This document shows, piece by piece, positions 1 through 64,000 of a DNA stretch of 64,000 nucleotides. The stretch covers positions 984 to 64,983 of the forward strand of contig JAGUZN010000220.1 of the NCBI GenBank assembly GCA_020060775.1. The letters are read 5' to 3'. Source of the stretch: Armatimonadota bacterium. Lineage in GTDB: Bacteria; Armatimonadota; Hebobacteria; CAIYQO01. The first letter of the stretch is position 1; each line of letters starts with the position of its first letter. The position numbers were made by a program, and so were the translations under genes. A model generated the notes under the pieces. It worked only from the letters and a program-made list of their open reading frames with translations, was not told the DNA's origin and ran no database searches.

Positions 1-2
1 AC

Positions 3-101
3 CAGGTAAGTCAGGTCGTAACCGAGTTCCAACGCTTCCTTGAGGGGCAACTCACAACAGATGACCCGGATGCATTGCCGGTGCTGCAGATCGAGAGGTA
101 A
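3..101 (+). CDS. 3' end of an upstream gene (partial; open frame from window start to TAA at 99-101), probably co-transcribed with the following 969-aa gene
   Basis: Open reading frame without stops from position 3 in the frame ending at TAA 99-101; the ATG of the next gene follows 5 nt later. Confidence 0.3.
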   Translation, partial: QVSQVVTEFQRFLEGQLTTDDPDALPVLQIER

Positions 102-106
102 CTCGG

Positions 107-3016
107 ATGATTCAAGCCTGGGTCTTTTCAAAACTGGAACCAGTCAAAGATGACCCGATGGTGGTCGTGCGTGACCCGTTGGGATTGACGGAAGGCATGG
201 AGAACGCATTACATGCCTGGGGTAAAACACACACCTACGCTGTGATCCCTTGTGCGACTAACCTGCTCTTCCGATATAAATATGAAGAAGCACGGGCGGA
301 TGAAACCATTAAGAAAATACTCATCCTTGATCGTACTCCTTTGAGTCGGCGCACACGTCCTGATTATCATCGAGCAGCGGCGCCGTTCTATCCAGATATA
401 TTGGCGCAAACGCGCCCCGAGGCGTGTATCGAACTGGATCTGCGGCAGTTCTTGCGTGAACAAACAAACGATGCGTATTGGCCACAGGAAGTGAATGAGC
501 CACGCCTGGCCCGCCTGCTCATGAAATATCTCGATGGAGCTCTGCGTGCCCATGAGAATCTACGGGCGGCAAGCCCTGATCGTTTCACCGACCAGGATTT
601 AAAAACGATCATCGCTTTTGCGGCTCTCGGTGTACCGGAAGCTGCTTTTAAGAATCTTTCCGCCAGTGAGTATTGGAAGATCGGTCTGCGTGGTCATCAT
701 GAATTGCGCGGGTTGGAGCAGCTCATGCCTGAGATCACCGAGACGATCACCGGCAAACTGAAGAAGGCACCAGCCCCGTTCTGTTGGCTTGCTGATAAAT
801 ATGACCCAGACACGGTGATCCGGGCTTTTTACCTTTCCGTTGTGTTGGCACAGCATGTGACGCACTGGCAAACGCTGCCGGCGAATGTTGATCCGATCTT
901 TGGGCGTATGGGCGGCATCGCCCCCGAGACCTTGCAGGATGCTGCCCCCAAGCTGGTGAGCCTTGATCCGGCACGAGCGCAAAGCGACATTCGCGCGATG
1001 GAAGATAAGTTGACCGTTAAGAATTTGCATTTTCTGCTACTCGAACAGATGCAAATTGAGGCACGGTTCGCTGAGGTGATCGAGAAAGAGCAATACTCGG
1101 AATTATTCCGTTCCCTCTCGCTCATTCTCGCCCTTGATAATCTCTGCTCAACACACCCGACCCAGGAAGCGCAAAAGCGGGTGAGTGAGGCGTTACTGGC
1201 TAAACGTTCACAACGCGCGCTGGTTGACCTTCGCCCTTCAGCGACCTGGAAAATATTACGACAGGCATATCTCCGTGCCGTACGACTTCTCGCCTTGCGT
1301 GGGCAACTTGGCAAATTCGTCAAGGAGCTTGACCAATTGCCGGAAACTACGCAGGTGCTCTATCTGGCGCCCGGTCAAGAAAAAACCGTTGCCTTTCATG
1401 TGAAGCCGGATATTTCACTAGCCACCAATAGTGAGAGAGCTTCAGGGGAGATGCCATGGGCACTTCGGGTGTGCCCGGTATGTTATGAGCGTGGCTTAAT
1501 AGAAGAAATTAGTACGCGATCTGAAAAATTCGGATCGATCCCCGTCTTGGTTAGTTACATATGCGAAAACGGTTGCCAACCACAGAGTGGCGAACGCCTA
1601 CACAACGATCCAGATGACAAAAAGAGAGAGTATTTTAAGAAATATGATGTCGGTAAATTGGCCGAGATAGAAGAAATGGAAATACCATATTGGTATCCGA
1701 GAAATCGCATGATGAATGCCCCTGAAGATCAGGAATGTTGGGGAGTAAAATGGCGCGCTGGAACTAGTAACTTTCGAACTGTCGACGAGTTGTTTACAAA
1801 ACGAAATTTGTGGGCTCTCGCTGTACTCTTCAATGCAGCTTCTCAAGAGCAGACCAGCGATGTGCTTAGGTTTAGACTGGAAGCCATTTTACTAAATTTG
1901 TCTCGTATGCAAGGTAACACTACTGATCCTCGCTTCCCCAATAACATTATTCGAGGGACTTATTATACACCTCAAATTATGCGTGAATACTCAGTTTTGC
2001 CGTGGTATGCCGGTAAGATACGAAATCTAATTGATGGTTATTCTAAATTATACCCTTCATACCAGGGCTTTGGAGAGGTTTGCATTTCTACACAATCTGC
2101 ATGTTCAATGGATGCCATTCCAGATAATTCACTTGATTACATATTCACTGATCCACCGTATGGGGACAAGGTTCAGTATGGAGAACTCAACTTTGTATGG
2201 GAATCATGGATGGGGTGGAATACACTTTGGCATGATGATGAGATCATAATTAATGACGTCCGGGGCAAGACCGAGCTTGATTGGTCTGAAATGATGGAGT
2301 GTGTAATTAAGGAGTGTTACAGAGTCTTAAAGCCTGGTAGATGGCTCACTTTATGCTATCACGACACTTCGGAGGGAACTTGGGCACTTGTCCAGGACCT
2401 GATGAAAAACGCTGGTTTTATAGTGGACGTTTCAGGCAGTACTCTATTTATCGAGACAGAGCAGAAATCGTTCAACCAGCTTACGGCTGATATCGAAGAA
2501 ATGTTCTTTATGGCGCACCGCATCTCAGCGCTAACACACCGGCATCCCAGGAGCCAGATGGCATGCGGTCTCTACTGCATAATGGCAAAAGGCTTGCTGT
2601 ATGGATTGACGCCCGGAGAGGCCTACCGGTTTATGGTCGAACAGGGGCATCGGTGCTACAACGTCACCCCGTTTCAGCAGGAGATGTCCCATTTCGCGCG
2701 CATCCTCTCTGGCGAACTAATCGGTATGCCTATTAACGAGATTGCCTCCAGCGGCTATGTCATACATACGCTGGAGGCCAGTCTGTGGTGCCTGCTCACA
2801 ACAGGCTCATTCGAGGATGCTGTATTGACGGCGGTGAACCTGGGCGACGATACCGATACGACGGGATGCGTTGCCGGCGGGCTTGCTGGCGTGAGTTACG
2901 GAGATCATGCAATTAATGCTACCTGGTTATCAGTTATTGTCCGGTCATCTGATATGCGAGCGCTGTCGCAGCACTTTCTGGCAGTGATACCGCAAGAGAT
3001 CGGTATAGGAGTGTAG
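107..3016 (+). CDS. Large multidomain protein: N-terminal domain of unknown function with a Cys-rich Zn-ribbon (CPVCY...CENGC), an N6_N4-type DNA methyltransferase-like core (DPPY motif IV, then RVLKPGR), and a C-terminal ADP-ribosylglycohydrolase-like region
   Basis: Motif 'SMDAIPDNSLDYIFTDPPYGD' followed by 'CYRVLKPGRW' matches the PF01555-style beta-class MTase layout. C-terminal 'THRHP' and 'NLGDDTDTTGCVAGGLAGVSYG' match the ARH-family signature (GGDTDT.AAIAG.L.G). A canonical FxGxG SAM motif was not found; only a degenerate 'VDVSGST'. Confidence 0.6.
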   Translation: MIQAWVFSKLEPVKDDPMVVVRDPLGLTEGMENALHAWGKTHTYAVIPCATNLLFRYKYEEARADETIKKILILDRTPLSRRTRPDYHRAAAPFYPDILAQTRPEACIELDLRQFLREQTNDAYWPQEVNEPRLARLLMKYLDGALRAHENLRAASPDRFTDQDLKTIIAFAALGVPEAAFKNLSASEYWKIGLRGHHELRGLEQLMPEITETITGKLKKAPAPFCWLADKYDPDTVIRAFYLSVVLAQHVTHWQTLPANVDPIFGRMGGIAPETLQDAAPKLVSLDPARAQSDIRAMEDKLTVKNLHFLLLEQMQIEARFAEVIEKEQYSELFRSLSLILALDNLCSTHPTQEAQKRVSEALLAKRSQRALVDLRPSATWKILRQAYLRAVRLLALRGQLGKFVKELDQLPETTQVLYLAPGQEKTVAFHVKPDISLATNSERASGEMPWALRVCPVCYERGLIEEISTRSEKFGSIPVLVSYICENGCQPQSGERLHNDPDDKKREYFKKYDVGKLAEIEEMEIPYWYPRNRMMNAPEDQECWGVKWRAGTSNFRTVDELFTKRNLWALAVLFNAASQEQTSDVLRFRLEAILLNLSRMQGNTTDPRFPNNIIRGTYYTPQIMREYSVLPWYAGKIRNLIDGYSKLYPSYQGFGEVCISTQSACSMDAIPDNSLDYIFTDPPYGDKVQYGELNFVWESWMGWNTLWHDDEIIINDVRGKTELDWSEMMECVIKECYRVLKPGRWLTLCYHDTSEGTWALVQDLMKNAGFIVDVSGSTLFIETEQKSFNQLTADIEEMFFMAHRISALTHRHPRSQMACGLYCIMAKGLLYGLTPGEAYRFMVEQGHRCYNVTPFQQEMSHFARILSGELIGMPINEIASSGYVIHTLEASLWCLLTTGSFEDAVLTAVNLGDDTDTTGCVAGGLAGVSYGDHAINATWLSVIVRSSDMRALSQHFLAVIPQEIGIGV

Positions 3017-3314
3017 GTCTGCCTCCGTTGATGTGGAACACTCATCGCTCTTATAGCGACAGCTTGCCCTTATTTATCCGTAGGGGGACGTCAATATCAA
3101 TTACTCGCGCTCGAAGACACTGCTCTGCATATGGTTGAAGATAGGCACGAATCGGTCATTTAGCTAATCCGACAGGCACTATAAACGACGTATCCATTGA
3201 TATTGCGGAGTCTCACGAAATCATTGCTGGTTTTGGACCTTAGGCGTATACTTGCTCTGTTGGGCAAGTAGCGTTTGGGTGCAAGCCATAGTAATCGGCT
3301 AATGGCGCTATTCT

Positions 3315-4388
3315 TTGAAAGGCGTGGAGCAGACCGTGGCAAAGTTGTTCATGAACGGCCTACAGCTAATTCTATCTTCCGATAGCTTCACTGCATACGA
3401 GGCAGAAATGCCCGAAGATGGTAGCTTGCGGAAACTGCGCGACCGATATGGCGACGGGTGGTTTTTCCATCGTCAAGGTAATAAGGTATATGGTTTTCCA
3501 CAAGTCGATCGTCCTACCATCCCATTTGGCACGTCCGTAGCATTAAAATGCCAAGAAAACCTTTCTATGCTAGCTGCGGTAGTCGGTGATATTATAGGAC
3601 GACGTCGATTCGGAGGCCAGGTATTATTCCGTCATCGTGGTGCGGAGTTCATCAGTAGTACAAAGGAACTCATCAGTGATGTCGCCAAACAAATGCCGGA
3701 TCTTCCCGACATAGTCAAGTTATTCAAAGCTTATCCACGTTTTACTTTAGAGGCAAAAGTCCTTGAGCTACGCGATGGCGATGGTGGGATCGGGTTATTC
3801 GTTACGTTGGGAAGCAGGTGGCGTATCGAAGCACCTCTCCACGATCTGTTGAGTAAAGGTATTGACCTTCAAGGTATGTACGTCGTTCGAAGGTATCCCG
3901 AGAAAGGCCAGCGGAGGCTTGTTGGTAGAATCTCCTGCATTGATAAAGGAACCGTCAAATTGCTAGAGTCATTCGACGGTACGGCTGAGATTGCGTGCGA
4001 CGACGTGTGGCTTGAAGGGAATAGAGAAAATTTTGCCTATTGCTTGAAGCACTTACTGAAGGCGCGTTACCTATCATTTGAGACTAAGCGTAGGGAAATA
4101 GAAGACCAGTTATTGTCGGGGCCTAAATTTCAGACAACGATACAAAGCATTGCACAGTCATTTACAAATAAGCCTCCCATGCAACTCACTCCTGATCTCC
4201 AGTGCATTGTTGGCGATATGATTTCCGTGAAAAATTTCGGCGGATACTGCACTGTGCGTGCCGCTTCTCCAGTGCAATGTTGCTATGATGCTGCACGGAC
4301 GCAACGGATGGAGTATCCCTGGAAAGGGATCGAAAATTTGGTCCGTTTAGTCGTGACACCTTTACAAGAAAATCACCGACGATACTAG
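3315..4388 (+). CDS. Hypothetical protein, candidate APAZ-like partner of the downstream short Argonaute (no recognizable catalytic motif; first gene of the operon)
   Basis: 357-aa ORF (TTG/ATG start ambiguity at 3315/3351). Stop TAG at 4386-4388 lies 2 nt before the pAgo ATG (tight coupling); an AT-rich promoter-like gap is upstream (3017-3314). The role is inferred from synteny with short-pAgo operons only. Confidence 0.4.
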   Translation: MKGVEQTVAKLFMNGLQLILSSDSFTAYEAEMPEDGSLRKLRDRYGDGWFFHRQGNKVYGFPQVDRPTIPFGTSVALKCQENLSMLAAVVGDIIGRRRFGGQVLFRHRGAEFISSTKELISDVAKQMPDLPDIVKLFKAYPRFTLEAKVLELRDGDGGIGLFVTLGSRWRIEAPLHDLLSKGIDLQGMYVVRRYPEKGQRRLVGRISCIDKGTVKLLESFDGTAEIACDDVWLEGNRENFAYCLKHLLKARYLSFETKRREIEDQLLSGPKFQTTIQSIAQSFTNKPPMQLTPDLQCIVGDMISVKNFGGYCTVRAASPVQCCYDAARTQRMEYPWKGIENLVRLVVTPLQENHRRY

Positions 4389-4390
4389 TT

Positions 4391-5605
4391 GTGTTCCCCG
4401 ATAGTGAACAAGGACCTGTTGAACGATTCCTTCGTTCGTTTCGCGACGGGATATCGTCGTCAGCCTTTGCATCTGGCTTTGTCAGGAACTTTTCTCTCGT
4501 CAACTTAAAGATTGAAAAGGTGCGAGTACCCTGGCTGGGGAAAGGGAGTCAGGCTCCTGCGCAAGCGTATAGAAAGGCGATAGATGATTACTTGGCATCC
4601 GCAGATTCGGTGCCAGATGCTGGGATCGTCATTCTCCTAGACGAACATGCCAAACTTCCCGATGCGGTAAACCCGTATCTACATGCTAAATCATCATTGC
4701 TCACGGCAGGTGTCCCGGTCCAGGAACTACGGGTGCCGACTATCAAGCAAGCTGACACATCGCTTTCCTATACCCTGCGTAACATCGCTCTCGCTCTGTA
4801 TGCAAAAATGGGGGGAACCCCATGGACAGTCGACCAGGATATGACGATCAGCGATGAACTGGTGATTGGCATGGGGAGCTGCGCACTCGCAGAGAGCCGT
4901 TTTATAGAGCGTGAAAGATATGTTGGCATCACTACCGTCTTTCGAGGAGATGGCAGCTACCTACTGGGGAACATCTCCAAAGAATGTCCGTACCGTGAAT
5001 ATCCGCAAGTTCTGGAGAGCGAAACTATATCTGTATTGAATGAAATCAAATATCGGAACGGTTGGCGTCCCGGTGATACCGTGCGGATCATATTTCACAC
5101 CTACAAACCATTAAAAAATATCGAGGTAGAAGCGATTGCTGCCAAGTGTGTGCAAGCTATCAGCGGTGAGCAGAATATCGAGTTTGCATTCCTCACGATT
5201 TCTCATGATCACCCTTTTAGACTTTTTGATATCGACCAGCAAGGTATCAAGGGTACGAAAGGCATCTATGTTCCCCAGAGGGGAATTATTATGCAGCTTG
5301 GACGATACACTAGGTTGCTTTGTACAACAGGACCAGAGTTAGTCAAACGTGAAGGATTGCCTTTGCCAGCACCTCTGCTTGTTCATCTGCATCCTGCATC
5401 AACCTACCGTTCATTAGATTACCTAGCTGAACAAGTATTGAAATTTACTGCGCTCTCGTGGCGTTCGACATTGCCTGCGCCGAAACCAGTAACAATCTTT
5501 TACTCTGACCTGATTGCGCAATTCCTGGGTCGCTTACAGCGTATTCCTGATTGGTCTCCGGCAACTCTAAACGCAAAATTACGTGCGAGTCGGTGGTTTC
5601 TATGA
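4391..5605 (+). CDS. Short prokaryotic Argonaute (MID-PIWI only), predicted catalytically inactive
   Basis: PIWI hallmark 'LYAKMGGTPW'. MID 5'-end-binding-like motif 'YLHAKSSLLTAGVPVQ...IKQ' (Y-K-Q-K spacing). RNase H catalytic positions replaced ('VIGMGS' instead of GxDV, 'IFHTYK' instead of RDG). Size of 404 aa is typical of short pAgos. Confidence 0.7.
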   Translation: MFPDSEQGPVERFLRSFRDGISSSAFASGFVRNFSLVNLKIEKVRVPWLGKGSQAPAQAYRKAIDDYLASADSVPDAGIVILLDEHAKLPDAVNPYLHAKSSLLTAGVPVQELRVPTIKQADTSLSYTLRNIALALYAKMGGTPWTVDQDMTISDELVIGMGSCALAESRFIERERYVGITTVFRGDGSYLLGNISKECPYREYPQVLESETISVLNEIKYRNGWRPGDTVRIIFHTYKPLKNIEVEAIAAKCVQAISGEQNIEFAFLTISHDHPFRLFDIDQQGIKGTKGIYVPQRGIIMQLGRYTRLLCTTGPELVKREGLPLPAPLLVHLHPASTYRSLDYLAEQVLKFTALSWRSTLPAPKPVTIFYSDLIAQFLGRLQRIPDWSPATLNAKLRASRWFL

Positions 5606-6843
5606 CGACGTATTTGTCAGGAGTATATGCTCAGCAACTTAGTACCCTAGCGACACATATCGCTGATGATGCAGTGTGGCCATCTCCGTACGCCGGGTTT
5701 CTTTACTATCTGTGTAACAAATACGATCAGCAGTTTCTGGCACCTTTGATTAACCCTTCACCGCCATGTGTTGAGCTCGGGCGGCTTTACGAGGCACCGA
5801 TTCTTGCATCAGCAGGATATTTATTCGCGCTTAACCATCCTGTAGTTCGTGCAAGTTCCGAAGCTTGGCATATTGGGTTTCAACGGCTTGCTGGGCGCGA
5901 TCCCTTCCCAATTGACCGCCAGTCATTCGTATATCGTCCAATAGAACTGCTTGGTATTACACTTGGAGTGAAGCACTGCCCTAATACTACGCAGGCAGAG
6001 ATTGATTGGCTTATAAATGTGCTACAGAGTGCTGAAAGCCGGCTGAAGAGTGCGTCCTGTTGGCAGTACCTGCTTGGTATGTATGCTTCACGACTACTGG
6101 GTAATTCCTGGGCAAAGCGTTCCTGGGATATTGGGCAATTCCCTGTGGATGACTTGAGCATCGTGGTATGGCTGTGCGCCAATACTCCTGATTTAGCGTT
6201 TGAATTCGGTGTAGACCAATTATACAAGCAAGCAGAGGAATCATTACTGACCCAGTGTGCAAAAACGGAGGTTACCATCCCAGATCCCGCACGTGCTGCA
6301 ATACTCTACTCTAGTCTTGACCGAGCTGTGAGCCGGAGTATTGAATCAGAGCACGAGCGCAATTGGCAAATAGGCCGTGATCAAGCCGATGCCCTCTCAA
6401 TCGTTATCACGTTATGCCGTAGATTTGATTTGTGTGTAAGGCAACTCCAACGTAGGCAGCGAAGTCGCAATCCTTTCACTGTACAAGATGAGTATGATGT
6501 CCAAGACCTGATGCATGCTTTGTTGAAGTTACACTTTGATGATGTTCGTCCCGAGGAGTGGACACCGTCATATGCTGGCAACGCATCACGCGTCGATTTT
6601 TTGCTTAAACGAGAGATGATCGTTGTTGAGGTAAAGATGACTCGCGATAGCCTAGCTCAACGTGAGCTAGCGGACCAATTAATTATTGATAAAGAGCGGT
6701 ATCGATCACATTCTGACTGCCGTATACTGGTGTGTTTTGTTTATGATCCGGAGCATCGCTGCACGAACCCGGCAGCATTGGAGAATGACCTCAGCGAGCA
6801 GATCGGTCTATTTAGGGTTGAAGCAATCGTCTCACCTGCGTAG
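5602..6843 (+). CDS. Protein with a C-terminal PD-(D/E)xK nuclease-like domain (restriction-endonuclease fold); candidate effector of the short pAgo operon
   Basis: ATG at 5602 overlaps the pAgo stop TGA (5603-5605), i.e. ATGA coupling. C-terminal motif 'DEYDVQD...SRVDFLLKREMIVVEVKMTRD' has D-x11-E-V-K spacing. The N-terminal ~300 aa are of unknown function. Confidence 0.5.
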   Translation: MTTYLSGVYAQQLSTLATHIADDAVWPSPYAGFLYYLCNKYDQQFLAPLINPSPPCVELGRLYEAPILASAGYLFALNHPVVRASSEAWHIGFQRLAGRDPFPIDRQSFVYRPIELLGITLGVKHCPNTTQAEIDWLINVLQSAESRLKSASCWQYLLGMYASRLLGNSWAKRSWDIGQFPVDDLSIVVWLCANTPDLAFEFGVDQLYKQAEESLLTQCAKTEVTIPDPARAAILYSSLDRAVSRSIESEHERNWQIGRDQADALSIVITLCRRFDLCVRQLQRRQRSRNPFTVQDEYDVQDLMHALLKLHFDDVRPEEWTPSYAGNASRVDFLLKREMIVVEVKMTRDSLAQRELADQLIIDKERYRSHSDCRILVCFVYDPEHRCTNPAALENDLSEQIGLFRVEAIVSPA

Positions 6844-7290
6844 GTCTGCGGAGCAATGTTATGCAAATGCAATTCGTCGTACATCCGAGAACGTATGAGA
6901 TCAACGGCTATTTCTTTCAAGTGCTGTCATGTTGCGCGTTGACTGATGGGCAGGCAGCTAATGCTGCCATGCATTTTTATCAAACACATAAGCTAAAGAA
7001 GAAAGACAAAGGAAAATTAATTAAAGTCATAACGAGCCCTGATACGGATACTGCAGGAATCTTTGGGTAGCACGGCTACCTATGACTACAGATACGCCAA
7101 CCTAAGTTATGCAACGTGATCTGAAGGAAGCATTCAGCAGTATTACCAGGTTACTCCTACATGAGCGTGAGGAGTATTCATTAGGTCGGTCCAAAGACCG
7201 TGCTGATATTTTAAGCGCAGGGTCTCCAATTCCCTCATGGCAGCCCCTGCGACCATTACCTATGTGGATGGTCCTTCACTTATTTGATAC

Positions 7291-8298
7291 TTACAGATCA
7301 AGCAATGATGCCGAATTCTCTTGAAACAACACCCCCATGCGGATATACCGCTGCACCATCACATTCGACCGATGACCGGTCTGCTGCATGATAGATCGCT
7401 CGTTTGCACCTGCACGGGCGGCGGCGGTGCAGTGGCCGGCGCGCAGGGAGTGACCGCTGTAGCGTTTCGGATCAAGGCCGATCTCTTTCACCATCTTCTT
7501 GATGAGATTGGCGACGGCACGATCCGATAAGCGCTCACTGCAGAGTTTGTCATGACGGTTGATGCCGCGGAAGAGGGCGCCGCCGGTAATCCCGCTGGAT
7601 TCCAGCCAGGATTTCAAGGCACGCACTGGACAGGTTTCTTCATGAGTGCCAAATGGTATGGCGACCCAACGCCCTTCACCTTCTTGATCTGTTTTTGATC
7701 GGCGGAGGCAGATAACGACTCCTTCCTCCCTGAAGGTCAGGTCGGCGACATCAAAGGCGACCAACTCGGAGCGCCGGAAGGCGCCAGCGTATCCCAGGAG
7801 TAGCAGTGCGCGGTCCCGCCGGCCTTTCAATGTCTCTGGTAATACCGCCATGATGCGTCTCATGTCATCGGTCATCAAGGCATCGACCTGGCGGGCGGTG
7901 ACGCCGATCCGCCGGCGAATGCCGCGCATGACGGCCCGCACGGCGGCGTGTTGGGTGGGGGAGGGGTGGCCAGCGTGTTGGTGGATGGCGCTGATGGCGG
8001 CCATATAGCGCGAGAGCGTGCTGTACTTGTGGTCGGTCGTCGCCATCGCCGTCATGTAGCAGGCAATCGTCTCAGGGCTGGCCGGCATCGACGGCAAGTG
8101 GTATTGTTCGCACCAGGCCACGAACTGCTGCCAATCCCGCTCGTAGGCCTCCCGCGTGTGTTGCGAGATACCTTCCTCGATGAACTCCTGGACTTGCTCG
8201 ATCAGTGGAACGAGAAGGGTGTGATCGGGGTGCTGGTTGGCACTGGGCCCGATCCGGGCAGGCAGTGATGCTGGCTGGGTGATGGGAGCCTGATCCAT
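7291..8298 (-). CDS. Tyrosine site-specific recombinase / phage-type integrase
   Basis: C-terminal catalytic region 'HSLRAGHCTAAARAG...TGHRS..MVQRYIR' (R..H..R..Y pattern). It sits at the GC-content transition at the right edge of the lower-GC island. Confidence 0.8.
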   Translation of the reverse strand: MDQAPITQPASLPARIGPSANQHPDHTLLVPLIEQVQEFIEEGISQHTREAYERDWQQFVAWCEQYHLPSMPASPETIACYMTAMATTDHKYSTLSRYMAAISAIHQHAGHPSPTQHAAVRAVMRGIRRRIGVTARQVDALMTDDMRRIMAVLPETLKGRRDRALLLLGYAGAFRRSELVAFDVADLTFREEGVVICLRRSKTDQEGEGRWVAIPFGTHEETCPVRALKSWLESSGITGGALFRGINRHDKLCSERLSDRAVANLIKKMVKEIGLDPKRYSGHSLRAGHCTAAARAGANERSIMQQTGHRSNVMVQRYIRMGVLFQENSASLLDL

Positions 8299-8561
8299 TA
8301 ACTGAGTCTTATCGGAAGCTAGAATAGCTTCGAGCTCAGAATAGAGTCAAGTCGCGCCAGTTCAATCCTAAATGTGTTCCCCCTCGGGCTGTCCCCAGCC
8401 GTCATCCTCTGCATTTTCTACCCGAAATGCCTCTAGGCGAGTACGTTTGGCTACACATTTTGCCCTGGAGGTGCCATGTGTTCACGACAGATCGGTTTCT
8501 AGCTTCCGTTAAGACTCAGATATGAGCTACAACGTGTCTGGTAACACCGGTAGGGGGCAGG

Positions 8562-8927
8562 GTGCGTAATACGTTACTTTTAGTTGGTGGCGGCGAATTA
8601 TCAACGCTCATCTACAAGCCTGCCCTGGAGGACGCCAATTTTCAGGTAATCCTTACGCCTGATGCACGGGTGGCAGTGCAAATGGTCATACAGTACCATG
8701 CTCAAAGTATTCTCATTGATGATTCGATTCAGCCCAGTCAAGCTGAGGAAATCATCACCAATATCCATCAACTCACCCCAACAGTTAAGAGCATTTTGCT
8801 CTGTGATGGCGATAATATCAGTGATAATGCTCTCCAGTACCTGTTTGATGGCATATATCAGAAAAGCTGGCCATTACCAGTTTTAGTCACACTGGTTCGT
8901 TTTCTTCTGTGTCAGCAGGAGTCCTAA
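8562..8927 (+). CDS. Atypical CheY-like receiver-domain protein (degenerate; lacks the canonical acidic pocket)
   Basis: 121-aa ORF with an alternating hydrophobic-strand pattern ('LLLVGGG...ILIDDS...ILLCDGD') in a lower-GC patch; weak similarity only. Confidence 0.25.
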   Translation: MRNTLLLVGGGELSTLIYKPALEDANFQVILTPDARVAVQMVIQYHAQSILIDDSIQPSQAEEIITNIHQLTPTVKSILLCDGDNISDNALQYLFDGIYQKSWPLPVLVTLVRFLLCQQES

Positions 8928-9098
8928 GCAACCCGGCGTTTGCTAGAGTGGAAGAATGGGAAGCTTGACAATCCAAGCTGAAGAGCGTATCGTTTCACCA
9001 TATTAATGCATACCTCAACTATGTCCGAGATGCATATCGCCGTCTGCATTACCTGGGAGACATAACCGTCGCATCCGGGCACGCTGCGCTTTTTTCAC

Positions 9099-9134
9099 CT
9101 CTTCCCGGATGCCGGGAAGGGGTTTTCTTTTTCA
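9099..9134 (+). terminator. Intrinsic terminator-like hairpin (CTTCCCGG-ATG-CCGGGAAG) followed by a T-tract
   Basis: Perfect 8-bp inverted repeat read directly, followed by GGGTTTTCTTTTT. Confidence 0.4.
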
Positions 9135-9939
9135 GGGGGTCCGTTTGATTGCGCTTCGAGGCGATACCCGCTTGTTGCCTTTGGTCTCATGGTGGCAGAC
9201 AGAAATCCATACCGTGTTAAGCGACAAGCTGCAAGCGGTGGTGCTGGGCGGCAGCACGGTGCTTGGCGATTTCCAGCCGGGGTGGAGCGATGTCGATGTC
9301 TGCGTGGTGCTGCGTACGCCGATCACGGAAGCCGAAGGCGCTGTTATCGGACAGGTGCACGACGCCATGCGTGCCCACTTCATCGACGGTGGGCAAGATG
9401 GCTGGCGATCAGGTCAGGCCATTGAAGGTGCCTATATCACCGGCGAGATGTTGCAGTATGGACACGCTGGCACCTGTTACGTCGCCGGCGGTAGCACGCG
9501 CTGGTGGGGTGTGAAAGATCCTATTTCGCCGTTCGACCGCCTGATATATGCCCAACACGGTTGCTGGTTGTTTGGTGAAGAAGTGCCTATTGCCCTGCCA
9601 GATGGAAAGGCTTTGCGGGCACAATCTATCCGCGATTCGCAGGAATTCATAAACCCACCAGCCGGGTGCCTGGAATCCGCCATCTGGCTGGCCGGCATCA
9701 TGCACTGGTTGTCCCGCACGCTGGTCTTCTGGCGGGATGGGGAACTGGTATCCAAAACCGCCGCGCTGGAGCGCGAGGTCGCCGCTGGTAGACCGCTGGC
9801 GAGCGCCTTCATCCTGCCCCTGGCCTTGCGGCGGGAGGGGAGTGCAGCGTGCCGGCAGCATGTTGATGATCTTCGGTATAATTACCAGGCGAATCTTGAT
9901 ACGGCTGTGCAGTCATTGGTCGAAGTCGGACTGCTGTAA
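9109..9939 (+). CDS. Nucleotidyltransferase, aminoglycoside adenylyltransferase (ANT/AadA)-like; true start probably downstream of 9109
   Basis: Pol-beta-type NTase motif 'LGGSTVLGDFQPGWSDVDVCVVL' (GS...SDxD); length is about that of ANT(3'')/(9) enzymes. Confidence 0.55.
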   Translation: MPGRGFLFQGVRLIALRGDTRLLPLVSWWQTEIHTVLSDKLQAVVLGGSTVLGDFQPGWSDVDVCVVLRTPITEAEGAVIGQVHDAMRAHFIDGGQDGWRSGQAIEGAYITGEMLQYGHAGTCYVAGGSTRWWGVKDPISPFDRLIYAQHGCWLFGEEVPIALPDGKALRAQSIRDSQEFINPPAGCLESAIWLAGIMHWLSRTLVFWRDGELVSKTAALEREVAAGRPLASAFILPLALRREGSAACRQHVDDLRYNYQANLDTAVQSLVEVGLL

Positions 9940-9951
9940 TAGGGAGGCTAT

Positions 9952-10497
9952 ATGTCCGGATGGATCGAGACTATGAGCAACGTGCAACTGCTACACCCGA
10001 CCACTGATATTGAGCCGGAATACCGGGCGTTCATCGCCGAATTTATCGAGCAGCAGGAGCCAGAGATGTTTTATCGTCTGCCGGGAGACGACTTCGCTGA
10101 ATTCGTGGCGCAGTTGCACCGAGAGGCGCGAGGCGAGGGGCTGCCGGACTGGGCCGTGCCGCAAAATACCCTCTGGGCGGTGCGCGACGCACGGCTGGTT
10201 GGCGTGTTGAAGCTGCGCCATCGCCTCACCCCGGCGCTAGAGAGCCGTGGCGGGCACATCGGCTACTTCGTGCGTCCCTCGGCGCGCGGGCGCGGAATTG
10301 CCACCCGCATGCTGGCGATGGCGCTCGACAAGGCACGAGCCCTTGGCCTCACCCGCGTGCTACTCACCTGCGACATTGACAACCATGCCTCAGCCCGCGT
10401 AATGGTGAAGAACGGCGGCGTGCGCACCACCGACAGCGCGGACCCCGGCACCGGGTTGCCGCTGGCGCGATATTGGATCGATTTGGAGACAAGATGA
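9952..10497 (+). CDS. GNAT family N-acetyltransferase
   Basis: 'GYFVRPSARGRGIATRMLAMAL...LTCDIDNHASARVMVKNGG' matches the acetyl-CoA binding motif A region. Confidence 0.7.
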   Translation: MSGWIETMSNVQLLHPTTDIEPEYRAFIAEFIEQQEPEMFYRLPGDDFAEFVAQLHREARGEGLPDWAVPQNTLWAVRDARLVGVLKLRHRLTPALESRGGHIGYFVRPSARGRGIATRMLAMALDKARALGLTRVLLTCDIDNHASARVMVKNGGVRTTDSADPGTGLPLARYWIDLETR

Positions 10498-11126
10498 CGC
10501 AGACCCACTCGGCCATCCGCTGCACCCTCTTCGACTTCGCCGGCACGCTCAGCCCCACGCCGTACTTCTGGCCGCTGGGGGCCGACTTTTGCGCGGTGGT
10601 GACGGAGGCCATCTTTACCGGGGAGAACAAGGTACGCTGGGCCAGCCAGTGGTGCCGCGGTCAGCTCACTTCGTTGGATATCGCGAATTATCTCTCCGGG
10701 TTGACCGGTCTGTCGCCGGAACGCATCCTTACCGCATTAGACGAGGGCTGTGCCAAACTGCAGTTGCATCCGGCTATCTGGCGTTTTGCACAGGCTCAGC
10801 GGGCGCAGGGACGGCGTACTGCGCTGGTGACAATCAACATGGACGTCTTCACCCGCGTCGTCGCCCCCGCGCACGGCTTTAACCGGGTGTTCGATGTGGT
10901 GGTGAACTCGGCGGACTACGGCACGGAGGAGAAGAACGCGCTGTGCGAGATTGCCTTCGGTCAGTTGGATGGCTGCACCTTCGAGAACAGCCTGCTTATC
11001 GATGATATGCCAAAGTGTCTGGACGCCTTTCGGGCATGCGGGGGGATGGCGTACCAGTATACGACGGATGAGGCGTTTGCAGAATGGGCGCAAACTCTGG
11101 AGGAGAGTGGATATGTCCTGGCCTAA
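10494..11126 (+). CDS. HAD-superfamily hydrolase
   Basis: ATGA overlap with the preceding GNAT stop; N-terminal 'TLFDFAGTL' (DxxGT motif I). Confidence 0.55.
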   Translation: MTQTHSAIRCTLFDFAGTLSPTPYFWPLGADFCAVVTEAIFTGENKVRWASQWCRGQLTSLDIANYLSGLTGLSPERILTALDEGCAKLQLHPAIWRFAQAQRAQGRRTALVTINMDVFTRVVAPAHGFNRVFDVVVNSADYGTEEKNALCEIAFGQLDGCTFENSLLIDDMPKCLDAFRACGGMAYQYTTDEAFAEWAQTLEESGYVLA

Positions 11127-11805
11127 AGCACTATTGCTGGATTTCTACGGGACGGTGGTACTGGATGACGATGCAGCGTTGACCGCTATTTGTGAAAAAG
11201 TGGCCTTGGTTGCCGCGCAGGACGTGTCAGCCAAAGACGTCGCCTCCTACTGGTGGAGGCAGTTTACCGAACTCTTCCAACAAAGTCACGGTGACGAATT
11301 TCGAACGCAAGTGGAACTCGACATTCTCTCCCTCGAGCGGGTACTGGACCATTTCTGTGCACCACTTGATGCCAAGGCGCTAATCTCACCGCTCTTTACG
11401 TACTGGGAAACACCGGAAATGTGGCCGGAAGCGCGTGAAGTATTAGAGCAATGTGATCTGCCAATTTGCCTGGTCTCGAACATCGACAATGCAGAACTCG
11501 CTATCGCGCTACAGAGGAACAATCTCACCTTTCAGTATATCGTCACCAGCGAGGATTGCCGCGCCTACAAGCCGCATCCGGCGCCTTTTATGCGCGCGCT
11601 GGAATTACTCGGATTGGAGCCACACGAGTTATTGCATGTAGGCGATTCGTTGACCAGTGACGTGCGGGGCGCACAGGCGCTGGGCATTCCGACGTTATGG
11701 ATTAACCGGACGGGGCGAAAGCTTCCGGAAGATTGTTCGCCTGAATATGTTGCGACTGATCTATATGGCCTACTTTCGGTATGCGTAACGGCGGTAACGC
11801 CATGA
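11113..11805 (+). CDS. HAD-superfamily hydrolase (haloacid dehalogenase-like)
   Basis: 'LLLDFYGTVV' motif I and 'LHVGDSLTSDVRGAQALGIPTLWIN' motif IV region. Confidence 0.6.
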   Translation: MSWPKALLLDFYGTVVLDDDAALTAICEKVALVAAQDVSAKDVASYWWRQFTELFQQSHGDEFRTQVELDILSLERVLDHFCAPLDAKALISPLFTYWETPEMWPEAREVLEQCDLPICLVSNIDNAELAIALQRNNLTFQYIVTSEDCRAYKPHPAPFMRALELLGLEPHELLHVGDSLTSDVRGAQALGIPTLWINRTGRKLPEDCSPEYVATDLYGLLSVCVTAVTP

Positions 11806-12647
11806 AGGTTGAACGGTTTGATGATCCTCACGCCTTTTGCGACCGGGTGCTCCCCCTGTTGCTGCGGCATGAGGCCGAGAACAACCTGATGATCAGCGTC
11901 GCTCTGCGCCTGGCAGACGGCACCGGCACGTGGGGTGATGCCCCACCCGTGCTGTATGCGGTGGAAGATGCCGGACAGATGATAGCTGCAGCGCTGCAGA
12001 CACCGCCGCATTACCTGCAACTGACGCGGATGGGGGAAGATGCGCTTGCGTGTCTCGTTGATGCGTTACGGGCTGGCAATCATGCACTGCCGGGCGTGTT
12101 GGGGCCCGTCGGGGTGGTAGAGACATTCGCAAAGCGCTGGGCAGATGGCCGTGAGCTACAGGCACAGGTTGAGAAAGGTATGGGCATCTACCAGTTGGAG
12201 CGTGTGGTACCGCCGGCGCATCCTGGCGGGCTACAGGCGTTAGCAACCGAAGACGATATCCCCCTGCTGCTGGAATGGCTGCGAGATTTCTTCCACGACA
12301 CCGGGCTCCCGGAGCAGGAGAACGAAGCGCTCATACGCAAGGCGCTGTCTGATGAACGCTTTTTTCTCTGGCAAGCTCCTGCCCCCGTCTCGCTGGCGGC
12401 CTGCTGCGGCCCGACGCCGCACGGCATGCGCATCAACTCCGTCTATACCCCGCCGGAGCAGCGGGGCAAGGGCTATGCCTCCGCCAACGTCGCCGCGCTC
12501 AGCCAGCACCTGCTGGACAACGGCTGCCTGTTCTGTTATCTGTTTACTGATCTCGACAACCCGACCTCGAACAGCATCTACCAGAAGATCGGGTACCGGC
12601 GGGTGTGCGAGTTTACGTCGGTGCGGTTTACCGATGTGCAGGGGTAA
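11802..12647 (+). CDS. GNAT family acetyltransferase (C-terminal acetyltransferase domain)
   Basis: ATGA overlap with the preceding stop; 'TPPEQRGKGYASANVAAL...IYQKIGYRRV' GNAT core. Confidence 0.5.
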   Translation: MKVERFDDPHAFCDRVLPLLLRHEAENNLMISVALRLADGTGTWGDAPPVLYAVEDAGQMIAAALQTPPHYLQLTRMGEDALACLVDALRAGNHALPGVLGPVGVVETFAKRWADGRELQAQVEKGMGIYQLERVVPPAHPGGLQALATEDDIPLLLEWLRDFFHDTGLPEQENEALIRKALSDERFFLWQAPAPVSLAACCGPTPHGMRINSVYTPPEQRGKGYASANVAALSQHLLDNGCLFCYLFTDLDNPTSNSIYQKIGYRRVCEFTSVRFTDVQG

Positions 12648-12677
12648 CGGATATTGCTTATCCCATCACGGGAAAGA

Positions 12678-14564
12678 ATGTGTGATATGGAACGCTTCGC
12701 CCCGTATACCGAGAACATCCTTCGCATTGACCCGGCGCATCATGCGAAAGCTGCCTTGATTACGACCGGGAACCTGGACAACGCGTACCAGGAATACCGC
12801 CGTGATATTCAGCGGCGGACGCTCTGGTTGTGCCAGCACGGCCAGTGCGAACCCCGGTTCTTCGCTGGGGATGACGCTCATGCGCCGGCATGGGCGCCGT
12901 CTGATCGGTGGGTCGCCTATCTCTGCCGGGCGTCCGGCACGACACAACTCTGGGTCGCCCAGTCTGATGGTACGCAACCTCGTCAAGTGACAGCCTGGAT
13001 GCCGGACGAGGATAATGCGTTTCAAGGGGCACTGATCCTATGGACCCCCGATGAGCGCAGCATGGTCTTCACATCATCTACAGGAGATGGCATCCGTATC
13101 ACGGGGGTGGCGGTATCTGGTCGCGATCCATTTGTCGTTGCCGAACTCCCGTCACCGCAAGGCCATTTGTTGGGATGGGACCTCGATGCCACGCGATGCC
13201 TGGTCTCGACGAGAACGAGTATCGTGTCTCTCGCAGTCAAAAGCGGCACCTGCGAGACACGGTGCGCAGAACAGCATGATCATGCCTGGCTCGATCATGC
13301 TGGTGATCTCTGGCTTACCCGGATCATGGATCATGAACTCCATGTTGGCCTGGTTGCCGATGCCGGAATATGCGCATGGCAATGGACATTGCCATTTGAT
13401 ACGGTGGTCGACAACATCTATGCGTTCGATGCGCAACGGCGCGTGGTCTACCTGCTGCGCCATGCAGGAATGATGCGTCAGTTACTGGCATGGCACTTAC
13501 CCACGGGAGTCGTACGTGATTGCACGCCACCTGACACCGTGGTTGCGGCAGAATGTGAACGAGTTCCATCGCCAGCGATATACAGCAACGCTTGCTGGTT
13601 TTTCGCATCGACCTCAGTGCATGCGGCGGAAGTCTACCGCGTGACCCCTGACAGTGTCCCCATGAGAATGACCAGCCGGGTACCACAGATTCAGCCCGCC
13701 ACTCTGCCGGAAAGTCGGCGCATCACCTGGCAGAGTGCGGGGTGGGAGATCGAAGGCATCCTCGTGCTGCCGACCACCCAGCAGGAAGCTGCACCACCGT
13801 ACCCCACTGTCGTGTATTTGCACGGGGGGCCGGAACTTGAGGTGCAATATGCCTTTGAGACGCTGGCCAATCGTCGCGGGCAAAGTGCTGCGTATGACCT
13901 GGCCGCCGCAGGATTTGCCGTACTGTTGCCAAACGTCCGGGGCAGCCGCGGATACGGACGGGCTTTCATGGCCGAACTGGGAGATTACCACCTGTTTGAT
14001 CAGCCGTTCGCCGATGTCATGGCGGGGGTCGATACCTTGGTCGCTTCCGGGATTGCCGACCCGGCACGGTTGGGCATTTATGGATTCAGCTACGGCGCGG
14101 AGCTGGCCCTCTGGGCTATCGGTCACACCTCGCGCTTTGCCGGGGCTGTGGGTATCTGTGGGCGGTATGATCAGGAGCATCTTGCGCGCTGTTCCGGTGC
14201 CCCGTTTCACACCCTGAACGCGACACGATTAGGGGCCGCGGACCCCCAGGAGGTCTGGCAGAAGCCAGAGCTCTGGCAGCACCTGTCACCAATGCACCAT
14301 ATCGATAAGATACAAACGCCCGTGTTGTTAGTGGAAACAGCGGCGGAACGGCGTCCTGGCACGGAAGCGCAACCGCTACTGTCGGCGCTCCTGCAGCAGG
14401 GGGTCGAGTCGCACCTGCGGTATTATCCCGAGGCGTTTCATGGTGGAGGATGGCATCTCGGTTATCAGGAAGACTACTCGCGACGGTTGGTCGCCTGGTT
14501 CCGGCATATCCTGCTGGGGGAAGCATTGCCCGCAAGGTTTAGCGTGCAACAAGAGGGTATGTAA
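12678..14564 (+). CDS. S9 family serine peptidase (prolyl oligopeptidase / acylaminoacyl-peptidase-like) with N-terminal beta-propeller
   Basis: 'VVYLHGGPE' followed by the catalytic 'GFSYGAELALWA' GxSxG motif; N-terminal TolB-like repeats. Confidence 0.75.
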   Translation: MCDMERFAPYTENILRIDPAHHAKAALITTGNLDNAYQEYRRDIQRRTLWLCQHGQCEPRFFAGDDAHAPAWAPSDRWVAYLCRASGTTQLWVAQSDGTQPRQVTAWMPDEDNAFQGALILWTPDERSMVFTSSTGDGIRITGVAVSGRDPFVVAELPSPQGHLLGWDLDATRCLVSTRTSIVSLAVKSGTCETRCAEQHDHAWLDHAGDLWLTRIMDHELHVGLVADAGICAWQWTLPFDTVVDNIYAFDAQRRVVYLLRHAGMMRQLLAWHLPTGVVRDCTPPDTVVAAECERVPSPAIYSNACWFFASTSVHAAEVYRVTPDSVPMRMTSRVPQIQPATLPESRRITWQSAGWEIEGILVLPTTQQEAAPPYPTVVYLHGGPELEVQYAFETLANRRGQSAAYDLAAAGFAVLLPNVRGSRGYGRAFMAELGDYHLFDQPFADVMAGVDTLVASGIADPARLGIYGFSYGAELALWAIGHTSRFAGAVGICGRYDQEHLARCSGAPFHTLNATRLGAADPQEVWQKPELWQHLSPMHHIDKIQTPVLLVETAAERRPGTEAQPLLSALLQQGVESHLRYYPEAFHGGGWHLGYQEDYSRRLVAWFRHILLGEALPARFSVQQEGM

Positions 14565-14642
14565 TGGCCTAGATAAGCGGTATGGCTCTCACCACATCGT
14601 GACGGGCCGGGTACAAGCATACCCGGCCCCCCCGATGACAGG

Positions 14643-15896
14643 TTACACCATCCGCACCAGCTTCCGCTGCTGGTTATCCCAACGCCATTCGGCTTGAGTA
14701 CCGTACAGGTGGACACCACCGAGCCAACGGTCGATGCCGTTGAGGGTGATCCAATCGGCCTGACCACGCATGACAGCTTCACCGTCGGAGGTAAGGGTAT
14801 ATGTTGTCTGAGTAATTGGCCAATCGCAGCGCGGAAGATCATGCGCGTGTTCGAGTCCACTGATAGTCAGAAGCGGATATTCGCGCGAAGCTAGCGGCTC
14901 GAGTTGATCAAATAGGTAGGAGAGACCGAAATAGGCAGGTTGCTCGAGGTCTGAGAGCCGGTGGAATATCTGATCATAACGATGATACCCATTGGCGACC
15001 AGTTCGAGGATCTCCTGCTCCATGCGATTCACCCCGTTTAGCAACGTGGGAAAGCGTTCCAGATGCTTCAGCAGCGCTGGGGCTAGATACGGGAGTGCAG
15101 AAGTGTCACCAGCAAGCACATGCTCAATCGAGGTCGGGTCCGCCGAACGGTAAGCCTGCCATGCTGCGACACCCAGGGTTGTTTGCACAGCGGACACCGG
15201 CTGTCGCTGCGGCAGCAAGCCGGCCAACTGCTCGTTGGATAGCTCACCCAGGCCATGGAAGACAGGTTTGCCCGGGTACTCGCCAATGCAGATGAGGCTG
15301 AGGGTAGTTCTGCCAAGCGTCTGGCGAGAGAACCAATCGAGTTGGCGGCAGAGCACGACCTGGTCGTATAAGCATGCGTCAAACCAGAGCACCACTTCCT
15401 GATACTCGGGAAACTCGGCTAATCGCCGGTCCATGTTCTGCAATGCCTGGATCGCCTGTGCGGGTGTCGGGAAGATTTCGGTGAGTTGCTGGGCACGCAA
15501 TTCCAGCCACTGCTGCTCCGTAACCCCGGAGGGAGTCGGCCCCTCGATCAGCGGGTCCAGCCAAGTCATGACGGTGCCAGGCACTCGGCTCTCGCGCAGA
15601 ACCAAGGCGGGCAGTTCGATGCAGAAGACGTGGAGATATCGCCGGGGGTCTTCCTGTTCGACATACTGCTTCAACGCACGCCAACTGGTGAAACCATAAT
15701 CTTGTGCAAGCGCAAATTGCATCTCCGTGAGTGTGACATCGGCTGATAGGATCTCATCCGGTGAGGCTGATGTAAATCGATGGAGATGCCGCAACACCGT
15801 ACAGACGGTCTGATCGCCCTGCTGGTGCGCGCGGAGGAGTGACTTGGCCTGCTTTTTGAGGTTTTCCAAGCTAGGCCGTGAAGGTAAGCTGGTCAT
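14643..15896 (-). CDS. Hypothetical protein (DUF1835/DUF3658-like); start chosen at the AGGAGG-preceded ATG
   Basis: Long minus-strand ORF; strong RBS 'AAAGGAGGTCATATG' at 15896-15910 (reverse strand). Confidence 0.4.
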   Translation of the reverse strand: MTSLPSRPSLENLKKQAKSLLRAHQQGDQTVCTVLRHLHRFTSASPDEILSADVTLTEMQFALAQDYGFTSWRALKQYVEQEDPRRYLHVFCIELPALVLRESRVPGTVMTWLDPLIEGPTPSGVTEQQWLELRAQQLTEIFPTPAQAIQALQNMDRRLAEFPEYQEVVLWFDACLYDQVVLCRQLDWFSRQTLGRTTLSLICIGEYPGKPVFHGLGELSNEQLAGLLPQRQPVSAVQTTLGVAAWQAYRSADPTSIEHVLAGDTSALPYLAPALLKHLERFPTLLNGVNRMEQEILELVANGYHRYDQIFHRLSDLEQPAYFGLSYLFDQLEPLASREYPLLTISGLEHAHDLPRCDWPITQTTYTLTSDGEAVMRGQADWITLNGIDRWLGGVHLYGTQAEWRWDNQQRKLVRMV

Positions 15897-16095
15897 ATGA
15901 CCTCCTTTCAACATTTGCCTGGCGTCTGCAATCACAGGCTGAAAGAAGGTGTCTTCATTCAGGGAACACGCATGGCAGGCTTGGCCCTTTCCGCAGACTG
16001 GAGGTGCCCATGACACACCTCTGTGGAGTATAATCAGTTGAACAGGTGCTGTCAACGGCAAGCGACAGCCGACAGCCTTTTCGAGGGAAGACCCG

Positions 16096-16941
16096 ATGCA
16101 CGCAGTGACTTATCACATCGCTCCGCCAAGCTGGACACACGAAGACCCGAATCCCTTCACTGCCGACGGCAGCTACGGGCCGGGTTGGAGCTGCTTTCGC
16201 ATTCGTGAGGAGACAGATAGCCGTGGGTGGAATGGTCGAGGAACAAACGGCCTTTTTGCCTATGTGGTGGGTCGCGGATGGAAGCGCAATCTGGCCGCTG
16301 ATCTGGCTGACTTCATCCGCTATGAATCCATCTACGGGCGGCAGTGCATCATCAGCGTGCCGGCAGATATGGGGTGCACCTTCGTCGAGCGAGCATTGGC
16401 TGAGACGCCGGACTGGTCGGTGGTGCGCCCGGATGACCCGAAATGGCTGGTGCATTCCACCACCGTACAGGGGTGGGCGGCCATTCAAGCCTGCGGCGAG
16501 TTGCGTGCGCAGGCCCGCTTGCGCCGAGAAGGTGTCGTCATGCCCAACCTGGGCGGCGACTGGCTGGGAGAGCCGGCGGATTACGCCGACTACATCATCC
16601 TGGCGACCGCTGGCGCCATGGCTCCCGAGTTCGTAGTGGCTTCCCGCAACGCCAACCGACTGCACACCGAACCGGACACCCCCTACACGCCGGGAGCGCG
16701 TCTCTTCTTCGACGGGCACCAGATGATTCGCGACGGCTTGATCGTCCGCGACGGCCTGCATGGGGCCAAGGTATACGACCATCTGCCACTCGATCCCTAC
16801 TTGGTCGCTGCGGTGACGTCACACGACCTTGACCCCGAGGGGGAAGTCACCGCCTGGACGCCAAAGTCATTCTGCTTAGCGGCGCTGGAATATTTTTCGT
16901 CGGTTGTGGGGGAGCCAGTGCCGTATGAGCATTGGGCGTGA
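16096..16941 (+). CDS. Hypothetical protein
   Basis: 281-aa ORF with GC-typical codon usage and no recognized motif. Confidence 0.3.
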   Translation: MHAVTYHIAPPSWTHEDPNPFTADGSYGPGWSCFRIREETDSRGWNGRGTNGLFAYVVGRGWKRNLAADLADFIRYESIYGRQCIISVPADMGCTFVERALAETPDWSVVRPDDPKWLVHSTTVQGWAAIQACGELRAQARLRREGVVMPNLGGDWLGEPADYADYIILATAGAMAPEFVVASRNANRLHTEPDTPYTPGARLFFDGHQMIRDGLIVRDGLHGAKVYDHLPLDPYLVAAVTSHDLDPEGEVTAWTPKSFCLAALEYFSSVVGEPVPYEHWA

Positions 16942-16962
16942 TATTGAAGGCGGAGAGATCGC

Positions 16963-18009
16963 ATGCGGCAGACACCCTTCACACAGGAACAATGGGCCGA
17001 CATCCTGCAGCGAGTGGTGGGATGGACCGATACCCGCGTGACAACGATTGACGTATTACGGGGGCAACACCCGCCGTATACGTGTCGGCTGTCGCTCGTC
17101 GGGAGTCAGGCACCATGTCCGATCATTGCCAAGGTCGCCGTTCCCTATGGCCCGCGACCGGCGGATGTGGAAGGCCTGCTCCATGCGTGGTTGCTCGCCG
17201 TAGGGGCGCCGTTGCCGCGGCTGTTGTGGCATGGCATGATTGCTAATGACATGGCGCTGGTGTTGCTCGACGATCTCGCCATAACGCACCGACTGCACAC
17301 CCACGAACACCTGTGGTCGCCGGACGAGATACGCGCCGTAATGTCGGCCACGGCGCAATTCCATGCCGCCGGGATGCGCTTGCCTCTTGCGCAGCTGCGC
17401 CACCGGCATCCCTGGCTCGTGCCGGCCTCCTCGATATGGAGCTCCTGGTTGCCGGATATTTGCGCGCGCGCATCACGGCCGCCGTTACGGGTCACCGACC
17501 CCCATTCCCTGGAAGCGTTGCAGCGGCTGCATGACTGGATGCAGCGGTATCGCACACCACTCACTGCATGGGAAACGATCATCCATGCGGACATCTTTTG
17601 GGGCAATGTGGCACTCTATGATACGGTTGATGGTGTGCAGGCCACCCTCCTCGATCTCGGTTCGGCATCGATTGGACTTCCTCAGTATGACGCCGTTTAT
17701 CTCAGGCTGCGTGGTGGTTTCCCCACTGATGCCGGCGATGACATCTGGCCACACAGTGATCGCTGGTATGAAGACGTGCTGCGTCCGCTGCTCCCAGCGC
17801 GACACACGGATGGGCCGTCCTGGGACGTGGCACAGGCTGTTGCCGAGGTGCAAATGAATCTGGAATGGCATGCCCATATTATCGCACTGCTCGATAAAGG
17901 CGATCAGGCCACCCTACAAGACCGGGATCTCCTCGCCAGGCAAGTGCGCGGCCCGTTATTCGGTGAGACATTCATACACCTGTGCCAGCGACTTTTTACA
18001 TTTGTATAA
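16963..18009 (+). CDS. Phosphotransferase enzyme family protein (aminoglycoside/choline kinase-like, APH fold)
   Basis: Brenner/catalytic-loop-like 'IIHADIFWGNVAL' and 'LLDLGSASIGLPQYD' (HxDxxxxN ... D motif). Confidence 0.55.
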   Translation: MRQTPFTQEQWADILQRVVGWTDTRVTTIDVLRGQHPPYTCRLSLVGSQAPCPIIAKVAVPYGPRPADVEGLLHAWLLAVGAPLPRLLWHGMIANDMALVLLDDLAITHRLHTHEHLWSPDEIRAVMSATAQFHAAGMRLPLAQLRHRHPWLVPASSIWSSWLPDICARASRPPLRVTDPHSLEALQRLHDWMQRYRTPLTAWETIIHADIFWGNVALYDTVDGVQATLLDLGSASIGLPQYDAVYLRLRGGFPTDAGDDIWPHSDRWYEDVLRPLLPARHTDGPSWDVAQAVAEVQMNLEWHAHIIALLDKGDQATLQDRDLLARQVRGPLFGETFIHLCQRLFTFV

Positions 18010-18136
18010 TGCGAGATTGAGAGCATGATGTCGTGAATCTCACGCAGAGTTGCGGGAGACGAAGCGAGAGCGGGAACGATAAAGACTTGTGTCCTGCGTC
18101 ATGGTTATTACGCGATCATGCTCTCGAATGCCAGGG

Positions 18137-20668
18137 CTAAATCACCACATTCACCACTCTTCCCAATACTACAATGACCTTCGCCGGCTCTCTGTCTGCC
18201 AGTGAGTATTGCACCTTCGGGCTGGCCAGCGCCAGGACCCTCACCGTGTCTTCATCGGCATCCGCCGGCACGGTCAGGCGGTCACGGACTTTGCCGTTGA
18301 CCTGGATGACCAGTATCACCTCCTCAACGCTGGCGACCGTTGCGTCTGGTGTTGGCCAGGGGTGGCGGTACAGAAAGCCCATCTGCCTCAGGCCCTCCCA
18401 CATCTCGTCGGCGATATGCGGCGCGAAAGGGGAGAGCAGCACCACCAGGTGCTCGATGGCCTCATCCAAGGCGGCAGAGCGCTGTCTATCCGGCAGGCGT
18501 TGGGACACTTCATACATCGCGTTAACCCATTCCATCAACGCCGCCAAGGCGGTGTTAAAACGGAAACTCTCCAGGTCTTCGGTGACTTTGGCGATGGTCT
18601 GGTGGGTTTTTCGGCGCAATGCCATCTCATCACCCTGCGCTTGGGCAATGCTTGTGCGCCAGACGGTGGCGTCAAAGCCCTCCGCGTGCCGGGCGACTAG
18701 CCGCCACACGCGTGCCAGAAAGCGTGCCGCACCGCGGATGCCCTCCTCGCTCCACAGCACCGTCTCCTCGAAGGGCGCGACGAACAGCTCATAGATGCGC
18801 AGCGCGTCGGCGCCGTACTGCGCGGCCATCTCGTCGGGGGTGACCACGTTGCCGTAGCTCTTGCTCATCTTCACCCAGCGCCACACCCACTGCTCCTCGG
18901 GAATGGTCGCACGCTCCTCCGGGCGCAATACCTTCCAATTCTCGATGGCGTCTTCGCCGCCCACCGTGCGGCCTGGCGTGCGCGTCAGCATCATGCCCTG
19001 GTTGCGCAGGGTGGTGAAGGGCTCGGTGAAGCCCACCAGGCCGGCATCATACAGCACCTTGGTCCAGAAGCGCGCATACAGCAGATGCATCACCGCATGC
19101 TCGGCGCCGCCCACGTACAGATCCACCGGCAGCCAGGCATCCACCGCTTCTCGTGAGAATGGTGCCTCTGTATTGTGTGGGTCTGCGAAACGCAGAAAGT
19201 ACCATGAGGAGCAGGCGAAGCCACCCATGGTATCCGTCTCGCGCCGTGCCGGACCGCCGCAGGTGGGGCAGGTCGTCTCGACGAACTCCGGGATACCCGC
19301 CAACGGTGATTCTCCGGTGCCAGTCGGCTGATACTGCTCAACCTCGGGCAGCAGCACGGGTAACTGGTCTTCGGGTACCGGCACCTCGCCGCACTGCGGG
19401 CAATGGATGATCGGAATGGGCGCTCCCCAGTAGCGCTGCCGGGAGATCAGCCAGTCGCGTAATTTGTAGGTGACCACCCCGCGGCCCAGCCCGCGTTCGT
19501 CCAACCAGCGAATGCTCTGCTGCACCAGTGCGGATGCCTCCGGTTCACCGGAGAAAGGGCCGGCGACGGTCATGCCGTCAGCATACACCGGTATCATGGG
19601 TAGGCCATAGGTCTCTGCAAACGCTGCATCGCGTGCATCATGCGCCGGTACCGCCATGATGGCGCCAGTGCCGTAGCCCATCACCACGTAATCGGCGATC
19701 CAGATGGGGATGAGGTCGCCGGTGGCCGGGTTGACGGCAGACGCGCCGGTCCACACCCCCGTCTTCTGCCGACCTTCCGCCAGCCGGTCGATTTCGCTGT
19801 GGCCCCGGGCATGGGCGATGTAGGCATCGACTTCTCTACGCTGGGTATCCGTGGTGATCTCGGCGACCAGCGGGTGCTCGGGCGCCAGCACGACAAAGGT
19901 GGCGCCCCACAGCGTATCCGGGCGTGTGGTGAAGACGCGCAAGGGTTCCGAGCGACCGACCACCGGGAAGGCGATCTCCGCGCCCTCACTGCGCCCAATC
20001 CAGTTCCGCTGCATCGCCTTGATGCCCTCCGGCCAGTCCAGGGTCTCCAGGTCGGCTAGCAGCCGGTCGGCATAGGCGGTGATGCGGAAGAACCACTGGG
20101 GCAGTTGCCGCTGTTCGATAGGCGTGTCACAGCGCCAGCAGCGGCCGTTTACCACTTCTTCATTAGCCAGCACCGTGCGATCCTGCGGGCACCAGTTCAC
20201 CGGCGCCTGCGCGCGATACGCCAACCCCATCCGATATAACAGCAGGAAAATCCATTGCGTCCAGCGGTAATACGACGGGTCGCTGGAGTTGACTTCTCTC
20301 GACCAGTCGTACGCCAGGCCGATCAGGTCCATCTGGTGGCGATAATTTGCGGCGAACTCCTGCACCATCGGTTGTGGGTGGCGCTGCAGGCGGATGGCTT
20401 CATTCTCTGCCGGCTGACCAAAGGCATCCCAGCCCATCGGATGCAGCACGTTGAACCCGCACATCGCTTTGTAGCGCAGGAAGGCATCGGTGGGCACGTA
20501 GTTCTTGAAATGCCCCACGGAAAGCCCCGCCCCGCTGGGGTAGGGGAAGAACTCCAGCCCATAATACTTCGGTCGGTCGTGGCATAATTCGGCTTCGAAC
20601 AGCCGCGCCTCGCGCCAGCGCTGCTGCCATTTTCGTTCTATCACTTGAAATTCATATCTTTCCAGCAT
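18137..20668 (-). CDS. leuS: Leucine--tRNA ligase
   Basis: Class I aaRS signatures HMGH-like and 'VKMSKSYGNVV' (KMSKS); CP1 editing domain; ~840-870 aa. The ORF track begins at GTG 20752, but the ATG preceded by GGAGGAGG (about 20668) is the more likely start. Confidence 0.9.
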   Translation of the reverse strand: MLERYEFQVIERKWQQRWREARLFEAELCHDRPKYYGLEFFPYPSGAGLSVGHFKNYVPTDAFLRYKAMCGFNVLHPMGWDAFGQPAENEAIRLQRHPQPMVQEFAANYRHQMDLIGLAYDWSREVNSSDPSYYRWTQWIFLLLYRMGLAYRAQAPVNWCPQDRTVLANEEVVNGRCWRCDTPIEQRQLPQWFFRITAYADRLLADLETLDWPEGIKAMQRNWIGRSEGAEIAFPVVGRSEPLRVFTTRPDTLWGATFVVLAPEHPLVAEITTDTQRREVDAYIAHARGHSEIDRLAEGRQKTGVWTGASAVNPATGDLIPIWIADYVVMGYGTGAIMAVPAHDARDAAFAETYGLPMIPVYADGMTVAGPFSGEPEASALVQQSIRWLDERGLGRGVVTYKLRDWLISRQRYWGAPIPIIHCPQCGEVPVPEDQLPVLLPEVEQYQPTGTGESPLAGIPEFVETTCPTCGGPARRETDTMGGFACSSWYFLRFADPHNTEAPFSREAVDAWLPVDLYVGGAEHAVMHLLYARFWTKVLYDAGLVGFTEPFTTLRNQGMMLTRTPGRTVGGEDAIENWKVLRPEERATIPEEQWVWRWVKMSKSYGNVVTPDEMAAQYGADALRIYELFVAPFEETVLWSEEGIRGAARFLARVWRLVARHAEGFDATVWRTSIAQAQGDEMALRRKTHQTIAKVTEDLESFRFNTALAALMEWVNAMYEVSQRLPDRQRSAALDEAIEHLVVLLSPFAPHIADEMWEGLRQMGFLYRHPWPTPDATVASVEEVILVIQVNGKVRDRLTVPADADEDTVRVLALASPKVQYSLADREPAKVIVVLGRVVNVVI

Positions 20669-20845
20669 ATCGCCTCCTCCAGATACAAAAAGCCCAGGGG
20701 CAAATGCCTCTGGGCCTGGTCGCTTCGCTATTGGGCTGTTTTCTCGCGTCACCCAGCAGCAAACCGCCCAGACCCCTTGGTAAGAAGGAGTCCGGTCGTC
20801 TGCAGGCTAAGCTGGATGAACAGGATGCGCATAGATTGCTCCGTT
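20669..20845 (-). promoter_or_regulatory. leuS 5' leader: sigma70-like promoter (TGGACA-16-TTATAAT) and an intrinsic terminator/attenuator hairpin just upstream of the start codon; candidate T-box leader
   Basis: On the reverse strand, TTATAAT at about 20837-20843; a GCCCAGAGGC/GCCCCTGGGC hairpin plus UUUUU at about 20685-20716; a partial T-box-like 'GGGTGACGCG' lies between them. Confidence 0.35.
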
Positions 20846-21034
20846 GACCGATTATAACGAAACAGGGGGAGACTGTCCATCACTACATCGGCCAGGTCTG
20901 TGCACTTGCCATTCATTAACTATCATTACCACTATTTATCATTGATACTTACGAATGCCATTGACGGATACTTTTGGGAGGGATATCGTGTGAGTGGAGC
21001 ACCGGTGATACTCCGGTACAAGAGGAGGGCGATC

Positions 21035-22504
21035 ATGAGCACTGAGATGGTTACAGCGGAGCAGGAATTGCTCTCACTCGAAGACGCCGCCGAGTTCTTA
21101 TGTGTGAGCAAGTCGACGATGTATCGGTTGCTCGATCAACGCAAGCTGACCGGCATGAAGGCGGGGAAGCAGTGGCGGTTTCGCAAAGAAGACCTTCTTG
21201 CGTATATGCAGCGCGGGCCTGCCGCTCAGGCGCTGGCCAAAGTGCCCATGCCGGTGCTGGATACCGAACTGGATTTCCTTGGAACGGAGTTGGCAAAGGC
21301 GGGCACCGAACCCGCGGCCTGCGATTATCCGATGCTGGAAGATGAAGCGGGAAGAATCACCCAGTATCTCCGCCGGCTCGTCTGGCTGCTGCATACGCTG
21401 CGTGGAAGCGATATCCATCTGAACCCCATCTGGCAGGCTGATGGCGCGGCCGTGCAACTCGTCCTGCGCGTTGATGGCGCGCTACGAGAGATTCGTCGCT
21501 TGCCATTCGTCATGTACGACGCGCTAGTGCTGGAATGGAAACGTCAGGCAGAGCTGCCGATCGAGGATACGCATCACCCGCATGAGGGACGCTCACAATT
21601 CGTCTTCGGAGAGATCATGCTTTCTCACCGCGTCGCCACGGTGTCGACCATTTATGGTGAAAAGGTCTCGGTGCGTCCTCTCCCGACTACCATCCCCACG
21701 CTGCAGGTGCTGGGCATCGACGACACACCGTTAGTGGCGTTGAGCAAGCGCCAGCGTGGATTGCTCATCTTTGCCGGTCCCACCGGCTCGGGCAAAGCCA
21801 CCACCATGTCGGCGTTCGTGCAGGAGATTCTCACCCATGGCCCCCGCAACATCATGACCGTGGTTGATCCGGTCGAGTATATCTTCATGCACGGCGTCAC
21901 CCATCTGAATCTGGCGCAGATGACGCCGGTCGAGGGACTGCGCGCCGTGTTGTACCACGATCCGGATGTCGTCATGCTCGGCGAGCTGCGGGACGATCCT
22001 GAACTTGCACAGCAGGCGATATGGACGGCGGAAACCGGTCATCTCGTCCTCACCTGCCAGCATGCCAGCGATCCTGTCGAACTGCTATACGAGATGCTCG
22101 CTATGGGCGTGAAGCGCGCCCTTTTCGCCAACAATCTGATCGGCGTGGTCTATCAACAGCTTGCCCCCAAGCTTTGCGCGCAATGCCGTATACCGGCCAC
22201 GCCGGAACCGGACACTCTGGAGAAGATGCGCCAGGCAGCGCGAGCGGGTGGGTATACGCTGCCGGAGGACGCGGTGTTTTACCAGCAGACGGGTTGCCCA
22301 TCGTGCGGCGGCCGTGTCGCCTTGCATGAGTTCATCCTCTTTACCCCCGAGGTGCGCCAGGCCTTTCTGCAGTGCGCCTCGAAAGAGGAATTTACGAAAG
22401 AGCTACGCGCGCAAGGACTGCTATCCTTCTTCGCGGCGCAGGTGCAACAGGCTGTATCGGGTAAAATCTCGCTGGAGACGCTACAGCGCTATATGCCGTA
22501 CTGA
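21035..22504 (+). CDS. GspE/PilB-family secretion ATPase fused to an N-terminal excisionase-type HTH domain, with C-terminal Zn-binding CxxC pairs
   Basis: Walker A 'FAGPTGSGKATT'; N-terminal 'LSLEDAAEFLCVSKSTMYRLLDQRKL'; 'CAQCRIP...CPSCGG'. ATG 21035 is preceded by AGAGGAGGG. Confidence 0.65.
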   Translation: MSTEMVTAEQELLSLEDAAEFLCVSKSTMYRLLDQRKLTGMKAGKQWRFRKEDLLAYMQRGPAAQALAKVPMPVLDTELDFLGTELAKAGTEPAACDYPMLEDEAGRITQYLRRLVWLLHTLRGSDIHLNPIWQADGAAVQLVLRVDGALREIRRLPFVMYDALVLEWKRQAELPIEDTHHPHEGRSQFVFGEIMLSHRVATVSTIYGEKVSVRPLPTTIPTLQVLGIDDTPLVALSKRQRGLLIFAGPTGSGKATTMSAFVQEILTHGPRNIMTVVDPVEYIFMHGVTHLNLAQMTPVEGLRAVLYHDPDVVMLGELRDDPELAQQAIWTAETGHLVLTCQHASDPVELLYEMLAMGVKRALFANNLIGVVYQQLAPKLCAQCRIPATPEPDTLEKMRQAARAGGYTLPEDAVFYQQTGCPSCGGRVALHEFILFTPEVRQAFLQCASKEEFTKELRAQGLLSFFAAQVQQAVSGKISLETLQRYMPY

Positions 22505-22709
22505 GGTTGGCGCCTGCTATAGAGAACTATTGCCAATATGAGGAACCGGTATTGAGCCCGCTTGTGATGGCGATTGCTCGAGCCAAACGTTGACACCTGC
22601 CGCTTGCCTCACTATACTGCGCATATGCTGTTCATTAATCCGGTCATCGAACATACCTTCCGTCTGTACGCGTGGGCTCCATAGCCGTCGTGCCGGGATG
22701 TATTGTATT

Positions 22710-22742
22710 CGCTTTCTCACCCCTCCCGGTACTCGGGAGGGG
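22710..22742 (+). terminator. Intrinsic terminator-like hairpin (CCCCTCCCGG-TACT-CGGGAGGGG) followed by a T-tract
   Basis: Perfect 10-bp inverted repeat followed by TTTTCGCTTT, read directly. Confidence 0.4.
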
Positions 22743-22769
22743 TTTTCGCTTTACCAGGAGGGCAACGCC

Positions 22770-23606
22770 ATGGCAACCATAAAATATGATCCCCAATGGG
22801 TGCGTGACTTCTACGATGCCTACGGCATGCAGGAGTGGGAACGGTTTGACCGTCATCCCATGCTGCGCATCGCCTTCGCCATCCATCAGCACTACCTGCG
22901 GCAGTATCTGCAGCCGGGACAGCATATATTGGAGATCGGCGCGGGCGCCGGGCGCTTTACCCAGGTGCTGGCAGAGATGGGCATGCGGGTGACCGTGGCC
23001 GATATCTCACCGATCCAATTGGCGTTGAACCGGCAGCAGGCCGACACGCATGGCTTTGCGTCGGCAGTTGACCAGTGGGTCGAGTGTGATGCCTGCGATC
23101 TGCGCGGACAGTTTGCCGACAAGGCTTTCGACGCGGTGGTCGCCTATGGCGGCCTGCTCAGCTACGTCTTCGATCAGGCCGGCTTGGTGCTGACCGAGTT
23201 GCAGCGCGTGGTGATGCCGGGTGGTCCCATCTTTCTGGAAGTAATGAGCCTGTGGGGGGCGATCCATTGCTATCTGCCGCCGGTGTTGTCCATCGACCCG
23301 GCGGTGAACCGCCAGATCGTCGCCCGCGGTGATCTGGACCGGGAGTTGGCGATTTCCACGCACTATTGCCACATGTATCGTGCCAAGGAGTTCCGGCAAC
23401 TGATTGAGGAGTGCGGACTGACCATCGAGGTCATGAGCGCCAGCAATGCGCTCTCCACCAACTGGGAAGAGCAACTTCGCACCATCCATGAAGACAGCCC
23501 TGCCTGGCAGCACCTGCTGGAAATGGAACTGGAAGCCTGCCGCGAGCCGGGGTGTCTGGACATGGGCACGCATTTGATTGCGGTGTGCCGGAGGAGCACG
23601 ACATGA
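22770..23606 (+). CDS. Class I SAM-dependent methyltransferase
   Basis: Motif I 'ILEIGAGAGRFTQVLAEMGMRVTVADIS'; ATG 22770 preceded by CAGGAGGG. Confidence 0.7.
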   Translation: MATIKYDPQWVRDFYDAYGMQEWERFDRHPMLRIAFAIHQHYLRQYLQPGQHILEIGAGAGRFTQVLAEMGMRVTVADISPIQLALNRQQADTHGFASAVDQWVECDACDLRGQFADKAFDAVVAYGGLLSYVFDQAGLVLTELQRVVMPGGPIFLEVMSLWGAIHCYLPPVLSIDPAVNRQIVARGDLDRELAISTHYCHMYRAKEFRQLIEECGLTIEVMSASNALSTNWEEQLRTIHEDSPAWQHLLEMELEACREPGCLDMGTHLIAVCRRSTT

Positions 23607-24004
23607 ATGAACAGACTATTCCTGTGCCAACCCTCGCAGAGATGCGCGCACTGGAAGAAAGCCTACTGAAGCCTGATCTGCGCTCGTCACCAGAGGTGCT
23701 TCAGCGGATGCTGGCAGATGATTTTCTGGAGTTTGGTGCGTCGGGCCGTTCCTATGATAAACAACAGGTGATTGCAGGCCTACTCAATCAGGTCGAAGAA
23801 GAGTTTGTTATCGATGACTTCTGCATACGGCACTTGGCTCCGGGGGTGATATTAACGACATATCGGGTGACGCGTCGGCGTAACCCGTCTCATGTAGCGC
23901 CATACTCTTTGCGCAGCTCGGTCTGGAAATACCTGCTGGGGCACTGGCAAATGCTCTTTCATCAAGGCACGCCAACTGATCTGTCTACCAATGAGCATGG
24001 ATAA
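23603..24004 (+). CDS. Small protein, DUF4440 / NTF2-like fold candidate
   Basis: ATGA overlap with the upstream MTase stop; ~133 aa. Confidence 0.35.
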   Translation: MNEQTIPVPTLAEMRALEESLLKPDLRSSPEVLQRMLADDFLEFGASGRSYDKQQVIAGLLNQVEEEFVIDDFCIRHLAPGVILTTYRVTRRRNPSHVAPYSLRSSVWKYLLGHWQMLFHQGTPTDLSTNEHG

Positions 24005-24025
24005 CGACAGCATGGCACCTGCAGT

Positions 24026-24931
24026 ATGCCAGAAGGCAGGGTCGTAATGAAAGAGATGAAGACGTTACACTGCCAACATTGGTCCTCGCGTGCGCGCCTC
24101 GACGCTCTCCTCCAGCGGCTCATCGCCTGCTTGCCAGGAGTGCCGGGCTTTCGGACCTTGTCGCTCTTCGGCTCGGTGGCGGAAGGGCGGGCCGACGGCT
24201 ACTCGGATATCGATATGATCCTGACCACCGACGATTTGCCGGCGGCGCAGCATGCCGTGCTTGATGTGTTGGAAGCGGGTGTCGGGCCGGTGGAGAGTTG
24301 CTGGGCCATCGCGCTGCGCCCGGATGAGTGGAATCCGACGATCATCTTCTCGGAGGAGGGCTATTACCACAAGCTCGACCTCGGGCTGGTGGCATCGACC
24401 GCCGTCACCCCTACTATCCCACCGGAGCAAACCACCGTGTTGGTGACACAACCGGTGGGGCATCAACGCGCTTCGGCACCGGAGAGCACGGCCTATCTGC
24501 CGCCATACGGCTCGGTCGGACATTTCTTGCTCGGGCAATTGCTTGGCGGCAACCGCTATTGTAAAGCGCGCAAGCGCGGGCAGCCGCTCACCTGCTACCG
24601 CTTCGTCTCCGCCGCGGCGGACTGGTGCCTGCGTGCCCTGCATGTGCGCTTAACTGGCAAAGTAATGTGGCAGGGCAAGCTGTCCACGGAGGAATACGCC
24701 GTCCTGGGTGGCCTTGATACCGGTGGCCGGGGCCGCACCATCCTCGCCGCCTTGGACTACTCGACCCCGGAGAAGATGGATCAGTCGCTCTGCGGCATCT
24801 TCCGGCACCTGTACGAACTCTGCGGGGAGATATCTGCCATGCAGAGCGAAGTATTACCGGTCGGCATGTTCGAGCGCATGCTGGATTTTATGAGGACTGA
24901 GTTGGACATTGCAGAAGGACACCAACCATGA
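24026..24931 (+). CDS. Nucleotidyltransferase-domain protein (pol-beta-like NTase)
   Basis: 'LSLFGSVAEGRADGYSDIDMILT' GS...DxD motif. Confidence 0.5.
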   Translation: MPEGRVVMKEMKTLHCQHWSSRARLDALLQRLIACLPGVPGFRTLSLFGSVAEGRADGYSDIDMILTTDDLPAAQHAVLDVLEAGVGPVESCWAIALRPDEWNPTIIFSEEGYYHKLDLGLVASTAVTPTIPPEQTTVLVTQPVGHQRASAPESTAYLPPYGSVGHFLLGQLLGGNRYCKARKRGQPLTCYRFVSAAADWCLRALHVRLTGKVMWQGKLSTEEYAVLGGLDTGGRGRTILAALDYSTPEKMDQSLCGIFRHLYELCGEISAMQSEVLPVGMFERMLDFMRTELDIAEGHQP

Positions 24932-25749
24932 CGAATGTCGCCGACTTCTACACCCAGGGTGCCGCCCGTGAATGGGAACGTCTGGAGCAGGCACCGTATC
25001 AGCACCTGGAATTCCAGGTGACCCTGCACTTCCTGCGCAAGCACCTGCCGCCGGAGGGCGTGATCCTCGACGCCGGTGGCGGGCCGGGGCGGTATGCGCT
25101 GGCGCTTAGCCGCGAAGGGCGTGAGGTTGTGCTGTGCGACCTGGCGCCGGGCAATATCGCCCTGGCACGGGAGCAGTTCACTGGGGAACCTGAAGCGGTG
25201 CGTGCCCGGCTGCGCGAGGCACAGGTGGCGGATATTCGTGCCCTACCGTATGCGGACAGCACGTATACCGCCGTGCTCTGCCTGGGTGGGCCGCTGTCGC
25301 ATCTGCCTGATCCAATGGATCGCGAGCAGGCGGTGCGGGAACTGGTGCGCGTGGCCGCGCCCGGCGGGCTGGTGGTGCTGACCGGCATCGGCGCCCTGGC
25401 GGTGTTGCGCACCATCATCATGATCTGTCCGCACGAACTGGTCGACGGCTCGCTGGACACCTTTTCCAATGACGGCAACTCCCCCGGCCCAGGCGGCATG
25501 CTCTGGCACTGGTTCCGTGCGGCAGAGTTGCGAGAACTGGCGGAGTCGGCCGGTTTGACCACCCTGGAGATGGCCGGCTGCCAGGGACTCTCCACCGGCC
25601 TGGAGGAGGCAACAAACCGACTCGCGGCGAACGAAGAGCAATGGCAGCGCTGGCTCGATATCCTGCTGGCCACCGCCACCGAGCCGCCGGTGGTCGATAT
25701 GGCGGAGCATCTGCTGTATGTTGGGCGCAAGGAGGGGATACGTGAATGA
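24928..25749 (+). CDS. Class I SAM-dependent methyltransferase
   Basis: 'VILDAGGGPGRYALALSREGREVVLCDLAPGNI'; ATGA overlap with the upstream stop. Confidence 0.7.
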   Translation: MTNVADFYTQGAAREWERLEQAPYQHLEFQVTLHFLRKHLPPEGVILDAGGGPGRYALALSREGREVVLCDLAPGNIALAREQFTGEPEAVRARLREAQVADIRALPYADSTYTAVLCLGGPLSHLPDPMDREQAVRELVRVAAPGGLVVLTGIGALAVLRTIIMICPHELVDGSLDTFSNDGNSPGPGGMLWHWFRAAELRELAESAGLTTLEMAGCQGLSTGLEEATNRLAANEEQWQRWLDILLATATEPPVVDMAEHLLYVGRKEGIRE

Positions 25750-26573
25750 CGCACCAGCAGACCCCGACGATGCTTCGCGCAGCCATGGTCAGTTATCCTG
25801 TCGCTCTCGGTGATGTCGATGCCAATCGGCGGGTGATTGAGACGACATTGGCCGCGCATGATGGCATCGACCTGTTCGTCTTCCCCGAACTCTGCCTGTG
25901 CGGAAACCTGCCGCCAACCATTGAGGCGATGAGCCGTGTTGCTGAGGCCGTGCCAGCCGGACCATCCGCCCAGCACATGATCGCACTGGCACAACGCTAT
26001 CAGACCGTGCTCTGTGCCGGTATTATCGAGGTGGAGGACGGTGCGTATTATGCCACGCACTTCCTCTGTGGGCCACAGGGCTATCTCGGGAAGCAACGGA
26101 AACTGTTTCCCTCGCGCGGGGTGCCGCATACCGGAGATCTCTCCGGCGGGCGAAATGTCACCCAGATAGAGCTCTTTGGCGTGGGGTGTGCTATCCTCGC
26201 CTGTGCAGACTGGATGCTGCCGGAAGGGCCTTACCTGGCGAGTCTACAGGACGTGGCACTCATCCTTGCCCCGACAGACAGGTATGAATCATCACGGATG
26301 GACCTGCTCTGCCAAATCGGTCAGGCGCGGGTATTCGACAGTCACGCCTGCCTGGCTGTCGCCTTCGGGCGTGACGCGTCCTGTCACGACGACGCGCCCA
26401 CTGGTCTGGTCGTCCATGCGGATAGCACCGTACAGATGGAAGCCTGTGCCGACTCCGCTGTGCAGGTCATGGTATCCGAGTTGTGCCTTCAGCCTCCCCT
26501 GCACCGGTGGGGGAGGCCTGTTGATCGGGTGACGACCGTTTGGGAGGTTATAGGAGGATCACATGATCGATGA
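25746..26573 (+). CDS. Carbon-nitrogen hydrolase (nitrilase superfamily)
   Basis: Catalytic-triad context 'LFVFPELCLCG' (Glu) and 'LACADWMLPE' (Cys); ATGA overlap. Confidence 0.6.
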   Translation: MTHQQTPTMLRAAMVSYPVALGDVDANRRVIETTLAAHDGIDLFVFPELCLCGNLPPTIEAMSRVAEAVPAGPSAQHMIALAQRYQTVLCAGIIEVEDGAYYATHFLCGPQGYLGKQRKLFPSRGVPHTGDLSGGRNVTQIELFGVGCAILACADWMLPEGPYLASLQDVALILAPTDRYESSRMDLLCQIGQARVFDSHACLAVAFGRDASCHDDAPTGLVVHADSTVQMEACADSAVQVMVSELCLQPPLHRWGRPVDRVTTVWEVIGGSHDR

Positions 26574-27351
26574 CATCGCTGCCGTGAACCGCGAACGCTG
26601 GAATGCCATGGCCAGCGCCAAGGTGATGTTCTCACGACCGTTCTTCGACTTCACCCGAGAAGAGGCGGCTGCCTACATCCACTGCGATACCATGCTCGGT
26701 GATGTGGCAGGCAAAGACGTGCTGTGCCTGGCGAGTGGGGGCGGACAGGATTCGGCGGCGTTCGGTTTGCTGGGGGCCAGTGTCACGGTATTCGATCTGT
26801 CCGACGTGCAATTGTCTCGTGATCAGGATGCCGCCCGATCTCATGGCTACACGGTGCAGACCGTGCAAGGCGACATGCGCGACCTGTCCGCCTTCACAGC
26901 GAACACCTTCGACATTGTCTGGCAGCCCTATTCCATCAATTACAGCCCGACGGTCGAGCCGGTGATCGCCGAAGTGGCCCGCGTGCTGAAGCCCGGCGGC
27001 ATCTATCACCTGGCCTTCGCCAATCCGTTCGCGCTGGCGATGGACAACGGTTGGGACGGTAACGGCTATCCCCTGCGCGACCTGTATCGAGACGGCGAGG
27101 ACATTACACGGTTCTTCCCCATCTGGGAACTGGAGCAGGAGGACGGTACGGTTGTGACCGTCGAGCGCCCGCACGAATTCCGCCATACGCTGAGCACCAT
27201 GTTCAATACGCTCGCCCGGCAGGGGTTCCAGTTCATGCAGATGTCAGAATGGGTGCGTCCGGATATCGACCCGGAGCAGGGCTCCTGGGCCCATTTCACC
27301 CAGTGTTGCCCGCCGTATCTGCAGACGTTCTGGCGGTGGGGTGGTTCGTAA
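26563..27351 (+). CDS. Class I SAM-dependent methyltransferase
   Basis: 'DVLCLASGGGQDSAAFGLLGASVTVFDLSDVQL'; 'RVLKPGGIYHLAF' motif post-II. Confidence 0.65.
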   Translation: MIDDIAAVNRERWNAMASAKVMFSRPFFDFTREEAAAYIHCDTMLGDVAGKDVLCLASGGGQDSAAFGLLGASVTVFDLSDVQLSRDQDAARSHGYTVQTVQGDMRDLSAFTANTFDIVWQPYSINYSPTVEPVIAEVARVLKPGGIYHLAFANPFALAMDNGWDGNGYPLRDLYRDGEDITRFFPIWELEQEDGTVVTVERPHEFRHTLSTMFNTLARQGFQFMQMSEWVRPDIDPEQGSWAHFTQCCPPYLQTFWRWGGS

Positions 27352-27504
27352 GTGCACGTCTGCTGCAGGTCGAAGTCGTAACCGGGTGCTTCGATGTCGA
27401 TTGCGCATGTGGCTGAGCATGCTTGAATATTGAATCTACACATGATGTCCCTGCCGCGCAACGATGCCGGCATGTGCTGACCTGATGCCGTCAGCATCTT
27501 TCGT

Positions 27505-29088
27505 ATGGAGGTGGATGACATGATGACACGCATTACACTGGTGCTGCTCCTGCTGGTCAGTCTCGTCGTCACGGTGCAGGCACAGGCACCGTTGAAGACC
27601 GAGGTATTGCATTGGCCGGAGGGGAAAGCCGCGGCGGTGGCGTTGACGTTCGACGACAATGTGCTCAGTCAACTCACCACTGCGATTCCGGAGTTGGAGA
27701 AACACGGCTACCGCGGCACCTTTTTCATCGTGGCACAATGGCTGGATCTCCCGGCGTCCGAGGAAGGGCTGGCGGTACAATGGCAGCAGGTGGCCCGGCG
27801 CGGGCATGAGATCGGCTGCCATACCTACTCGCACGCCTTTTTGACATCACTGCCCGAGGAAGCCCTTCAACGGCAAATCCAGGACGCAAAAGGAATCATT
27901 GAGCACTGGATCGGCGAGGGAAACTGCCGGATGTTCCGCGCGCCTTCGGCTACGAGTCCTGCGGCAGAGAAGCTGATCCGCGAACTCTTCCCGCTGAACG
28001 CCGTGAACCTGGGGCGGGACGACAAGGTGATTTGTACCGTGCCGCGCACCTATGGGGACGTCAAACGACAGATCGACCAGACGATCGCCGACCGCGGCAT
28101 CTATCTGCCCATCTGGCACGGCGTCGGGGCTGATTTCACGAAGATCTCCACCGAAGATTTCCAGCACGTGCTGCAGTATCTGGACGAGCGGCGTGCGGTT
28201 GTGTGGGTGGCCACCATGAGCGAGGTGGCACGCTATGTCGGCTTGCGCCAGCAGGCCGTGGTCTCATCGGAGGGGGGCATCCACCTGGTGCTGCCGCCGG
28301 GGATGGACATCAAACGGTTCAATGTGCCGTTGTGGCTGCGCACGACGGTACCGGCCGAGTGGACAACGGTCTGCCTGCGGCGCGGGCTGTCATGTGCCGT
28401 GGTTCCGACGGTAGCCGCGCCAGGGGGGCGCATAATTGATTACCTGGTGGCACCGGGCGAGACCTGGTCCATCGAACGCTATACCCCCATTGACACGACG
28501 GCGCTTAAGCTGACAAATGTCGCAACCGCATCGTTCGACACCCCGGAAACGCTCAAGACATGGACGGTGATCAGCGGGAAGGCGCAGGTTGCGGATGGAG
28601 TGGTGCGCCTGGAGAATGGCAGTGGTCTGCTGCTCAACGATTTACAGTTGGCGGATGGGCAACTGCGCGGTCGGTTCCGGTTGACTGATGATCCCGCGCT
28701 GCGGAAATATGCCTGCTGGGCCGGCCTGCTCTTCCGCGTGCGCGCCGTCTGGCCGGCGAACGGCTATACGGGACTATTTTACGAACTGGCGAACCAACCC
28801 GAATACAGCGATTTCCGTCCCAATCGGGTGTTGCTCTGGCAGCAATTAGGCTACAAAGAGCCGACGTGGCCCAACCGGCTCTGCGGTTCGGGAGCATCGG
28901 AACAGCCTTCCGGCGCCTGGCACACCTTCGAAGTCACCATCCAGGGTGACCGGCTGCGCTATTTGGTTGACGGCAAGCTCGTCTTCCACCTCGCGGGCCT
29001 GGACCCGGCCGCGGGCCAAGTAGGCCTACGGGCGATGAACTCGGCAGTAGAATTCGACGATATTGTCGTCTCGCGCATCGAGCCATAA
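27505..29088 (+). CDS. Secreted polysaccharide deacetylase (NodB homology domain) with C-terminal DUF1080/LamG-like beta-sandwich
   Basis: Signal peptide 'MMTRITLVLLLLVSLVVTVQAQA'; 'ALTFDDN' and 'HEIGCHTYSH' NodB motifs; C-terminal 'GDRLRYLVDGKLVFHL...AVEFDDIVV'. Confidence 0.6.
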   Translation: MEVDDMMTRITLVLLLLVSLVVTVQAQAPLKTEVLHWPEGKAAAVALTFDDNVLSQLTTAIPELEKHGYRGTFFIVAQWLDLPASEEGLAVQWQQVARRGHEIGCHTYSHAFLTSLPEEALQRQIQDAKGIIEHWIGEGNCRMFRAPSATSPAAEKLIRELFPLNAVNLGRDDKVICTVPRTYGDVKRQIDQTIADRGIYLPIWHGVGADFTKISTEDFQHVLQYLDERRAVVWVATMSEVARYVGLRQQAVVSSEGGIHLVLPPGMDIKRFNVPLWLRTTVPAEWTTVCLRRGLSCAVVPTVAAPGGRIIDYLVAPGETWSIERYTPIDTTALKLTNVATASFDTPETLKTWTVISGKAQVADGVVRLENGSGLLLNDLQLADGQLRGRFRLTDDPALRKYACWAGLLFRVRAVWPANGYTGLFYELANQPEYSDFRPNRVLLWQQLGYKEPTWPNRLCGSGASEQPSGAWHTFEVTIQGDRLRYLVDGKLVFHLAGLDPAAGQVGLRAMNSAVEFDDIVVSRIEP

Positions 29089-29174
29089 CATGCCTGGAGG
29101 ATGAATATCGCGCCAGCGCCGGAGTCGGCGATTACACGGGGTGATGATGTGTTATTTTTTCTCGATATGGCGGA

Positions 29175-30008
29175 GTGCAACAAGCAGCGGGGAGATCAGC
29201 AGTGACCGAACATATCAACGCCAACATCGACCGCTTCAGCGGCTTTGCCGATTGCTATGACCGGTATCGCCCGCAGCCGCCGGCGGTGATTCCGGAGATC
29301 CTCGCGCAACTGCTGGGTGATCCGATGCCGACGCTGGTGGTCGACCTGGGCAGCGGCACGGGGCTCTCGACGCGCATCTGGGCCGGCAAGGCGCGGGAGG
29401 TGATCGGCATTGAGCCGAATGCTGACATGCGCCGGGTGGCGAAGGCGCAGACGCCGCCGGATGCCGGCATCCGGTACCAAAATGGCCTCTCGACGCAGAT
29501 GCACGTGCCGGATGCGAGCGCCGACATCATCTGCTGCTCGCAGGCCTTCCACTGGATGGCGCCGGAACCCACCCTCGCCGAAGTGGCGCGCGTGCTGCAT
29601 CCAGGTGGGGTATTCGCCGCCATCGACTGCGATTGGCCGCCGACGCTGCATTGGCAGGCGGAACAGGCTTATCGCGCCCTGATGCACCAGGTGGGCATGC
29701 TTGAGCACCAGCACGGCATCTACCACACGGTGAAGAAGTGGCCGAAAGATCGCCACCTCGCCAATATCCAGGCCAGCGGCCATTTCCGGTATACGAACGA
29801 AGTGATCGTTCATCATGTCGAGTCCGGCAATACCGACCGCCTCATCGGCCTGGCACTCAGTCAGGGAGGGGTAGAAGGCTTGCTGAAGCTTGGCCTGACA
29901 GAAGAGGAGATCGGCCTGACCGCCTTCCGCGCTACGGTGTATGCCTTGTTAGGCGACACCCCCTGTCCCTGGTATTTCGGGTACCGTGTGCGGTTAGGGG
30001 TGAGGTAG
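29175..30008 (+). CDS. Class I SAM-dependent methyltransferase
   Basis: 'LVVDLGSGTGLSTRIWAGKAREVIGIEPNADM' motif I; 'RVLHPGGVFAAI'. Confidence 0.65.
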   Translation: MQQAAGRSAVTEHINANIDRFSGFADCYDRYRPQPPAVIPEILAQLLGDPMPTLVVDLGSGTGLSTRIWAGKAREVIGIEPNADMRRVAKAQTPPDAGIRYQNGLSTQMHVPDASADIICCSQAFHWMAPEPTLAEVARVLHPGGVFAAIDCDWPPTLHWQAEQAYRALMHQVGMLEHQHGIYHTVKKWPKDRHLANIQASGHFRYTNEVIVHHVESGNTDRLIGLALSQGGVEGLLKLGLTEEEIGLTAFRATVYALLGDTPCPWYFGYRVRLGVR

Positions 30009-30301
30009 AGATATCTGGCATGTTGAATCAGGCAGACGATAATCGAAGAGTGACGCTCGGAAATTTTCATCGCTACGGCCACTTCCCACGCCGTCAAGTG
30101 ACCGCGTGATTCACGCAGGAGTACGATAGTGATGAGACGGTAGCCATGTCGTGATATCCCAGGTGGCAGGGATACAATATATGTGCGGTATCGTGCACTT
30201 AACAGAAATTGAGCTCGTCTTGCCAACTCTCATGTCTCTATTGACAGATTGAGCTGCATGATGCAATATCATATGCGAAAGTCCCCGCTACACTGGGTTA
30301 T

Positions 30302-31093
30302 TTGCATATGAGAGTGTCAACTGCAAGTGAATATGTGCGCACACTCCTCCAACGTGGCCGCTATACCTTCAGCCGCGATGAAGCCGAAGCCGCGCTGGGG
30401 AGTCCGCGTGCGACGATGAAGGCGTTACACCGGCTCGAAAACCAGGGATGGCTGGTCTCACCGAGCCAGTGCTTCTACGTCATCCAGGACCCCCTGCATC
30501 AAGTTGCCGGGTTACCTGTCGAATGGTTCCTGGATGATTGGGCGCGACACCTCGGCGTGAAGTATTATGTCGGACTGCTCACCGCGGCGATGTATCATGG
30601 CGCCGCCCATCAAAAGCCGCAGCAGTTTCAGGTGATCGTCGACCGGCAACTCAGACCGGTGGTTCGCGGTCCGTATCATATTCACTTCTTTTATAAGAAG
30701 CGCATTGCTGATGCCGCCTGGGAGACGCGGCAGTCACCTGCCGGCTACTACCGGATCAGCACCCCGGAAATGACCGCCTACGATCTCCTGCGGTATCCGA
30801 AGGCGTGCCCGACCCGTGATATGGCGGCCACCATCCTTGCGGAACTCGGCGAGATGATCCTGGACGACCGTTTGGCAGATCTCCTGGAGCAGGAAGCAGA
30901 GATTGCCACCCTCCAACGGCTGGGGTGGATGCTGGATGCGGTCGGCTGGTCAGCGAAGACCGAGGCGTTGGCCAGTGCATTACACTCCCATCGTCGGCTC
31001 TGGCAACCCTTGCGGCCTGATCTTCCAGCCGATGGCCCTCGCGACCCACGCTGGCGCATCATCGTGAATGAAACGATTGAGGTTGAGATATGA
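30302..31093 (+). CDS. abiEi: AbiEi-family antitoxin / transcriptional regulator (type IV toxin-antitoxin)
   Basis: N-terminal wHTH-like region, ~260 aa, ATGA-coupled to a downstream AbiEii-type nucleotidyltransferase; family assignment rests on this pairing. Confidence 0.55.
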   Translation: MHMRVSTASEYVRTLLQRGRYTFSRDEAEAALGSPRATMKALHRLENQGWLVSPSQCFYVIQDPLHQVAGLPVEWFLDDWARHLGVKYYVGLLTAAMYHGAAHQKPQQFQVIVDRQLRPVVRGPYHIHFFYKKRIADAAWETRQSPAGYYRISTPEMTAYDLLRYPKACPTRDMAATILAELGEMILDDRLADLLEQEAEIATLQRLGWMLDAVGWSAKTEALASALHSHRRLWQPLRPDLPADGPRDPRWRIIVNETIEVEI

Positions 31094-31917
31094 TCCCCGA
31101 GGCATTTCTCGCCGAGTGGCGAGTCACCAGCGCACCATGGCAGCAACTGGCCATGGTCGAACAGGACCTGGTCATCAGCCGGGCACTCCTGAATATCTAC
31201 GACGATGACTACCTCCGGGACCGATTGGCCTTTCGTGGAGGGACCGCGCTCTACAAGCTCTACCTGGTGCCGCCGGCACGGTATTCCGAAGACATTGATC
31301 TGGTGCAAATCAACGCCGAGCCCATTCGCGAGACCGTCGTTCACCTGCAAGCGGCACTCGACCCCTGGCTGGGGCAGCCGCGGTATACCGCAACCGCACA
31401 ATCGGTCAAACTGCTCTATCGCTTCGCGGCAGAAGCGACGCCAGGTCTGCAGCAGCGCCTGAAGATCGAGATCAATACGCGGGAGCACCTTCCGGCATTT
31501 GGCTTGGTCAATAGACCGTTCACTGTGCAATCCCGATGGGTCGACGGCACGGTTATGATCCCCACTTATGCCATCGATGAACTACTGGGCACGAAGCTGC
31601 GCGCGCTCTATCAACGCAAGAAAGGCCGTGATCTCTTTGACGTGGATTATGCCATGCGGCAAGGGGAGGTCGATGGGCAACGGGTGCTCACAGCCTTCAT
31701 GCATTATGTGTCTCGGCAGGGATTGCGCATCACCACCGGGCAGTACCAGGCCAACCTGCGGGAGAAGATGACGGACCCCCGGTTCGGCGCCGACATTGCC
31801 CCACTGCTGCGTGATGGGATTGCCTTCTCACTCGATGAGGCATTAGCCCGAGTGGAGGAGCAGTTCCTGCGTCACCTTGACGCCGCCTGGTCACAGGTGG
31901 CGGAGCCTGTCCCGTAA
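31090..31917 (+). CDS. abiEii: AbiEii/AbiGii-family nucleotidyltransferase toxin
   Basis: 'AFRGGTALYKLY...RYSEDIDLV' NTase motif and 'LLGTKLRALYQRKKGRDLFD' characteristic of this family. Confidence 0.7.
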   Translation: MIPEAFLAEWRVTSAPWQQLAMVEQDLVISRALLNIYDDDYLRDRLAFRGGTALYKLYLVPPARYSEDIDLVQINAEPIRETVVHLQAALDPWLGQPRYTATAQSVKLLYRFAAEATPGLQQRLKIEINTREHLPAFGLVNRPFTVQSRWVDGTVMIPTYAIDELLGTKLRALYQRKKGRDLFDVDYAMRQGEVDGQRVLTAFMHYVSRQGLRITTGQYQANLREKMTDPRFGADIAPLLRDGIAFSLDEALARVEEQFLRHLDAAWSQVAEPVP

Positions 31918-31919
31918 GA

Positions 31920-32900
31920 TCAGCAGCCATGTTGTTGCTGGTAACAGCCACTTAACGGAAGCCAGCCATTAACACCACTGGGATCGAGCACGAAGGCGAC
32001 CGCGTCGGTGCTGGTAAATACCCAGAGCCACCAGCGCAATTTCGTCTTGTCGTTGAAGTGGAGCCACCACGTTTCATCCGCGTGCCAGTGGTCGGCCATA
32101 CGCAGATGGAGGAGGGTGGCATCATAGAGCGACGGAGCAGCGCGCCGACGGTGTCTTGCACCCTGAAGAGTGTGCTGGAGGCGAAGCGCACGCCGCAACA
32201 CAGGGTCAGTGCGTACAGTTAGCGGTAGACGGTTGGCCGTGGAGGAATTTGTTGACGACCAGGTGCGCAATGGCGCCGGTTCGGGATGAGTTTCGGCGGC
32301 GCAAGCGCGGGCAATTGCACCGTGGAGCCCGGCAGGTGGTACTTTCGCCGCATATGGATGACGCGCCGTATCCTGGCCTCCCCGTTTGAGGTTGGTGGCG
32401 TCTTTCGTGCCAGCGGTGGTGAGTAGTACTTCCCAAAGATGGGGCATTGGCGTGCCTCCTCGGGGAGGTTATGGAGCACCTCGCTGGGCGGCAACTATTG
32501 GTAGAGCCGACAGCCATGGCCGGGAGTGCCGTGCCGTTGCCCGCTCTGACCATGCGGCGCGTCGGTGGGCGCATCAGCCGACGGGATTGGCTGGAGTCGG
32601 GGGCGTCTGCGGCGGCACCGCGGAGGCTCTGCTCGGATTTTCGCCAAACAGCATCGTCTATTATTGCGGATGAGGGCATATTGCTTGGCGACCATCTCGC
32701 GCAAGGCGGCGTTGTCGGAGAGCAACTGTTCGACGGTCTCCTGCAGCGAGACGACGGTGGTCTCCAGCGTCTGGAGGCGCGCCAGCAGGGACGCGATGTC
32801 ATAGGCGGTGGGTGCAATGGACATTCCTCTCCAGATTCACGAGAGGAGAGACACAGTCCTTTCAGAGAAGGCACCTTTCAGAGAAGGCGCTTGACGTGCA
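31920..32900 (-). pseudogene. Degraded transposase remnant (IS66-family-like), frameshifted
   Basis: Overlapping minus-strand ORF pieces with 'DETWW...WWLWVF...AFVLDPS' and an N-terminal coiled-coil fragment; no single intact frame. Confidence 0.3.
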
Positions 32901-33086
32901 GGGGGGGGCAGTATTATGATGGTATCGGTGAACTCATCTGAAAGGGAAAGGGGTTCACCGAATACTTATCTTCACGAATTCACGGTCGACCTGTGTGGTG
33001 CGAAGGCTCATCTAGAATTCCCGTGATGCGACAACGTGCTCCTGCGTGGCAATATCCGCCTCACAGGTCTCGAGAACAGTTGGCGT

Positions 33087-33335
33087 TCACGGGCACTTGG
33101 GTAAGTGCGTAATCGGGTCGAATAGGACACGACCTTTCTTGCGTTGATACAAGGCGCGTAGTTTGCTCACAAGCAATTCTTCCAGTGAGAAGTTGATGAC
33201 GGAGACGTTATCCTGTACCCATCGCGAGTCGACGGCAAATGGTCTAGCAGCCTGTTGCACAACCACGGCCGATTTTCTGTCAACCGACAGAGCGCAAGCC
33301 GATGATTGCACTGAAATGGCTGTTAAGATGAACAT
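33087..33335 (-). pseudogene. Fragment of a second abiEii-like toxin gene
   Basis: Encodes 'EELLVSKLRALYQRKKGRVLFD', a near-identical match to 'DELLGTKLRALYQRKKGRDLFD' of the intact AbiEii at 31090-31917, but only ~80 codons and on the opposite strand. Confidence 0.5.
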
Positions 33336-33659
33336 CTCGGTTTGGTAAGGTTGGACCCTGTTACGTTATTGAGCTCGAATGCTTACCTGTAGACCAAGGG
33401 CACGTCCTTGCTCAACAGGCTGCTAGGCACCAGCACGGTCTGTTCAATATGCGCACGGGTAATCGTCCCCTTGGAGAAGTGACGGTATACCCATGCGCGC
33501 TTTTCATTCCCGCTCGGTCAGGTGAGTCACGGCGTCCAGCCGGCCCGGCACTATATGGGGGAGCCGAGCCTTATGGCTTATAATCGGTTGTGGACGTGGC
33601 AATGAGAATACGATCAGTACCGATACCACTATTTTGGGGGAAGGAAGGAATCCGCTGCT

Positions 33660-35342
33660 TTGCACCAAATACACTATTTGTGTGCCATCATGCCGATTAG
33701 GACTGATAATATGAGTTTGTCAACAAAAACTCCTCAAAATCCAGATCTGGCAAATCCTAGCAGTTGCCATTCCAGTTTAGGACCCCTTAGGCTGCCGCAG
33801 TCATTTTATGGCGATGCGTTCACGACGTTTCTATATGGAGCGGCGATATGCTGTATCGTTACGAAGGTCGATGCTGGTTATTCATGGTCTAATTTCGGTC
33901 TGTTGGCAATCATCTATATATTTTTTGATTGGGTTAGCAGAATTCTTTTACCATCATGTTTGCCCAATGACGACTTAGCTGTGAGAAATCGCATATACTT
34001 GAATGTGCTAAAAGCACTACTGGAAGCTGCAGGTTTATACTTGCTTACCGCTTTCCTTCTATCTGTTTTCACAACACCATTATACGGGTTATTTGCAGGA
34101 TTTTTGATCGTCAATTTATTGTGGAATTTGTTGTTGTTGTATATTATGGGTGGCCTTGGATGGAGGGACTTACAAGATGTTTGTTTTAAAGGTAATGGAA
34201 TGGATAACGAAGCTATAGCATTACATTCGTCGACCATTACGGAAATCGAAGCTCTAATAGAGAAGGCTGATATCTCTACTGACAATGCAAACACTAGTAG
34301 TCAAGTCATAAAAACGTATAATAATCACATAAAGCTTCGTAGTAGTATCAATTCAATAGGCGCAATCTACCGGATGCTCATACAATTGTTCGCATTTCAT
34401 GTTCGATATGGATATGTAGTTATTGTAATATTTGTTGCCAAGATGCTATTGGAGAGTACAACGAATACTTGGGGAAGTTTTCTGTTGAAAAAAACATATT
34501 TTTCTGTAGTGCTTGATTTCGCACAAGTCACAACAATGCACATAAGCATTTTTTGTGATAATGGCTATTTGGATGAGATATTTCTTACTGTATTAATATT
34601 AATACTTTGTGGTTTTGTTTTACGCTCTGTTAATATCAGTAATGTTTTTCAGAGTGATTGGTGGAAAAGTTACATTGCTAGTATTAAAGATAAAAACTAT
34701 GAAATGCTTGTCCCGTGGATGAAGATAATATGCAGTGTACCACTTTTCTTTGCTTGTTTGTACATATTATATATAATATGTTTTGTTGTATACACTTATT
34801 ACCCGCAGTTGTTCGCAGGTATTGATAGTGAAGGTGTAGGCATTGGCTTCCCAATCTTACTTTTTATTTATATTTTGTTGTTTTTCATACCTTTCTTATT
34901 TTTTAAATACGCACAACTTAATAAAATTATGAAAAAATCAATTGCTTCAAATGGAGATAACCATAAGAATCACGCCTCTATTTCTTGCTCATGCCCTCCT
35001 TCCAAAATCCAAGGAGAGGAGGAGAATAAAGCGATTGTCATTGAGAATTTACGATTTCAACAGGCTTGTAGAAATGGGTCATTATCACTTTATATCATTC
35101 TATTACTACTTTACTTCGCGTTGCCGATAAAAGACTTTGCAATATTTATTGCATTCCAGCAGGCCTGTGTTACGCTATTCCTATGTATCGCCGTATCTTG
35201 TCCACTTGAACAGAGAGATGAACCTATTGGCAACTTATGTCGAATGAACTCCCCGAGACCGACTTCGTGCCCTCCAAATATTAACGACGGGCTTGATGAT
35301 ACAACATCAGTGACGCCGAAAGAACAGGTAACAAGTTCATAG
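33660..35342 (+). CDS. Multi-pass integral membrane protein of unknown function (strongly AT-rich gene)
   Basis: 560-aa ORF with many hydrophobic segments; local GC content is far below the surrounding DNA. Confidence 0.5.
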   Translation: MHQIHYLCAIMPIRTDNMSLSTKTPQNPDLANPSSCHSSLGPLRLPQSFYGDAFTTFLYGAAICCIVTKVDAGYSWSNFGLLAIIYIFFDWVSRILLPSCLPNDDLAVRNRIYLNVLKALLEAAGLYLLTAFLLSVFTTPLYGLFAGFLIVNLLWNLLLLYIMGGLGWRDLQDVCFKGNGMDNEAIALHSSTITEIEALIEKADISTDNANTSSQVIKTYNNHIKLRSSINSIGAIYRMLIQLFAFHVRYGYVVIVIFVAKMLLESTTNTWGSFLLKKTYFSVVLDFAQVTTMHISIFCDNGYLDEIFLTVLILILCGFVLRSVNISNVFQSDWWKSYIASIKDKNYEMLVPWMKIICSVPLFFACLYILYIICFVVYTYYPQLFAGIDSEGVGIGFPILLFIYILLFFIPFLFFKYAQLNKIMKKSIASNGDNHKNHASISCSCPPSKIQGEEENKAIVIENLRFQQACRNGSLSLYIILLLLYFALPIKDFAIFIAFQQACVTLFLCIAVSCPLEQRDEPIGNLCRMNSPRPTSCPPNINDGLDDTTSVTPKEQVTSS

Positions 35343-35384
35343 TTAATGGTATATAAGTGATCATCAGATTGGAGTGACCAAGCG

Positions 35385-36842
35385 ATGTCTATGATTGATC
35401 TAGTCATAATAGGAGTTTATTTGATGGCGTTGTTCTGCTGGGCTATTTATATTGGCCTGCGAGAAAACGCCCAAGATTTTTTGGTTTTCTCGCGGCGTGC
35501 TCCTTTTGTGCTGGTATTGTTTTCTATTGTAGCTACCTGGGTTGGCGTTGGCACGACCGTAGTGACAGCGGCATCGGCATACGAATCCGGTATCTCACTA
35601 GGATTGATCGCCTGCCTTGGGGGCGTGTTGGGGTCTATCGGTGCCGCAATCTTTGCCCCTCGTCTGAAAGCGTTTGGAGACCGTTTCAACGCGCATACCA
35701 TCGGAGACTTCTTCCTGATCCGGTATTCAAACGGTGGACGCTTGATGGCTGGTGCACTGATAACAATCGTCTATTCACTGCTGACCGCCGCGCAACTCGT
35801 AGGGCTTGCAACGCTCTTGAAGGTTTGGACTGGGCTTCCTGTGGAGGTCGTCATCATTTTTGCTGCGTTTTCCACCGTAGCCTATACGGCGTTCGCTGGG
35901 ATCAAAAGCGATTTTTATACCGACATCATACATTTTATAGTTATGGCAATTGTTCTCTTTGTTATCCTATTGCCATTGACACTGGATAAAATTGGCGGAT
36001 TACATGGATTGCTGCGATTACCTCATACTTATTTCGATCCCTTCTCCTACGGAGGGCCAGCTCTATTCATCGCTGGAATGATCTTTGGCGCAGGCAGTGT
36101 TTTCGTGACCATGGAGCTTTGGCAACGCGTCTACGCATCAACAACCGGACGTGCCGCACGTATCTCGCTTGCAGTTGCCATCCTTCTTATCGTTCTCTTT
36201 TACGCGGTATCCACTGTGTTGGGTATGTCAGCAAAGCTACTATTACCGAATCTGCCGAATCGTGATTTTGCCTTGTTTGCGATGATGAAAGAGTATTTAC
36301 CTACAGGTATGCTGGGGCTAGGGATGTCAGGATTCATGGCGATTATTCTGTCTACCTTAAACTCAACACTGATGGTAACCTCTGCGACCTTCACCAAGGA
36401 TTTCTGGTGTGGAGCTCTTAATAAATCCGCTGATGACCAAAAGGCATTGTTATCTGTGGGCCGAATTTCTACATTTGTGAGCGGAGCTATTGGTCTGGGG
36501 ATTGCCTTGATACTACCTGATCTGGTTGCCTTAAGTGTCAATGGCATGTTCATGTTGCTGATCATCCTTCCAGCCATCGCTGGGGGATTCTTCTGGCGAC
36601 GTGCTACTGCCACGGCTGCAACGCTTTCCGTCTTCGCAGGAGCGCTTGTGACAGTGATTTTCTTGAAAATCGATGCTGGTATCGCGTTTGTGCCTGGTTT
36701 TCTCACAAGCCTTCTAGTTTTCGTTATTGGCTCTCTTGTCACTGAGCACTCTATAGAAGAAAATATTGGAGTTGTTTCTATGTGGCGAGGGAAAGCGGAA
36801 ATCCCGTCGATGCATGAAGGAGATGTTCATGACTTACGTTAA
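35385..36842 (+). CDS. Sodium:solute symporter family (SSS) transporter
   Basis: N-terminus 'LVIIGVYLMALFCWAIYIGL...DFLVFSRRAPFVLV...ATWVGVGTTV' typical of SSS/PutP-like permeases; ~13 TM segments. Confidence 0.65.
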   Translation: MSMIDLVIIGVYLMALFCWAIYIGLRENAQDFLVFSRRAPFVLVLFSIVATWVGVGTTVVTAASAYESGISLGLIACLGGVLGSIGAAIFAPRLKAFGDRFNAHTIGDFFLIRYSNGGRLMAGALITIVYSLLTAAQLVGLATLLKVWTGLPVEVVIIFAAFSTVAYTAFAGIKSDFYTDIIHFIVMAIVLFVILLPLTLDKIGGLHGLLRLPHTYFDPFSYGGPALFIAGMIFGAGSVFVTMELWQRVYASTTGRAARISLAVAILLIVLFYAVSTVLGMSAKLLLPNLPNRDFALFAMMKEYLPTGMLGLGMSGFMAIILSTLNSTLMVTSATFTKDFWCGALNKSADDQKALLSVGRISTFVSGAIGLGIALILPDLVALSVNGMFMLLIILPAIAGGFFWRRATATAATLSVFAGALVTVIFLKIDAGIAFVPGFLTSLLVFVIGSLVTEHSIEENIGVVSMWRGKAEIPSMHEGDVHDLR

Positions 36843-37932
36843 TACTGTGGAGCAAGTAAGCGATAAGCTGATGGCTGCTACCGATTCTGCGAATTGTTCT
36901 GCGATGTCAGCCTTACTCCACCAGGTGTGCCAATCGCTTCAAGAGTCTGACGCATCATTCTTGCGTCATTGGTATAATAGTCGGCTTACACGCGCCTGCG
37001 AAAACCCTATGCTTGGCGAAAAAGCCGTTACCATCTTCGCAGATTTGCTAGGAATTACCGTCGAGACGGCACAATGCGTTGAGAAGCCATGGATGCTTCT
37101 ATACATCCATGCACTCTTATTAGATGACATGATTGATTATATCCCTAGAGAAGAATCAAAAAAAGTTCAATCATTATGCAGCGCTTTCGATAGGGAACAC
37201 AATAAAGTATGTGAGCTGCTATTGAATGAAAATTTTGTGGTGTATTCACATCACCATCAGCGCTTCAATGCTGAAGCATGGGCAGCTATAACTTACGAGA
37301 TTGAATGGTCAAAAGGAACTAGATTCACATCACATAATGAAGCGCCACGTCAGCAAGGCCTCAAAGCCGCTCTCGCAAAGTCGTGTGCTACCATGCTTAT
37401 GCTTGCTGAACGTGGTATACCTCTTTCATCAGAACAGGAAGAGGGCATTATTACATTATGCGAAGGTATTCAACTTCTAGACGATTTTGCTGATATGACA
37501 GAAGATTATATGCAAGGACGTATGAATAGGTTGTTGAATACAACATATCGATGGATAAGGAGAAATCTGCCATGCATAGATATAGCTTATCTGGGCAAAT
37601 ACCAGCTACTCGTCTCTGCGATTCTTTCTTCTGCGATTACCTGCACATGGATTGATGCGGCAAATCGATATGAGCAGACATTGCAGATATTTAAACCCTC
37701 TAGTGAGTGCTGGACTGCTCAATATTTTTTGCAACAATCAGTGGAATGTCGACTATGCAGCACTGCATTAACTGATTTACTCACGCAAAATCGTTGCCTG
37801 TTGGATCAACTCATCACAGCTCTGAGTGTGAACGAAGAAGAATTAGCGTGTAAGTTAACAACCGGATGCCTAGCCGGTTTATGGCAAGATATTCGCTATA
37901 TTATTGGGACAGGACCAAAAGCAAGTAATTGA
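36829..37932 (+). CDS. Isoprenoid synthase fold protein (polyprenyl synthetase / class I terpene synthase-like) with two Asp-rich motifs
   Basis: 'HALLLDDMIDY' (DDxxD) and ~125 aa later 'GIQLLDDFADMTED' (second DDxxD preceded by a G..Q-like context). Start placed at ATG 36829, overlapping the symporter stop. Confidence 0.4.
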   Translation: MTYVNTVEQVSDKLMAATDSANCSAMSALLHQVCQSLQESDASFLRHWYNSRLTRACENPMLGEKAVTIFADLLGITVETAQCVEKPWMLLYIHALLLDDMIDYIPREESKKVQSLCSAFDREHNKVCELLLNENFVVYSHHHQRFNAEAWAAITYEIEWSKGTRFTSHNEAPRQQGLKAALAKSCATMLMLAERGIPLSSEQEEGIITLCEGIQLLDDFADMTEDYMQGRMNRLLNTTYRWIRRNLPCIDIAYLGKYQLLVSAILSSAITCTWIDAANRYEQTLQIFKPSSECWTAQYFLQQSVECRLCSTALTDLLTQNRCLLDQLITALSVNEEELACKLTTGCLAGLWQDIRYIIGTGPKASN

Positions 37933-38321
37933 CCGTGGGCAATTCCATCATCGCCTGGGCAATATAGACACTTTTTTCTGAATTAGGTGACAGTATGGGC
38001 AAACTGAAGTGTTCTCAGGAGGCGCGTTTTTTCTTCCGGCATTTTGCCCGGCGTCGTCGCATCTCCTCATAATCGGGTAACGCGTATGCCGGTTCTTCCC
38101 CCTGTGCCCTGGCAGCTTTAGCGACTTGGCACCTGAGTACCCCACGTGCGAAGATATCGACGAGTTCCGCCAGGCGGGCCTCGGGGGTCATCTTGGTCGG
38201 GTCGATGGTGGTATTGAACATGGGACACACCCCTTTCATGAACGTATGACGGACAATACCTCAACATCGGCTGACATGGGAAGGGGATGGCGGAAGATTG
38301 TTTTTGAGGATAACGTAGGAT

Positions 38322-39686
38322 ATTTTTCGCACTTTCACCGAGGGGTTGCGGTGTAGCCCTTTCGCTGAGTAGAGTGTAAGCGCCAACTTACCATACTCAC
38401 GAAAGGGACTACACACGATGAACACTACGACAATCACTGGTGAGAGTCAAGCCCAAGCCGGGCTGGTGACGATCAATGAGGGGGAGCTGCGGGCGCATCT
38501 CGACCAGATCGTCACCGGCGCGGTGGAAGAGACGCTGAACCAATTGCTTGACGCGGAAGCGGAGGCGTTGTGCCAGGCGCGACGCTATGAGCGGACGGCG
38601 ACGCGGCAAGATACGCGGGCCGGGCATTACGCGCGTAAGCTCCAGACGCGGGCGGGCGAGGTGACGCTGAAGGTGCCGAAACTGCGGCAGCTGACCTTTG
38701 AGACGGCGATCATCGAGCGCTACCAGCGCCGGGAAGCCTCGGTGGAAGAGGCGCTGATCGAGATGTACCTCGCCGGGGTGAGCGTCCGGCGGGTGGAAGA
38801 CATCACCGAGGCGCTGTGGGGCACGAAGGTGAGCGCCTCGACGGTGAGTGACTTGAATCAGAAGCTCTACCTGCGCCTGGACGACTGGTTGGCCCGTCCG
38901 TTGACCGGGGACTTTGCCTACGTCTATCTGGACGGGCTCTGGCTGAAGAAGAGTTGGGGCGGCGAGGTGCAGACGGTCTCGGTGCTGGTGGCGGTGGGGG
39001 TGAGCGCCGACGGCTACCGGGAGATCCTGGGAGTCGCCGAAGGCATGAAGGAGGATACCGCAAGTTGGCGGGACTTCCTGCGGGGGATGAGGGCGCGGGG
39101 ATTGCAGGGTATCCGGCTGGTGGTCTCCGATTGCTGCCTGGGGCTGGTGGAGGCGCTGGGCGAGGTCTTCCCCGAGGCTGCTTGGCAGCGGTGCGTGGTG
39201 CACTTCTACCGCAATGTGCTGGGACAGGTGCCGCGGGGTAAGAGCCGGGAGGTGGCGACGATGCTGAAGGCGATTCATGCCCAGGAGGATCGCACGGCTG
39301 CCCTGCAGAAAGCAGAGGATGTCGCCGGGAAACTCCGGGGGCTGAAGCTGGAGAAGGCGGCCAAGGTGCTCCAAGCGGGCATCGCCGATACGCTGGCGTA
39401 CTATGCCTTCCCGAGTGAGCACTGGCGGAGTCTGCGTACGAATAATCCGTTGGAACGACTGAATCGAGAGATCCGTCGGCGGACCCGCGTGGTGGGCTGT
39501 TTCCCCGATGGCCGCTCGGCGGTGATGCTGGTGACCGCGCGCCTGCGGTATCTGGCCAGTAAAGACTGGGGGACCAAGCGGTATTTGAACATGCAACGCC
39601 TCTGGGACGCGGCGCCTTCCGGGGAGGAGGGCGCGTAGCGCGGAGGACAATCAGGCGCTCATACTCTACAAAAAGTGCGAAAAACT
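38322..39686 (+). mobile_element. IS256-family insertion sequence (about 1.36 kb) with imperfect terminal inverted repeats
   Basis: Left end 'TTTTTCGCACTTT' (38324-38336) versus right end 'AAAGTGCGAAAAAC' (39673-39686), inner 'GAGTAGAGTGTAAGCGCC' / 'GGCGCTCATACTCTAC'; contains an intact mutator-type transposase. Confidence 0.65.
38418..39638 (+). CDS. IS256-family (mutator-type) transposase
   Basis: 406 aa; 'IEMYLAGVSVRRVEDITEALWG...YVYLDGLWLK...REVFPEAAWQRCVVHFYRNVL' is characteristic of Transposase_mut. Confidence 0.85.
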   Translation: MNTTTITGESQAQAGLVTINEGELRAHLDQIVTGAVEETLNQLLDAEAEALCQARRYERTATRQDTRAGHYARKLQTRAGEVTLKVPKLRQLTFETAIIERYQRREASVEEALIEMYLAGVSVRRVEDITEALWGTKVSASTVSDLNQKLYLRLDDWLARPLTGDFAYVYLDGLWLKKSWGGEVQTVSVLVAVGVSADGYREILGVAEGMKEDTASWRDFLRGMRARGLQGIRLVVSDCCLGLVEALGEVFPEAAWQRCVVHFYRNVLGQVPRGKSREVATMLKAIHAQEDRTAALQKAEDVAGKLRGLKLEKAAKVLQAGIADTLAYYAFPSEHWRSLRTNNPLERLNREIRRRTRVVGCFPDGRSAVMLVTARLRYLASKDWGTKRYLNMQRLWDAAPSGEEGA

Positions 39687-39916
39687 CTGGACACTACCTT
39701 TTTGAGGTGGTTTTCGCTGGTCGTGGGGGAGGGGGGAACGGAAATATAACCGAGAGAGGAACATGGCAAAGAACATGTACGGTAAACCCGGAACTGACCG
39801 CCAAAAGAGGAACAATTTTATACTCAGCGGCTTGATGTGTTAATCGGCGTTTCGGGGTTAGGCCCCTGCGGAGCCACACCCCTTTCGCCAGCCAACTGCT
39901 TATAGCATTAGGTTAA

Positions 39917-39948
39917 CCGACCGTCGGAGATCATCCGGCGGTTTTTTC
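39917..39948 (+). terminator. Terminator-like hairpin plus T-tract in the non-coding region downstream of IS256
   Basis: 'CCGACCGTCGGAGATCATCCGGCGGTTTTTT' read directly. Confidence 0.3.
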
Positions 39949-40242
39949 GTGTTTGTGAGCACGAATTCTCTCTCGGCGAGAGATTTCAGGTACTTACCTT
40001 AGCACTACACGCGCCCCCCATCGCCACCCCATCTCTCCGAAATTGCCCACTTCTCTCTGCCGCTCTGAGAGGTTCTCTCTGTCCGGTTAACAGCATGCGG
40101 AAATGATTTTCAAAATGCGGAAAAAGTGTATACCGGGGTGGAAAAGTTGTAAAACAAGGGTGGAGAAACTGCTGACTGTTGAGTCATCGACGATGTCTAC
40201 TGTCCTACTTAAGCATATGCGTATTTTGGGAGAAGGGGTGAC

Positions 40243-41010
40243 ATGGGATGGAAGCGAAAGTATAATGATCTTATCGTGAAATCACCTACCTTGTTGAGGT
40301 ATTATGCTTCATCGAAGGGTATATCAATGTCACCAACTATTGGGCATCATTCAGAATTACCGCTTACGACCGAGCAAGTATTAGCGCTGACGCGCATAGT
40401 GTTTCTCGATCCAGTCGACCCTGTGCCGTGCGACTTGATTTTCATTTTCGGTGGAACGCATCCTGGGGCGTGGGAGGCAGGAGCCGAAGCTTACTTTAAC
40501 GGATTAGGGCAGCAAATCTTTGTGGTTGGCGGTATTCCCCGAAATCCGAAAGCACCGCATGTTTCCTGGACGGGCGAGGACCGCTTCGTCCCTAATTGCC
40601 GGCGAATTGCGACTAATCTGATTCGCCTTGGTGTCCCAGAACATGTCATCAGTTGCGACGAGCGTCCATTGAATTCCTACGAAGAGGCAATGTGCCTCCG
40701 TGCATTCATTGGTACTCACCCGGAAATCGTCAGTGTGCTCTTTATCTCAAAAGGCTGGGGAATCGGTCGGCAATTTCGTACGTTACACCACAACCTGCCT
40801 GGTGACATTGTATTGGTGCCATACCCCTTTGAAACTAACCTTGGTGAGGGTGAAGCTGTCACACGGGAAAATTGGGCTGACAGCCCACAGGGTAGAGCGA
40901 TGGTTATTGCAGAATACAACCGCATACTAACTTATGGAAAACAGGGCGGTCTCACACCGTTGGCGTCTCCGGTTGTTGGGTTAGAAGACATAAGACTATC
41001 GCATCTGTAG
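40243..41010 (+). CDS. DUF218 (YdcF/SanA/ElyC-like) domain protein
   Basis: 'DLIFIFGGTHPGAWEAGAEAYFNGLGQQIFVVGGIP' resembles the DUF218 core; moderate-GC gene. Confidence 0.45.
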   Translation: MGWKRKYNDLIVKSPTLLRYYASSKGISMSPTIGHHSELPLTTEQVLALTRIVFLDPVDPVPCDLIFIFGGTHPGAWEAGAEAYFNGLGQQIFVVGGIPRNPKAPHVSWTGEDRFVPNCRRIATNLIRLGVPEHVISCDERPLNSYEEAMCLRAFIGTHPEIVSVLFISKGWGIGRQFRTLHHNLPGDIVLVPYPFETNLGEGEAVTRENWADSPQGRAMVIAEYNRILTYGKQGGLTPLASPVVGLEDIRLSHL

Positions 41011-41657
41011 ATACACCCCAATTCCGTACAGGTTAGATGGTGATAGAATGGTACAAGCTTGATACCTGATGCGATATGTTGCCACTGCTGCCGTTGCATT
41101 GCCCAGTCTGGGATCATGGCAATCCGTCGCAACTCCTTTTCGCTCATCGGGTCTTTCCCGTGCTGCATCGGTAGCTCTGTCAGTTGCTCCTGAATCTCCG
41201 GTGCCAGGAATTTCAGCGTGAGAATCTGCGCGACCCGTGCTCGCGACATCTGTGCCAGCCGGGCGATCTCCGCATAGTCCTTTACGGCGCCTTGCGCGAT
41301 CAAGTCATCAAAGTGATGCGCCAGCGCCAGCACGCGCGCTACGCGGGGTATGCGTCCGACGGGCTGGGGCTTCTCGCCTTGTCGCAATACCTTCCGTCCC
41401 TTTGCTTGTGTGGCGAAATGCACAGTGTATTCCATGCGGAGTGGGGTCTCGGTGCTCATAGCTTATGCCTCCTCAATGTGTTGTGCGGCCAGTTGTTGGG
41501 CGCTGGTCATCTCATCGTATAATGCGGCGATGCCGGTGGGGCGGAAGGTGATGCCGATCTTCCCGGTGCTCGCGGTGAAGTCGATCTGCTCAATGAGCAA
41601 ACGCAGGATGCGTGCGCGCTCGACGCGGTAGAGGACATCCCAGACCGGATCGAACAA
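40932..41657 (-). pseudogene. Hypothetical HTH-containing DNA-binding protein, apparently split by an in-frame stop into 64-aa and 175-aa pieces
   Basis: Two consecutive minus-strand ORFs (41657-41463, 41459-40932) separated by a single stop; 'RIPRVARVLALAHHFDDLIAQGAVKDYAEIARLAQMSRARVAQIL' is HTH-like; a repeat array lies immediately upstream. Confidence 0.3.
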
Positions 41658-41679
41658 TTCCAGCGCGGCGCGGAAGTCC

Positions 41680-41790
41680 GTAATACGGTGACACGTAATA
41701 CGGTGACAGGTTAGTAATACTGTGACAGGTTATGTATTTCGCGTAATACGGTGACAGGTTATGTATTTCGCAATAATAGCTAACCTGTCA
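41680..41790. repeat. Iteron-like array: four tandem direct copies of GTAATAC(G/T)GTGACAGGTTA (two extended by TGTATTTCGC) plus one inverted copy (TAACCTGTCA)
   Basis: Read directly: ...GTAATACGGTGACACGTAATACGGTGACAGGTTAGTAATACTGTGACAGGTTATGTATTTCGCGTAATACGGTGACAGGTTATGTATTTCGCAATAATAGCTAACCTGTCA. Confidence 0.65.
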
Positions 41791-41907
41791 TCGTATTCTA
41801 TGGCGACGCGAATTATGTAAGTTCTCGACCTTTAATGTTATGGTATGCCTCGACGATATAGAGATGATGGTTGACATGAGAGAAGAGAAAAGCGTATATC
41901 TTCTTGT

Positions 41908-42699
41908 TTGGCCGTGACCGAATCTATTCACACCATGAGGAGATTTCCCGAAATGGACATTCCCCGGATCTTCAATATCACTGAAAGCGCTCACCGCATC
42001 CATAACCCGTTTACACCCGACAAGCTCGCTAGGCTCGGCGAGGCGCTGCGTCTGGAAAGGGGGACCCGCGTGCTCGACCTCGGCAGCGGTTCGGGGGAGA
42101 TGCTGTGCACCTGGGCACGTGATCACGGAGTCATCGGCACCGGCATCGACATGAGCCAATTGTTCACGGAGCACGCGAAAATCCGCGCTAAAGAACTCGG
42201 CGTCGCCGATCAAGTCCAGTTCATCCATGACGATGCTGCCGGCTACGTCGCCGACGAAAAGGTCGATGTGGCAGCCTGTGTCGGCGCCACGTGGATCGGC
42301 GGTGGAGTCCCCGGCACGATCGAGCTGCTGGCACAGAGCCTCAGCACCGGAGGGATCATCCTCATCGGCGAGCCCTACTGGCGGCAGTTACCGCCGACGG
42401 ACGATGTTGTCAAAGGGTGTCATGCCCATTCAATCTCCGACTATCTCATACTGCCTGAACTACTCGCGTCGTTCGGCCGCCTTGGCTATGATGTCGTGGA
42501 AATGGTGCTGGCTGACCAGGATGCCTGGGACAGATACGAGGCGGCCAAATGGCTCACCATGCGCCGATGGCTTGATGCCAATCCCGACGATGAGCTCGCG
42601 AACGATGTCCGAGTCCAACTGACCTCGGAACCTGAGCGCTACGCCACGTACACGCGTGAATATATGGGCTGGGGCGTGTTCGCACTGATGGCGCGGTGA
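41908..42699 (+). CDS. Class I SAM-dependent methyltransferase
   Basis: 'RVLDLGSGSGEMLCTWARDHGVIGTGIDMS' motif I. Confidence 0.6.
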   Translation: MAVTESIHTMRRFPEMDIPRIFNITESAHRIHNPFTPDKLARLGEALRLERGTRVLDLGSGSGEMLCTWARDHGVIGTGIDMSQLFTEHAKIRAKELGVADQVQFIHDDAAGYVADEKVDVAACVGATWIGGGVPGTIELLAQSLSTGGIILIGEPYWRQLPPTDDVVKGCHAHSISDYLILPELLASFGRLGYDVVEMVLADQDAWDRYEAAKWLTMRRWLDANPDDELANDVRVQLTSEPERYATYTREYMGWGVFALMAR

Positions 42700-42762
42700 T
42701 GCGTTGTGGCATCCAGCGGGTTGTCACTGACACCGCGTCCTGACTATAACCGGAGGGTAGCT

Positions 42763-43404
42763 ATGCCGAACGTTGTCATTTTTGGAGCGAATGGGCTGAC
42801 TGGCCAGCAGCTCATCACACAGATGCTGGCCAAGGGGTGGAGCGTCACGGGAGCCGTACGTCGGCCGGAAACGCTGGAAGCCTTTGGCTCGCAGATTACT
42901 GTCAAGCAGATCGCTTTTAATAACGATGACAGTATTCGGAGTGCCGTCTCCGGACAGGATGTCGTCGTTTCTGCACTTGGATCTGGAGGACTCCGCGAGT
43001 CAGCGCGACCCACCAATCTATATAGCACGTCGATCAAAGCAATCACCAACGCCATGCTGGAGCAACGTATCTCTCGCGTGTATACGATCTCTTCCGGGGG
43101 CGTCGAGTATGATGCGGGTGCCCCCTGGTACTTCCGAGCTTTGCTTAGGCCGTACTTGATTAACAACTACCTCGACATGATGAAGATGGAGACGATCCTC
43201 GAAGAATCCCCATCGCTGATCGAGTGGACTATTGTCCGTCCAACTTATCTGCTGGATGGCCCGTCCAGACAGTATCTGGTGAGCGACCGGACACTTGGTA
43301 CAGGGTCATTCAAAATTCACCGGGTGGACGTGGCAGCCTTTATTATCCAGGATATCGAACGCGGGGAATGGATCCGTAAGCATCCCGTGCTTGGATACCC
43401 GTGA
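42763..43404 (+). CDS. NAD(P)-binding Rossmann protein (NmrA/atypical SDR-like)
   Basis: 'MPNVVIFGANGLTGQQLITQMLAKGWSVTGAVRRPE' GxxGxxG at the N-terminus; ATG preceded by GGAGGG. Confidence 0.55.
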   Translation: MPNVVIFGANGLTGQQLITQMLAKGWSVTGAVRRPETLEAFGSQITVKQIAFNNDDSIRSAVSGQDVVVSALGSGGLRESARPTNLYSTSIKAITNAMLEQRISRVYTISSGGVEYDAGAPWYFRALLRPYLINNYLDMMKMETILEESPSLIEWTIVRPTYLLDGPSRQYLVSDRTLGTGSFKIHRVDVAAFIIQDIERGEWIRKHPVLGYP

Positions 43405-43608
43405 TCTTCATTGGGAAATGCTTGCATCAGCGAGTGGCTGTGACAGCGGATGGTCGGAGCGTTTTCGCATGCATGCTCGATTAGGACCCTGATACCGTTG
43501 CCGCCAAGCGAGAGACCCTATTCTCTACAATCTGAATACTGATCAGGTTAACTGCCGACGCGGGCAAGGTGTGGAACGATGGTGGTTTTAGGTGACCCCA
43601 GTGTCCTA

Positions 43609-43788
43609 AAAACTGTTTTGAAAGTCTCTATCCGGTCTCGCTTGATCTTTTCGCGGCGGTCCCTGCCGGGCCTCCTCACCCTATCGGCCCTGGATAGTAC
43701 CTCGTCGTCCCGGCAGGGACCGCCGCGAACATCTACGGCGCGATCCGCGAACAGATCCTTTCAAAACAATTTCTAAGATATGCGAGAA
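43609..43788. repeat. Copy 1 of a ~175-nt nested-hairpin intergenic repeat element (MITE-like or structured ncRNA)
   Basis: Matches 62202-62375 at ~80% identity with compensatory substitutions in the inner stem (GCGGTCCCTGCCGGG/CCCGGCAGGGACCGC versus CCAGTCCGTATCGGG/CCCGATACGGACGG) and a conserved loop CTCCTCACCCTATCGG. Confidence 0.6.
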
Positions 43789-44151
43789 GAGCCCCGAGCA
43801 GTTGGATGTCAAGACGATTTTCAGCGGCAGGTCTCTTGGACATGTTATCGGCAATGATGGGCGGCGAGTTGCGGCCGTGGAGATCTGGTCGAAATATGGC
43901 GATTTGGTCGGGAAGAGGTGCGAGAGATGCGCTCACGAGCCCGGCGCAATATGCCCCTTCCACTCTTTCGTGCAATCAATCATGTCATTTCATCGATGCC
44001 ACCTACTTGACAGGGAAGAGGGATCGTGATTCAATATAAGTGTAGTTTACACCTATGGGTGAGTAACATCACGTTCGACAAGACGTGAATGCCCTGCCCA
44101 GCCATGTAGAGCATTCCAGACGGATTCGGCTGGAATGGAAAGGAGCAGACA

Positions 44152-44484
44152 ATGCCAGGTGGAGATGGAACAGGCCCAGCGGGAGTGGGCCCGATGACGG
44201 GGCGAGGAGCCGGCTACTGCGCCGGCGCCGGTGTTGCGGGAAGCGCATCGCTGATCCCCGGTCGCGGACGCGGCATGGGGCTTGGCCGGGGTTTCGGTCG
44301 TGGCGTGTGTCGCGGTCTCGGATGGATTGGCGTCCTTGCGGCCGGCGGCTTGCTCGCTCGCACATTGTTCGGTTCGGCATCGAGAGCCGATGAAAAGGCC
44401 CTGTTGACCGAACAGGCCAGGAATATGGAAGGCGCGCTCGCCAATATCAAGCAGCGCCTGAGTGAACTTGACAAAGACGAGTGA
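44152..44484 (+). CDS. DUF5320-like small glycine/arginine-rich protein with C-terminal coiled coil
   Basis: 'MPGGDGTGPAGVGPMTGRGAGYC...GRGRGMGLGRGFGRG...EKALLTEQARNMEGALANIKQRLSEL' matches the DUF5320 architecture; AGGAG RBS. Confidence 0.5.
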   Translation: MPGGDGTGPAGVGPMTGRGAGYCAGAGVAGSASLIPGRGRGMGLGRGFGRGVCRGLGWIGVLAAGGLLARTLFGSASRADEKALLTEQARNMEGALANIKQRLSELDKDE

Positions 44485-44526
44485 TCCCCGTGCTGCCTGA
44501 CCGGCAGTTCTGGCTGGTCAGGCAGC

Positions 44527-45393
44527 GTGACACCAGGAGTGCCAGTTATGCGCATCGCCATCGCCAGCGGGAAAGGCGGCACCGGAAAGACCACGGTGGC
44601 CGTCAATCTTGCGCGCATCCTCTGCCGCCGGGAGGCGGTGCAATACGTGGATTGCGATGTCGAGGAACCTAATGGTCATCTTTTCCTCACGCCGTCGATC
44701 ACGCAGACGGCACCGGTGACGATCCCTGTCCCCGACGTGCGCGACGATCGCTGTACGCATTGTGGGGCGTGCAGTCAACTCTGCCAGTATCATGCCATCG
44801 CCGTGCTCAATCACATGACGCTGGTGTTCCCGGAGCTCTGTCACGGCTGCGGCGGGTGCGCCCGCGTCTGCCCGGAGCAGGCCATCAGCGAGGTGGGGCG
44901 TCCCATCGGGGTTGTCGAACGTGGGATGGCCGGCAGCGTGGCGTTTGTGCACGGGCGGCTGAATGTGGGCGAAGCGATGAGCCCGCCGCTGATACGGGCG
45001 GTGCAGGCGTTGGCGGACCCACAGGCGACCGTCATTCTCGATGCGCCGCCGGGTACCTCCTGTCCGGTCATCGCCGCGATTCGCCCGAGCGACGCGGTGG
45101 TGCTGGTCACCGAGCCGACCGCCTTCGGTCTGCATGACCTGACGCTGGCGGTGGAGATGGTGCGCGTGCTCTCTCGTCCCATGGGTGTGGTGCTCAACCG
45201 CGCGGATATGGGTGATGACCGTGTCGAGCAGTTTTGCGCGCGGGAAGGCATTCCCATTTGGGGGCGCATTCCGCATGACCGGCGGATTGCCGAGGCCTAC
45301 TCGCGAGGGGAGATCGCCGTTGATGTCCTTCCGGACACCATACCCTTTTTTGCGGCCGTTATCGATGCCATCCGAAGTGAGGTGCCGGCATGA
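44527..45393 (+). CDS. MinD/ParA-superfamily P-loop ATPase with inserted 2x[4Fe-4S] ferredoxin domain (COG1149-like)
   Basis: Deviant Walker A 'ASGKGGTGKTTVA'; 'CTHCGACSQLCQYHAI' and 'CHGCGGCARVCPEQAI' cluster motifs. Confidence 0.7.
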   Translation: MTPGVPVMRIAIASGKGGTGKTTVAVNLARILCRREAVQYVDCDVEEPNGHLFLTPSITQTAPVTIPVPDVRDDRCTHCGACSQLCQYHAIAVLNHMTLVFPELCHGCGGCARVCPEQAISEVGRPIGVVERGMAGSVAFVHGRLNVGEAMSPPLIRAVQALADPQATVILDAPPGTSCPVIAAIRPSDAVVLVTEPTAFGLHDLTLAVEMVRVLSRPMGVVLNRADMGDDRVEQFCAREGIPIWGRIPHDRRIAEAYSRGEIAVDVLPDTIPFFAAVIDAIRSEVPA

Positions 45394-46298
45394 GAGAGAT
45401 TGTGATCATCAGCGGCAAGGGGGGCACGGGGAAAACGAGCGTGACGGCAGCCTTTGCCAGTATAGCCCCACGTGCTGTGCTGGTGGACTGCGATGTCGAT
45501 GCCGCCGACCTGCACCTCATTCTCACCCCCACCGTGCAGGAGACGCATGAATTTTATGGCGGCAACACCGCACGCATCGCACAGGAGCGTTGCCGGCGGT
45601 GCGGGATATGCGTTGACGTGTGCCGCTTCGGCGCGGTCTTCACTGACTCTCGTGAGACTGACGATGATCGAGCTGCGGTGTACGCGATCGATCCGATCGC
45701 CTGTGAGGGGTGCGGTGTCTGTGCACATCTGTGTCCCCATCAGGCCATTGCCTTTACCGAGGCCCTCAACGGCCACTGGTTCCACTCTGACACCCGCATG
45801 GGCCCCATGGTGCATGCGCGGCTGGGCGTGGCGGAAGAGAACTCGGGAAAGCTGGTGACGCTCATTCGGCGTGAAGCGCGCGCCCTGGCCGAGGCCCAGG
45901 GGCATGATCTGATCCTGGTGGACGGCCCGCCGGGCATCGGGTGTCCGGTGATCGCTTCACTGTCAGGCGCCGATCACGTGGTGATTGTGACCGAGCCGAC
46001 GGTTTCCGGCAGTCACGATATGGCACGCGTGGTCTCGCTGGCTGCACACTTCAACGTGCCGGCCAGCGTCATCATCAATAAAGCGGATCTCAATCGGGAT
46101 AAAGCCGCGGAGATTGTGCACTATGCACTGGCGCACCGGATCGGCGTACTGGGTGAGATTCCGTATGATTCGGTGATCACGCGCGCGCAACTCGCCGGCC
46201 TCAGTGTGATCGAGTATGGCGATAATCCGGCGAGTGATGCATTGCGCACGATCTGGAGCCGGCTGCAGCAGCATATGGCAACAGAATGTGTTCGATGA
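45390..46298 (+). CDS. Second MinD/ParA-superfamily ATPase with inserted 4Fe-4S ferredoxin domain (paralog of the upstream gene)
   Basis: 'ISGKGGTGKTSVTAA'; 'CRRCGICVDVCRFGAV' and 'CEGCGVCAHLCPHQAI'; ATGA-coupled to the upstream gene. Confidence 0.7.
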   Translation: MREIVIISGKGGTGKTSVTAAFASIAPRAVLVDCDVDAADLHLILTPTVQETHEFYGGNTARIAQERCRRCGICVDVCRFGAVFTDSRETDDDRAAVYAIDPIACEGCGVCAHLCPHQAIAFTEALNGHWFHSDTRMGPMVHARLGVAEENSGKLVTLIRREARALAEAQGHDLILVDGPPGIGCPVIASLSGADHVVIVTEPTVSGSHDMARVVSLAAHFNVPASVIINKADLNRDKAAEIVHYALAHRIGVLGEIPYDSVITRAQLAGLSVIEYGDNPASDALRTIWSRLQQHMATECVR

Positions 46299-46386
46299 GG
46301 AATTTGCCGCACGGATTGGCATGCAGGCAGGGTATCTGACGTCGGTGATCGGGTAGTCCCTCTGGCCATCAGCCCTCTGGGTGGGC

Positions 46387-46773
46387 TTACTGCACCGCCC
46401 GCACATCATCGACAAACGCGGCCATGGCCTGGGAGAGCTTTTCGAGGACCACGCTCCACTCGCGGAGATGTTCGTCGCCACTCTCGGTCAATCGATAGAC
46501 ATGGCGCGCGGGACCACTGCCGCTCACATCCCACTCGGAAACCACATGGCCATTCATCTCGAGTTGTTTCAGCGTGCGGTAGAGCGCGGCCCGTTCGATC
46601 TCGGCGTCCGTGAGCGCATGCTCATTCAGCGCCGTCGCCAATTCGTAGCCATACGACGGACCATGTTTCTTGAGCAACAGGAGCACGACCGGCTCAACGA
46701 ACCGGTAGAGATTTCCCATCGCGCAGGTGCATGGACGATCGGCGCCATGACGATGACACTGGCCTCTTGGCAT
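46387..46773 (-). CDS. PadR-family transcriptional regulator
   Basis: 'LLKKHGPSYGYELATAL...LYRTLKQLEMNGHVVSEW...RHVYRLTESG' winged-helix PadR signature. Confidence 0.65.
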   Translation of the reverse strand: MPRGQCHRHGADRPCTCAMGNLYRFVEPVVLLLLKKHGPSYGYELATALNEHALTDAEIERAALYRTLKQLEMNGHVVSEWDVSGSGPARHVYRLTESGDEHLREWSVVLEKLSQAMAAFVDDVRAVQ

Positions 46774-46905
46774 AGAATAATTTCTCCCTATGTGTGAAAT
46801 GCGGATATAGACAATAATTATACCATGCCACGCCGGCCTTGTCGCATCGGGCGGTGGGTAGAGCTTGTTTGATTTCGCACCTGCAATCTGTCGTGTAGTA
46901 CCCGC

Positions 46906-47334
46906 CTACCAGTGCCCGGCAACATCCGCTGACGCAGCCGGTTGCAGCGTTCCAGCGTGATACGCCGCTAACGCATCTTCGGCGGTACCACTGGCGCCCA
47001 GGTAGACAGTCACTCCGGCTGCCTGCAAGACGCGAAAGGCTTTCGGGCCGCAATGGGGAGCCAGTACCGCCGATACTCCCTCGCGTACGAGCGTCTCTGA
47101 CGATTGAATGCCGGCACCCTGCACGGCCTGCAGGTTCGGGGTGTTCTCCACCGCCTGCCAGGCGCCGGTTTCCGTGTCAAACAGGAGAAACCAGGGAGCA
47201 CGGCCAAAACGGGCGTCAATCATGGCGGTGGGTGTATTACCAACGGTCGGGATGGCGATCTTCACGGTGTATCCTCCGTACGCAAATGCGTTGTGCATAT
47301 AGGTGTAAAGTACACCATATTCTCCGTGAAACAA
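46906..47334 (-). CDS. Dinitrogenase FeMo-cofactor-binding-like (NifX/NafY/NifB C-terminal family, COG1433) protein; true start likely the internal GTG/ATG
   Basis: 'KIAIPTVGN...RFGRAPWFLLFDTETGAWQAVEN...GAGIQSSETLVREGVSAVLAPHCGPKAF' matches PF02579 topology. Confidence 0.5.
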   Translation of the reverse strand: MFHGEYGVLYTYMHNAFAYGGYTVKIAIPTVGNTPTAMIDARFGRAPWFLLFDTETGAWQAVENTPNLQAVQGAGIQSSETLVREGVSAVLAPHCGPKAFRVLQAAGVTVYLGASGTAEDALAAYHAGTLQPAASADVAGHW

Positions 47335-47445
47335 CCCGTTCTGTCAATAGACGTGCAACATGGCGGGAAAGAGCGCAGGGGGAGAAGGCAGCCTCTCCCC
47401 CTGCAGTGTGAGCATCGCGGCATCCGCGGACTCTGCCACCGGCCG

Positions 47446-47943
47446 TTATGCGGCTTTGCGGTTGATGCTCTCTTGGGCAAGGCTGGTCAGCAGTTCATCG
47501 GTCTGCGATTCTTGCTGCAGTGTCGTTTGCAGCAAATCGGCGACATCGTTGCGGCCGAGCGTGCGGGCATACGTGCGCAGCGTGCCATAGCTGGAGATCT
47601 CGTAATGTTCGACCTTTTGGGCTGCGGCGATCAGGGCGGCATCAATGGCGGCGGCGTTGCCCTTGGCCTTCAGCACTTTCTCGCCGTCACGCAGGATGCC
47701 CTTCATTCCTTTGCACTCTTCTTCCGTCGGCGTGATGCCGAGCATCGTAAAGACCTGGTGCAGGCGATTGATCTGATCGTGTGTTTGTTTCAGATGCGCC
47801 TCGAACTTGGCTTTCAGGCGCGGTGAGGAGGCGTGATCGATCATCTCCGGCATGACCTTCACGATCTGTTGCTCGGCGTCGAGTATATCATTGAGTTCCG
47901 TGACGAATACATCGTGCAGGGAATCGAGCGATTGGTGGCTCAT
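47446..47943 (-). CDS. Ferritin-like DUF892 (YciE/YciF-type) protein
   Basis: Four-helix pattern 'DVFVTELNDILDAEQQIVKVMPEM...HLKQTHDQINRLHQVFTMLG...KVEHYEISSYGTL' typical of DUF892. Confidence 0.5.
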   Translation of the reverse strand: MSHQSLDSLHDVFVTELNDILDAEQQIVKVMPEMIDHASSPRLKAKFEAHLKQTHDQINRLHQVFTMLGITPTEEECKGMKGILRDGEKVLKAKGNAAAIDAALIAAAQKVEHYEISSYGTLRTYARTLGRNDVADLLQTTLQQESQTDELLTSLAQESINRKAA

Positions 47944-48111
47944 AGCGCATCACTCCTTTGCGTACATGCCATCCCGCAATTTCCCACAATTGGTAGCTGC
48001 GGCGATGTCTGCAGGTTCTGTACCCGGCCCGTCGCGACGTAAATTACGGGAGGTGTGCGCGCCACCTCACAGCCGTCGCCGGCACGCATCGTGTACAGCC
48101 GTGGAGTGATA

Positions 48112-49836
48112 TCAGCGTGACAACACGGCCTGTGTCGGGTTGATCGGTGGACGTACGACCCAATCCGTGTCAGGAACGACGTGAAAGAGCCGATTCAGTT
48201 CGCTGAAACCTTCGAGGCAAGCGGGCGTGGGTGCGCCCCCGTTGGTTTTTAACTCGCTGTCCATCATCGCCCGTATGTAGAGGATGCGCCAGCGCCATGA
48301 GGCGCGCACCGACTCCGACAGTAGGCGATCGATATGCTGCATTGCAGCGAAGGCATCCTCGGCTCCGGGGTCGGGCTGAGGCGCGAGGCCTTGCGAGGGG
48401 AACCAGGGAAGCTTCACACCATCCAATTTTCCCGGCCACCAGCGGAAATGATGATTCTGCTCAAGGGTGTATATAACTGAACGCACATCAGCAACAGCTT
48501 CCGGTGAGAAGTAGTATGCGATGTACTCTCCTAGAATCTCGTCCACGGTGGCGTCCGGGTTCCAGTAGAGTTGCGTCCAGAGCACCTTGTTGATATCTTC
48601 GAAGATGCCTTCCGAATAGGGGAACCCCCCGGCGAGGGCATCACTCACGCGAATCCATTCACGATGAAAACGCTTGGGCTGCGGATTGGCGCCAAAGCCG
48701 CCCCAGGGAAACATGCCCCACATGCTGATTTCGGGGAAGCCCACAACCGGCAACCCGAGGGCTGCCCCTTCATGAACGGGAACCTGCTGCTCATCAGGGA
48801 AGAAATGCTCCATAAGGAGCCCATCCACTAATTCCGGTCGCTCCTGCAGGATACGGGCCACGTCACGCCATTCTGCCTGGTTGAAATACCAGGTCGACAG
48901 GATGACCTTGACTCCGGGCAACTTGCGGCGAGCGAGACTGCTCACGGATTCGACACAGCGCATGAATCCGTTGGAACCCCAGGGACGGCACTGTTCGCAG
49001 CCGCATCCTCCCTGGTCGTACGGCCAAATGCCAATATGGCTCGGTTCGACCTCGCGCGCCCAATCGAATTCATCGCCGAGCACCTGCAGAATGTAGTCCA
49101 TGCCGCTGGGAGTGGATGGGCATACCGCCACATCGTAATAGCCGCCACGTTTCGCGGTGGCGTCAGCACGAAGCTCAAGCGGACTATTCGCATACGCCTC
49201 ATTGCCCACGGCGAGCAACATGGTGTCCAATCCGAGCCGTCTGGCTGCCGCCAGCATCTGCCGGAGGCGCTCGCGAAACGCGACGGCTTCGGGGTGATCG
49301 CTGTGCTCGAAATGGTGCATATCGTACCAGACGGCCAGCGTATTCATCCCCCACAGGGCGAGTTCTTCGATGTAACGAATAACCTCATCGATGGGCGCGG
49401 TCTGATAGAAGTTGTAGTAATGTGTCGCAAAGTAGATGCCCCGCAATTTTTTTACCGGTTTGGAAGCGCCGCGCCAGTCGCCCGGGGTGAAGACGCCGGG
49501 GGCAAAGCGCGATGTGCGAAGAAACTTGCCGATGCCGTACAGCACGCCGCGCGCGTCACCGCCAGCGATGCGAACCGTCTCGCATGGGCCATCCTCGATC
49601 GCATACCCCTCAGCATCCAGTTCGGGTAGGATGGATAACTCAATGGTGCAGCTGTGATTGTCAGCACAGCGCACGACTGTGCCGCAGCGTGCAGCGACCT
49701 GCCGGTGAAGCAGATCGGCAAGCGCCTGCAGCAACGGCGACGCATCTGCCGGGACGATGACCCGGATATCCGGTGCATCGGTTGAATATTCTTGCATACT
49801 CATACCACTCCTTGCGTGTATAGTTGCGATGTCCAC
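48112..49836 (-). CDS. Putative glycoside hydrolase-like TIM-barrel protein with Cys-rich 'CGCEQC' motif (function uncertain)
   Basis: 574-aa ORF; 'GMNTLAVWYDMHHFE', 'LLAVGNEAYANS', 'IWPYDQGGCGCEQCRPWG'; family not assignable by eye. Confidence 0.3.
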   Translation of the reverse strand: MDIATIHARSGMSMQEYSTDAPDIRVIVPADASPLLQALADLLHRQVAARCGTVVRCADNHSCTIELSILPELDAEGYAIEDGPCETVRIAGGDARGVLYGIGKFLRTSRFAPGVFTPGDWRGASKPVKKLRGIYFATHYYNFYQTAPIDEVIRYIEELALWGMNTLAVWYDMHHFEHSDHPEAVAFRERLRQMLAAARRLGLDTMLLAVGNEAYANSPLELRADATAKRGGYYDVAVCPSTPSGMDYILQVLGDEFDWAREVEPSHIGIWPYDQGGCGCEQCRPWGSNGFMRCVESVSSLARRKLPGVKVILSTWYFNQAEWRDVARILQERPELVDGLLMEHFFPDEQQVPVHEGAALGLPVVGFPEISMWGMFPWGGFGANPQPKRFHREWIRVSDALAGGFPYSEGIFEDINKVLWTQLYWNPDATVDEILGEYIAYYFSPEAVADVRSVIYTLEQNHHFRWWPGKLDGVKLPWFPSQGLAPQPDPGAEDAFAAMQHIDRLLSESVRASWRWRILYIRAMMDSELKTNGGAPTPACLEGFSELNRLFHVVPDTDWVVRPPINPTQAVLSR

Positions 49837-50894
49837 TTCACGCAGTGATCCAGTAACTGTTCGCCCTCATCGCGGCTGGCGCACCAGACCTGCAGCATCA
49901 GCAATGCTGGATCCAGCGAACGCACCAGTGGCTCGACATTGGACAGCGGCACATCGATGTGGACAATTTTCCCCGCGGCCTGAATGTGCTGATACATCTC
50001 CAGGTGCGCTGGCCCATTCGGCGGTTCGCTCGGCGTGGGTATGTACTGGATCACCCTGAGATACGGCAACGACAACAGGCGGGGCAAGTGTTGCCGGGCA
50101 TCGCCGCCATCCAGGTGATACCACAATGCTGAAAACGCCTCGGCATACACCTCGAGTTCCGGTAACACAAACTGGTCGAACTGCTCTGGGGAGAGCATGC
50201 AGGAGACATCCGATTGCGTGACTTTGAATGGTTCGGGCGCCCAAAAACGCATCCATCCAGCATTGCCGTACCAGTAGTGGTGTCCTGCTTCGCGCATGAA
50301 CGCCTGCAACTCATGCTGCACTTGCGCTTGGTCCCGTGCTCCGGTAACCACGGCCTCAGCCATCCACTCGGGATGATCCATCAACCCGAGCATGAAGGCT
50401 TCTGTGCCCATATGCATCGACAACAAGTCGCTGGCAGGCAGCCCGACGGGTTGGCCGAGAAGAAAATTATCTTCGGCGGCCATGGCGCACAGCGCCCGCA
50501 ACAGCGTGCGGTATCGGTGCATCCAGGGGCTGTCCGGGTCGTGCCGAAACGGTGATGGCCGAGAGAAGTCGACCTCCTGCGTGGCAAACCAGATCGTATC
50601 CGGCGCGAATTGCGGCGTGCCGCCCAGGCAGGCCATCCAATTCGCCATCGTCAAACAGGACGGCGCGGCCTCGCCCCCCCACCAGGTCGTCTCCAATTTG
50701 TGGCGAAAGGCGGGGAGCAGGTACTCAGGATCAAGCCAGCGCGCTTCATCATCGGCCGGCTCAGGCACAGCCAATGGACGCATTGTCGGCTGTGGAGCCA
50801 TGACCGCCATGCATGGGCGGTCCAGCCGCTCGCCGTGCCAGAGGGCGGTCAACCGATACTGTGCCTCCGGCCAATCTGCTTTGTACTGCATCAC
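49800..50894 (-). CDS. Hypothetical protein (possibly uroporphyrinogen-decarboxylase-fold)
   Basis: 364-aa ORF, no firm motif. Confidence 0.25.
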   Translation of the reverse strand: MMQYKADWPEAQYRLTALWHGERLDRPCMAVMAPQPTMRPLAVPEPADDEARWLDPEYLLPAFRHKLETTWWGGEAAPSCLTMANWMACLGGTPQFAPDTIWFATQEVDFSRPSPFRHDPDSPWMHRYRTLLRALCAMAAEDNFLLGQPVGLPASDLLSMHMGTEAFMLGLMDHPEWMAEAVVTGARDQAQVQHELQAFMREAGHHYWYGNAGWMRFWAPEPFKVTQSDVSCMLSPEQFDQFVLPELEVYAEAFSALWYHLDGGDARQHLPRLLSLPYLRVIQYIPTPSEPPNGPAHLEMYQHIQAAGKIVHIDVPLSNVEPLVRSLDPALLMLQVWCASRDEGEQLLDHCVKWTSQLYTQGVV

Positions 50895-51096
50895 ATACCC
50901 TTTATCACAGCGGTAACTGTGAAGTGAGAATCACATTGCTACGTTGGTGAAATTCATCGCCGGCAACCTTGTGAAAATATCGCTACTCGTTTTACAGCAT
51001 GGAAATGAGTACGATGGGTGTGCGGCTATTGATCTCTACAGCCGAACAGGCGATAATCACGAACATCGTTCCCCCGGGCCTGGAAGGAGACCGCAG

Positions 51097-52389
51097 ATGG
51101 CCAACCTCCATATTCGTAATGTCACCGCCGTCATCATGGACGAGCACCATACCATCCTGGAACAGGCCGCCATCGTCACGGATGGGGCGCATATACATTT
51201 TGTCGGTCCACTGGCGCAAGCTCCCGACCCCGCTGCGGATGATGCCGTTATCGATGCCGATGGCATGGTGGCCATCCCCGGGCTGATCAATGCCCATACG
51301 CACCTGGCGATGACGCTCTTCCGGGGGGCGGCTGACGACCTCCCGCTGATGACCTGGCTGCAGGAGAAGATCTGGCCGGTCGAGGCGCATATCACCCGTG
51401 ACGATGTCTACTGGGCCTCGCTGCTGGGCATTGCCGAGATGCTGCGCGCCGGCGTCACCACCTTCAACGACATGTATTGGCATGTCGAAGCGGTGGCCGA
51501 TGCCGTGCGCGAAAGCGGCATCCGCGCCGGCCTGTCGGCCGTGGTCATCGGCGTGGTGCCGCACGCTGAGGCATTGCTGCACGAGGCCGAGGCGCGCGTG
51601 CAAGCGTTTATTGCTGAAGGCCATCCGCGCATCGTGCCCTTCTTTGGCCCGCATGCGCCCTATACGGTGCCGGAAGCGATGATGCGCAAGATTGTTGCGT
51701 TGGCGCACACGTACGGCGTGCGTATGCACACCCACCTGTCGGAAACTGCCGGAGAAGTGGAGTCGAGCCGGAATCTGAGCGGGATGACCCCCATTGCGCT
51801 CATGGACGCCTATGAACTGTTTACCAGGCCAACCACCGTGGCGCATGGCGTGCATGCCACCGACCACGACATTGCCGTGCTGGCGCATCGCGGCGTTGGG
51901 GTGGCGCACTGCCCCAGCAGCAACATGAAGCTCGGCTCGGGCATTGCTCCGGTGCCGGACATGTTGCGGGCCGGCATTGCCGTTGGCCTGGGCACCGACG
52001 GCGCCGGCAGCAATAACACCCTCGATGTGCTGCGCGAGGTGCGGCAGGCGGCGTTGCTGCACAAGGTTGGGGGTGATGCCACCGCCGTGCGTGCAGCAAC
52101 CGCGTTGGCCATGGCCACGCGGCAAGGTGCCGCCGCCATGCACCTGGAGCACCTTGGCATGCTGGCGCCCGGCTACCTCGCTGATATCGCCCTGCTCGAT
52201 TTCCAACAACCGCACCTCACGCCCGGCGGTCGCGTGGTGTCGCATCTGGCCTATGCCGCATACGCCGGCGATGTTGATACCGTGATTGTGCATGGGAAGG
52301 TGTTGATGCGTGGGCGGCAATTCGCTACGCTGGATATAGAGCGTATCCGGGCGCGCGTGCGCGAGAGTGCCGATCGATTGTTTTCGTGA
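51097..52389 (+). CDS. mtaD: Amidohydrolase of the ATZ/TRZ family, 5-methylthioadenosine/S-adenosylhomocysteine deaminase-like
   Basis: 'AIPGLINAHTHLAMTLFRGAADDLPLMTWLQEKIWPVEA' and 'HTHLSET', 'GLGTDGAGSNN'; ATG preceded by GGAAGGAGA. Confidence 0.65.
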   Translation: MANLHIRNVTAVIMDEHHTILEQAAIVTDGAHIHFVGPLAQAPDPAADDAVIDADGMVAIPGLINAHTHLAMTLFRGAADDLPLMTWLQEKIWPVEAHITRDDVYWASLLGIAEMLRAGVTTFNDMYWHVEAVADAVRESGIRAGLSAVVIGVVPHAEALLHEAEARVQAFIAEGHPRIVPFFGPHAPYTVPEAMMRKIVALAHTYGVRMHTHLSETAGEVESSRNLSGMTPIALMDAYELFTRPTTVAHGVHATDHDIAVLAHRGVGVAHCPSSNMKLGSGIAPVPDMLRAGIAVGLGTDGAGSNNTLDVLREVRQAALLHKVGGDATAVRAATALAMATRQGAAAMHLEHLGMLAPGYLADIALLDFQQPHLTPGGRVVSHLAYAAYAGDVDTVIVHGKVLMRGRQFATLDIERIRARVRESADRLFS

Positions 52390-52441
52390 GAGGTACAGCC
52401 AACACCGTGCTGCGCGCTGCGGACGGAAAGGAACCCCTGTC

Positions 52442-53278
52442 ATGAAGCTGGCCTTCAGCACCTTGGGTTGTCCAGCGTGGACGCTGGCGCAAGTCATCGA
52501 GGCGGCGCAGCGCGATGGCTACGACGGTGTCGAGTTTCGCGGGCTGCGGGAGACGATTGAACTCACCGAAGCTCCCGACTTTTCCCCTGCCCACATCGCT
52601 GATACGCGCGCTCGCCTGGCGGATGCCGGCGTGGCGGTGGCGTGTGTGTCCACCGGACTGCGCGTGGTGTCGGCGACGACCACGCGCATCGACCGCCATA
52701 CCCTGGTCGAGCATGCCCGCCGTTATGTCGACCTGGCGAAAGAGGTCAACGCGCCCTACATTCGCCTGTTTTGCGGCGAGGTGCCGGAGCATCACCCGCG
52801 CGCCATCGCCCTGGAACAGGCCGTGGATGCTCTGCAGCAGATCGGTGACTTTGCGCAGGGGCGTGAGGTCATCGCCCTGTTGGAGACGCACGACGCCTTT
52901 GTGAGCAGCGGCGAGCTCATGGACCTGCTTCGCCTCACCCATCATCCTGCGGTGCAGGTCCTCTGGGATATCCATCATCCCTACCGCCTGGCCGGTGAGA
53001 CGATTGCCCAGACCATGCGCAACCTGCACGGTCATATCCGCAGCACCCATGTGAAAGACTCGGTGTTGCATGAGGATGGGGAACAGTACACCTTTGTGCC
53101 GGTAGGGCAGGGGGATGTGCCGATCCCCGCGGCCCTGCGCGTGCTGCACGACACCGGATACGACGGTTACCTCACCTTCGAGTGGGAACAGCGCTGGCAC
53201 CCCCACCTCGCCGCGCCCGAGATCGTCTTCCCGCAGTATGTCCGGCAGATGCGCGCCTGGCTCGCGGAACTGCAGTAG
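52442..53278 (+). CDS. Sugar phosphate isomerase/epimerase (xylose isomerase-like TIM barrel)
   Basis: 'MKLAFSTLGCPAWTLAQVIEAAQRDGYDGVEFRG' typical N-terminus of this family. Confidence 0.6.
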   Translation: MKLAFSTLGCPAWTLAQVIEAAQRDGYDGVEFRGLRETIELTEAPDFSPAHIADTRARLADAGVAVACVSTGLRVVSATTTRIDRHTLVEHARRYVDLAKEVNAPYIRLFCGEVPEHHPRAIALEQAVDALQQIGDFAQGREVIALLETHDAFVSSGELMDLLRLTHHPAVQVLWDIHHPYRLAGETIAQTMRNLHGHIRSTHVKDSVLHEDGEQYTFVPVGQGDVPIPAALRVLHDTGYDGYLTFEWEQRWHPHLAAPEIVFPQYVRQMRAWLAELQ

Positions 53279-53410
53279 ACCGGATGATGGCACACGCCAG
53301 GCCCCGCGCTTTCCGCATCTCGGTGGGGCGGGGCCTGGCGGTTGCAGTCATCCGCCCCCAACTCCCCCTGCCTGCGGAATTTGCACAGCTTAACCGCCAT
53401 CCCCGCCGTT

Positions 53411-53480
53411 CTCAAGAAAAGTGTCGTAAAGCTGCACATATTCCCTTGACAAGAGGTGCAACACTGGAGGCGATCACTGT
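53411..53480 (+). promoter_or_regulatory. Conserved upstream region (TCAAGAAA..TGCACATAT..CCTTGACA-N17-GGCGATCA) duplicated in front of paralog A; second copy at 54797-54868 in front of paralog B
   Basis: Direct comparison of the two upstream regions: a shared TTGACA -35-like box, conserved downstream block, and identical RBS context AAGGAGGATCTCCC(T)ATG. Confidence 0.35.
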
Positions 53481-53595
53481 CCACGCTGTCGTTTCGCCGG
53501 TCATGTACCTGGTCGCGCGGGGATCGGTTACACACAGCGTGCGCTCGGTGAACATACGAGAACACTGTCACAGGGAACAAAAGGAGGATCTCCCT

Positions 53596-54630
53596 ATGCT
53601 TAGGATGATGGCCGTTCTCGCGGTGGGGGGCGCGATGCTCATCAGCAGCCTCGCGTACGCTGCCCCGAGGGAGCTTTCGAGTGGTGACCTGGACACCGTC
53701 GCGGCTGGTGCGTACATCGACCAGTTCATTCCGACGATGCCGAATTCCGTGAATACCAATGCCGAATTCGCCTATGGCGACATTGCCGAAGCCGTGGGCG
53801 GCGCGGCGATCGTGGGTGATGCCAACGAAGTGACGTTGGCCGGCGCGACATGCGATGGCATTGCCGTGATTGGTAATGACAACATTACCGCTGACAACTC
53901 CAATGTGGTGGACGACGGCGCCGAGGTGGCGATCGCCGGCAATCACAACTCTGCCCTGCGCATCGATCAGGAAGATGCCGTGGCTGCGCTGGTGATTGGC
54001 CCCAATGCCACGTTCGATATCACCTTCAACGATGTTGAAGGCCTGATCGACGACGGTTCCGCCGTCGTCATCGGCGACAATAACCTGGTGGACGTGTACA
54101 TGGATGACACGGACGTCTATGGCACCATTGGCGGTAATTTCAGCCTTGTCGATACGAATACGGCAACTGCGACGATTGCGCAAACCAATACCGCCAACGC
54201 GAGTGGCGAAAGCAGTGCCGATATCACGCAGGCCAACATCGCCAACATCACCATCAACCAGAATGGCGATAACGACGATGCCTATGGCGTCATTGCGAAG
54301 GAAGCCAAGGTCGATCACGCCTTCAACGTGGATGAGCTCTACGTTGACGTGTCAGCGGATATCTGTGGTTCCTTCAACAAGGAAGACACCGCGATTAGCA
54401 TCTGCGGGCAGAATGGCGTATCCACCAATGTGAACGGCAATGCGGCCGGCCTGCAGGAAATCGGCTCATTGCTCAACACCACGAACGCCGCTGCCTCCGG
54501 CACCGGCGCGTTGGCCGATAACGGCTCGAGCATCTCGGCTGATGCCTTTGCGGACACCGCCGCCACCCAGATCGTGTTGAACGGCGTGTGCGTGGGGATC
54601 GGCATCTTCGTCGATGGTGGTGCTCGATAG
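53596..54630 (+). CDS. Secreted Asp/Asn/Gly/Thr-rich protein, paralog A, with double-glycine-leader-like motif (LSSGDLDTVAAG) after an N-terminal hydrophobic segment
   Basis: N-terminus 'MLRMMAVLAVGGAMLISSLAYAAPRELSSGDLDTVAAG'; shares blocks 'AVIGNDN', 'VAIAG', 'YGVIAKEA', 'NGVCVGIGIFVDGG' with paralog B. Confidence 0.55.
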   Translation: MLRMMAVLAVGGAMLISSLAYAAPRELSSGDLDTVAAGAYIDQFIPTMPNSVNTNAEFAYGDIAEAVGGAAIVGDANEVTLAGATCDGIAVIGNDNITADNSNVVDDGAEVAIAGNHNSALRIDQEDAVAALVIGPNATFDITFNDVEGLIDDGSAVVIGDNNLVDVYMDDTDVYGTIGGNFSLVDTNTATATIAQTNTANASGESSADITQANIANITINQNGDNDDAYGVIAKEAKVDHAFNVDELYVDVSADICGSFNKEDTAISICGQNGVSTNVNGNAAGLQEIGSLLNTTNAAASGTGALADNGSSISADAFADTAATQIVLNGVCVGIGIFVDGGAR

Positions 54631-54969
54631 ACCATCGCGGCTGATAACAGGTGAAACCAGGTGTGCGCACCCCGGGCATGCAATGGCTCGGGGTGCGTTG
54701 CTTAGTGTTGATACCCTGCGGAGCCCCGGAAGAGGGAGTGGATGAGAAAGTTGACAGATGCTCGGTTTTGCACAGGTTCTCCACCAGACGGCTTGTTCGT
54801 CAAGAAAGTGACGCCACTCCTGCACATATCTCCTTGACAATCGGTGTGATACTGAGGGCGATCATCGTACCGCCAACCCGCATGGCTGGTCGGGGTACTT
54901 CCCGCGCGACGACCCAGACAGGGACGCCGGAACGGTGAGACTATCACTGGGAAGTAAGGAGGATCTCCC

Positions 54970-55857
54970 ATGAAGACGAATGTGGGCGCGTTGCTGGTGG
55001 CAGGGCTTTTCCTCTGCAGCAGCATCGCAATCGCCGCACCGAAAGCACTTTCGAGTGCCGAGCTGGATGGCGTGGCGGCCGGGTTTGGTAACTGGGCCCC
55101 CCCGTCGACGAACAATACCCCGCAAAACATCCCCTTTATGGTGACCGAGGATGTCGCGGTGGCTGAACTCGGTGGACTGGCGATTGACGGTAACGAGAAC
55201 GAATACAAAGAGGCCTTTGCATCTGAAGATGCTATTGCCGTGATCGGCAATGACAACGAGACGATCGATGGCAGCAATTTCGTTGATGGTGATGGTGACT
55301 GCGAGATTGCCATCGCCGGCGAGATGAACGAAGCCATCTCGATCGAGCAGGATGCCGACTTCGCGCTGGTGGCCGGTGAGAACCTGTCGCTGAACGCGAC
55401 CTATAACGAAATCGGCAGTGTGGACGAGTCGGCGGTCGTGCTCGGCACCAACAATCACGTGACGGTGACGCAGGACGACACCTATATCGATGGTTTCATC
55501 GGCAACGGTGGCTACGGTGTGATTGCCAAGGAAGCCTGTGTCGTAGATTCCTTCAACACCAGCATCGTCGAGACCTATGTCACGGTGACCATTGAAGATT
55601 CGTTCAACTGCATTTCCAACACCCTGGACATCTCCGGCCAGAACAACATGACCGCGCTGGTGAATGCCAATACGTTGGGCGATCAGTACATCGGCGTGGC
55701 CGTGAACGTGACTAACGCGGCTGCGACCTCGAGTGCGCCTGGTCCGTCGGCGCCGGTGGTGGCGACCGCGCAAACGGCGGTTACCCAGGTTGTGGTCAAC
55801 GGCTCCTGCTTCTTCGGCATCGGAGTCATTGATCTCTTCCCTGGTAATGGCGGTTAA
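54970..55857 (+). CDS. Secreted paralog B with the same leader-like motif (LSSAELDGVAAG)
   Basis: N-terminus 'MKTNVGALLVAGLFLCSSIAIAAPKALSSAELDGVAAG'; conserved blocks shared with paralog A; C-terminus 'VVVNGSCFFGIGVIDLFPGNGG'. Confidence 0.55.
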   Translation: MKTNVGALLVAGLFLCSSIAIAAPKALSSAELDGVAAGFGNWAPPSTNNTPQNIPFMVTEDVAVAELGGLAIDGNENEYKEAFASEDAIAVIGNDNETIDGSNFVDGDGDCEIAIAGEMNEAISIEQDADFALVAGENLSLNATYNEIGSVDESAVVLGTNNHVTVTQDDTYIDGFIGNGGYGVIAKEACVVDSFNTSIVETYVTVTIEDSFNCISNTLDISGQNNMTALVNANTLGDQYIGVAVNVTNAAATSSAPGPSAPVVATAQTAVTQVVVNGSCFFGIGVIDLFPGNGG

Positions 55858-55950
55858 GTCGCCGCAGTCGGTTCGAACGCAAGGCGGAAGGCTTTGTCGT
55901 TCGTCTGCACGGGGGCCGGGCTCACCCGGCCCCCACCGAGATAGGAGGGA

Positions 55951-56484
55951 GTGATGACCACGAAGATTCTGCGATGGATGCTGCTCGGTGTCCTGAGCAT
56001 CCTGTGCATCAGCATCGTGGCTGCGGCGACTCCCCGCCCGTTGGCCGACCACCAGTTGGATGACGTGTACGCTGCGGGGTTCGATGTACAGGTCGATTTT
56101 AACATGGATGTTGCGGCGGAACGGCCGGAATCGGTCATTTTGCTATCCGGCGATCAACAAGCGTTGGAGTCGCTCGCCGGTCAGGGGATCACCCTGACGC
56201 GCACCATGGGCGGCGGGCGCAACACCGCCGGGCTCGACCCGAACGGCACCTATGTGCCGAATTTGCAAAACCTGACCAATAACACGATCAATCTCTCTGG
56301 AAACGCGTTGCAGAACGCGACGAGCCTGCTCAACATTTTTGCGTTGGAAGGCGATGTCGCGGTCGGTCTGAACCTGAACGTGGTGGTAAACCCGGTGAAC
56401 AGTCCGGTGAATGTGTCACAAATGAACCTAAACTGGGGCACACTCAATCTTTCGAATGCGTTGCCGACATTCGCTTCCCCGTGA
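55951..56484 (+). CDS. Secreted paralog C (shorter, Asn/Leu-rich) with related leader-like motif (LADHQLDDVYAAG)
   Basis: N-terminus 'MMTTKILRWMLLGVLSILCISIVAAATPRPLADHQLDDVYAAG'. Confidence 0.45.
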   Translation: MMTTKILRWMLLGVLSILCISIVAAATPRPLADHQLDDVYAAGFDVQVDFNMDVAAERPESVILLSGDQQALESLAGQGITLTRTMGGGRNTAGLDPNGTYVPNLQNLTNNTINLSGNALQNATSLLNIFALEGDVAVGLNLNVVVNPVNSPVNVSQMNLNWGTLNLSNALPTFASP

Positions 56485-56524
56485 AACGAGTAGACTAGAG
56501 GAGAAGCGTAACCCCGGAGGACGT

Positions 56525-57247
56525 ATGCGAAAGTTGAACCATCTGGTCACGATGACCGTGTTGGTATGGTGGGTTCTACTGCGAACCTCACCCGCGCTCG
56601 CGGGTGAGGTTCGCGTCCCCACCTCATCGTTTGGCGCCGGCATTTCGGTGAGCGTTGAGGTGAAGAGCATCAAAGAGATGCGCGAGGACGAGATGGTGCT
56701 GCAGCGGCTGGACTACAGTTGCGGGTCAGCCGCCCTCTCCACGATGTTCACGTCCTACCTGCACCAGGCCTACACGGAGGAGGAGATCATCGACTTTCTC
56801 CTGCAGAGCGGCAATATGCAAAAGTTTCTGGCGCGCAAAGGGTTTTCCATGCTTGACCTGAAACGCTTTGCGGAAGCGCATGGGGTCAAGGCGATCGGCT
56901 ATGAACTGGACCTGGAGAGCCTGGCAGAACTGAACCAGCCGGTGCTCATCCCGCTCTTCCGCAAAGCACAGGATATGCGTCACTTTGTGATCTTCCGTGG
57001 CATGCATGATGGCCGTGTCTTCCTGGCAGACCCGGCGGTGGGGCGTACGGTTATTCCCGTTGCGCAGTTTGAAGAGGAATGGACGCCGCGCGTCGGCATG
57101 GTCTTCCAGCGCCCGGGCTGGCCGACATGCGACGTGCATGCGCTGGCGGTTGAGGATCGCGATCGCATTTATCTGGATACCGAGCAAGTACGCGCCTTGA
57201 TTACCAATACCGTGGCGGACGTCTTCCACCAGGCGAATGAGTTTTAA
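56525..57247 (+). CDS. Secreted papain-like C39-family (double-glycine leader) peptidase domain protein, standalone
   Basis: Signal peptide; 'LQRLDYSCGSAALSTMF' catalytic-Cys context of C39/C39-like peptidases; downstream His-containing region 'MRHFVIFRGMHDGRVFLADP'. Confidence 0.55.
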   Translation: MRKLNHLVTMTVLVWWVLLRTSPALAGEVRVPTSSFGAGISVSVEVKSIKEMREDEMVLQRLDYSCGSAALSTMFTSYLHQAYTEEEIIDFLLQSGNMQKFLARKGFSMLDLKRFAEAHGVKAIGYELDLESLAELNQPVLIPLFRKAQDMRHFVIFRGMHDGRVFLADPAVGRTVIPVAQFEEEWTPRVGMVFQRPGWPTCDVHALAVEDRDRIYLDTEQVRALITNTVADVFHQANEF

Positions 57248-57363
57248 ATTTACCGTGTGAACCGTCAACATATACCGATGGCATCCCACTGTGATGGGAT
57301 CGGCAGTCGAGAGAAAACGATCGAAGAGTGATTAAAAACACGAGCTGAGAGGAGAAGATATCC

Positions 57364-58458
57364 GTGCGTATCACACCGGTTTTTGTTGCAGTGCTGGCAG
57401 CGCTGTGGTGCTGCCTGATGTCTGCCGCTACGGCACAGGTCACGCAATTACCCGGCATTCCTGCGGAAACCAGCCCGTTGCCCGTGGAAGACACGGCACC
57501 TGCCCCCCTACCCACCGGCGAGGGAGAGGACGAGGTGGCGCCACCGCCGGCCGAAGAGGCGGCGTTACCCTCGCAGGTACGGCGGGCGGACCTGATGATC
57601 AAGCGCGGCGAAGCTGAGTTGGAATGGCGCGTGTCCTACTCGCATTTCTCCTCCAACACCCTGTTTATCGATGGCGTGGCCATGTTGCCGATCATGGTTA
57701 TCGGCAATGTGGCGGTCGAACGCGTGCGGCGCGACCTGATCATCACGTCGGCGGCGGTGCGCTACGGGTTGCAGGACAATCTGGAGGGCGAGGTTCGCCT
57801 CCCCTTCCGCTACCAGTTCGAACGCCGGGCTGTTCCCGATGCCTCGCCCCCGCAGGAAGATACGCTCAACGGCTTCGGCCTGGGTGATATCGAAGGGGCA
57901 CTGTATTACCAACTTCCCAAGACACCGCAGAGCACCGTGCGGTGGATCGTCAGCGCCGGGGTGAAAACCGCTACCGGCAAGGATATCTTCGAAATCGATA
58001 CCAACGAGGAAGTCCCACTGGGCTCGGGGTTCTGGAGTTCGAAGTTCGGCATCACCGGCATGAAGATCGCCGATCCCGCCGCGATCTACTGGAACGCGGG
58101 CTTCACCTATAACTGGCTGCGGGAGAATATCCGCATCGTCTCGACAGATCAGACGACCGGCGACACCGTAGTCAGTTACGTCAATATCAAACCGGGCAAC
58201 ACTATCGATTTCGGCGGCGGCGTGGCCTATGCGCTGAATCCCAAACTCTCCCTCAACATGGGCGTGTCCGCCAGCTTTAGCGGTTCGACCACCTCAAACG
58301 ACCGGCGCGTGCCCAACACCGCGGTGACCAGCGCCACCCTCCGGTTAGGGGCGGTGTGGGTAGGGGAAGTCCTGCCGGTTGATCTCTCGCTCGGCATCGG
58401 GCTCACGGAAGACTCTCCGGACTTCACGCTCGAATTCCGTCAGAACTATCGATTTTGA
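57364..58458 (+). CDS. Putative outer-membrane beta-barrel protein (transporter-like) with signal peptide and C-terminal aromatic residue
   Basis: Signal peptide 'VRITPVFVAVLAALWCCLMSAATAQ'; Pro/Glu-rich linker; alternating amphipathic strands; ends '...LEFRQNYRF'. Confidence 0.45.
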   Translation: MRITPVFVAVLAALWCCLMSAATAQVTQLPGIPAETSPLPVEDTAPAPLPTGEGEDEVAPPPAEEAALPSQVRRADLMIKRGEAELEWRVSYSHFSSNTLFIDGVAMLPIMVIGNVAVERVRRDLIITSAAVRYGLQDNLEGEVRLPFRYQFERRAVPDASPPQEDTLNGFGLGDIEGALYYQLPKTPQSTVRWIVSAGVKTATGKDIFEIDTNEEVPLGSGFWSSKFGITGMKIADPAAIYWNAGFTYNWLRENIRIVSTDQTTGDTVVSYVNIKPGNTIDFGGGVAYALNPKLSLNMGVSASFSGSTTSNDRRVPNTAVTSATLRLGAVWVGEVLPVDLSLGIGLTEDSPDFTLEFRQNYRF

Positions 58459-58567
58459 GCATGCCGGCAGCAGCCCGGATATCAATGGTACGGTATGGTT
58501 GAGTGGGGGAGGGCATGCCATGCATCCTTCCCCCCGCATCTTCTGACCGCTCGAATCTCGCCTGACC

Positions 58568-58596
58568 TTGCCAGAACCGGCGTTGATCCGTATACT
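58568..58596 (+). promoter_or_regulatory. Sigma70-like promoter for smc (TTGCCA-17-TATACT)
   Basis: Read directly, about 35 nt upstream of the smc ATG. Confidence 0.35.
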
Positions 58597-58631
58597 GTGG
58601 GCATTCCGGCATCCCCGCCTGACGACCGCCC

Positions 58632-61600
58632 ATGTTTCTCAAACGATTAGAGTTGTACGGATTCAAAACCTTTGCCGACCGCACCGAGCTGGAACTGGGT
58701 CCCGGCATCACGGCGATCGTGGGCCCCAATGGCTCAGGCAAAAGCAATATCAGCGATGCCATCCTCTGGGTGCTCGGCGAGCAAAGCACCAAAGCCCTGC
58801 GCAGCGCGCGGTCGACCGATGTCATCTTCAAGGGGTCGGAGTCGCGCAAGGCGCTGGGCATGGCCGAGGTCAACCTCACGCTCGACAACGAGCACGGCGA
58901 TCTCCCCATCGATTATAACGAGGTCACCGTCACCCGCTGCGTCTTCCGCTCCGGCGAGTCCGAGTACCTGATCAACCGCACCCCGGTGCGCCTGCGCGAT
59001 GTCCATGAACTGTTTATGGACACCGGCATCGGCAAGCACTCGTATTCCATCATCAGCCAGGGTGAAGTGGATGCCGTGCTTTCTTCGCGCTCGGAAGACC
59101 GTCGCGCGCTCTTTGAAGAGGTGGCGGGCATCACGAAGTACAAGCACCGCAAAAAGGAAGCCCTGCGCAAGCTCGAGCAAACACAGCAGAACCTGTTGCG
59201 CGTGAGCGATATCATCAACGAACTGGAATCACAGCTCGAGCCCATGGCCGCGCAATCGGAAAAAGCCAGGCAGTATCAGGTGCTCAACGCCGAACTCACC
59301 GACCTCCACCTTTCGCTGGTCGTCGCACAGTACCAGGGGTTGCAGGGCAGCCTGGCGCGTTCGCGCGAACGGGAAGCCGAACTGCACCAGGAACTCGAGC
59401 AGTTGCGCCATACCCTGCAGCAGGCTGAAGTGAAAGAGACGACCTTGCGCGCCGCGTTGCAGCAACTCGAGGACGAGTTGGAGGAACGGCGCGGCGTGGA
59501 GAATCGCCTGGCGGCAGCCGTGCAGGGCACGGAGAGCAAGCTTGCGTTGCTCAAACAACAGGAAGATGTCGCGCGTAAAGAGTGTGAACGCATTGAGCGC
59601 GAACGCGGCGAGGGCGAGCAACAGGCCGAAGCGCTGCAGTGCGAAATTGACACCGCCGAGCAGGAGCAGGCGCGTTTGCAGGAGATCATCGCCGGCCTCG
59701 AGGGGGAAATCGCCGCGGCGGATGATACGCTGAAAGAGGCCACTGCCGCGGTGGAAGCGGTCGCGCAACAACTCCATGAGCGGCGCGGCGCTTACCTCGA
59801 CGCCCTTGACCAGGTGGCGAAAGTGCGCAATGAACTGGCGCGCCTGGATTCGATGCTGAAAACCTCAGACGGGCGTTTGACGCGCATTGCCGAGGAACGT
59901 CGTGAAGTCGACGGCAAACTCGCTGCCCGGCGAGCAGAGAAGCAGACCGCCGATGCCCGCGTCCACGCGTGTAAAACCGCGCGCGAGTCCCTCATCGCCA
60001 GGCGTAATGAAGTGAATGCTGCCCGCCAGGCTGCCGTGGAACAGCAGGCAGAAGCGCGACAGCAGGAACATCGCCTGCGCGAAGGATTGGCCGGCTTGCG
60101 CGAGCGCCAGCGCACCCTGCAGGAATTGGAAGATTCGCTGGAAGGTTACTTTCCCGGCGTACGCGCGGTGATGGCGGCCGCACAGTCGGGCACGTTGGCC
60201 GGCTGGTATGCGCCGGTTACCGAATTGATCAATGTGCCCGCCGAGCTGGAGACGGCCGCGGAAGTCGCGCTCGGCGCGAATTTACAAGACGTGGTGACCG
60301 ATGGCGAGCAATCCGCGAAAGCGGCGATTTCCCTGCTGAAGCGCGCCAACGCGGGGCGCGCGACGTTCCTGCCGATGGATCTGATCTCCCCCGCTCCCCG
60401 GGCGACCGTGCCGGACATGGATGGCGTACTCGGTCTGTTCATGGATTTAGTGGGCTACGACCACCAGCATGAGCGCGTGGTGCAGCATATTATGGGGCGC
60501 GTGATCGTCGCGCGTGATCTGGATGCCGCGCTCGCCGCCGCCAAATCGCCGCACGCCAGCGGGTGGAATCGCATCGTCACGCTGGAAGGCGAGGTTGTCC
60601 ATCCCTCGCGCGCCATGACCGGTGGTTCGAAGGGACGGGGCAGCGGGCTGCTCACGCGCAAACGCGAACTGCAGGAACTCACCGAGCAACTGGAGACGCT
60701 GGAGCGCAAAGCGCAACAGGCGCACACGCGATATCAGGAGATTACCGCCGAGCTGCAGCGCCTGGAGGGCGAGGTGGTCCGCGTTGCCAAGCAGAGCGAA
60801 CAGGCGGCAGCGCAGCAAGCGGAGGCCGAACGCGCGGTGGCGACCGTGCAGCGCGACGTGCAGGCGCTGGATGAACGCCTCGGCGCTCTCGATGAAGAGA
60901 CCGCGTGGATCACGCGGGAGGTGGAGGAAACCCGCGCCGACCATCAGCGCTTGCTCGAGTCGCTGGCCGAAACCGAGGGACGCCAACGCGAGGCCGAGCA
61001 GGCCATTGCCGAGGCGGAGGGGACACTGGCGGCAGAACAGCGCGAGCGCGATACGGTGACCGAGCGGTTTGCCGCGCTGCGCTTAACACTGACCGAAGTG
61101 CGCGGACAGTGGCAAACCCAGCAGGCGGCAGCACGTCGGGCATCGGAGCAACGCGAAGCCCTGCACCAGCGGCTGCAGCAGCATGACAGCACGACCGCGC
61201 GGTTAGCCGAGGAGATCGCCCAACTGTGCGCGAAGCACACCGACGCCGCGGCTGAACTCGAGCGCCAGCGCGCTGCCCTGCAGAAAAGCGGGACGGATCT
61301 GGAGGGGGCGCGGGGACGGCGCACCGCCATGCTCGAGGCCATCGCCGCCAGCCTGGAAGCGCAGAAGGCCCTGCGCGAACAGGTGGAGGGCTGCCAGGAC
61401 CGCGTGCACCGCACGGATTTGCGCACCACGCAGATCGAGACGGAGCTCGGCTTCCTGGAGACGCAGTTCTTCGAGGATTACCGCCTCACCACCGAACAGG
61501 CGATTGTCCGCGCGAAACCGGTGGAACACCGCGGCGTGGCCATCGCCCGCATGAAGGAATTGCAGGCCGCCGTCGATGAGTTGGGCACCGTCAATTTGGG

Positions 61601-62204
61601 GGCCATCGAGGAGTACGACCGCATCTGCGAGCGCTTATCCTTTCTCACCGCCCAGCGCACTGATCTGGAAGAAGGGCGCGCCAGCCTGCTGAAGGTGATT
61701 GTCGAGATCGACACGACGTGCAAGGAAAAATTCCTCGAGGCCTTTGCCGCGATCGCCCGCGAGTTTCAGGACCTGTTTGCGCAACTCTTCGGCGGCGGCA
61801 CGACGCAACTCACCCTGGAAGACCCGGCGAACGTGTTGGAGAGCGGCATCGAGATTCATGTCACCATCCCGGGAAAGCGCAATCAGCATCTCCTGCAGCT
61901 CTCCGGGGGGGAGCGGGCGCTCACTGCGCTGGCGTTGCTGTTTGCCATGTTGCGCGTGAAGCCCAGCCCCTTCGTGGTGCTCGACGAGATCGACGCGCCT
62001 CTCGACGAAGCCAATGTCGGGCGCTATTGCGATGTACTGCTCGGCTTCACCGACCGCACCCAGTTCCTGGTGGTGACCCACAACAAGGGCACCATGGAGG
62101 CTGCCGACGTCCTGTACGGCGTCACCATGGAAAAGGCCGGGGTGTCCAAGATCATCGGCGTCCGCCTGTCCGACGGCCAGCAGACCCTGCCCGTCACTGC
62201 CTAA
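58632..62204 (+). CDS. smc: Chromosome segregation protein SMC
   Basis: N-terminal Walker A 'IVGPNGSGKSNISDAILWVLGEQS'; long coiled coils; hinge; C-terminal 'LSGGERALTALALLFA...FVVLDEIDAPLDEANV' signature and Walker B. Confidence 0.9.
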   Translation: MFLKRLELYGFKTFADRTELELGPGITAIVGPNGSGKSNISDAILWVLGEQSTKALRSARSTDVIFKGSESRKALGMAEVNLTLDNEHGDLPIDYNEVTVTRCVFRSGESEYLINRTPVRLRDVHELFMDTGIGKHSYSIISQGEVDAVLSSRSEDRRALFEEVAGITKYKHRKKEALRKLEQTQQNLLRVSDIINELESQLEPMAAQSEKARQYQVLNAELTDLHLSLVVAQYQGLQGSLARSREREAELHQELEQLRHTLQQAEVKETTLRAALQQLEDELEERRGVENRLAAAVQGTESKLALLKQQEDVARKECERIERERGEGEQQAEALQCEIDTAEQEQARLQEIIAGLEGEIAAADDTLKEATAAVEAVAQQLHERRGAYLDALDQVAKVRNELARLDSMLKTSDGRLTRIAEERREVDGKLAARRAEKQTADARVHACKTARESLIARRNEVNAARQAAVEQQAEARQQEHRLREGLAGLRERQRTLQELEDSLEGYFPGVRAVMAAAQSGTLAGWYAPVTELINVPAELETAAEVALGANLQDVVTDGEQSAKAAISLLKRANAGRATFLPMDLISPAPRATVPDMDGVLGLFMDLVGYDHQHERVVQHIMGRVIVARDLDAALAAAKSPHASGWNRIVTLEGEVVHPSRAMTGGSKGRGSGLLTRKRELQELTEQLETLERKAQQAHTRYQEITAELQRLEGEVVRVAKQSEQAAAQQAEAERAVATVQRDVQALDERLGALDEETAWITREVEETRADHQRLLESLAETEGRQREAEQAIAEAEGTLAAEQRERDTVTERFAALRLTLTEVRGQWQTQQAAARRASEQREALHQRLQQHDSTTARLAEEIAQLCAKHTDAAAELERQRAALQKSGTDLEGARGRRTAMLEAIAASLEAQKALREQVEGCQDRVHRTDLRTTQIETELGFLETQFFEDYRLTTEQAIVRAKPVEHRGVAIARMKELQAAVDELGTVNLGAIEEYDRICERLSFLTAQRTDLEEGRASLLKVIVEIDTTCKEKFLEAFAAIAREFQDLFAQLFGGGTTQLTLEDPANVLESGIEIHVTIPGKRNQHLLQLSGGERALTALALLFAMLRVKPSPFVVLDEIDAPLDEANVGRYCDVLLGFTDRTQFLVVTHNKGTMEAADVLYGVTMEKAGVSKIIGVRLSDGQQTLPVTA

Positions 62205-62375
62205 GAAACTGTTATGAACGTCTCTGTCCGGTCTCGCGTGATCTGTTCGCGCCAGTCCGTATCGGGACTCCTCACCCTATCGGTCTTGGAGAGTACCTCG
62301 GCGTCCCGATACGGACGGCTACGAACATCCACGGCGCGATCCGCGAACAGATCCTTTCACAACAATTTCTAACAC
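62202..62375. repeat. Copy 2 of the ~175-nt nested-hairpin repeat element, immediately after the smc stop
   Basis: See copy 1 (43609-43788); identical outer arms (...GATCTGTTCGCG.../...CGCGAACAGATCCTTTCA.AACAATTTCTAA) and co-varying inner stem. Confidence 0.6.
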
Positions 62376-62427
62376 AGAGGCGCCGCTCAACGCGACGCCT
62401 CAGAATCATTCCGCCTGCCGCAGCGCC

Positions 62428-63282
62428 CTATACCCGCGCGCCAGCCACCCGCTCGTAGAGCGCCATGAAGCGCCGCCCGTACTCGAGGTAGCTGTCGAAG
62501 AGCAACTGCTCGCGCTCCTCGCCACCGATGTCGCCGGTATGCACCACTGCAGCGATATGCGGTTCGATCGAATACCCGCCGTCATAGCCGTGCTCGAGCA
62601 GGATGCGCACCGAGTCCTCTACGCGGCAACTGCCCTCGCCCGGGTAGGTGAAGATCGGCTTGTGGTCCTCACTCATGTAACCGTCCTTGATGTGGACATG
62701 CACGACGTGATCGATTACTTTACGCAGGTAGTCCTGGGCATCCTGTTGGTGGATGAAGGTATTTCCGGTATCGAACACCAGCTTCAGCGCCGGGCTGTCC
62801 ACCCGCTCCAGCAGTTCCAGCGTGTTCTCCGGCGATTCGCCACCCCAGCCGGTGCAGTTTTCGTGCAGCAGGGTGATGCCGCCATCTTCCGCCATTGTCG
62901 CCAGTTCGCGAATGCGGCGCACCGCTTCATCGCGCCAGGCCTCATCGGACAAGCCATCGTTCTCGAACGACATGATGCGGATGAATGACGTGCCGCTGCG
63001 CTGCATGCGCGGGATCGCCTGGCGCAACTCGTTGACATCCCGTGCGAAATCACCGCTGATCTTGCGGCTCCAGTTCGCCAGCGCTGAGGCAAAGCAGCAG
63101 ATGGTCATCCCGGCTTCCTCGATGGCCTCGAGCGCACGGTCGAAGGTGGCGTCATCGACCAGTGTCGCATTCGTGCCTTCGATCAAACGCAGTTCCAGTT
63201 GTTGCCAGCCCAGTGCCTTGTGCGCGGCGATTTGCTGCGCGACTTTACCGCCGGCTTCATCGGAAATCCCAGTGAAATACAT
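62428..63282 (-). CDS. Sugar phosphate isomerase/epimerase (xylose isomerase-like TIM barrel)
   Basis: Family-typical blocks 'GWQQLELR', 'ITLLHENCTGWGG', 'VHVHIKDG'. Confidence 0.6.
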   Translation of the reverse strand: MYFTGISDEAGGKVAQQIAAHKALGWQQLELRLIEGTNATLVDDATFDRALEAIEEAGMTICCFASALANWSRKISGDFARDVNELRQAIPRMQRSGTSFIRIMSFENDGLSDEAWRDEAVRRIRELATMAEDGGITLLHENCTGWGGESPENTLELLERVDSPALKLVFDTGNTFIHQQDAQDYLRKVIDHVVHVHIKDGYMSEDHKPIFTYPGEGSCRVEDSVRILLEHGYDGGYSIEPHIAAVVHTGDIGGEEREQLLFDSYLEYGRRFMALYERVAGARV

Positions 63283-63382
63283 GGTTGCACTCCTTGAATG
63301 TGCGGGTGACAGTGTTATCCAGTGTGTATGGTTTGACGAGGCAGTAACGCATTCCTGCCCCAGATGGATAAAGTGGAATGCG

Positions 63383-63772
63383 TTAGTCGACCAATACGCT
63401 GATCAGCAGGATGATGCCGAGCATGACGACAATCATGCTCGACAGGACGACGGCGGTGACGATGCGGGTAAAGGTGCGCAACTGCTGTGCGATGGAGTCG
63501 GCGCGCTCGCGGCACTCGACCAATACGGCCGCCGGAACCATGCGCAACGCCAGCGCAATGCCCACGGGCACGATCACCAGGTCATCGAGGTAGCCGAGTA
63601 GGGGAAGCGAATCGGGGATGAGATCGATCGGACTGAGGAGGTAGGCGAGCACCAACAGCACTACCGCCCGGGCTTTCCATGGCGTCTGCTGATGCCGGAA
63701 CGCCAGGTACAACGTGGCGCTCTCACGATTCAGTCGGTGCGCCCAGGTGCGCCACCCTTTCCACGAGGCCAT
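63383..63772 (-). CDS. DUF1232 (YkvA-like) small membrane protein
   Basis: 'YLLSPIDLIPDSLPLLGYLDDLVIV' is the DUF1232 hallmark. Confidence 0.55.
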   Translation of the reverse strand: MASWKGWRTWAHRLNRESATLYLAFRHQQTPWKARAVVLLVLAYLLSPIDLIPDSLPLLGYLDDLVIVPVGIALALRMVPAAVLVECRERADSIAQQLRTFTRIVTAVVLSSMIVVMLGIILLISVLVD

Positions 63773-63775
63773 ACT

Positions 63776-64000
63776 TCAATACCCCAACGCTTGCAGGCGT
63801 TCCAACGTGAGCCCACCGGATGACTCCCGGGCGGTGAGCAGTCGGTCGATATAGCGGGCGAGGAGATCGACTTCGATATTCACACGGTCACCCACAGCAC
63901 GCAGGCTCAGCGTGGTCGCCTGCAAGGTGTGGCGGATCAGCGATACGGCGAAGGTCTCTGCGGTCACCGATACCACCGTCAAGCTGATGCCGTCCACGGC
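63776..64000 (-). CDS. ribE: Riboflavin synthase (alpha subunit), C-terminal part; gene continues beyond the window end
   Basis: 'DGISLTVVSV...VSLIRHTLQATTLS...GDRVNIEVD' lumazine-binding repeat of riboflavin synthase. Confidence 0.55.
   Translation of the reverse strand, partial: AVDGISLTVVSVTAETFAVSLIRHTLQATTLSLRAVGDRVNIEVDLLARYIDRLLTARESSGGLTLERLQALGY

Follow-up and report, generated by a model that had tools for sequence, protein, structure and literature searches.

In BREX phage defence, PglZ (BrxZ) is the effector with an alkaline-phosphatase fold, and invader-sensing or HTH-like modules have been proposed for its N-terminal region. The ADP-ribosylglycohydrolases (ARHs; PF03747) include DraG (2woc), Tri1 (6dre) and Lmo0067 (8za7), and a complete fold of the family has the N-terminal motifs GDALG, S/T-D-D and GNGSLMR, which would contribute half of the binuclear metal site. 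The BREX methyltransferase (MTase) BrxXI, an N6-adenine MTase of the PF01555 type, has a nested TRD insert holding a Cys4 Zn finger (PMC12839542, summarising the Goldfarb 2015 classification). In the loci L001, L003 and L008 the gene order is BrxC-PglZ-MTase-BrxL, and the fuller order in intact relatives runs from genes for ~385 aa and ~174 aa proteins through a BrxC-like ATPase, PglZ and a PglXI/BrxXI-like methyltransferase to BrxL.

The ORF under study occupies positions 107..3016 (+ strand) of the window, i.e. the whole stretch of 64,000 nucleotides analysed, and the ORF listing gave it as a single frame of 969 aa with an ATG start. Its sequence features are real and well beyond chance. All motifs quoted in an earlier sequence-only reading of this DNA were located by the listing and a motif search, namely DPPY (motif IV, retained) at aa 682-685 (2150..2161, +), RVLKPGR at aa 739, THRHP at aa 810 and the C-terminal D-x-D-T metal-binding motif GDDTDTTG at aa 913-920 (nt 2843-2866). 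That reading had described an MTase-like core with DPPY and a partial Zn ribbon, a missing SAM-binding motif and an ARH-related C-terminus, each of which was borne out by profile and motif searches. In the Pfam scan that it had proposed, ADP_ribosyl_GH (PF03747) matched aa 795-937 (E = 1.1e-33; 117.6 bits vs cut-off 26.2) and N6_N4_Mtase (PF01555) matched aa 677-754 with 21.4 bits vs a gathering threshold of 26.7, over profile positions 2-56 of 221. The patterns [DNEQ]P[FM]xGxG and hydrophobic-xGxG matched nowhere in the entire 969-aa protein. The same reading had overlooked that aa 1-410 are the N-terminus of PglZ and that each of its 'domains' covers part of its fold.

The first 410 residues (segment A; 107..1336, +) form the complete non-catalytic N-terminal region of PglZ, as they aligned with positions 1-413 of a PglZ-family HMM built from 113 homologues (543 bits) and were 51% identical to aa 1-415 of the PglZ protein P0006, with DNA 78% identical to L008 9484-10809. 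Another PglZ, P0243, is 81% identical to this segment and runs on as a normal PglZ beyond its end. The native PglZ start codon is kept 5 nt past the brxC stop, with M1 aligned to M1 of P0006, and the Shine-Dalgarno-like GAGAGG is preserved upstream, so the chimera may still be made. Segment B (aa 411-451; 1337..1459, +), identified with the PglZ HMM and L008, is a short piece (~40 aa) of the PglZ C-terminal domain. Its aa 414-451 fell on HMM positions 883-916 with 12 bits, a score reached by 0 of 2000 shuffles, and it showed 70% aa identity to the PglZ C-terminal fragment of L008 (E = 5e-21) and 75% DNA identity to L008 12211-12334. HMM positions 414-882 are missing from the ORF, which gave no Pfam match to PF08665, the PglZ alkaline-phosphatase-fold core; the Pfam PglZ domain of P0006 begins at aa 535, within the portion deleted here.

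Segment C (aa 452-795; 1460..2491, +) is the middle of a PglXI/BrxXI-type BREX methyltransferase, comprising part of the Zn-finger/TRD insert and that half of the Rossmann fold which bears motif IV. It matched positions 212-554 of 839 of our own MTase-family HMM (554 bits), its best PADLOC model was PglXI (positions 338-607 of 919, E = 7e-55), and it was 52-58% identical to the methyltransferases P0002 and P0003. The curated Pfam cut-off was not reached by this part and profile coverage was far from full length. Intact MTase relatives carry DPFCGSG/DPMCGSG at aa 91-115 and three CxxC knuckles, whereas the ORF has a single CxxC and no SAM motif I because the first ~211 methylase codons have been deleted. 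The methyltransferase likeness claimed earlier thus stood, but its assignment to the DUF1156/COG1743 anti-phage methylases was rejected, as NF042963 scored 17.3 bits vs a cut-off of 1000 and the PADLOC model DUF1156_MTase gave E = 0.003, PglXI/BrxXI being found instead.

Segment D (aa 796-969; 2492..3016, +) is the C-terminal half of an ARH, including THRHP and GDDTDTTG. It covers PF03747 positions 139-285 of 287 only, matches PDB chain 8za7 (332 aa) over residues 174-328 (the C-terminal ~47% of the fold) and is 69-74% identical to the stand-alone ARHs P0122 and P0121. The motifs GDALG, SDD(S) and GNGSLMR are all absent from the ORF, while the full-length ARHs P0122, P0136 and P0167 have them N-terminal to the breakpoint. 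P0122, the nearest full-length ARH, is surrounded in its locus L006 by the defence-type genes AIPR, WYL and SNF2. Many ARH homologues in the databases are of ~183 aa and start 12-16 aa ahead of the junction with segment C. A genuine 'half-ARH' family was rejected, since in the alignment all of these begin at the conserved Met of GNGSLMRI and in Okeania an N-terminal ARH ORF of 84 aa is found directly upstream; they are therefore fragments or split genes.

The order of the pieces follows that of the related operons. Immediately upstream, positions 3..101 (+) hold the 3' end of a BrxC/PglY-like ATPase gene, its last 32 codons and TAA stop (99-101), with tblastn identities of 61% to aa 1414-1446 of the 1446-aa BrxC of L003 and 78% to the last BrxC fragment of L008, and brxC precedes PglZ in L001, L003 and L008. 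The operonic upstream partner suspected earlier is thus a BrxC-like ATPase, as judged from these last 32 codons, and the defence-island setting was likewise correct, a pAgo and REase operon following downstream (3315..6843). In keeping with a decaying locus, the pAgo gene has a frameshift (~4325-4390) beside an A-run, and a tyrosine recombinase bounds the low-GC island. A BREX operon of this subfamily comprises the BrxC/PglY ATPase, methyltransferase, PglZ and BrxL; the window holds the BrxC tail, the PglZ and MTase fragments and no BrxL, the operon's upstream part lying outside it. Intact PglZ, MTase, BrxL and ARH proteins were used as tblastn queries against the whole 64-kb window, which yielded no BrxL, no MTase ends, no PglZ core and no ARH N-terminal half.

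By blastn, window positions 2-1329, 1337-1460, 1468-1744 and 2135-2384 are collinear with L008 9484-10809, 12211-12334, 13156-13433 and 13818-14067, and this 78%-identical DNA relative placed the breakpoints to a few bases. At the first junction (J1; 1330..1336) L008 jumps from 10809 to 12211, i.e. 1401 nt against 7 nt here, and ~1.4 kb is lost; this removes PglZ profile positions 414-882 and therefore the entire phosphatase/nuclease core. At the second (J2; 1457..1467), 821 nt in L008 correspond to 7 nt here, a loss of ~0.8 kb that runs from ~50 codons before the end of PglZ, across the intergenic spacer, through the first ~211 codons of the MTase. The two sides are joined at a common in-frame GGTG/GTG microhomology, and a hairpin TGGGCAC-N7-GTGCCCG (1457-1477) spans the junction. 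At the third (J3; 2491..2492), the MTase sequence NQLTAD abuts IEEMFFMAHR of the ARH; MTase homology stops at nt 2491, and the very next position, nt 2492 (ARH codon 108), is where the DNA begins to match the L006 ARH gene, with 1-2 nt of microhomology at most at the join. Missing here are the C-terminal ~290 aa of the MTase, BrxL and the first ~105-135 codons of the ARH gene. No repeats or IS remnants were found at the breakpoints. Sharp breakpoints and fragments collinear with the intact gene order, as seen by blastn against L008 and L006, fit a deletion-derived pseudogene. The GC3 values of the three segments (0.55, 0.41 and 0.62) might have suggested three separate donors, but an equal mid-gene GC3 dip in the intact L003 methylase weakens that reading.

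Among 5.8 billion clusters and 1.84 billion representatives, the architecture itself occurs in exactly one sequence. The ORF protein forms a cluster of its own, and an exhaustive phmmer search of the 1.84e9 representatives returned no protein joining any two of the PglZ, MTase and ARH families, each match being confined to one family segment. A 24-mer spanning J3 had no match in public metagenome contigs, a protein-pattern scan of metagenomes returned only methylases of 26-36% identity, and a scan of genome contigs for close strains gave only a 33%-identical MTase. The unusual functional domain pairing proposed earlier therefore found no support, as every 'domain' is a partial fold and the architecture is found in this one sequence only.

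These observations make it very probable that in-frame deletions in a BREX-like phage-defence operon left the ORF behind as a non-functional relic. In an ancestral BrxC-PglZ-MTase-BrxL operon, three collinear deletions by illegitimate recombination would each have removed one stretch: the PglZ phosphatase/nuclease core; the PglZ 3' end with the 5' ~211 codons of the methylase including SAM-binding motif I; and the 3' ~290 codons of the methylase together with brxL, whatever else lay in between and the 5' half of an ARH gene further downstream. Of these, the PglZ core deletion and its neighbour may represent one template-switching event that spared a 125-nt snippet. Since the frame is kept at every junction, translation from the native PglZ start codon reads through four fragments to the ARH stop. 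Such a relic of four gene fragments is almost certainly not a new enzyme. PglZ activity is predicted to be lost with the deleted core, methyltransferase activity with the SAM site and the incomplete Rossmann fold, and ARH activity with the halved fold and its three missing N-terminal motifs. The deletions appear to be recent, since no stop codons or frameshifts have accumulated yet. Counted against the relic reading were the fully open 2.9-kb frame, the retained segments, in which no decay is obvious and the motifs DPPY, RVLKPGR and GDDTDTTG remain whole, and the three in-frame junctions, which have a chance of ~1/27 if independent and neutral, but the ORF was picked for its length. Besides, the breakpoints at PglZ ~413 and MTase ~554 lie near the domain boundaries given for PglZ and BrxXI (PMC12839542).

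The open frame with its native translation signals might instead reflect a non-catalytic but selected neo-protein, in which the PglZ N-terminal region and the methylase Zn-finger/TRD insert serve as a BREX-derived factor with a DNA-binding, regulatory or dominant-negative role and the ARH half is a passive tail. The retention of the whole PglZ N-terminal region with a break close to a domain boundary, the mostly retained TRD insert and the in-frame joining throughout would fit this; however, the protein stands alone, without an orthologue in protein clusters, representatives or metagenome scans, the insert has lost its first Zn knuckles, the Rossmann and ARH folds are both broken off part-way, and its partners (BrxL, intact PglZ and intact MTase) are absent from the window. 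We consider it quite improbable. That the mosaic was made by one or two microhomology-mediated template switches and is expressed and retained by selection, as a non-catalytic union of a PglZ 'sensor' and the BrxXI DNA-recognition insert, seems to us very unlikely. If true, a selected neo-protein of this kind would be a live snapshot of domain shuffling among defence genes.

It is highly unlikely that the mosaic exists in no cell and arose in assembly, by collapsing or mis-joining the reads of an intact BREX operon with those of an ARH gene unrelated to it. In its favour, the 65,141-nt source contig is a draft, GC3 differs between the segments, the pAgo frameshift beside the A-run could be a sequencing error, and the junction-spanning 24-mer was in no public metagenome contig. 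However, three collinear junctions lie within 1.2 kb, one of them at the GGTG microhomology, and the breakpoints are free of repeats; as assemblers mis-join at shared repeats and there are none here, the junctions look like genuine illegitimate recombination. Moreover, the MTase GC3 dip is also present within the gene of an intact relative and the identical sequence is present at both NCBI and JGI. A bifunctional or novel enzyme coupling an MTase-like DNA-recognition core to an ARH-like catalytic domain is suggested by the intact DPPY and ARH C-terminal signature motifs and by the occurrence of the nearest full-length ARH among defence-type genes. Such an enzyme is extremely unlikely, as its ARH part is limited to Pfam positions 139-285 and lacks GDALG, SDD and GNGSLMR, its MTase part lacks motif I and two core strands of the published architecture (PMC12839542), and the families are joined in no other of the 1.84e9 representative proteins.

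The ORF is best regarded as a deletion scar, an ordinary gene-decay product. Its chief value is one of caution, as textbook motifs of two enzyme families in a long clean ORF of a defence island gave the look of a novel fusion, and the scar was exposed by profile coverage, uniqueness and comparison with intact relatives. Since the apparent fusion is such a scar, domain-architecture screens should ask that each domain be covered almost in full and that the architecture occur independently more than once. The locus also documents the inactivation of a BREX-like system, with the PglZ effector core, the SAM-binding part of the methylase and BrxL all missing, and one sequence gives no order or timing of their loss.

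Compared with known systems, the ORF sits in the PglZ slot immediately 3' of brxC and its aa 1-410 share 51-85% identity with the N-terminal region of PglZ proteins of ~970 aa, but it lacks the whole phosphatase core and its C-terminal domain is reduced to ~40 aa. It resembles BREX type-3 PglXI/BrxXI in the DPPY motif IV and the CxxC/Zn-finger insert of segment C, and the order of motif I, insert and motif IV in its intact relatives agrees with the published architecture (PMC12839542), but motif I, the first Zn knuckles and the C-terminal HTH region are absent. The parent operon includes BrxL, whereas the review gives type 3 as BrxL-less (PMC12839542). With the ARH family it shares a strong Pfam match and the conserved THRHP and GDDTDTTG, but has half the fold, without the conserved N-terminal motifs. 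It is also alike in kind to the deletion-derived chimeric pseudogenes of decaying defence islands, with which it shares collinear fragments of neighbouring genes, breaks inside folds, microhomology at a junction, a singleton distribution and a frameshifted neighbour gene; the sole difference is that its three junctions are in frame, yielding a long clean ORF that resembles a multidomain protein.

The ORF at 107..3016 (+ strand, ATG start, 969 aa in the ORF listing) is a deletion scar joining pieces of a PglZ gene, a PglXI/BrxXI-like BREX methylase (MTase) gene and an ADP-ribosylglycohydrolase (ARH) gene. It carries DPPY at aa 682, RVLKPGR at aa 739, THRHP at aa 810 and GDDTDTTG at aa 913, and a whole-protein scan found neither D/N-P-F-x-G-x-G nor any hydrophobic-x-G-x-G, in agreement with the sequence-only reading that the SAM-binding FxGxG is absent or degenerate. 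That reading was right about the ORF itself and about its place between an upstream gene (stop at 99-101) and a pAgo operon (pAgo/REase), and the partner gene it suspected upstream was found, the 32 codons before position 101 being a BrxC C-terminus (61-78% identity). The proposed DUF1156/COG1743-type membership was not borne out, as DUF1156 models gave hardly any signal; the top PADLOC model was the BREX methylase PglXI (E = 7e-55, aa 511-793). In Pfam, ADP_ribosyl_GH reached E = 1.1e-33 over aa 795-937, and N6_N4_Mtase, at aa 677-754, stayed below its threshold (21.4 bits against 26.7). All profile matches were partial, the ARH match spanning only Pfam positions 139-285 of 287 and the PglXI match positions 338-607 of 919.

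Among 5.8 billion protein clusters the ORF was a singleton, and its relatives fell into two disjoint sets, PglZ proteins (~970 aa) aligning to aa 1-~410 only (51% identity to the relative P0006) and methyltransferases (~845 aa) aligning to aa ~444-795 only (52-58% identity to P0002 and P0003). Family HMMs of 113 PglZ and 6 MTase homologues placed ORF aa 1-410 on PglZ positions 1-413, aa 414-451 on PglZ positions 883-916 and aa 452-795 on MTase positions 212-554 of 839. The second, short PglZ piece scored 12 bits, approached by 0 of 2000 shuffles, and matched a C-terminal PglZ fragment from a close relative at 70% identity (E = 5e-21); the two aligned stretches given by full-length PglZ matches in an exhaustive phmmer search (1.84 billion representatives, 7740 hits) fit this piece. 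The best 150 of these 7740 hits contained no two-family join, all lying within aa 1-418, 435-817 or 794-963, and neither a copy of the junction nor a close relative turned up when genome and metagenome contigs were scanned. In the relatives' methylases DPFCGSG falls at aa 91-115, with DPPY following at aa 430-454; in P0002, Pfam assigns aa 74-128 to the portion of PF01555 that holds motif I. Loss of the first ~211 methylase codons thus accounts for the missing FxGxG.

The parent operon was conserved at three loci, L001 (993-14580), L003 (3866-19782) and L008 (3484-19327), as genes for ~385 aa, ~174 aa, a BrxC-like ATPase (~1450 aa), PglZ (~975), MTase (~845) and BrxL (~678). This six-gene BREX-like family is widespread in metagenomes (>100 PglZ homologues). 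The relative L008, 78% identical at the DNA level, is an assembly that is noisy and has broken-up gene calls, and in DNA alignment four window stretches were collinear with it: 2-1329 with 9484-10809, 1337-1460 with 12211-12334, 1468-1744 with 13156-13433 and 2135-2384 with 13818-14067. Thus 1401 nt and 821 nt of L008 correspond to 7 nt each in the window, at the first (J1, 1330..1336) and second (J2, 1457..1467) junctions. Ordinary PglZ sequence carries on past J1 in the relative P0243 (81% identity to ORF aa 138-410), and J2 sits at an in-frame GGTG common to both sides. J2 is also straddled by a perfect 7-bp hairpin, TGGGCAC-N7-GTGCCCG (1457-1477), with a PglZ-derived left arm and an MTase-derived right arm, which may be a coincidence or connected with junction formation. 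At the third junction (J3) the last MTase-homologous base is nt 2491, and DNA homology to a stand-alone ARH gene (in L006, 71% identity) starts at nt 2492, its codon 108. A search of the whole 64-kb window found BrxL, the PglZ core, the methylase ends and the ARH N-half nowhere else.

In alignment with full-length and short homologues the ARH part begins right after the conserved GNGSLMRI motif, and it corresponds to residues 174-328 of the 332-aa chain of Lmo0067 (8za7) and 266-364 of the 366-aa chain of Tri1 (6dre). Homologue alignment and motif scan found THRHP and DTDT retained in it, and no GDALG, SDD or GNGSLMR. Many database 'ARH' proteins of ~177-192 aa (among P0121-P0240) start at the conserved Met of GNGSLMRI; these are gene-call fragments or split genes and can pass for a 'half-ARH' family. 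Okeania sp. KiyG1 (L005 4608-5546) has an 84-aa N-terminal ORF 139 nt upstream of its short ARH, in an NAD-salvage/NrtR neighbourhood. The closest full-length ARH, P0122 (69% identity; L006 1-12858), has defence-like neighbours (DUF4420, AIPR, a WYL regulator, an SNF2 helicase and a SACS-like protein), a hint of a defence association for the ARH subfamily itself.

The functional 'MTase-ARH fusion' proposed from sequence was not supported: all matches are partial, the SAM site is missing, only half of the ARH fold is present and the 150 best phmmer hits include no two-family protein. A selected, non-catalytic neo-protein is improbable, and is retained as a reading because all three junctions are in frame (a chance of ~1/27 if independent) and two breakpoints lie close to domain borders; the in-frame junctions are partly a selection bias, since the ORF was picked for its length. 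Misassembly is also improbable. The compositional steps across the segments (GC3 0.55, 0.41 and 0.62) look suspicious, but an intact relative has an equal mid-methylase dip; all segments are below the host's GC3 of 0.70-0.79. Under the favoured reading, a deletion scar, the events look recent because the ORF has an undisrupted frame, undamaged motifs, and both the native start and the Shine-Dalgarno-like GAGAGG ahead of it; with these preserved, the chimera may still be translated. The 125-nt snippet retained between J1 and J2 makes it conceivable that both could have arisen in one template-switching event.

The first ~7 kb of the window form a low-GC island (~0.48 GC against 0.58-0.63 for the chromosome), containing the BREX remnant, a frameshifted RsAgo-like pAgo and its helical-REase partner and bounded by a tyrosine recombinase. 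The recombinase (Phage_integrase, 7291..8298, - strand) lies at the GC step, and after it comes an inverted repeat of 26 nt with 92% complementarity (8299-8324 / 8497-8522); together they are probably the island's integration module. The long pAgo (3315..5605; NCBIfam NF052569, PADLOC pAgo_II) is made up of two ORFs, 3315..4388 and 4391..5605, that differ in frame. The switch lies near GGAAAGGGATCGAAAATTTGG (~4325-4390) and reflects a genuine inactivating frameshift or else an error in sequencing. The Aga helical-REase (DpnII/MboI-type, 5551..6843) appears undamaged, and its start codon probably overlaps the pAgo stop in an ATGA at 5602-5605. Farther along, LeuRS and SMC genes mark the window as chromosomal. 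A second low-GC patch (33660..39650; 0.40-0.45 GC at 34-38 kb) holds two ORFs without Pfam match (33660..35342 and 36766..37932) and a sodium:solute symporter, and adjoins an IS256/Mutator-family transposase (38418..39638).

With L008 the BrxC tail and the N-terminal part of PglZ share 78-85% identity and the PglZ C-terminal piece 70%, the methylase reaching only 46-50% (window 1460..2491 against L008 12494-15213 and L003 13579-16170). Mid-methylase GC3 dips to 0.25-0.45 in the window, and to 0.5-0.6 against ~0.88 in the flanks in the intact L003 gene. This discordant identity and the dip suggest that the TRD/methylase cassette has been laterally exchanged among these loci. BrxL is reported as absent from type 3 BREX (2026 NAR survey, PMC12839542), whereas the parent operon couples a type-3-like methylase with BrxL and may be an unclassified BREX subtype. 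In the published domain map of PglZ, an N-terminal region of ~430 aa precedes the phosphatase core, and a beta-sandwich lies at the C-terminus (PMC12839542); the ORF retains the first of these and a sliver of the last, the core being gone. In BrxXI the Rossmann-fold MTase core is interrupted between its strands 2 and 3 by a Zn-finger TRD insert of ~250 aa, and an HTH region of ~290 aa follows at the C-terminus (PMC12839542). What the ORF has left of this is part of the insert, with one CxxC knuckle out of three, and the half of the Rossmann fold that carries motif IV; of the all-alpha ARH fold, too, one half is left. A product that lacks the SAM site and the phosphatase core and has only half of the binuclear metal site would not be expected to show any of the parental activities of the three families, and the ORF is an ordinary gene-decay product in a defence island, of a kind already known.

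Follow-up and report, generated by a model that had tools for sequence, protein, structure and literature searches.

Several described systems pair a prokaryotic Argonaute (pAgo) with a separate nuclease. BPAN combines both proteins in an abortive-infection mechanism that has already been published (PMC10620215, PMC13535254); its representative in E. coli, EcBPAN, consists of EcAgo and EcbAgaN (PDB 23wq; Song et al. 2023, PMC10620215; Liu et al. 2026, PMC13535254). A predicted nuclease gene also lies downstream of the gene encoding RsAgo (PMC10620215). In other long-B systems, the pAgo itself is divided, as in fAfAgo, which comprises AfAgo-N, AfAgo, and a downstream effector (Manakova et al. 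2024, PMC10954474). Such naturally divided long-B pAgos have been published together with separate PDEXK effectors, and the effectors listed for this group share a helical N-domain (PMC10954474).

The locus described here is located in a 64,000-nt stretch of a contig from an Armatimonadota bacterium (the window) and had originally been predicted to encode a short pAgo, a possible APAZ-only adaptor, and a free nuclease in a novel split or rearranged architecture. It is very probably a horizontally acquired, two-gene BPAN operon whose pAgo gene is split by one missing base, rather than a three-gene architecture that evolved as such. Its three-gene appearance arises because the missing base divides the pAgo gene into ORFs of 357 and 404 aa. 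The pairing of a pAgo with a separate nuclease is an arrangement already known from BPAN, and because both BPAN and split long-B pAgos have been published (PMC10620215, PMC13535254, PMC10954474), the predicted novelty does not hold.

Operon layout and genomic setting

As encoded in the window, the operon comprises three ORFs on the forward strand, with exactly the coordinates that had been predicted: ORF A (3315-4388; 357 aa), ORF B (4391-5605; 404 aa; start GTG 4391), and ORF C (5602-6843; 413 aa counted from ATG 5602). The predicted translational coupling of all three genes applies to the second junction, where the stop codon of ORF B (TGA, 5603-5605) and the start codon of ORF C (ATG, 5602-5604) overlap as ATGA (5602-5605, read directly from the sequence), but no such overlap exists at the first, where ORF A ends with TAG at 4386-4388, 2 nt away from GTG 4391. 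The ATGA is preceded by GGTGG, which is part of the codons for RWFL, the C-terminus of the pAgo. An ATGA or GTGA overlap between pAgo and effector is conserved across relatives, and the junction TGGTTYCT(A/G)TGA is present in all 13 related loci examined.

The true start of the pAgo gene is probably GTG 3336 rather than TTG 3315, because GTG 3336 is preceded by GGAG (3326-3329; Shine-Dalgarno check) and because the LNGF motif follows the N-terminus of homologues after 4-8 residues. A low-confidence sigma-70-like promoter candidate (3197-3224, forward strand; 9/12 matches) sits in the 300-nt gap 5' of the operon, where the number of promoter-like sites in the consensus scan does not exceed shuffled expectation. 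The same type of scan provided an equally tentative terminator-like hairpin with a T-run (6953-6978, forward strand), 110 nt past the stop codon of ORF C.

The GC3 of the operon (0.45-0.47) differs from that of most ORFs elsewhere in the window (0.63-0.78), and its neighbours are a chimeric gene remnant and a tyrosine recombinase. Together, these sequence features point to a foreign origin by horizontal acquisition. The surrounding mosaic island is probably decaying.

Two halves of one RsAgo-type Argonaute

Profile searches and alignments identify ORF A and ORF B as collinear halves of a single RsAgo-type long-B Argonaute gene. The PADLOC model pAgo_II (PDLC02379) matches ORF A with its positions 2-314 of 724 (6e-45) and ORF B with positions 334-724 (2e-156); the NCBIfam equivalog NF052569 matches them with positions 3-328 and 332-759 of 759 (2e-174 for ORF B). 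ORF A is thus covered by the first ~45% of both models and ORF B by the rest. When scored separately against NF052569, the halves reach 192 and 581.9 bits, so that each stays below the curated cut-off of 700 bits and only their rough sum (~774 bits) lies above it. ORF A aligns with residues 23-348 of RsAgo (2.7e-42) and 28-227 of EcAgo, ORF B with residues 351-778 of RsAgo (2.8e-149). A 1-nt bridge in GAAAATTT (4332-4339) yields a repaired protein of 763 aa, whose residues 11-763 align with RsAgo 23-778 (E 3.6e-201); it aligns also with the EcAgo of EcBPAN (E 7e-83), in both cases without a gap at the junction. The repaired protein contains all domains of a long pAgo (N, L1, PAZ*, L2, MID, and PIWI) in collinear order, and AfAgo residues 100-427 align with its residues 430-763.

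The 5' part of the gene (3315-4337, forward strand), delimited with PADLOC, NCBIfam, and the RsAgo and EcAgo alignments, encodes N-L1-PAZ*-L2 (residues 1-341 of the fused protein) and includes a PAZ* region (~3834-4025) that aligns with both RsAgo and EcAgo. The 3' part (4340-5605, forward strand), delimited with PADLOC, NCBIfam, the RsAgo alignment, and AF2/Foldseek, encodes MID (~4317-4852) and an inactive PIWI (~4850-5602). What had been taken for an APAZ-only adaptor is therefore the pAgo's own N-L1-PAZ*-L2 half, cut off by a single-base break. It was correctly described as lacking a catalytic motif, and Pfam and motif searches of ORF A recovered neither a Pfam match nor an effector domain fused to APAZ.

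The assignment of ORF B to the Argonautes is borne out by Pfam Piwi (4e-17), PDLC02379, and NF052569, and its KMGGTPW hallmark is found as AKMGGTPW. The assignment to the short pAgos does not hold. PADLOC provides a class II pAgo as best match for the MID-PIWI half, and Foldseek searches with its AF2 model retrieved RsAgo as best match (4e-47, 51-52% identity, TM 0.85), as opposed to ~1e-18 to 1e-19 and 15-20% identity for the Argonautes of SPARTA, SPARDA, and SPARSA. Both identity and modelled structure place the pAgo in the RsAgo long-B lineage.

The incomplete DEDX tetrad indicates that the PIWI domain is catalytically inactive. Three of its positions are substituted (G521, R561, and Y597), as predicted, but D732, which had also been considered lost, is retained; the four residues align with G492, E532, Q568, and D700 of EcAgo, and the first is a glycine in 40/40 homologues. 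The predicted Y-K-Q-K-like MID pocket (Y455/K459/Q470/K498) is intact, maps to Y426/K430/Q441/K469 of EcAgo (PMC13535254), and is invariant in 40/40 homologues.

Origin of the frame break

Alignment of both frames to RsAgo and comparison with homologue DNA locate the break at GAAAATTTG (4332-4340, forward strand). The frame changes by -1 between 4337 and 4340, after which ORF A runs into TAG 4386-4388. The A4/T3 tract at this site is one base short of the ancestral reading E-K/N-F-G, and the DNA of homologues reads GAG AAA TAC GGT or CGG TTT GGC at the same position. The break maps to approximately residues 314-315 of EcAgo, just inside the L2/MID boundary; the MID domain of EcAgo starts at residue 308 (domain limits in PMC13535254).

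ORF B is not restricted to the region downstream of GTG 4391, as its designation as a MID-PIWI-only protein had implied. Its frame extends upstream by 17 conserved codons (4340-4390), which encode GPFSRDTFTRKSPTILV and are 70% identical to 40 homologues; the ORF A and ORF B parts reach 38% and 61%, respectively. By contrast, the tail of ORF A that is read out of frame (LVRLVVTPLQENHRRY plus TAG; 4338-4388, forward strand) shows a mean identity of 3.8% to the 40 homologues in the same alignment columns, and this tail is not native protein sequence. In the AF2 model, strand beta1 of MID is formed by query residues 14-20 (TILVVFP; pLDDT ~93), and GTG 4391 corresponds to residue 18. Its location inside beta1, together with the absence of a Shine-Dalgarno motif before GTG 4391 in the motif check, indicates that GTG 4391 is not a natural N-terminus.

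The contrast between the undrifted hidden codons and the nonsense tail of ORF A suggests that the break is either very recent or artefactual. It may reflect either a genuine mutation that inactivated the gene, in a defence island undergoing decay, or an assembly error in a homopolymer. A/T homopolymer tracts are frequent sites of indels and sequencing errors. Both explanations stand because none of the sequences searched was near-identical to the operon; the best homologue is 53% identical. Apart from the frame break, both pAgo halves and the effector gene are free of lesions.

Among relatives, the gene is intact. Of 120 protein homologues listed, 113 are uninterrupted single proteins of 730-800 aa, and the pAgo is encoded in one frame in all related genomic loci except L022. 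Neither the 113 full-length homologues nor 15 RsAgo-like loci are split at the L2/MID boundary, and none of the related loci or homologue DNAs changes frame at the position of the break.

A nascent functional split, in which ribosomes terminate at TAG 4386 and re-initiate at GTG 4391 and the halves reassemble like AfAgo-N and AfAgo to control the nuclease, is unlikely. Split long-B pAgos have several independent origins and work like the fused versions (PMC10954474), and the break lies near the point where AfAgo begins and where natural split long-B pAgos divide. Re-initiation could occur across 2 nt and might leave some residual function, which would agree with the otherwise undamaged genes. 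However, no homologue (113) or RsAgo-like locus (15) is divided at this boundary, and the presumed start codon lacks a Shine-Dalgarno motif. Its product would be missing 17 residues that rank among the most conserved, as well as four of the seven residues of MID beta1, and ORF A would bear a 16-residue nonsense tail. Because the hidden codons would have been untranslated and yet have not drifted, there was no evolutionary period as a split gene. The related scenario that the break is real and the fragments still assemble, as a first step toward a split, short-pAgo-like system that still controls the nuclease, is similarly improbable. Only if the fragments still function would the locus inform on how split pAgos arise, as a natural intermediate in the multiple emergence of split and short pAgo architectures that has been proposed.

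Even less likely is a programmed -1 frameshift that produces full-length pAgo at a set ratio and thereby limits the dosage of a toxic sensor. A_AAT_TTG (4334-4340) is a formal X_XXY_YYZ heptamer in the frame of ORF A, the required shift is -1, the frameshift product (...KGIENLGPFS...) matches the length of homologues at the junction, and the hidden codons are perfectly preserved, as expected under translation. However, A_AA.U_UU.G is outside the efficient heptamers of E. coli, which are restricted to H_HH.U_UU.Y, and the U_UUG tetramer, even when combined with a pseudoknot, reaches only 1.8-3.6 times background (PMC4066793). Folding of the next 100 nt does not surpass that of shuffled sequences (z = -0.66), and no relative shows a frame change at this site. 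The A/T tract itself is a common type of indel and sequencing-error site.

A true short pAgo accompanied by an APAZ adaptor without effector and by a free nuclease would be a new architecture. This reading, suggested by the raw ORF structure and by an ORF A without Pfam match or catalytic motif, has a negligible probability and is ruled out by hidden-codon conservation, which extends the frame of ORF B upstream of its apparent start, and by the collinearity of ORF A and ORF B as two halves of one RsAgo-type model, with PAZ* of ORF A aligning with RsAgo and EcAgo and a MID-PIWI half 51-52% identical to RsAgo but only 15-20% to short pAgos.

The effector and comparison with known systems

The third gene of the apparent trio is the second gene of the BPAN operon. 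The PADLOC model Aga_Helical-REase (PDLC02411) covers aa 10-411 of ORF C (1.4e-74), and the predicted C-terminal domain of restriction-endonuclease fold is matched by Pfam PF18742 (DpnII-MboI; aa 268-412, 1.9e-51). The protein comprises a helical, pAgo-associated domain at its N-terminus (~1-265) and a PD-(D/E)xK domain at its C-terminus (268-412). The nuclease motif reads D332-x10-E343-V-K345 rather than the predicted D-x11-EVK. It aligns at the same spacing with D298/E309/V310/K311 of EcbAgaN, and D332, E343, and K345 are invariant in an alignment of eight ORF C orthologues. A profile of eight orthologues had EcbAgaN as its sole match in the PDB (4.6e-7), with the D-EVK residues aligned. These matches characterize ORF C as a bAgaN-type, long-B-pAgo-associated nuclease. 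The co-occurrence check proposed for the third gene was positive throughout, with an ORF C homologue located directly 3' of the pAgo and in the same orientation in 14/14 RsAgo-like loci with downstream DNA.

In its unbroken form, the operon would encode a long-B pAgo of RsAgo type (~756-763 aa) without catalytic activity and, coupled to it by the ATGA, a bAgaN in which a helical domain precedes a PD-(D/E)xK DNase. By homology with EcBPAN and RsAgo, the pAgo would load 5'-phosphorylated small RNAs via its Y-K-Q-K MID pocket and base-pair with invader DNA without cutting it, the preferences for guide and target being those of proteins that share 30-50% identity with the pAgo of this locus. Target-bound pAgo would recruit an autoinhibited bAgaN dimer via the N-terminal domain of bAgaN, and indiscriminate DNA degradation by the assembled complex would lead to abortive infection. 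By this analogy, the functional logic of the original prediction, an inactive guide-binding sensor with a free-standing, coupled nuclease effector, seems correct.

The locus illustrates that frame-broken long pAgos can mimic short pAgos with "effector-less APAZ" partners, which is quickly unmasked by collinearity with a full-length pAgo model and by conserved codons upstream of the apparent start. It adds a divergent BPAN operon, 53% identical to its nearest relative, and, if the break is genuine, an example of a homopolymer indel that switches off a defence system.

With SPARDA (short pAgo plus DREN-APAZ), the system shares an inactive pAgo sensor, a DNase of PD-(D/E)xK fold, and presumably collateral DNA degradation. 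However, SPARDA encodes its nuclease upstream, as a fusion with APAZ, whereas the nuclease is a separate, downstream protein here, and the pAgo of SPARDA is truly short (18-20% identity in the structural match) and not long-B. The likeness to fAfAgo concerns the locus as encoded, with one ORF for the N-lobe, one for MID-PIWI, and an effector 3' of both, and a break near the same inter-lobe boundary. By contrast, the present break is a fresh 1-nt lesion with an undrifted junction, no ribosome-binding site, and a start inside a core strand; split relatives of this pAgo were absent from 113 homologues and 15 RsAgo-like loci, and PAZ* is kept in ORF A, whereas AfAgo-N lacks PAZ.

RsAgo of Rhodobacter sphaeroides (PDB 5awh, 6d8p) is the closest solved structure and shares the reduced PAZ* and the equivalog NF052569, but is an uninterrupted protein of 777 aa that has kept the finger glutamate (E569). 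EcBPAN differs from the present operon in that the pAgos are only moderately similar (E 7e-83), the bAgaN proteins resemble each other detectably in the nuclease domain alone (profile search, 4.6e-7), the glutamate finger E532 of EcAgo corresponds to R561 here, and the pAgo gene of this locus is frame-broken. Nevertheless, both systems have the same gene order, in which a long-B pAgo with an intact Y-K-Q-K MID pocket, substitutions at tetrad positions one and three, and a conserved fourth aspartate (D700 in EcAgo) is directly followed by an effector whose two domains include a C-terminal PD-(D/E)xK nuclease with an identically spaced D-x10-EVK motif.

A long-B Argonaute gene in two reading frames

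The three plus-strand ORFs of the Argonaute (pAgo) operon lie exactly where the original prediction had placed them: ORF A at 3315–4388 (357 aa, TTG start), ORF B at 4391–5605 (404 aa, GTG start), and ORF C at 5602–6843 (413 aa counted from the ATG). The first gene probably starts at GTG 3336, behind a GGAG motif, because the N-termini of homologues extend only 4–8 residues ahead of the LNGF motif. The proposed coupling of all three genes holds for ORF B and ORF C, whose stop and start share ATGA (5602–5605), but not for ORF A and ORF B, which do not overlap (TAG 4386–4388, followed two bases on by GTG 4391). Pfam searches matched ORF B to Piwi (4e-17) and ORF C to the restriction-endonuclease family DpnII-MboI (1.9e-51, aa 268–412); ORF A had no match.

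Among defence-system profiles, ORF A matches positions 2–314 (6e-45) and ORF B positions 334–724 (2e-156) of the same class II/long-B pAgo model (PDLC02379, 724 positions). Likewise, the NCBIfam model of the Rhodobacter-type Argonaute (NF052569, 759 positions) is covered by ORF A (3–328) and by the frame of ORF B (332–759), which runs without a stop through the 34 codons preceding the GTG (reading ...FGPFSRDTFTRKSPTILV). When ORF A through ...KGIEN is joined to the ORF B frame by adding one base, the repaired protein of 763 aa aligns end to end, with an ungapped junction, to RsAgo of Rhodobacter sphaeroides (5awh; E 3.6e-201) and to EcAgo of the Escherichia coli BPAN complex (23wq; 7e-83). Judged by their sequences, ORF A and ORF B are a single gene. 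The presumed APAZ-only adaptor is thus the N-terminal part of the same pAgo, in which a reduced PAZ* region is retained.

Functional residues were located by carrying over the published EcAgo assignments (PMC13535254) by pairwise alignment. The Y-K-Q-K-like pocket for the guide 5′-phosphate noted previously in the MID domain is complete (Y455, K459, Q470, K498) and invariant in 40 of 40 homologues. The catalytic tetrad positions in PIWI are occupied by G521, R561, Y597, and D732; the first three are substituted, as predicted, but the last aspartate is kept, as in EcAgo. The glutamate-finger site (4995–4997, fused residue R561) carries Arg here vs. E569 in RsAgo and E532 in EcAgo; in the 40 homologues, D (23), A (6), and E (5) predominate at this site.

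When the MID-PIWI half is modelled with AlphaFold (pLDDT 76, pTM 0.70), the GTG of ORF B falls in the middle of MID strand beta1 (TILVVFP), and the start as called is, by this model, no natural N-terminus of a short pAgo. The best structural matches of the model are RsAgo chains (E ~1e-46, TM 0.85, 51–52% identity); the short pAgos of SPARTA, SPARDA, and SPARSA share 15–20% identity with it.

The frame break and its possible readings

The break consists of one base missing within 4332–4340, so that 17 codons of the ORF B frame (4340–4390) are hidden upstream of the GTG. In an alignment with 40 homologues, these codons have a mean identity of 70%, compared with 38% for the ORF A part and 61% for the ORF B part; the out-of-frame tail of ORF A (16 residues) has 3.8%. 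The DNA at the break reads GAA AA·TTT GGT CCG TTT AGT, whereas relatives have GAG AAA TAC GGT CCG TTC AGT, which indicates that the A4T3 tract is short of one base. The break corresponds approximately to EcAgo residues 314–315, just inside the L2/MID boundary (MID from 308), and, judged by the conservation of the hidden codons, is recent.

Of the 120 homologues listed from 5.8 billion proteins, 113 are single proteins of 730–800 aa; the best pAgo homologue among those listed is 53% identical. The pAgo gene is in one frame throughout the related genomic loci, with the sole exception of a fragmentary MAG contig (L022). A scan of genome contigs yielded only relatives with ≤54% identity over full-length matches and a 152-residue fragment (L021) with 64%. 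Neither the window nor a close relative was found in the protein, metagenome-contig, and plasmid collections searched: exact-protein look-ups of ORF C, the tyrosine recombinase, and a neighbouring host gene matched no record, the DNA spanning the break (with or without one extra base) had no exact match among metagenome contigs, and blastn of the operon gave no hit to plasmids.

It is conceivable that the two ORFs represent a nascent split pAgo that is still functional, because division near this boundary is tolerated in the split long-B pAgos known from nature (PMC10954474). However, GTG 4391 lacks a preceding Shine-Dalgarno motif, beta1 is truncated in its product, and the junction is undrifted, all of which speaks against this reading. 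Synthesis of a full-length pAgo by programmed −1 frameshifting is unlikely: although the break site offers a formal slippery heptamer (A_AAT_TTG), this class is absent from the efficient frameshift motifs of E. coli (PMC4066793), the downstream RNA folds no better than shuffled sequences (z = −0.66), and none of the relatives shifts frame at this site. A MID-PIWI-only short pAgo, as originally proposed, is ruled out by the collinear halves, the conserved hidden codons, and the position of the GTG inside beta1.

Genomic setting and the origin of the break

Within ~1500–7000, the operon has a GC3 of 0.45–0.47, compared with 0.63–0.78 in the majority of ORFs elsewhere in the window. On the opposite strand, 450 nt downstream, is a tyrosine recombinase gene (7291–8298). 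Both features are consistent with a horizontally acquired island. Direct repeats bounding the island were sought in 1–9000, but only two short, chance-level pairs were found; tRNA and tmRNA genes, sought as markers of an integration site, and Rfam families above gathering score were absent from the entire 64-kb window.

Upstream of the operon, a 969-aa ORF (107–3016, plus strand) has the appearance of an in-frame chimera. Its residues 511–794 correspond to no more than a central part of PglX/type II methyltransferase models (PADLOC PDLC02541, 338–607 of 919), residues 795–958 to no more than the C-terminal half of ADP-ribosylglycohydrolase (Pfam, 139–285 of 287; NCBIfam, Tri1-like), and where the two meet (~nt 2489), GC rises from 0.43 to 0.55, suggesting a deletion/insertion scar or an assembly join. 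Related loci contain no counterpart of this ORF, of the recombinase, or of ORF 8562, none of which is therefore a conserved partner of the system. A second low-GC3 patch (33606–37932, plus strand; 0.35–0.48) comprises three large ORFs, one encoding a sodium:solute symporter family protein (35361–36842) and two without Pfam match.

The break is either a real mutation or an assembly error, and the foreign composition of the operon, together with the chimeric gene remnant on one side and the tyrosine recombinase on the other, leans slightly toward a real lesion. As a check for sequencing errors, five suspicious pairs of overlapping same-strand ORFs elsewhere in the window were searched against Pfam; none was split across one family, which is weak evidence because most pairs had no match at all. 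Frame breaks are present in 2 of 23 related loci, both MAG contigs, affecting bAgaN in L013 (1277–2216) and pAgo in L022 (102–1143), which suggests that lone frame disruptions in such operons are not rare in assemblies.

The effector and its relation to known systems

ORF C matches the class II pAgo-associated "Aga_Helical-REase" of PADLOC over nearly its full length (1.4e-74), and when ORF C and seven orthologues were combined into a profile, the only PDB chain matched was the E. coli nuclease EcbAgaN (4.6e-7). D332-x10-E343-V-K345 of ORF C falls on the catalytic D298/E309-V-K311 of EcbAgaN, which bears out the predicted C-terminal D...EVK motif and restriction-endonuclease fold but corrects its spacing from x11 to x10. 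In line with the proposed association, homologues comprising at least the helical domain directly follow pAgo in all 14 RsAgo-like loci with downstream DNA (the full nuclease version in seven), and the pAgo/effector overlap ...TGGTTYCT(A/G)TGA has an identical pattern at 13 of 13 junctions examined.

In cyanobacterial relatives (L004, a Rivularia sp. plasmid; L001, L003, and L008, Nostoc/Nostocales), the gene that overlaps the end of pAgo resembles ORF C only in its N-terminal helical domain (aa 1–313 of ORF C) and has a different C-terminus. The L004 gene (7328–9091) ends in a CHAT caspase-like protease domain (Pfam, 7.8e-11); L001 retains no more of the REase domain than its first ~40 positions. 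A literature search for pAgo with "CHAT domain" found no description of this pairing.

The operon is a BPAN system, i.e., a long-B pAgo with an associated nuclease, named bAgaN by Song et al. 2023 (PMC10620215), who reported that guide-RNA-directed recognition of target DNA triggers collateral DNA degradation and abortive infection. According to Liu et al. 2026 (PMC13535254), BPAN is anti-phage, bAgaN dimers are autoinhibited, and their N-terminal domains engage target-bound pAgo in an 8:8 pAgo-nuclease assembly. Because the pocket is conserved, the active site is dead, the effector has two domains, and the gene order is syntenic, the same mechanism probably operates here: guide RNA on pAgo would recognise target DNA, target-bound pAgo would engage the N-terminal domains of autoinhibited bAgaN dimers as the assembly forms, and the activated nuclease would degrade DNA collaterally, leading to abortive infection.

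The new architecture envisaged originally is already published, both as BPAN (long-B pAgo with a separate PD-(D/E)xK nuclease) and, for a split N-lobe and MID-PIWI with a separate PDEXK effector, in the fAfAgo-like systems. The locus is a divergent member of BPAN with a disrupted sensor gene.

Follow-up and report, generated by a model that had tools for sequence, protein, structure and literature searches.

Positions 3315 to 6843 of the window (the whole stretch of DNA analysed here, 64,000 nucleotides long) carry, on the forward strand, two adjoining ORFs with matches to Argonaute proteins (pAgo) and, overlapping the end of the second, a nuclease gene. ORF1 (3315-4388, forward strand, 357 aa) corresponds to the N-L1-PAZ*-L2 half of a long-B pAgo through its matches to PADLOC pAgo_II and NCBIfam NF052569; it has no Pfam match, and its probable true start, as read from the sequence, is GTG 3336, 7 nt past a GGAG. 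ORF2 (4391-5605, forward strand, GTG start, 404 aa) encodes a MID and PIWI protein, the MID plus catalytically inactive PIWI half of a pAgo according to Pfam Piwi and PADLOC pAgo_II, and its PF02171 Piwi match, at 62.9 bits, exceeds the gathering score of 28.9 and covers profile positions 13-298 of 302. On the PADLOC pAgo_II profile (PDLC02379, 724 positions) ORF1 occupies positions 2-314 (E 6e-45) and ORF2 positions 334-724 (E 2e-156), and on NF052569 (759 positions) they occupy 3-329 and 349-759. NF052569 is the Rhodobacter-type 'protein argonaute' equivalog with a cut-off of 700 bits, and the fragments as deposited score 192 and 553 bits on it, each under that cut-off. When the reading was continued through GAA (4332-4334) and base 4334 was re-read, which restores one base at 4333-4339, a protein of 763 aa was obtained (756 aa from GTG 3336) that matches NF052569 in one stretch, positions 3-759 of 759, with 796.5 bits against the required 700. 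Against RsAgo, ORF1 aligns over residues 23 to about 345 and ORF2 matches with E 6e-142 (phmmer), and the repaired protein matches with E 2.6e-201 over residues 11-763. Since the two ORFs are consecutive parts of one profile and a one-base repair yields an end-to-end homologue of RsAgo, they are, as judged from these alignments, one RsAgo-type long-B pAgo gene cut by a -1 frameshift.

Structural modelling and family comparison of the repaired protein are consistent with this. Its AF2 model (pLDDT 89.4, pTM 0.88) superimposes on RsAgo with a TM-score of 0.89 over 766 columns, compared with about 0.66 for other long Agos, and short-pAgo chains are absent from the top 50 structural matches of the model. 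The repaired protein covers its relatives of about 760 aa to 99%, with identities that do not exceed 53% over the full length (mean 49%) and that lie at 50-64% over MID-PIWI. At 18 of 181 highly conserved columns its residue is not that of the family, compared with a mean of 8 such columns, and these deviations could reflect divergence or an older relaxation of selection.

The interruption lies in the run AAAATTT (A4T3) at 4333-4339 on the forward strand, as located from three-frame translations, so that where a long-B pAgo would have one uninterrupted frame the window gene has a -1 frameshift. Compared with the family, one base is missing, GAA AAA TTT or GAA AAT TTT having been shortened to GAAAATTT; the window sequence at the interruption, within 4300-4400, reads GAAAATTTGG. 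The last 17 codons of ORF1 (4335-4385, NLVRLVVTPLQENHRRY) are consequently out of frame, and its TAG stop lies 2 nt before the GTG of ORF2 at 4391. Upstream of this GTG the ORF2 frame continues through a segment that is contained in neither ORF, KFGPFSRDTFTRKSPTILV (4334-4390, forward strand), which forms the L2/MID junction and comprises 19 residues, positions 341-359 of the repaired protein. Identity of this hidden segment to relatives has a mean of 65% and a maximum of 84%, whereas the whole protein has a mean of 49%, which argues that the frameshift is recent; the segment is conserved above 89% of 19-aa windows. The AF2 model is confident at the junction, with a helix at 335-342, a coil and the first MID strand at 356-362. 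The repaired junction WKGIEKFGPFSRDTFTRKSPTILVVFPD can be aligned gaplessly to the family consensus, and its core GIEKFGPFSRDTF is identical in the relatives P0012, P0016 and P0020. The junction is read in a single frame in each of the 19 relatives with contigs that extend across it, none of 120 database relatives starts there, and GTG 4391 is not preceded by a Shine-Dalgarno sequence. Metagenomes scanned with a pattern that admitted both alleles, with and without the missing base, gave no match, and a search of a plasmid collection returned nothing relevant. A hidden segment that is still well conserved, together with relatives that are all single-frame, points to a lesion of very recent date or to an isolated error of sequencing, and with lower likelihood to an incipient split of the AfAgo type.

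The guide-binding and catalytic sites of the protein can be placed with some precision. The MID pocket for the guide 5'-phosphate (4676-4807, forward strand, from the family alignment) consists of Y455, K459, Q470 and K498, and the same stretch contains R473 and T476. The first four of these are invariant in 55 of 55 family members and are equivalent to RsAgo Y463, K467, Q478 and K506, whose roles in the pocket were described with the RsAgo structure (PMC4919518), while R473 and T476 are equivalent to RsAgo R481 and T484, a pair in contact with the guide at the 2'-OH of nucleotide 1 and at the phosphate of nucleotide 2 (PMC4919518). The site that would hold an RNA guide by its 5'-phosphate is intact in these residues. 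The catalytic tetrad of the PIWI domain was mapped by three concordant routes, namely gapless phmmer alignment of ORF2 to EcAgo (PDB 23wq) and RsAgo (5awh), the structure-based equivalents published with the EcAgo cryo-EM work, EcAgo G492/E532/Q568/D700 and RsAgo E569 (PMC13535254), and a profile-profile alignment (hhalign) of the 55-member window-family alignment with a 13-member TtAgo-family alignment, which runs colinearly through 252 columns but was assigned a low probability by hhalign. The TtAgo sequence was checked against PDB 3DLB and is 100% identical over 685 residues. Aligned by hhalign to TtAgo by itself, the family profile covered 98 columns only and slipped by one residue at GMG, and this alignment was replaced. 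In the main text of the RsAgo structure paper, neither an explicit tetrad mapping nor domain boundaries were found.

In repaired-protein numbering the tetrad reads G521, R561 (with E562 adjacent), Y597 and D732. TtAgo D478, the first catalytic Asp, is replaced by G521 (ORF2 G162, 4874-4876; EcAgo counterpart G492), which lies in the motif VIGMGS (4862-4879, forward strand) and is Gly in 55 of 55 members of the family alignment. TtAgo E512 corresponds to R561 (ORF2 R202, 4994-4996), in a column shared with RsAgo E569 and EcAgo E532; this residue and the adjacent E562 form the glutamate-finger loop (4994-4999, forward strand), and in the family position 561 is D or E in 40 of 55 members and position 562 E or D in 49 of 55. 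TtAgo D546, the second catalytic Asp, is replaced by Y597 (ORF2 Y238, 5102-5104; EcAgo counterpart Q568) in the motif IFHTYK (5090-5107, forward strand), at a position that is F, A, H, Y, S, T, K, R or P across the 55-member alignment and D or E in none. The fourth position, TtAgo D660, corresponds to D732 (ORF2 D373, 5507-5509, forward strand; EcAgo counterpart D700), which is acidic according to both the gapless EcAgo alignment and the published equivalents (PMC13535254), and acidic residues are found here in 47 of 55 family members (E in 43, D in 4). YLAEQV was considered as the site of this fourth residue and was ruled out, since the EcAgo alignment places the residue in FYSDLIA. By these alignments both metal-binding aspartates of the RNase H fold are absent and the tetrad is incomplete, and the PIWI domain is predicted to be unable to slice but able to bind a target without cutting it. 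As in EcAgo and other long-B pAgos, the acidic fourth position and a Glu in the finger loop have been kept. A preliminary description of this stretch had proposed that the PIWI domain lacks the DEDX tetrad, with VIGMGS and IFHTYK in place of the catalytic aspartates of GxDV and RDG. Alignment to slicing Argonautes, part of the check it had suggested, recovered no Asp at either metal-binding position and an acidic residue at the fourth, in agreement with that proposal, although its register has to be amended in that the residue at the RDG Asp is Y597 and not T596, which leaves the outcome as it was.

The gene that follows (5602-6843, forward strand) encodes a bAgaN-type effector with an N-terminal helical domain and a C-terminal PD-(D/E)xK nuclease domain, as identified by the PADLOC model Aga_Helical-REase (E 1.7e-74) and the Pfam DpnII-MboI REase family (E 2e-51). 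Its ATG overlaps the pAgo stop codon in the sequence ATGA (5602-5605), through which this second gene of the module may be translationally coupled to pAgo. Motif alignment of the block DEYDVQDL...RVDFLL...VVEVKM places D332 at 6595 and E343-V-K345 at 6628-6636. The D-EVK motif is essential in EcbAgaN (PMC13535254), and window D332 and E343-x-K345 correspond to it; the D..EVK motif of the window nuclease is intact. A PDB search with the window nuclease gave no sequence match. Among 23 related loci from GTDB representative genomes, a nuclease homologue directly follows pAgo in 21, mostly starting at the pAgo stop, and the other two end at a contig edge. This arrangement, an RNA-guided and catalytically dead long-B pAgo that senses invader DNA and unleashes a nuclease whose indiscriminate DNA degradation kills the cell, is what Song et al. 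2023 (PMC10620215) defined as the long-B pAgo-nuclease (BPAN) architecture. By its gene content, 3315-6843 is a two-gene BPAN module, and its predicted effector is the downstream nuclease and not an upstream fusion protein. The type of system was already known; what is added here is a divergent representative of the RsAgo-type BPAN, in a genome that looks Armatimonadota-like. Behind the module, a terminator-like hairpin followed by a T run lies at 6953-6978 on the forward strand, although it is a consensus match of a kind no commoner in this region than in shuffled sequence, and promoter and terminator scans of the region performed no better than on shuffled sequence.

By analogy with the E. 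coli BPAN and RsAgo, an intact pAgo of this type would load small 5'-phosphorylated RNAs from the transcriptome and, with such a guide, would recognise complementary invader DNA. Target-bound pAgo would then recruit and de-repress the autoinhibited nuclease, which, once released, would degrade DNA indiscriminately and lead to abortive infection. In EcBPAN, autoinhibited nuclease dimers are recruited by target-bound EcAgo into an 8:8 complex (PMC13535254). The window module shares with EcBPAN (EcAgo and EcbAgaN; PMC10620215, PMC13535254, PDB 23wq) the two-gene logic and gene order, the tetrad pattern of a Gly at the first position, a non-acidic third position and an Asp kept at the fourth, and an effector composed of an N-terminal helical domain and a PD-(D/E)xK domain with D..EVK. 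Kinship in sequence is nevertheless distant, with EcAgo matching the repaired pAgo at E 5.5e-83 and EcbAgaN going undetected by phmmer from the window nuclease. The closer comparison is with RsAgo of Rhodobacter sphaeroides (PDB 5AWH/6D8A), in which domain order and length are the same (with the E value and TM-score given above) and which is 42-43% identical over the whole window model by Foldseek. Both proteins have Gly at the first Asp position (RsAgo G529), an identical YKQK pocket and the R481/T484 pair, and a predicted nuclease gene lies immediately downstream of both. They differ in that the window gene is cut by the -1 frameshift, in that the column of RsAgo E569 contains R in the window, with E directly after it, and in that the window has Y where RsAgo has H605; a further difference is position 524, which is A in the window and E in 52 of 54 relatives. 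The hosts differ also, that of the window being Armatimonadota-like and not alphaproteobacterial.

The module lies on a low-GC islet, with a GC content of 0.46-0.52 across 3000-7000 compared with about 0.60 for the backbone. None of the ORFs in 3315-6843 passes a GC3-based coding filter, and the host genes that pass have GC3 values of 0.58-0.82. A tyrosine recombinase gene of the XerC/D type (7291-8298, reverse strand; Pfam Phage_integrase, E 7e-22) flanks the islet, although its NCBIfam matches fall under the equivalog cut-offs. Upstream, on the same islet, lies a 969-aa ORF that Pfam, PADLOC and NCBIfam show to be a truncated chimera of partial domains; it was considered as a conserved partner and rejected, as a homologue is found in no related locus. 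Neither att-like direct repeats bounding the islet nor tRNA genes anywhere in the window were found. The presence of LeuRS and SMC genes indicates that the window is chromosomal, and the closest LeuRS sequences apart from the source protein are 70-76% identical, the named ones coming from Armatimonadota, such that the host chromosome appears to be Armatimonadota-like. The BPAN module at 3315-6843 was probably acquired horizontally by this host as a defence module.

Four readings of the interruption were weighed. The likeliest, which we hold with moderate confidence, is that it is a genuine and evolutionarily very recent loss of one base by which the sensor is disabled or at the least badly impaired. 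Located at the L2/MID junction, the loss of a base from the A/T run at 4333-4339 would have left a 357-aa N-terminal fragment and a 404-aa MID-PIWI ORF, and with the sensor disabled the nuclease would stay autoinhibited. The assembly does not seem generally error-prone, as in about 14 host genes of the window the Pfam domains are covered completely, and the truncated chimeric 969-aa neighbour on the same islet suggests local decay. Some observations, among them the atypical residues at conserved columns noted above, sit less comfortably with a real disabling lesion. The available relatives are no closer than about 62-64% over MID-PIWI, and an isolated homopolymer error is possible; moreover, the break falls nearly exactly at the boundary between the lobes and the ORF1 stop is 2 nt from the ORF2 GTG, as would be expected of a functional split, and we estimate that this would happen for about 1 in 25 randomly placed lesions. 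If the frameshift is real, the locus would provide an example of the loss of an abortive-infection sensor, or possibly of how split pAgos begin.

We consider it unlikely, though well worth weighing, that the gene is intact and that the base missing from A4T3 is an isolated sequencing or assembly indel, in which case the locus would encode a normal single-chain 763-aa pAgo and a working BPAN. The position of the lesion in a pair of homopolymers would be expected of such an error, and the hidden segment, without drift and better conserved than most windows of its length, looks like sequence that is still translated. The other features of both genes, including the YKQK pocket, D..EVK and the ATGA coupling, are also intact. 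Against this, a four-base run is short for a consensus error, and the other genes of the window that were checked have complete domains. The separate 404-aa ORF moreover appears from the same 65,141-nt contig in both NCBI and JGI/IMG, consistent with the sequence as deposited.

A third reading accepts the lesion and retains function, in that the products of ORF1 and of a reinitiated ORF2 would form a heterodimer of the AfAgo-N/AfAgo kind that still controls bAgaN, as a new split long-B pAgo. Split long-B pAgos are known, have several independent origins and work like the single-chain versions (PMC10954474), and in the window the break lies at the hinge between lobes with stop and start 2 nt apart. 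As in the split pair of Archaeoglobus fulgidus (PMC10954474), an N-lobe ORF lies upstream, an ORF for MID and inactive PIWI downstream and an effector gene further downstream, and the module is on a low-GC island. This is in contrast to the state of the junction itself, where the window ORFs are parted by a fresh one-base lesion and the hidden in-frame segment is still conserved; the window protein also has a PAZ* region, and its clade contains no split relative. Such a split would have lost 19 well-conserved junction residues, among them the GPF..F motif (at least 90% conserved), and ORF1 would bear a 17-aa nonsense tail. Loss of GPF..F from both chains, the lack of a Shine-Dalgarno sequence before GTG 4391, and the absence of a split at the junction from all 19 spanning relatives and of a start there from all 120 database relatives argue that this is not an evolved split, and we regard a functional heterodimer as rather improbable. 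More speculative again, and offered as a doubtful conjecture, is the idea that a long-B Argonaute has here been caught in the act of splitting, with a one-base deletion at the L2/MID hinge and two chains that still assemble and license bAgaN; if true, the locus would show, in a living organism, an intermediate stage of the proposed passage from long-B pAgos to split and short systems.

It is very improbable that full-length pAgo is made by programmed -1 ribosomal frameshifting on A_AAT_TTG (4334-4340). Read in the 0 frame, this heptamer has the formal X_XXY_YYZ pattern, and the downstream frame would be regained by a -1 slip on it. Re-pairing of the tRNAs from AAU to AAA and from UUG to UUU is poor, however, and no stimulatory structure is found downstream (z = -0.66, with 47 of 200 shuffles folding as well). 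In the resulting protein the junction would become GIENLGPF, which puts Leu where almost all of the 54 relatives have F, Y, W or H and none has Leu. No relative contains a frameshift, and on these grounds programmed frameshifting was rejected.

The preliminary description had further classed ORF2 as a non-slicing, effector-activating short pAgo, with an upstream gene that, if APAZ, would supply the equivalents of the N, L1 and L2 domains. Non-slicing and membership of an effector-activating class agree with our data, but the assignment to short pAgos does not, as ORF2 scores 520 bits on the PADLOC Class II (long-B) profile and no more than 60 bits on any model of Class I, to which the SIR2 partner model also belongs. 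By these profile scores, MID-PIWI falls outside the short-pAgo clade. The N, L1 and L2 domains are indeed encoded upstream, in ORF1, although as the N-terminal half of the same long-B gene and not as an APAZ partner. No match to APAZ, TIR or SIR2 models was found in 107-8298 with Pfam, PADLOC or NCBIfam, and ORF1 matches none of the APAZ, TIR, SIR2 or nuclease-APAZ models of PADLOC. We therefore give practically no credence to a system of the SPARTA, SPARSA or SPARDA kind, in which a short pAgo would work with an APAZ-domain effector encoded upstream: ORF2 by itself does comprise only MID and inactive PIWI, but ORF1 matches solely the N-terminal half of long-B pAgo, ORF2 favours the long-B profile, and the profile matches, the end-to-end RsAgo alignment and the NF052569 score of the repaired protein refute such a system. 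What the window probably shares with short pAgo systems, by analogy, is an inactive PIWI domain that senses nucleic acid and licenses a toxic effector, with abortive infection as the outcome. Unlike them, it has no APAZ-effector fusion, the N-lobe is part of pAgo itself, the predicted effector is a nuclease encoded separately downstream, and the sequence groups with the long-B and not the short clade.

The corrected classification, BPAN in place of a SPARTA- or SPARSA-like system, points to another effector gene and leads us to expect DNA degradation rather than NAD+ depletion. ORF2 is kept as a separate 404-aa protein in NCBI and JGI/IMG, under the name 'hypothetical protein' in JGI; automated annotation has split the gene and left its MID-PIWI half recorded as a protein of its own.

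The Argonaute (pAgo) of the window, numbered here after restoring one base at 4333-4339, departs from its family in 18 of the 181 columns that are highly conserved; the family mean is 8. At residue 524 (window 4883-4885), three residues past the GMG motif, it carries Ala where 52 of 54 relatives carry Glu, and in the glutamate-finger column at residue 561 (4994-4996) it has Arg, as against D/E in 40 of 55 family members. These departures at conserved columns could reflect divergence or relaxed selection. Within the ORF for the N-terminal half of the pAgo lies a 17-nt direct repeat (4196-4212 and 4266-4282, 94% identical, 70 nt apart; TCTCCAGTGCA(T/A)TGTTG), which is probably a chance match.

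Upstream of the pAgo, a 969-aa ORF on the plus strand (107-3016) matches domain profiles only in part. Residues 511-793 correspond only to the central portion of an N6-adenine methyltransferase of the PglX/DUF1156 type (positions 338-607 of 919 in PADLOC PglXI), with a DPPY motif present, and residues 795-958 correspond only to the C-terminal half of an ADP-ribosylglycohydrolase (139-285 of 287 in the Pfam profile), a part also matched by NCBIfam Tri1 (207-356 of 361). No profile matched the first 500 residues, and a homologue of this ORF adjoined none of the 23 related pAgo loci. Judged from its sequence, the ORF looks like a chimera, and it may have arisen as a deletion fusion; if so, this would suggest decay of the low-GC islet that holds the pAgo and its nuclease partner bAgaN.

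In four related loci from Nostoc, Nostocales and Rivularia (L002, L003, L007 and L019) the partner gene lies immediately downstream of the pAgo gene, at about 11263-12700 in L002. These cyanobacterial partners retain the helical N-terminal domain, the PD-(D/E)xK nuclease is absent from them and their C-terminal part is different and repeat-rich, as if effector domains had been swapped on an adaptor domain that the loci have in common. In two further loci, L009 (1277-2216) and L013 (11233-12436), the bAgaN homologue was recovered as two tblastn segments in different frames. Effector genes of other loci pairing pAgo with bAgaN are thus also subject to frameshifts, whether these are real or stem from assembly.

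Directly upstream of the tyrosine recombinase gene that flanks the islet is a 26-nt inverted repeat (8299-8324 and 8497-8522; 92% complementary, 172 nt apart), which could serve in recombination or regulation; a search for matching direct repeats at the bounds of the islet found none. A second low-GC block lies at about 33000-38000 (GC 0.40-0.45 versus about 0.60), in which a sodium:solute symporter gene (35385-36842) stands between two ORFs without Pfam matches (33660-35342 and 36766-37932). This block may be another horizontally acquired segment.

What the first reader, a model, noticed from the sequence alone, without database searches (positions are those of the whole stretch)
33340..37932. 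Strongly AT-rich three-gene insert encoding a multi-TM protein, a sodium:solute symporter and an isoprenoid-synthase-like protein with two DDxxD motifs
The segment's base composition is drastically different from its surroundings, indicating recent acquisition from a low-GC donor. It is flanked by an abiEii fragment and IS66 debris on the left and an intact IS256 on the right. The third protein carries 'LLLDDMIDY' and ~125 residues later 'QLLDDFADMTED', the spacing of FARM/SARM motifs in polyprenyl synthases and terpene cyclases. Together with a membrane protein and a transporter, this could be a small terpenoid or prenylated-metabolite module.
Basis: partly seen in the sequence, partly recalled or inferred. 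Interest (0 to 1): 0.55.

Follow-up and report, generated by a model that had tools for sequence, protein, structure and literature searches.

The report
Mobile membrane–symporter–isoprenoid-synthase gene triad
A foreign, AT-rich three-gene operon sits here, made of an unknown membrane protein, a sodium-coupled transporter and a new kind of isoprenoid-synthase-fold enzyme; the same trio recurs on mobile DNA and next to anti-phage genes in unrelated bacteria, and its product and role are unknown.

Summary
Window 33340-37932 has 43.0% GC against 58.4% for the rest, the lowest of any 4.6-kb stretch. It carries three intact, tightly packed + strand genes:
- A, 33711-35342: polytopic membrane protein with no known family.
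- B, 35385-36842: SSF symporter.
- C, 36829-37932: 367 aa.

B-C adjacency was found in 15 of 15 independent loci from several phyla, and A lies upstream wherever the sequence reaches. Some loci add a small-molecule methyltransferase, a canonical FPP/GGPP-type synthase or a B12 radical-SAM enzyme. Neighbours are recombinases, conjugation ATPases and known or candidate defence genes.

Best reading: a mobile module that makes or modifies a prenylated or terpenoid compound from an imported solute. A role as a new defence system is not excluded.

The parts
33600..37990 (+). Low-GC foreign insert (approximate borders) carrying the A-B-C operon
   Evidence: The 100-bp GC profile drops from about 0.60 to 0.44 at about 33,600 and rises again at about 38,000. 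GC of 33340-37932 is 0.430 against 0.584 for the rest of the window. No flanking direct or inverted repeat of 10 nt or more was found between the two borders.
33711..35342 (+). Gene A: 543-aa polytopic membrane protein of an undescribed family
   Evidence: It has about 10 hydrophobic segments. It has no Pfam, NCBIfam, PADLOC or PDB-sequence match. Homologues lie upstream of B-C in 9 or more loci. The invariant residues are D73, W74, R77, P81, P85, K101, E105, W138, H230, Y468, Q483 and Q484. The single-sequence AlphaFold model is unusable (pLDDT 47).
35385..36842 (+). Gene B: sodium:solute symporter family transporter of a distinct, highly conserved clade
   Evidence: PF00474 at E=4.9e-25, 88.7 bits against a 22.8-bit cut-off. 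All NCBIfam equivalogs (PanF, PutP and others) score far below their cut-offs. B proteins are 56-78% identical among triad loci and 30% of alignment columns are invariant. Plasmid-borne SSF genes are at most 30% identical. The best solved relatives are CHT1 and DUR3.
36829..37932 (+). Gene C: 367-aa class-I isoprenoid-synthase-fold protein of a new family. It overlaps the end of B by 14 nt.
37114..37140 (+). First Asp-rich motif, LLLDDMIDY (D99, D100, D103)
   Evidence: It is invariant in the 6-sequence alignment and at least 90% conserved in the 37-sequence alignment. It lies at the C-terminal end of helix 78-103. It aligns with FARM of 4lob.
37357..37386 (+). GLKAALAKSC segment containing conserved K179
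   Evidence: K179 is at least 90% conserved. It aligns with the GKTS lysine region of 4lob.
37471..37506 (+). Second Asp-rich motif, QLLDDFADMTED (Q215, D218, D219, D222, E225, D226)
   Evidence: D222 and D226 are the only fully invariant residues in 37 family members. 119 of 133 full-length representatives keep DDxxDxx[ED]D. The motif lies within helix 201-228 and aligns with SARM of 4lob.
37912..37929 (+). Conserved extreme C-terminus, GPKASN
   Evidence: The terminal N is invariant in A1. Family tails cluster as ...KASN or ...AQSS. Their function is unknown.
30302..31917 (+). AbiEi/AbiEii toxin-antitoxin (abortive-infection) pair on the left flank
   Evidence: PF09407 and PF13338 match 30302-31093. 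PF08843 matches 31090-31917.
31920..32447 (-). IS66-type transposase fragment
   Evidence: PF03050 at E=9.5e-4, below the gathering score. Only positions 55-113 of the 284-position profile are matched.
33087..33335 (-). Inverted abiEii gene fragment next to the insert
   Evidence: Inverted repeat 31576-31641 / 33117-33182, 66 nt, 73%. The ORF translation shares LRALYQRKKGR.LFD with AbiEii.
38310..39698 (+). IS256-family insertion sequence (transposase at 38418-39638) with a 9-bp target duplication, TTTTTGAGG, at 38301-38309 and 39699-39707
   Evidence: PF00872 at E=1.2e-114. Terminal repeats containing TTTTTCGCACTTT and the flanking direct repeat were read from the sequence.

Best explanation
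The segment is a horizontally acquired, intact three-gene operon. It belongs to a rare module that moves between distant bacterial lineages.

Gene C encodes a soluble, Mg2+-dependent enzyme with the trans-isoprenyl diphosphate synthase fold.
- Its two Asp-rich motifs and a conserved Lys would bind and ionise a prenyl diphosphate from the host pool (FPP or GGPP class).
- It lacks the basic elements that canonical synthases use to hold IPP and elongate chains.
- It most likely transfers the prenyl group to a non-IPP acceptor, or rearranges or cyclises it.

Gene B, a Na+-coupled symporter of a very conserved dedicated clade, most likely imports the polar co-substrate or precursor.

Gene A, a polytopic membrane protein with conserved charged residues in its helices, most likely handles, modifies or anchors the lipophilic product in the membrane.

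In some lineages the product is further methylated, or the module is fed by its own FPP/GGPP-type synthase.

Shown here: the composition, gene integrity, fold, motif conservation, synteny, accessory genes and neighbourhoods.

Inferred: the substrate, the reaction type, the roles of A and B, and the biological purpose. The genomic company suggests a purpose related to inter-organism or host-parasite conflict.
For: Fold and motifs.
- All top Foldseek hits are trans-IDS, with TM 0.58/0.69.
- The family profile matches polyprenyl synthetase 4lob at E=3.6e-4, with FARM, the Lys region and SARM in register.
- 7 of 37 relatives hit PF00348 on their own, with a best E-value of 1.7e-6.
- D222 and D226 are invariant. 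D99, D100, D103, K179, Q215, D218 and D219 are at least 90% conserved.
- 119 of 133 representatives keep DDxxDxx[ED]D, with a median motif spacing of 117 residues.

Not an elongating synthase.
- The RRGRPT segment after FARM and the GK loop after SARM are gaps in the profile alignment.
- Only 8 of 133 members have RR after motif 1.

The three genes are a unit.
- B-C adjacency holds in 15 of 15 independent loci, and A lies upstream wherever sequence is available.
- Gaps between the genes run from -38 to +63 nt.
- Pairwise scores of A, B and C are correlated (rho 0.58-0.71).

Isoprenoid-type accessories.
- L012 reads CMAS/GPPMT-like methyltransferase, A, B, C, PF00348 protein.
- L016 reads GPP 2-C-methyltransferase-like methyltransferase (E=1.4e-22, well below that model's cut-off), A, B, C.
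- L006 reads A, B, C, SAM methyltransferase.
- L017 has an FPPS/GGPPS-like fragment downstream.
- L008 has a B12 radical-SAM methylase-like gene directly upstream.

Transporter. B keeps the standard SSF sequence blocks and is 56-78% identical across loci.
Against: - No biochemical evidence exists, and no product or substrate can be named.
- The accessory methyltransferase or synthase genes occur in only about 5 of 15 loci, and none is in this window.
- Methyltransferase hits lie far below the family cut-offs, and sarcosine/dimethylglycine N-methyltransferase scores about as well as GPP methyltransferase.
- A and C evolve much faster (20-41% and 28-56% identity) than B (56-78%). That is unusual for a biosynthetic enzyme paired with its transporter and fits conflict systems better.
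- SSF proteins are importers, and an obligatory importer is atypical for terpenoid clusters.
- Neighbours are dominated by defence and mobile-element genes, not biosynthetic ones.
- The role of A is entirely unknown.
Confidence: 0.5

Rival explanations
1. The triad is a new anti-phage or anti-mobile-element defence system. On infection, the isoprenoid-synthase-fold protein would either deplete an essential prenyl diphosphate pool or generate a toxic or signalling isoprenoid. The symporter and the polytopic protein would act as membrane effectors or sensors, in the manner of abortive infection. This can overlap with the best explanation, as a form of chemical defence.
For: Known or candidate defence genes lie within a few genes of the triad in most informative loci.
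- This window has AbiEi/AbiEii adjacent and a short pAgo locus about 27 kb away.
- L009 has PDC-S06 (E=5e-205) plus Vsr and a cytosine methylase.
- L013 has Ppl (7e-53).
- L014 has PDC-S01 (1.5e-55).
- L003 and L008 have mad8/HerA-like ATPases (about 1e-22).
- L012 has an E1/BilD-like protein.
- L001 has a GmrSD_C-domain protein.
- L008 has a WYL/WCX regulator.

Other features that fit:
- Distribution is patchy across several lineages, and in three loci the triad has lower GC than its surroundings.
- A and C diverge fast while B is strongly conserved.
Against: - No hit of A, B or C to any of 5027 PADLOC models at E<=1.
- No defence system built on an isoprenoid synthase or an SSF transporter turned up in four full-text searches.
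- Mobile islands also carry non-defence cargo, so adjacency is only guilt by association, from about 10 informative loci and with no statistical control.
- Small-molecule methyltransferases and FPP/GGPP-type synthases as accessories point to metabolism.
- There is no nuclease, NTPase, protease or other usual defence domain in the triad.
Confidence: 0.25
2. C is an ordinary chain-elongating polyprenyl diphosphate synthase that supplies a quinone side chain or a lipid carrier, and the reader's motifs are just FARM and SARM.
For: The fold and both Asp motifs match long-chain trans-IDS best.
Against: - C has no PF00348 or NCBIfam IDS hit, even at E<=1 or E<=0.1.
- The RRG element after FARM and the GK loop after SARM are missing.
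- The second motif is extended to DDxxDxxED, as in squalene/phytoene synthases and class IB terpene synthases.
- L012 and L017 carry a separate PF00348 gene next to C.
- C is always paired with a symporter and an unknown membrane protein on mobile DNA.
Confidence: 0.07
3. The operon is a plain solute-uptake system. C would be a non-catalytic accessory or regulatory subunit that merely keeps an old fold.
For: B is by far the most conserved of the three. No substrate for C can be named.
Against: The metal-binding Asp residues and Lys179 are under strong purifying selection across a family with 591 cluster representatives, although overall identity is only about 20-30%. This is the signature of a retained active site.
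Confidence: 0.08
4. The three genes are a chance juxtaposition, or decaying debris in a junkyard of insertion sequences.
For: The surrounding region is a mosaic of IS and toxin-antitoxin fragments.
Against: All three ORFs are intact and full length relative to their homologues. The same gene order recurs in 15 independent loci, with translational-coupling-like spacing.
Confidence: 0.02

Closest known systems
Trans-isoprenyl diphosphate synthases (polyprenyl synthetase, PF00348), for example octaprenyl, decaprenyl, solanesyl and GGPP synthases
   Same: - DDxxD on the helix equivalent to helix D.
- QxxDDxxD on the helix equivalent to helix H.
- A conserved Lys between the two motifs.
- Motif spacing of about 117-119 residues.
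   Different: - No significant PF00348 match for this protein.
- It lacks the RRG element after the first motif and the GK loop after the second.
- The second motif is extended to DDxxDxxED.
- It has extra N- and C-terminal helices and a conserved C-terminal tail.
- It is always encoded with a symporter and an unknown membrane protein.
Non-elongating enzymes built on the IDS fold (MoeN5, Ord1, CqsB4/LvqB4) and non-canonical class I terpene synthases (class IB BalTS / tetraprenyl-beta-curcumene synthase)
   Same: - These are IDS or class-I folds used for prenyl transfer to non-IPP acceptors or for cyclisation.
- CqsB4 and LvqB4 appear as weak profile hits.
- The class IB second motif DY[FLW]IDxxED has the same acidic spacing (i, i+4, i+7, i+8) as DDFADMTED (PMC11234867).
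   Different: - There is no detectable sequence relationship beyond the motifs.
- The first motif here is a plain DDxxD, not DYLDNLxD.
- None of those enzymes is known, to my knowledge, to be tied to an SSF transporter.
Squalene/phytoene synthase family (PF00494; HpnC)
   Same: The second motif contains DxxED. The QLxDxxxDxxED spacing resembles the Q..N...D..ED of this family, a comparison made from my own recollection of those sequences. 8 of 37 family members weakly hit HpnC, with a best E-value of 2.3e-4.
Small bacterial non-canonical terpenoid clusters (prenyl diphosphate C-methyltransferase + IDS + terpene synthase, as for 2-methylisoborneol or sodorifen)
   Same: Some triad loci combine a GPP-methyltransferase-like or CMAS-like methyltransferase and an FPPS/GGPPS-like gene with the class-I-fold enzyme.
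   Different: The constant core here is the membrane protein plus the symporter plus the enzyme. The methyltransferase and IDS are optional, and both are absent from this window.
Defence-island cargo and PADLOC candidate systems
   Same: The genomic setting is the same: beside AbiE, PDC-S06, Ppl, PDC-S01, MADS-like HerA ATPases, recombinases and IS elements.
   Different: No component matches any PADLOC model. No defence phenotype is known.

Membership tests
Polyprenyl synthetase / trans-IDS (PF00348) | All-alpha isoprenoid synthase fold closest to solved trans-IDS structures | tested here: met
   [not shown]
Polyprenyl synthetase / trans-IDS (PF00348) | First and second Asp-rich motifs (DDx2-4D and DDxxD) on two facing helices | tested here: met
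   D99, D100 and D103 lie at the end of helix 78-103. D218, D219 and D222 lie in helix 201-228. They align with FARM and SARM of 4lob. Whether they face the cavity was not inspected in coordinates.
Polyprenyl synthetase / trans-IDS (PF00348) | Sequence match to the family model at or above the curated cut-off | tested here: not met
   PF00348 did not hit this protein at E<=1. No NCBIfam IDS model hit at E<=0.1. Only 7 of 37 relatives hit weakly.
Polyprenyl synthetase / trans-IDS (PF00348) | IPP/diphosphate-binding basic elements (RRG after FARM; GK-containing loop after SARM) | tested here: not met
   Both segments are deletions in the profile alignment to 4lob. RR occurs within 20 residues after motif 1 in only 8 of 133 family members.
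Polyprenyl synthetase / trans-IDS (PF00348) | Head-to-tail condensation of IPP with an allylic diphosphate | not testable with these tools
   This needs an enzyme assay.
Class I terpene synthases/cyclases (PF03936, PF19086) | DDxxD plus an NSE/DTE triad, and a family-model match | tested here: inconclusive
   [not shown]
Squalene/phytoene synthase (PF00494) | Two DxxED-type motifs and a family-model match | tested here: not met
   Only the second motif contains DxxED. PF00494 is hit by 1 of 37 relatives (E=0.0062). HpnC is hit by 8 of 37 (best E=2.3e-4), far below its cut-off.
Sodium:solute symporter family (PF00474), gene B | Family-model match above the cut-off over nearly the full length | tested here: met
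   88.7 bits against a 22.8-bit cut-off; residues 44-419 match profile positions 13-406 of 406.
Named SSF equivalogs (PanF, PutP, MctC and others), gene B | Score at or above the NCBIfam equivalog cut-off, which would assign a substrate | tested here: not met
   PanF scores 90 against 328, PutP 58 against 515, and the sss superfamily model 110 against 184. The substrate therefore remains unassigned.
Known or candidate anti-phage defence systems (PADLOC-DB 2.0) | A match of any component to a defence-system model | tested here: not met
   No hit at E<=1 for A, B or C of the window, or for three A homologues. Only neighbouring genes match.
IS256 family (right-flank element) | Mutator-type DDE transposase, terminal inverted repeats and an 8-9 bp target duplication | tested here: met
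   PF00872 at E=1.2e-114. Imperfect terminal repeats and a 9-bp TTTTTGAGG duplication are present.

The most novel reading that the evidence does not exclude
The A-B-C triad is a previously unrecognised class of mobile bacterial immunity or conflict system. Its core would be an isoprenoid-synthase-fold enzyme working with a dedicated Na+ symporter and a novel membrane protein. On infection it would either make a protective or toxic prenylated compound from an imported solute, or collapse the prenyl diphosphate or membrane economy of the cell.
Probability: 0.25. Interest if true: 0.85.

Novelty: new variant of a known kind. Interest (0 to 1): 0.6.

Why it matters
If the reading is right, three things follow.

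1. It defines a sizeable enzyme family that has gone unannotated. There are 591 cluster representatives at 50% identity, and neither this protein nor its close relatives have a Pfam or NCBIfam model. The family lies inside the class I isoprenoid synthase superfamily and keeps the metal-binding machinery, but it has lost the chain-elongation elements. It is therefore a likely source of new prenyl-transfer or terpene chemistry that sequence-based genome mining misses.

2. It links that enzyme obligatorily to a dedicated Na+-coupled importer and a novel polytopic membrane protein. I found no description of this architecture for isoprenoid enzymes.

3. The module travels on mobile DNA and sits among defence genes in several phyla. 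It is thus a concrete and cheaply testable candidate for either a new chemical-defence system or a new mobile metabolic trait.

Tried and rejected
Direct annotation of C.
- Pfam, NCBIfam, PADLOC and PDB sequence searches with the single protein or the 6-sequence profile found nothing.
- Only the 37-sequence profile and the structure model revealed the fold.

Gene A.
- The word-index homologue search returned only the protein itself.
- Pfam and PDB profile searches found nothing.
- The single-sequence model was too poor to search with (pLDDT 47).

Wider sampling.
- Genome and metagenome scans gave only 2 loci each.
- The viral-contig scan gave none.
- tblastn of C and of two distant relatives against plasmids, and of C against phages, gave no match. 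blastn of the whole insert against plasmids also gave none.
- The afdb50 structure library was unavailable.
- The window's own contig could not be retrieved by protein look-up, so the host organism stays unidentified. The window has no tRNA genes.

Regulation.
- There is no riboswitch or other Rfam family in 32800-38400 or in 12 related loci.
- Promoter and terminator scans were not above the shuffled expectation.

Insert borders. No direct or inverted repeat flanks the low-GC insert.

Literature. Four full-text searches found no description of this gene combination. A fifth led to the paper on non-canonical terpene synthases used for the motif comparison.

Ideas rejected.
- The IS256 element is not the border of the insert, because it has its own target duplication.
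- The two high-GC methyltransferase genes in the window (29175-30008 and 41908-42699) are not counted as part of the module. They have host-like GC3 and are separated from the triad by mobile-element debris.

Full report
**1. The observation**

The composition anomaly is real.
- Window 33340-37932 has 43.0% GC, against 58.4% for the rest of the window.
- It is the minimum among all 4.6-kb windows (mean 57.3%, sd 4.9).
- Third-codon-position GC is 0.34, 0.48 and 0.375 for the three genes. The neighbouring AbiE, methyltransferase and IS256 genes have 0.67-0.82.
- At 100-bp resolution the drop begins near 33,600 and ends near 37,990.

Three intact + strand ORFs fill the segment.
- A, 33711-35342: 543 aa from the ATG that both public annotations use. 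It has about ten hydrophobic segments.
- B, 35385-36842: 485 aa.
- C, 36829-37932: 367 aa from the ATG that aligns with the N-termini of its homologues. It overlaps B by 14 nt.

**2. The flanks**

To the left:
- an intact AbiEi/AbiEii pair at 30302-31917;
- a weak IS66 transposase fragment at 31920-32447(-), below the Pfam cut-off;
- an inverted 66-nt copy, 73% identical, of part of abiEii at 33117-33182.

To the right lies an IS256-family element with an intact Mutator-type transposase (E=1.2e-114).
- I located its ends at 38310 and 39698.
- It has a 9-bp target duplication, TTTTTGAGG.
- It is therefore a separate insertion, 377 bp of high-GC DNA downstream of C, and not the border of the low-GC insert.
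- No repeat flanks the insert itself.

**3. What gene C is**

Searches with C alone or with a small profile found nothing.
- It matches no Pfam, NCBIfam or PADLOC model.
- It matches no PDB sequence, either alone or as a 6-sequence profile.
- The word-indexed search of 5.8 billion proteins found only five relatives.
- An exhaustive HMM search found 591 cluster representatives at E<=1e-3, of which 91 are at E<=1e-30.

Deeper searches revealed the fold.
- The AlphaFold2 model built on the small alignment is confident (pLDDT 80.4, pTM 0.81) and all-alpha.
- Non-canonical prenyltransferases on the same fold come next (Ord1 at 15.7, MoeN5 at 15.6). Class I terpene cyclases score about 12-13.
- Foldseek gives the same ranking.
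- A profile of 37 family members hits polyprenyl synthetase 4lob at E=3.6e-4. The first Asp motif aligns on FARM, the GxK segment on the GKT lysine region, and the second motif on SARM.
- 7 of the 37 members hit PF00348 on their own.

The motifs lie in long helices 78-103 and 201-228.

**4. How C differs from a canonical synthase**

- In the profile alignment, the segment after FARM that carries RRG is a deletion. So is the GK-containing loop after SARM.
- Only 8 of 133 full-length family members have RR after motif 1.
- From established knowledge of FPP synthase-type enzymes, these elements bind the diphosphates of IPP and of the allylic substrate. Ordinary chain elongation is therefore unlikely.
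- The second motif is DDxxDxxED in 119 of 133 members. D222 and D226 are the only residues invariant in all 37 aligned members.
- This gives acidic residues at i, i+4, i+7 and i+8. The class IB terpene synthase motif DY[FLW]IDxxED, described in PMC11234867, has the same spacing. So does the DxxED motif of squalene/phytoene synthases.
- Consistent with that, 8 of 37 members weakly hit HpnC.
- The extreme C-terminus is conserved, as ...PKASN or ...AQSS.

I read C as a member of a new family of the class I isoprenoid synthase superfamily. It has an intact diphosphate-ionising metal site, but probably a non-elongating reaction.

**5. The three genes are a conserved unit**

- I retrieved or scanned for loci encoding relatives of C. 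B-C adjacency holds in 15 of 15 independent loci.
- A homologue of A lies upstream wherever the contig reaches far enough.
- The loci are the window, L001, L003, L004, L005, L006, L007/L014, L008, L009, L012, L013, L016, L017, L018 and L019.
- The named source genomes are a Desulfobulbaceae MAG, a Candidatus Sumerlaeota MAG and a Bacteroidales MAG chromosome.
- An all-against-all comparison of every ORF in these loci found only A, B and C shared by nine or more loci.
- Intergenic gaps run from -38 to +63 nt.
- B is strikingly conserved: 56-78% identity, with 30% of columns invariant among 12 sequences. C is 28-56% identical and A is 20-41%.
- Pairwise scores of the three genes are correlated (rho 0.58-0.71), as expected for a co-inherited unit.
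- B is a bona fide SSF member, but it falls far below every substrate-specific NCBIfam cut-off.
- B is at most 30% identical to any plasmid-borne SSF gene.
- A has no detectable relatives in Pfam or the PDB. Its invariant polar residues are D73, W74, R77, K101, E105, H230, Q483 and Q484. From their positions relative to the hydrophobic segments, I read them as lying in or beside transmembrane helices.

**6. Accessory genes and neighbourhoods**

Five loci add enzymes that fit isoprenoid metabolism.
- L012 has a CMAS/GPP-methyltransferase-like methyltransferase upstream and a PF00348 protein downstream.
- L016 has a methyltransferase whose best NCBIfam hit is geranyl diphosphate 2-C-methyltransferase, at 1.4e-22 and well below the cut-off.
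- L006 has a SAM methyltransferase downstream.
- L017 has an FPPS/GGPPS-like fragment downstream.
- L008 has a B12 radical-SAM methylase-like gene directly upstream.

The wider neighbourhoods are mobile-element and defence-island-like. They contain:
- resolvases and serine recombinases, an integrase, ParB, and TraG/TrwB/DUF87 ATPases;
- PADLOC matches: PDC-S06 (5e-205), Ppl (7e-53), PDC-S01 (1.5e-55), mad8/HerA-like (about 1e-22) and E1/BilD-like;
- Vsr with a cytosine methylase, GmrSD, WYL, and HTH-M78 pairs.

In this window the triad lies beside AbiE. A short pAgo locus lies 27 kb away.

A, B and C themselves match no PADLOC model. No relative was found in phage, plasmid or viral-contig collections. 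No riboswitch was found that would hint at a ligand.

**7. Interpretation**

The best-supported mechanism is a mobile module built around a prenyl-diphosphate-ionising enzyme.
- C uses host FPP- or GGPP-class substrates and transfers the prenyl group to a non-IPP acceptor, or rearranges it.
- B imports the polar partner with Na+.
- A handles the lipophilic product in the membrane.
- Methylation, or a dedicated short-chain synthase, is an optional extra.

The steps shown are the fold, the conserved metal site, the loss of the elongation elements, the synteny and the accessory genes. Substrate, product and the roles of A and B are inferred. I give this a confidence of 0.5.

The main rival, which partly overlaps, is a new defence or conflict system (0.25). 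The defence-island company and the fast evolution of A and C beside a conserved B favour it. The absence of any known defence domain, and the metabolic character of the accessory genes, count against it.

An ordinary chain-elongating synthase (0.07), a plain uptake operon with a non-catalytic C (0.08) and chance juxtaposition (0.02) are poorly supported.

**8. Novelty and verdict**

- Four full-text searches found no description of this gene combination.
- The enzyme belongs to a known superfamily, so I rate the finding a new variant of a known kind.
- The family itself, its obligatory partnership with a dedicated symporter and a novel membrane protein, and its mobile, defence-island lifestyle are all undescribed.
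- Interest is 0.6.

Noticed in passing
window 107-6843: A lower-GC (about 0.48-0.50) block encodes four proteins. They are a 969-aa protein with a C-terminal ADP-ribosylglycohydrolase domain (107-3016), a 357-aa protein with no family (3315-4388), a short Piwi-domain Argonaute (4391-5605), and a 430-aa protein with a C-terminal DpnII/MboI-type restriction endonuclease domain (5551-6843). This looks like a short-pAgo defence locus with a nuclease partner.
   Followed up: partly
window 38301-39707: The IS256-family element (38310-39698) is flanked by a perfect 9-bp direct repeat, TTTTTGAGG. It is therefore a clean, probably recent insertion into high-GC DNA, independent of the low-GC insert.
   Followed up: yes
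window 38015-38239 (-), 40243-41010 (+), 40932-41657 (-): Around the IS256 element lie a small high-GC ORF (74 aa), a 255-aa ORF of intermediate GC (0.50) with no Pfam or NCBIfam family, and a 175-aa ORF also without a family. A 64-aa ORF (41463-41657, minus strand) was not scanned. By eye, the 175-aa and 64-aa ORFs resemble ParB-type helix-turn-helix and recombinase C-terminal fragments. They may be further mobile-element debris.
   Followed up: partly
L003 66-3475; L008 11176-14716; L012 3922-5130: A conserved pair adjoins the triad in L003 and L008: a small protein of 166-183 aa plus a HerA/TrwB-like ATPase of 950-1000 aa that matches PADLOC mad8 at about 1e-22. L012 has a related 402-aa TraG-D_C-type protein. 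This hints at a shared carrier element or a functional partner.
   Followed up: partly
A, B and C across 9 loci (window, L001, L003, L004, L006, L007, L008, L012, L016): The symporter B is far more conserved (56-78% identity) than the enzyme C (28-56%) or the membrane protein A (20-41%). This holds across genomes whose GC ranges from 0.31 to 0.59. None of my explanations fully accounts for the asymmetry.
   Followed up: partly
L012 11219-12196: The PF00348 protein next to the triad in L012 is itself atypical. It has LLVDDLIDDD as its first motif, but YQLYNDYYDW where SARM should be. It may be a second non-canonical isoprenoid enzyme and not a plain substrate supplier.
   Followed up: no
L006 12301-12463 (-): A group II intron D1-D4 fragment, just above the Rfam gathering score, lies immediately downstream of the triad-plus-methyltransferase unit in the Bacteroidales chromosome. 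An HTH-M78 gene and an integrase fragment are nearby.
   Followed up: no
window 29175-30008 and 41908-42699: Two SAM-dependent small-molecule-type methyltransferase genes lie within 8 kb of the triad. The second has a weak CMAS match. Both have host-like GC3 (0.78 and 0.71) and are separated from the triad by mobile-element debris, so I treated their presence as coincidental.
   Followed up: partly
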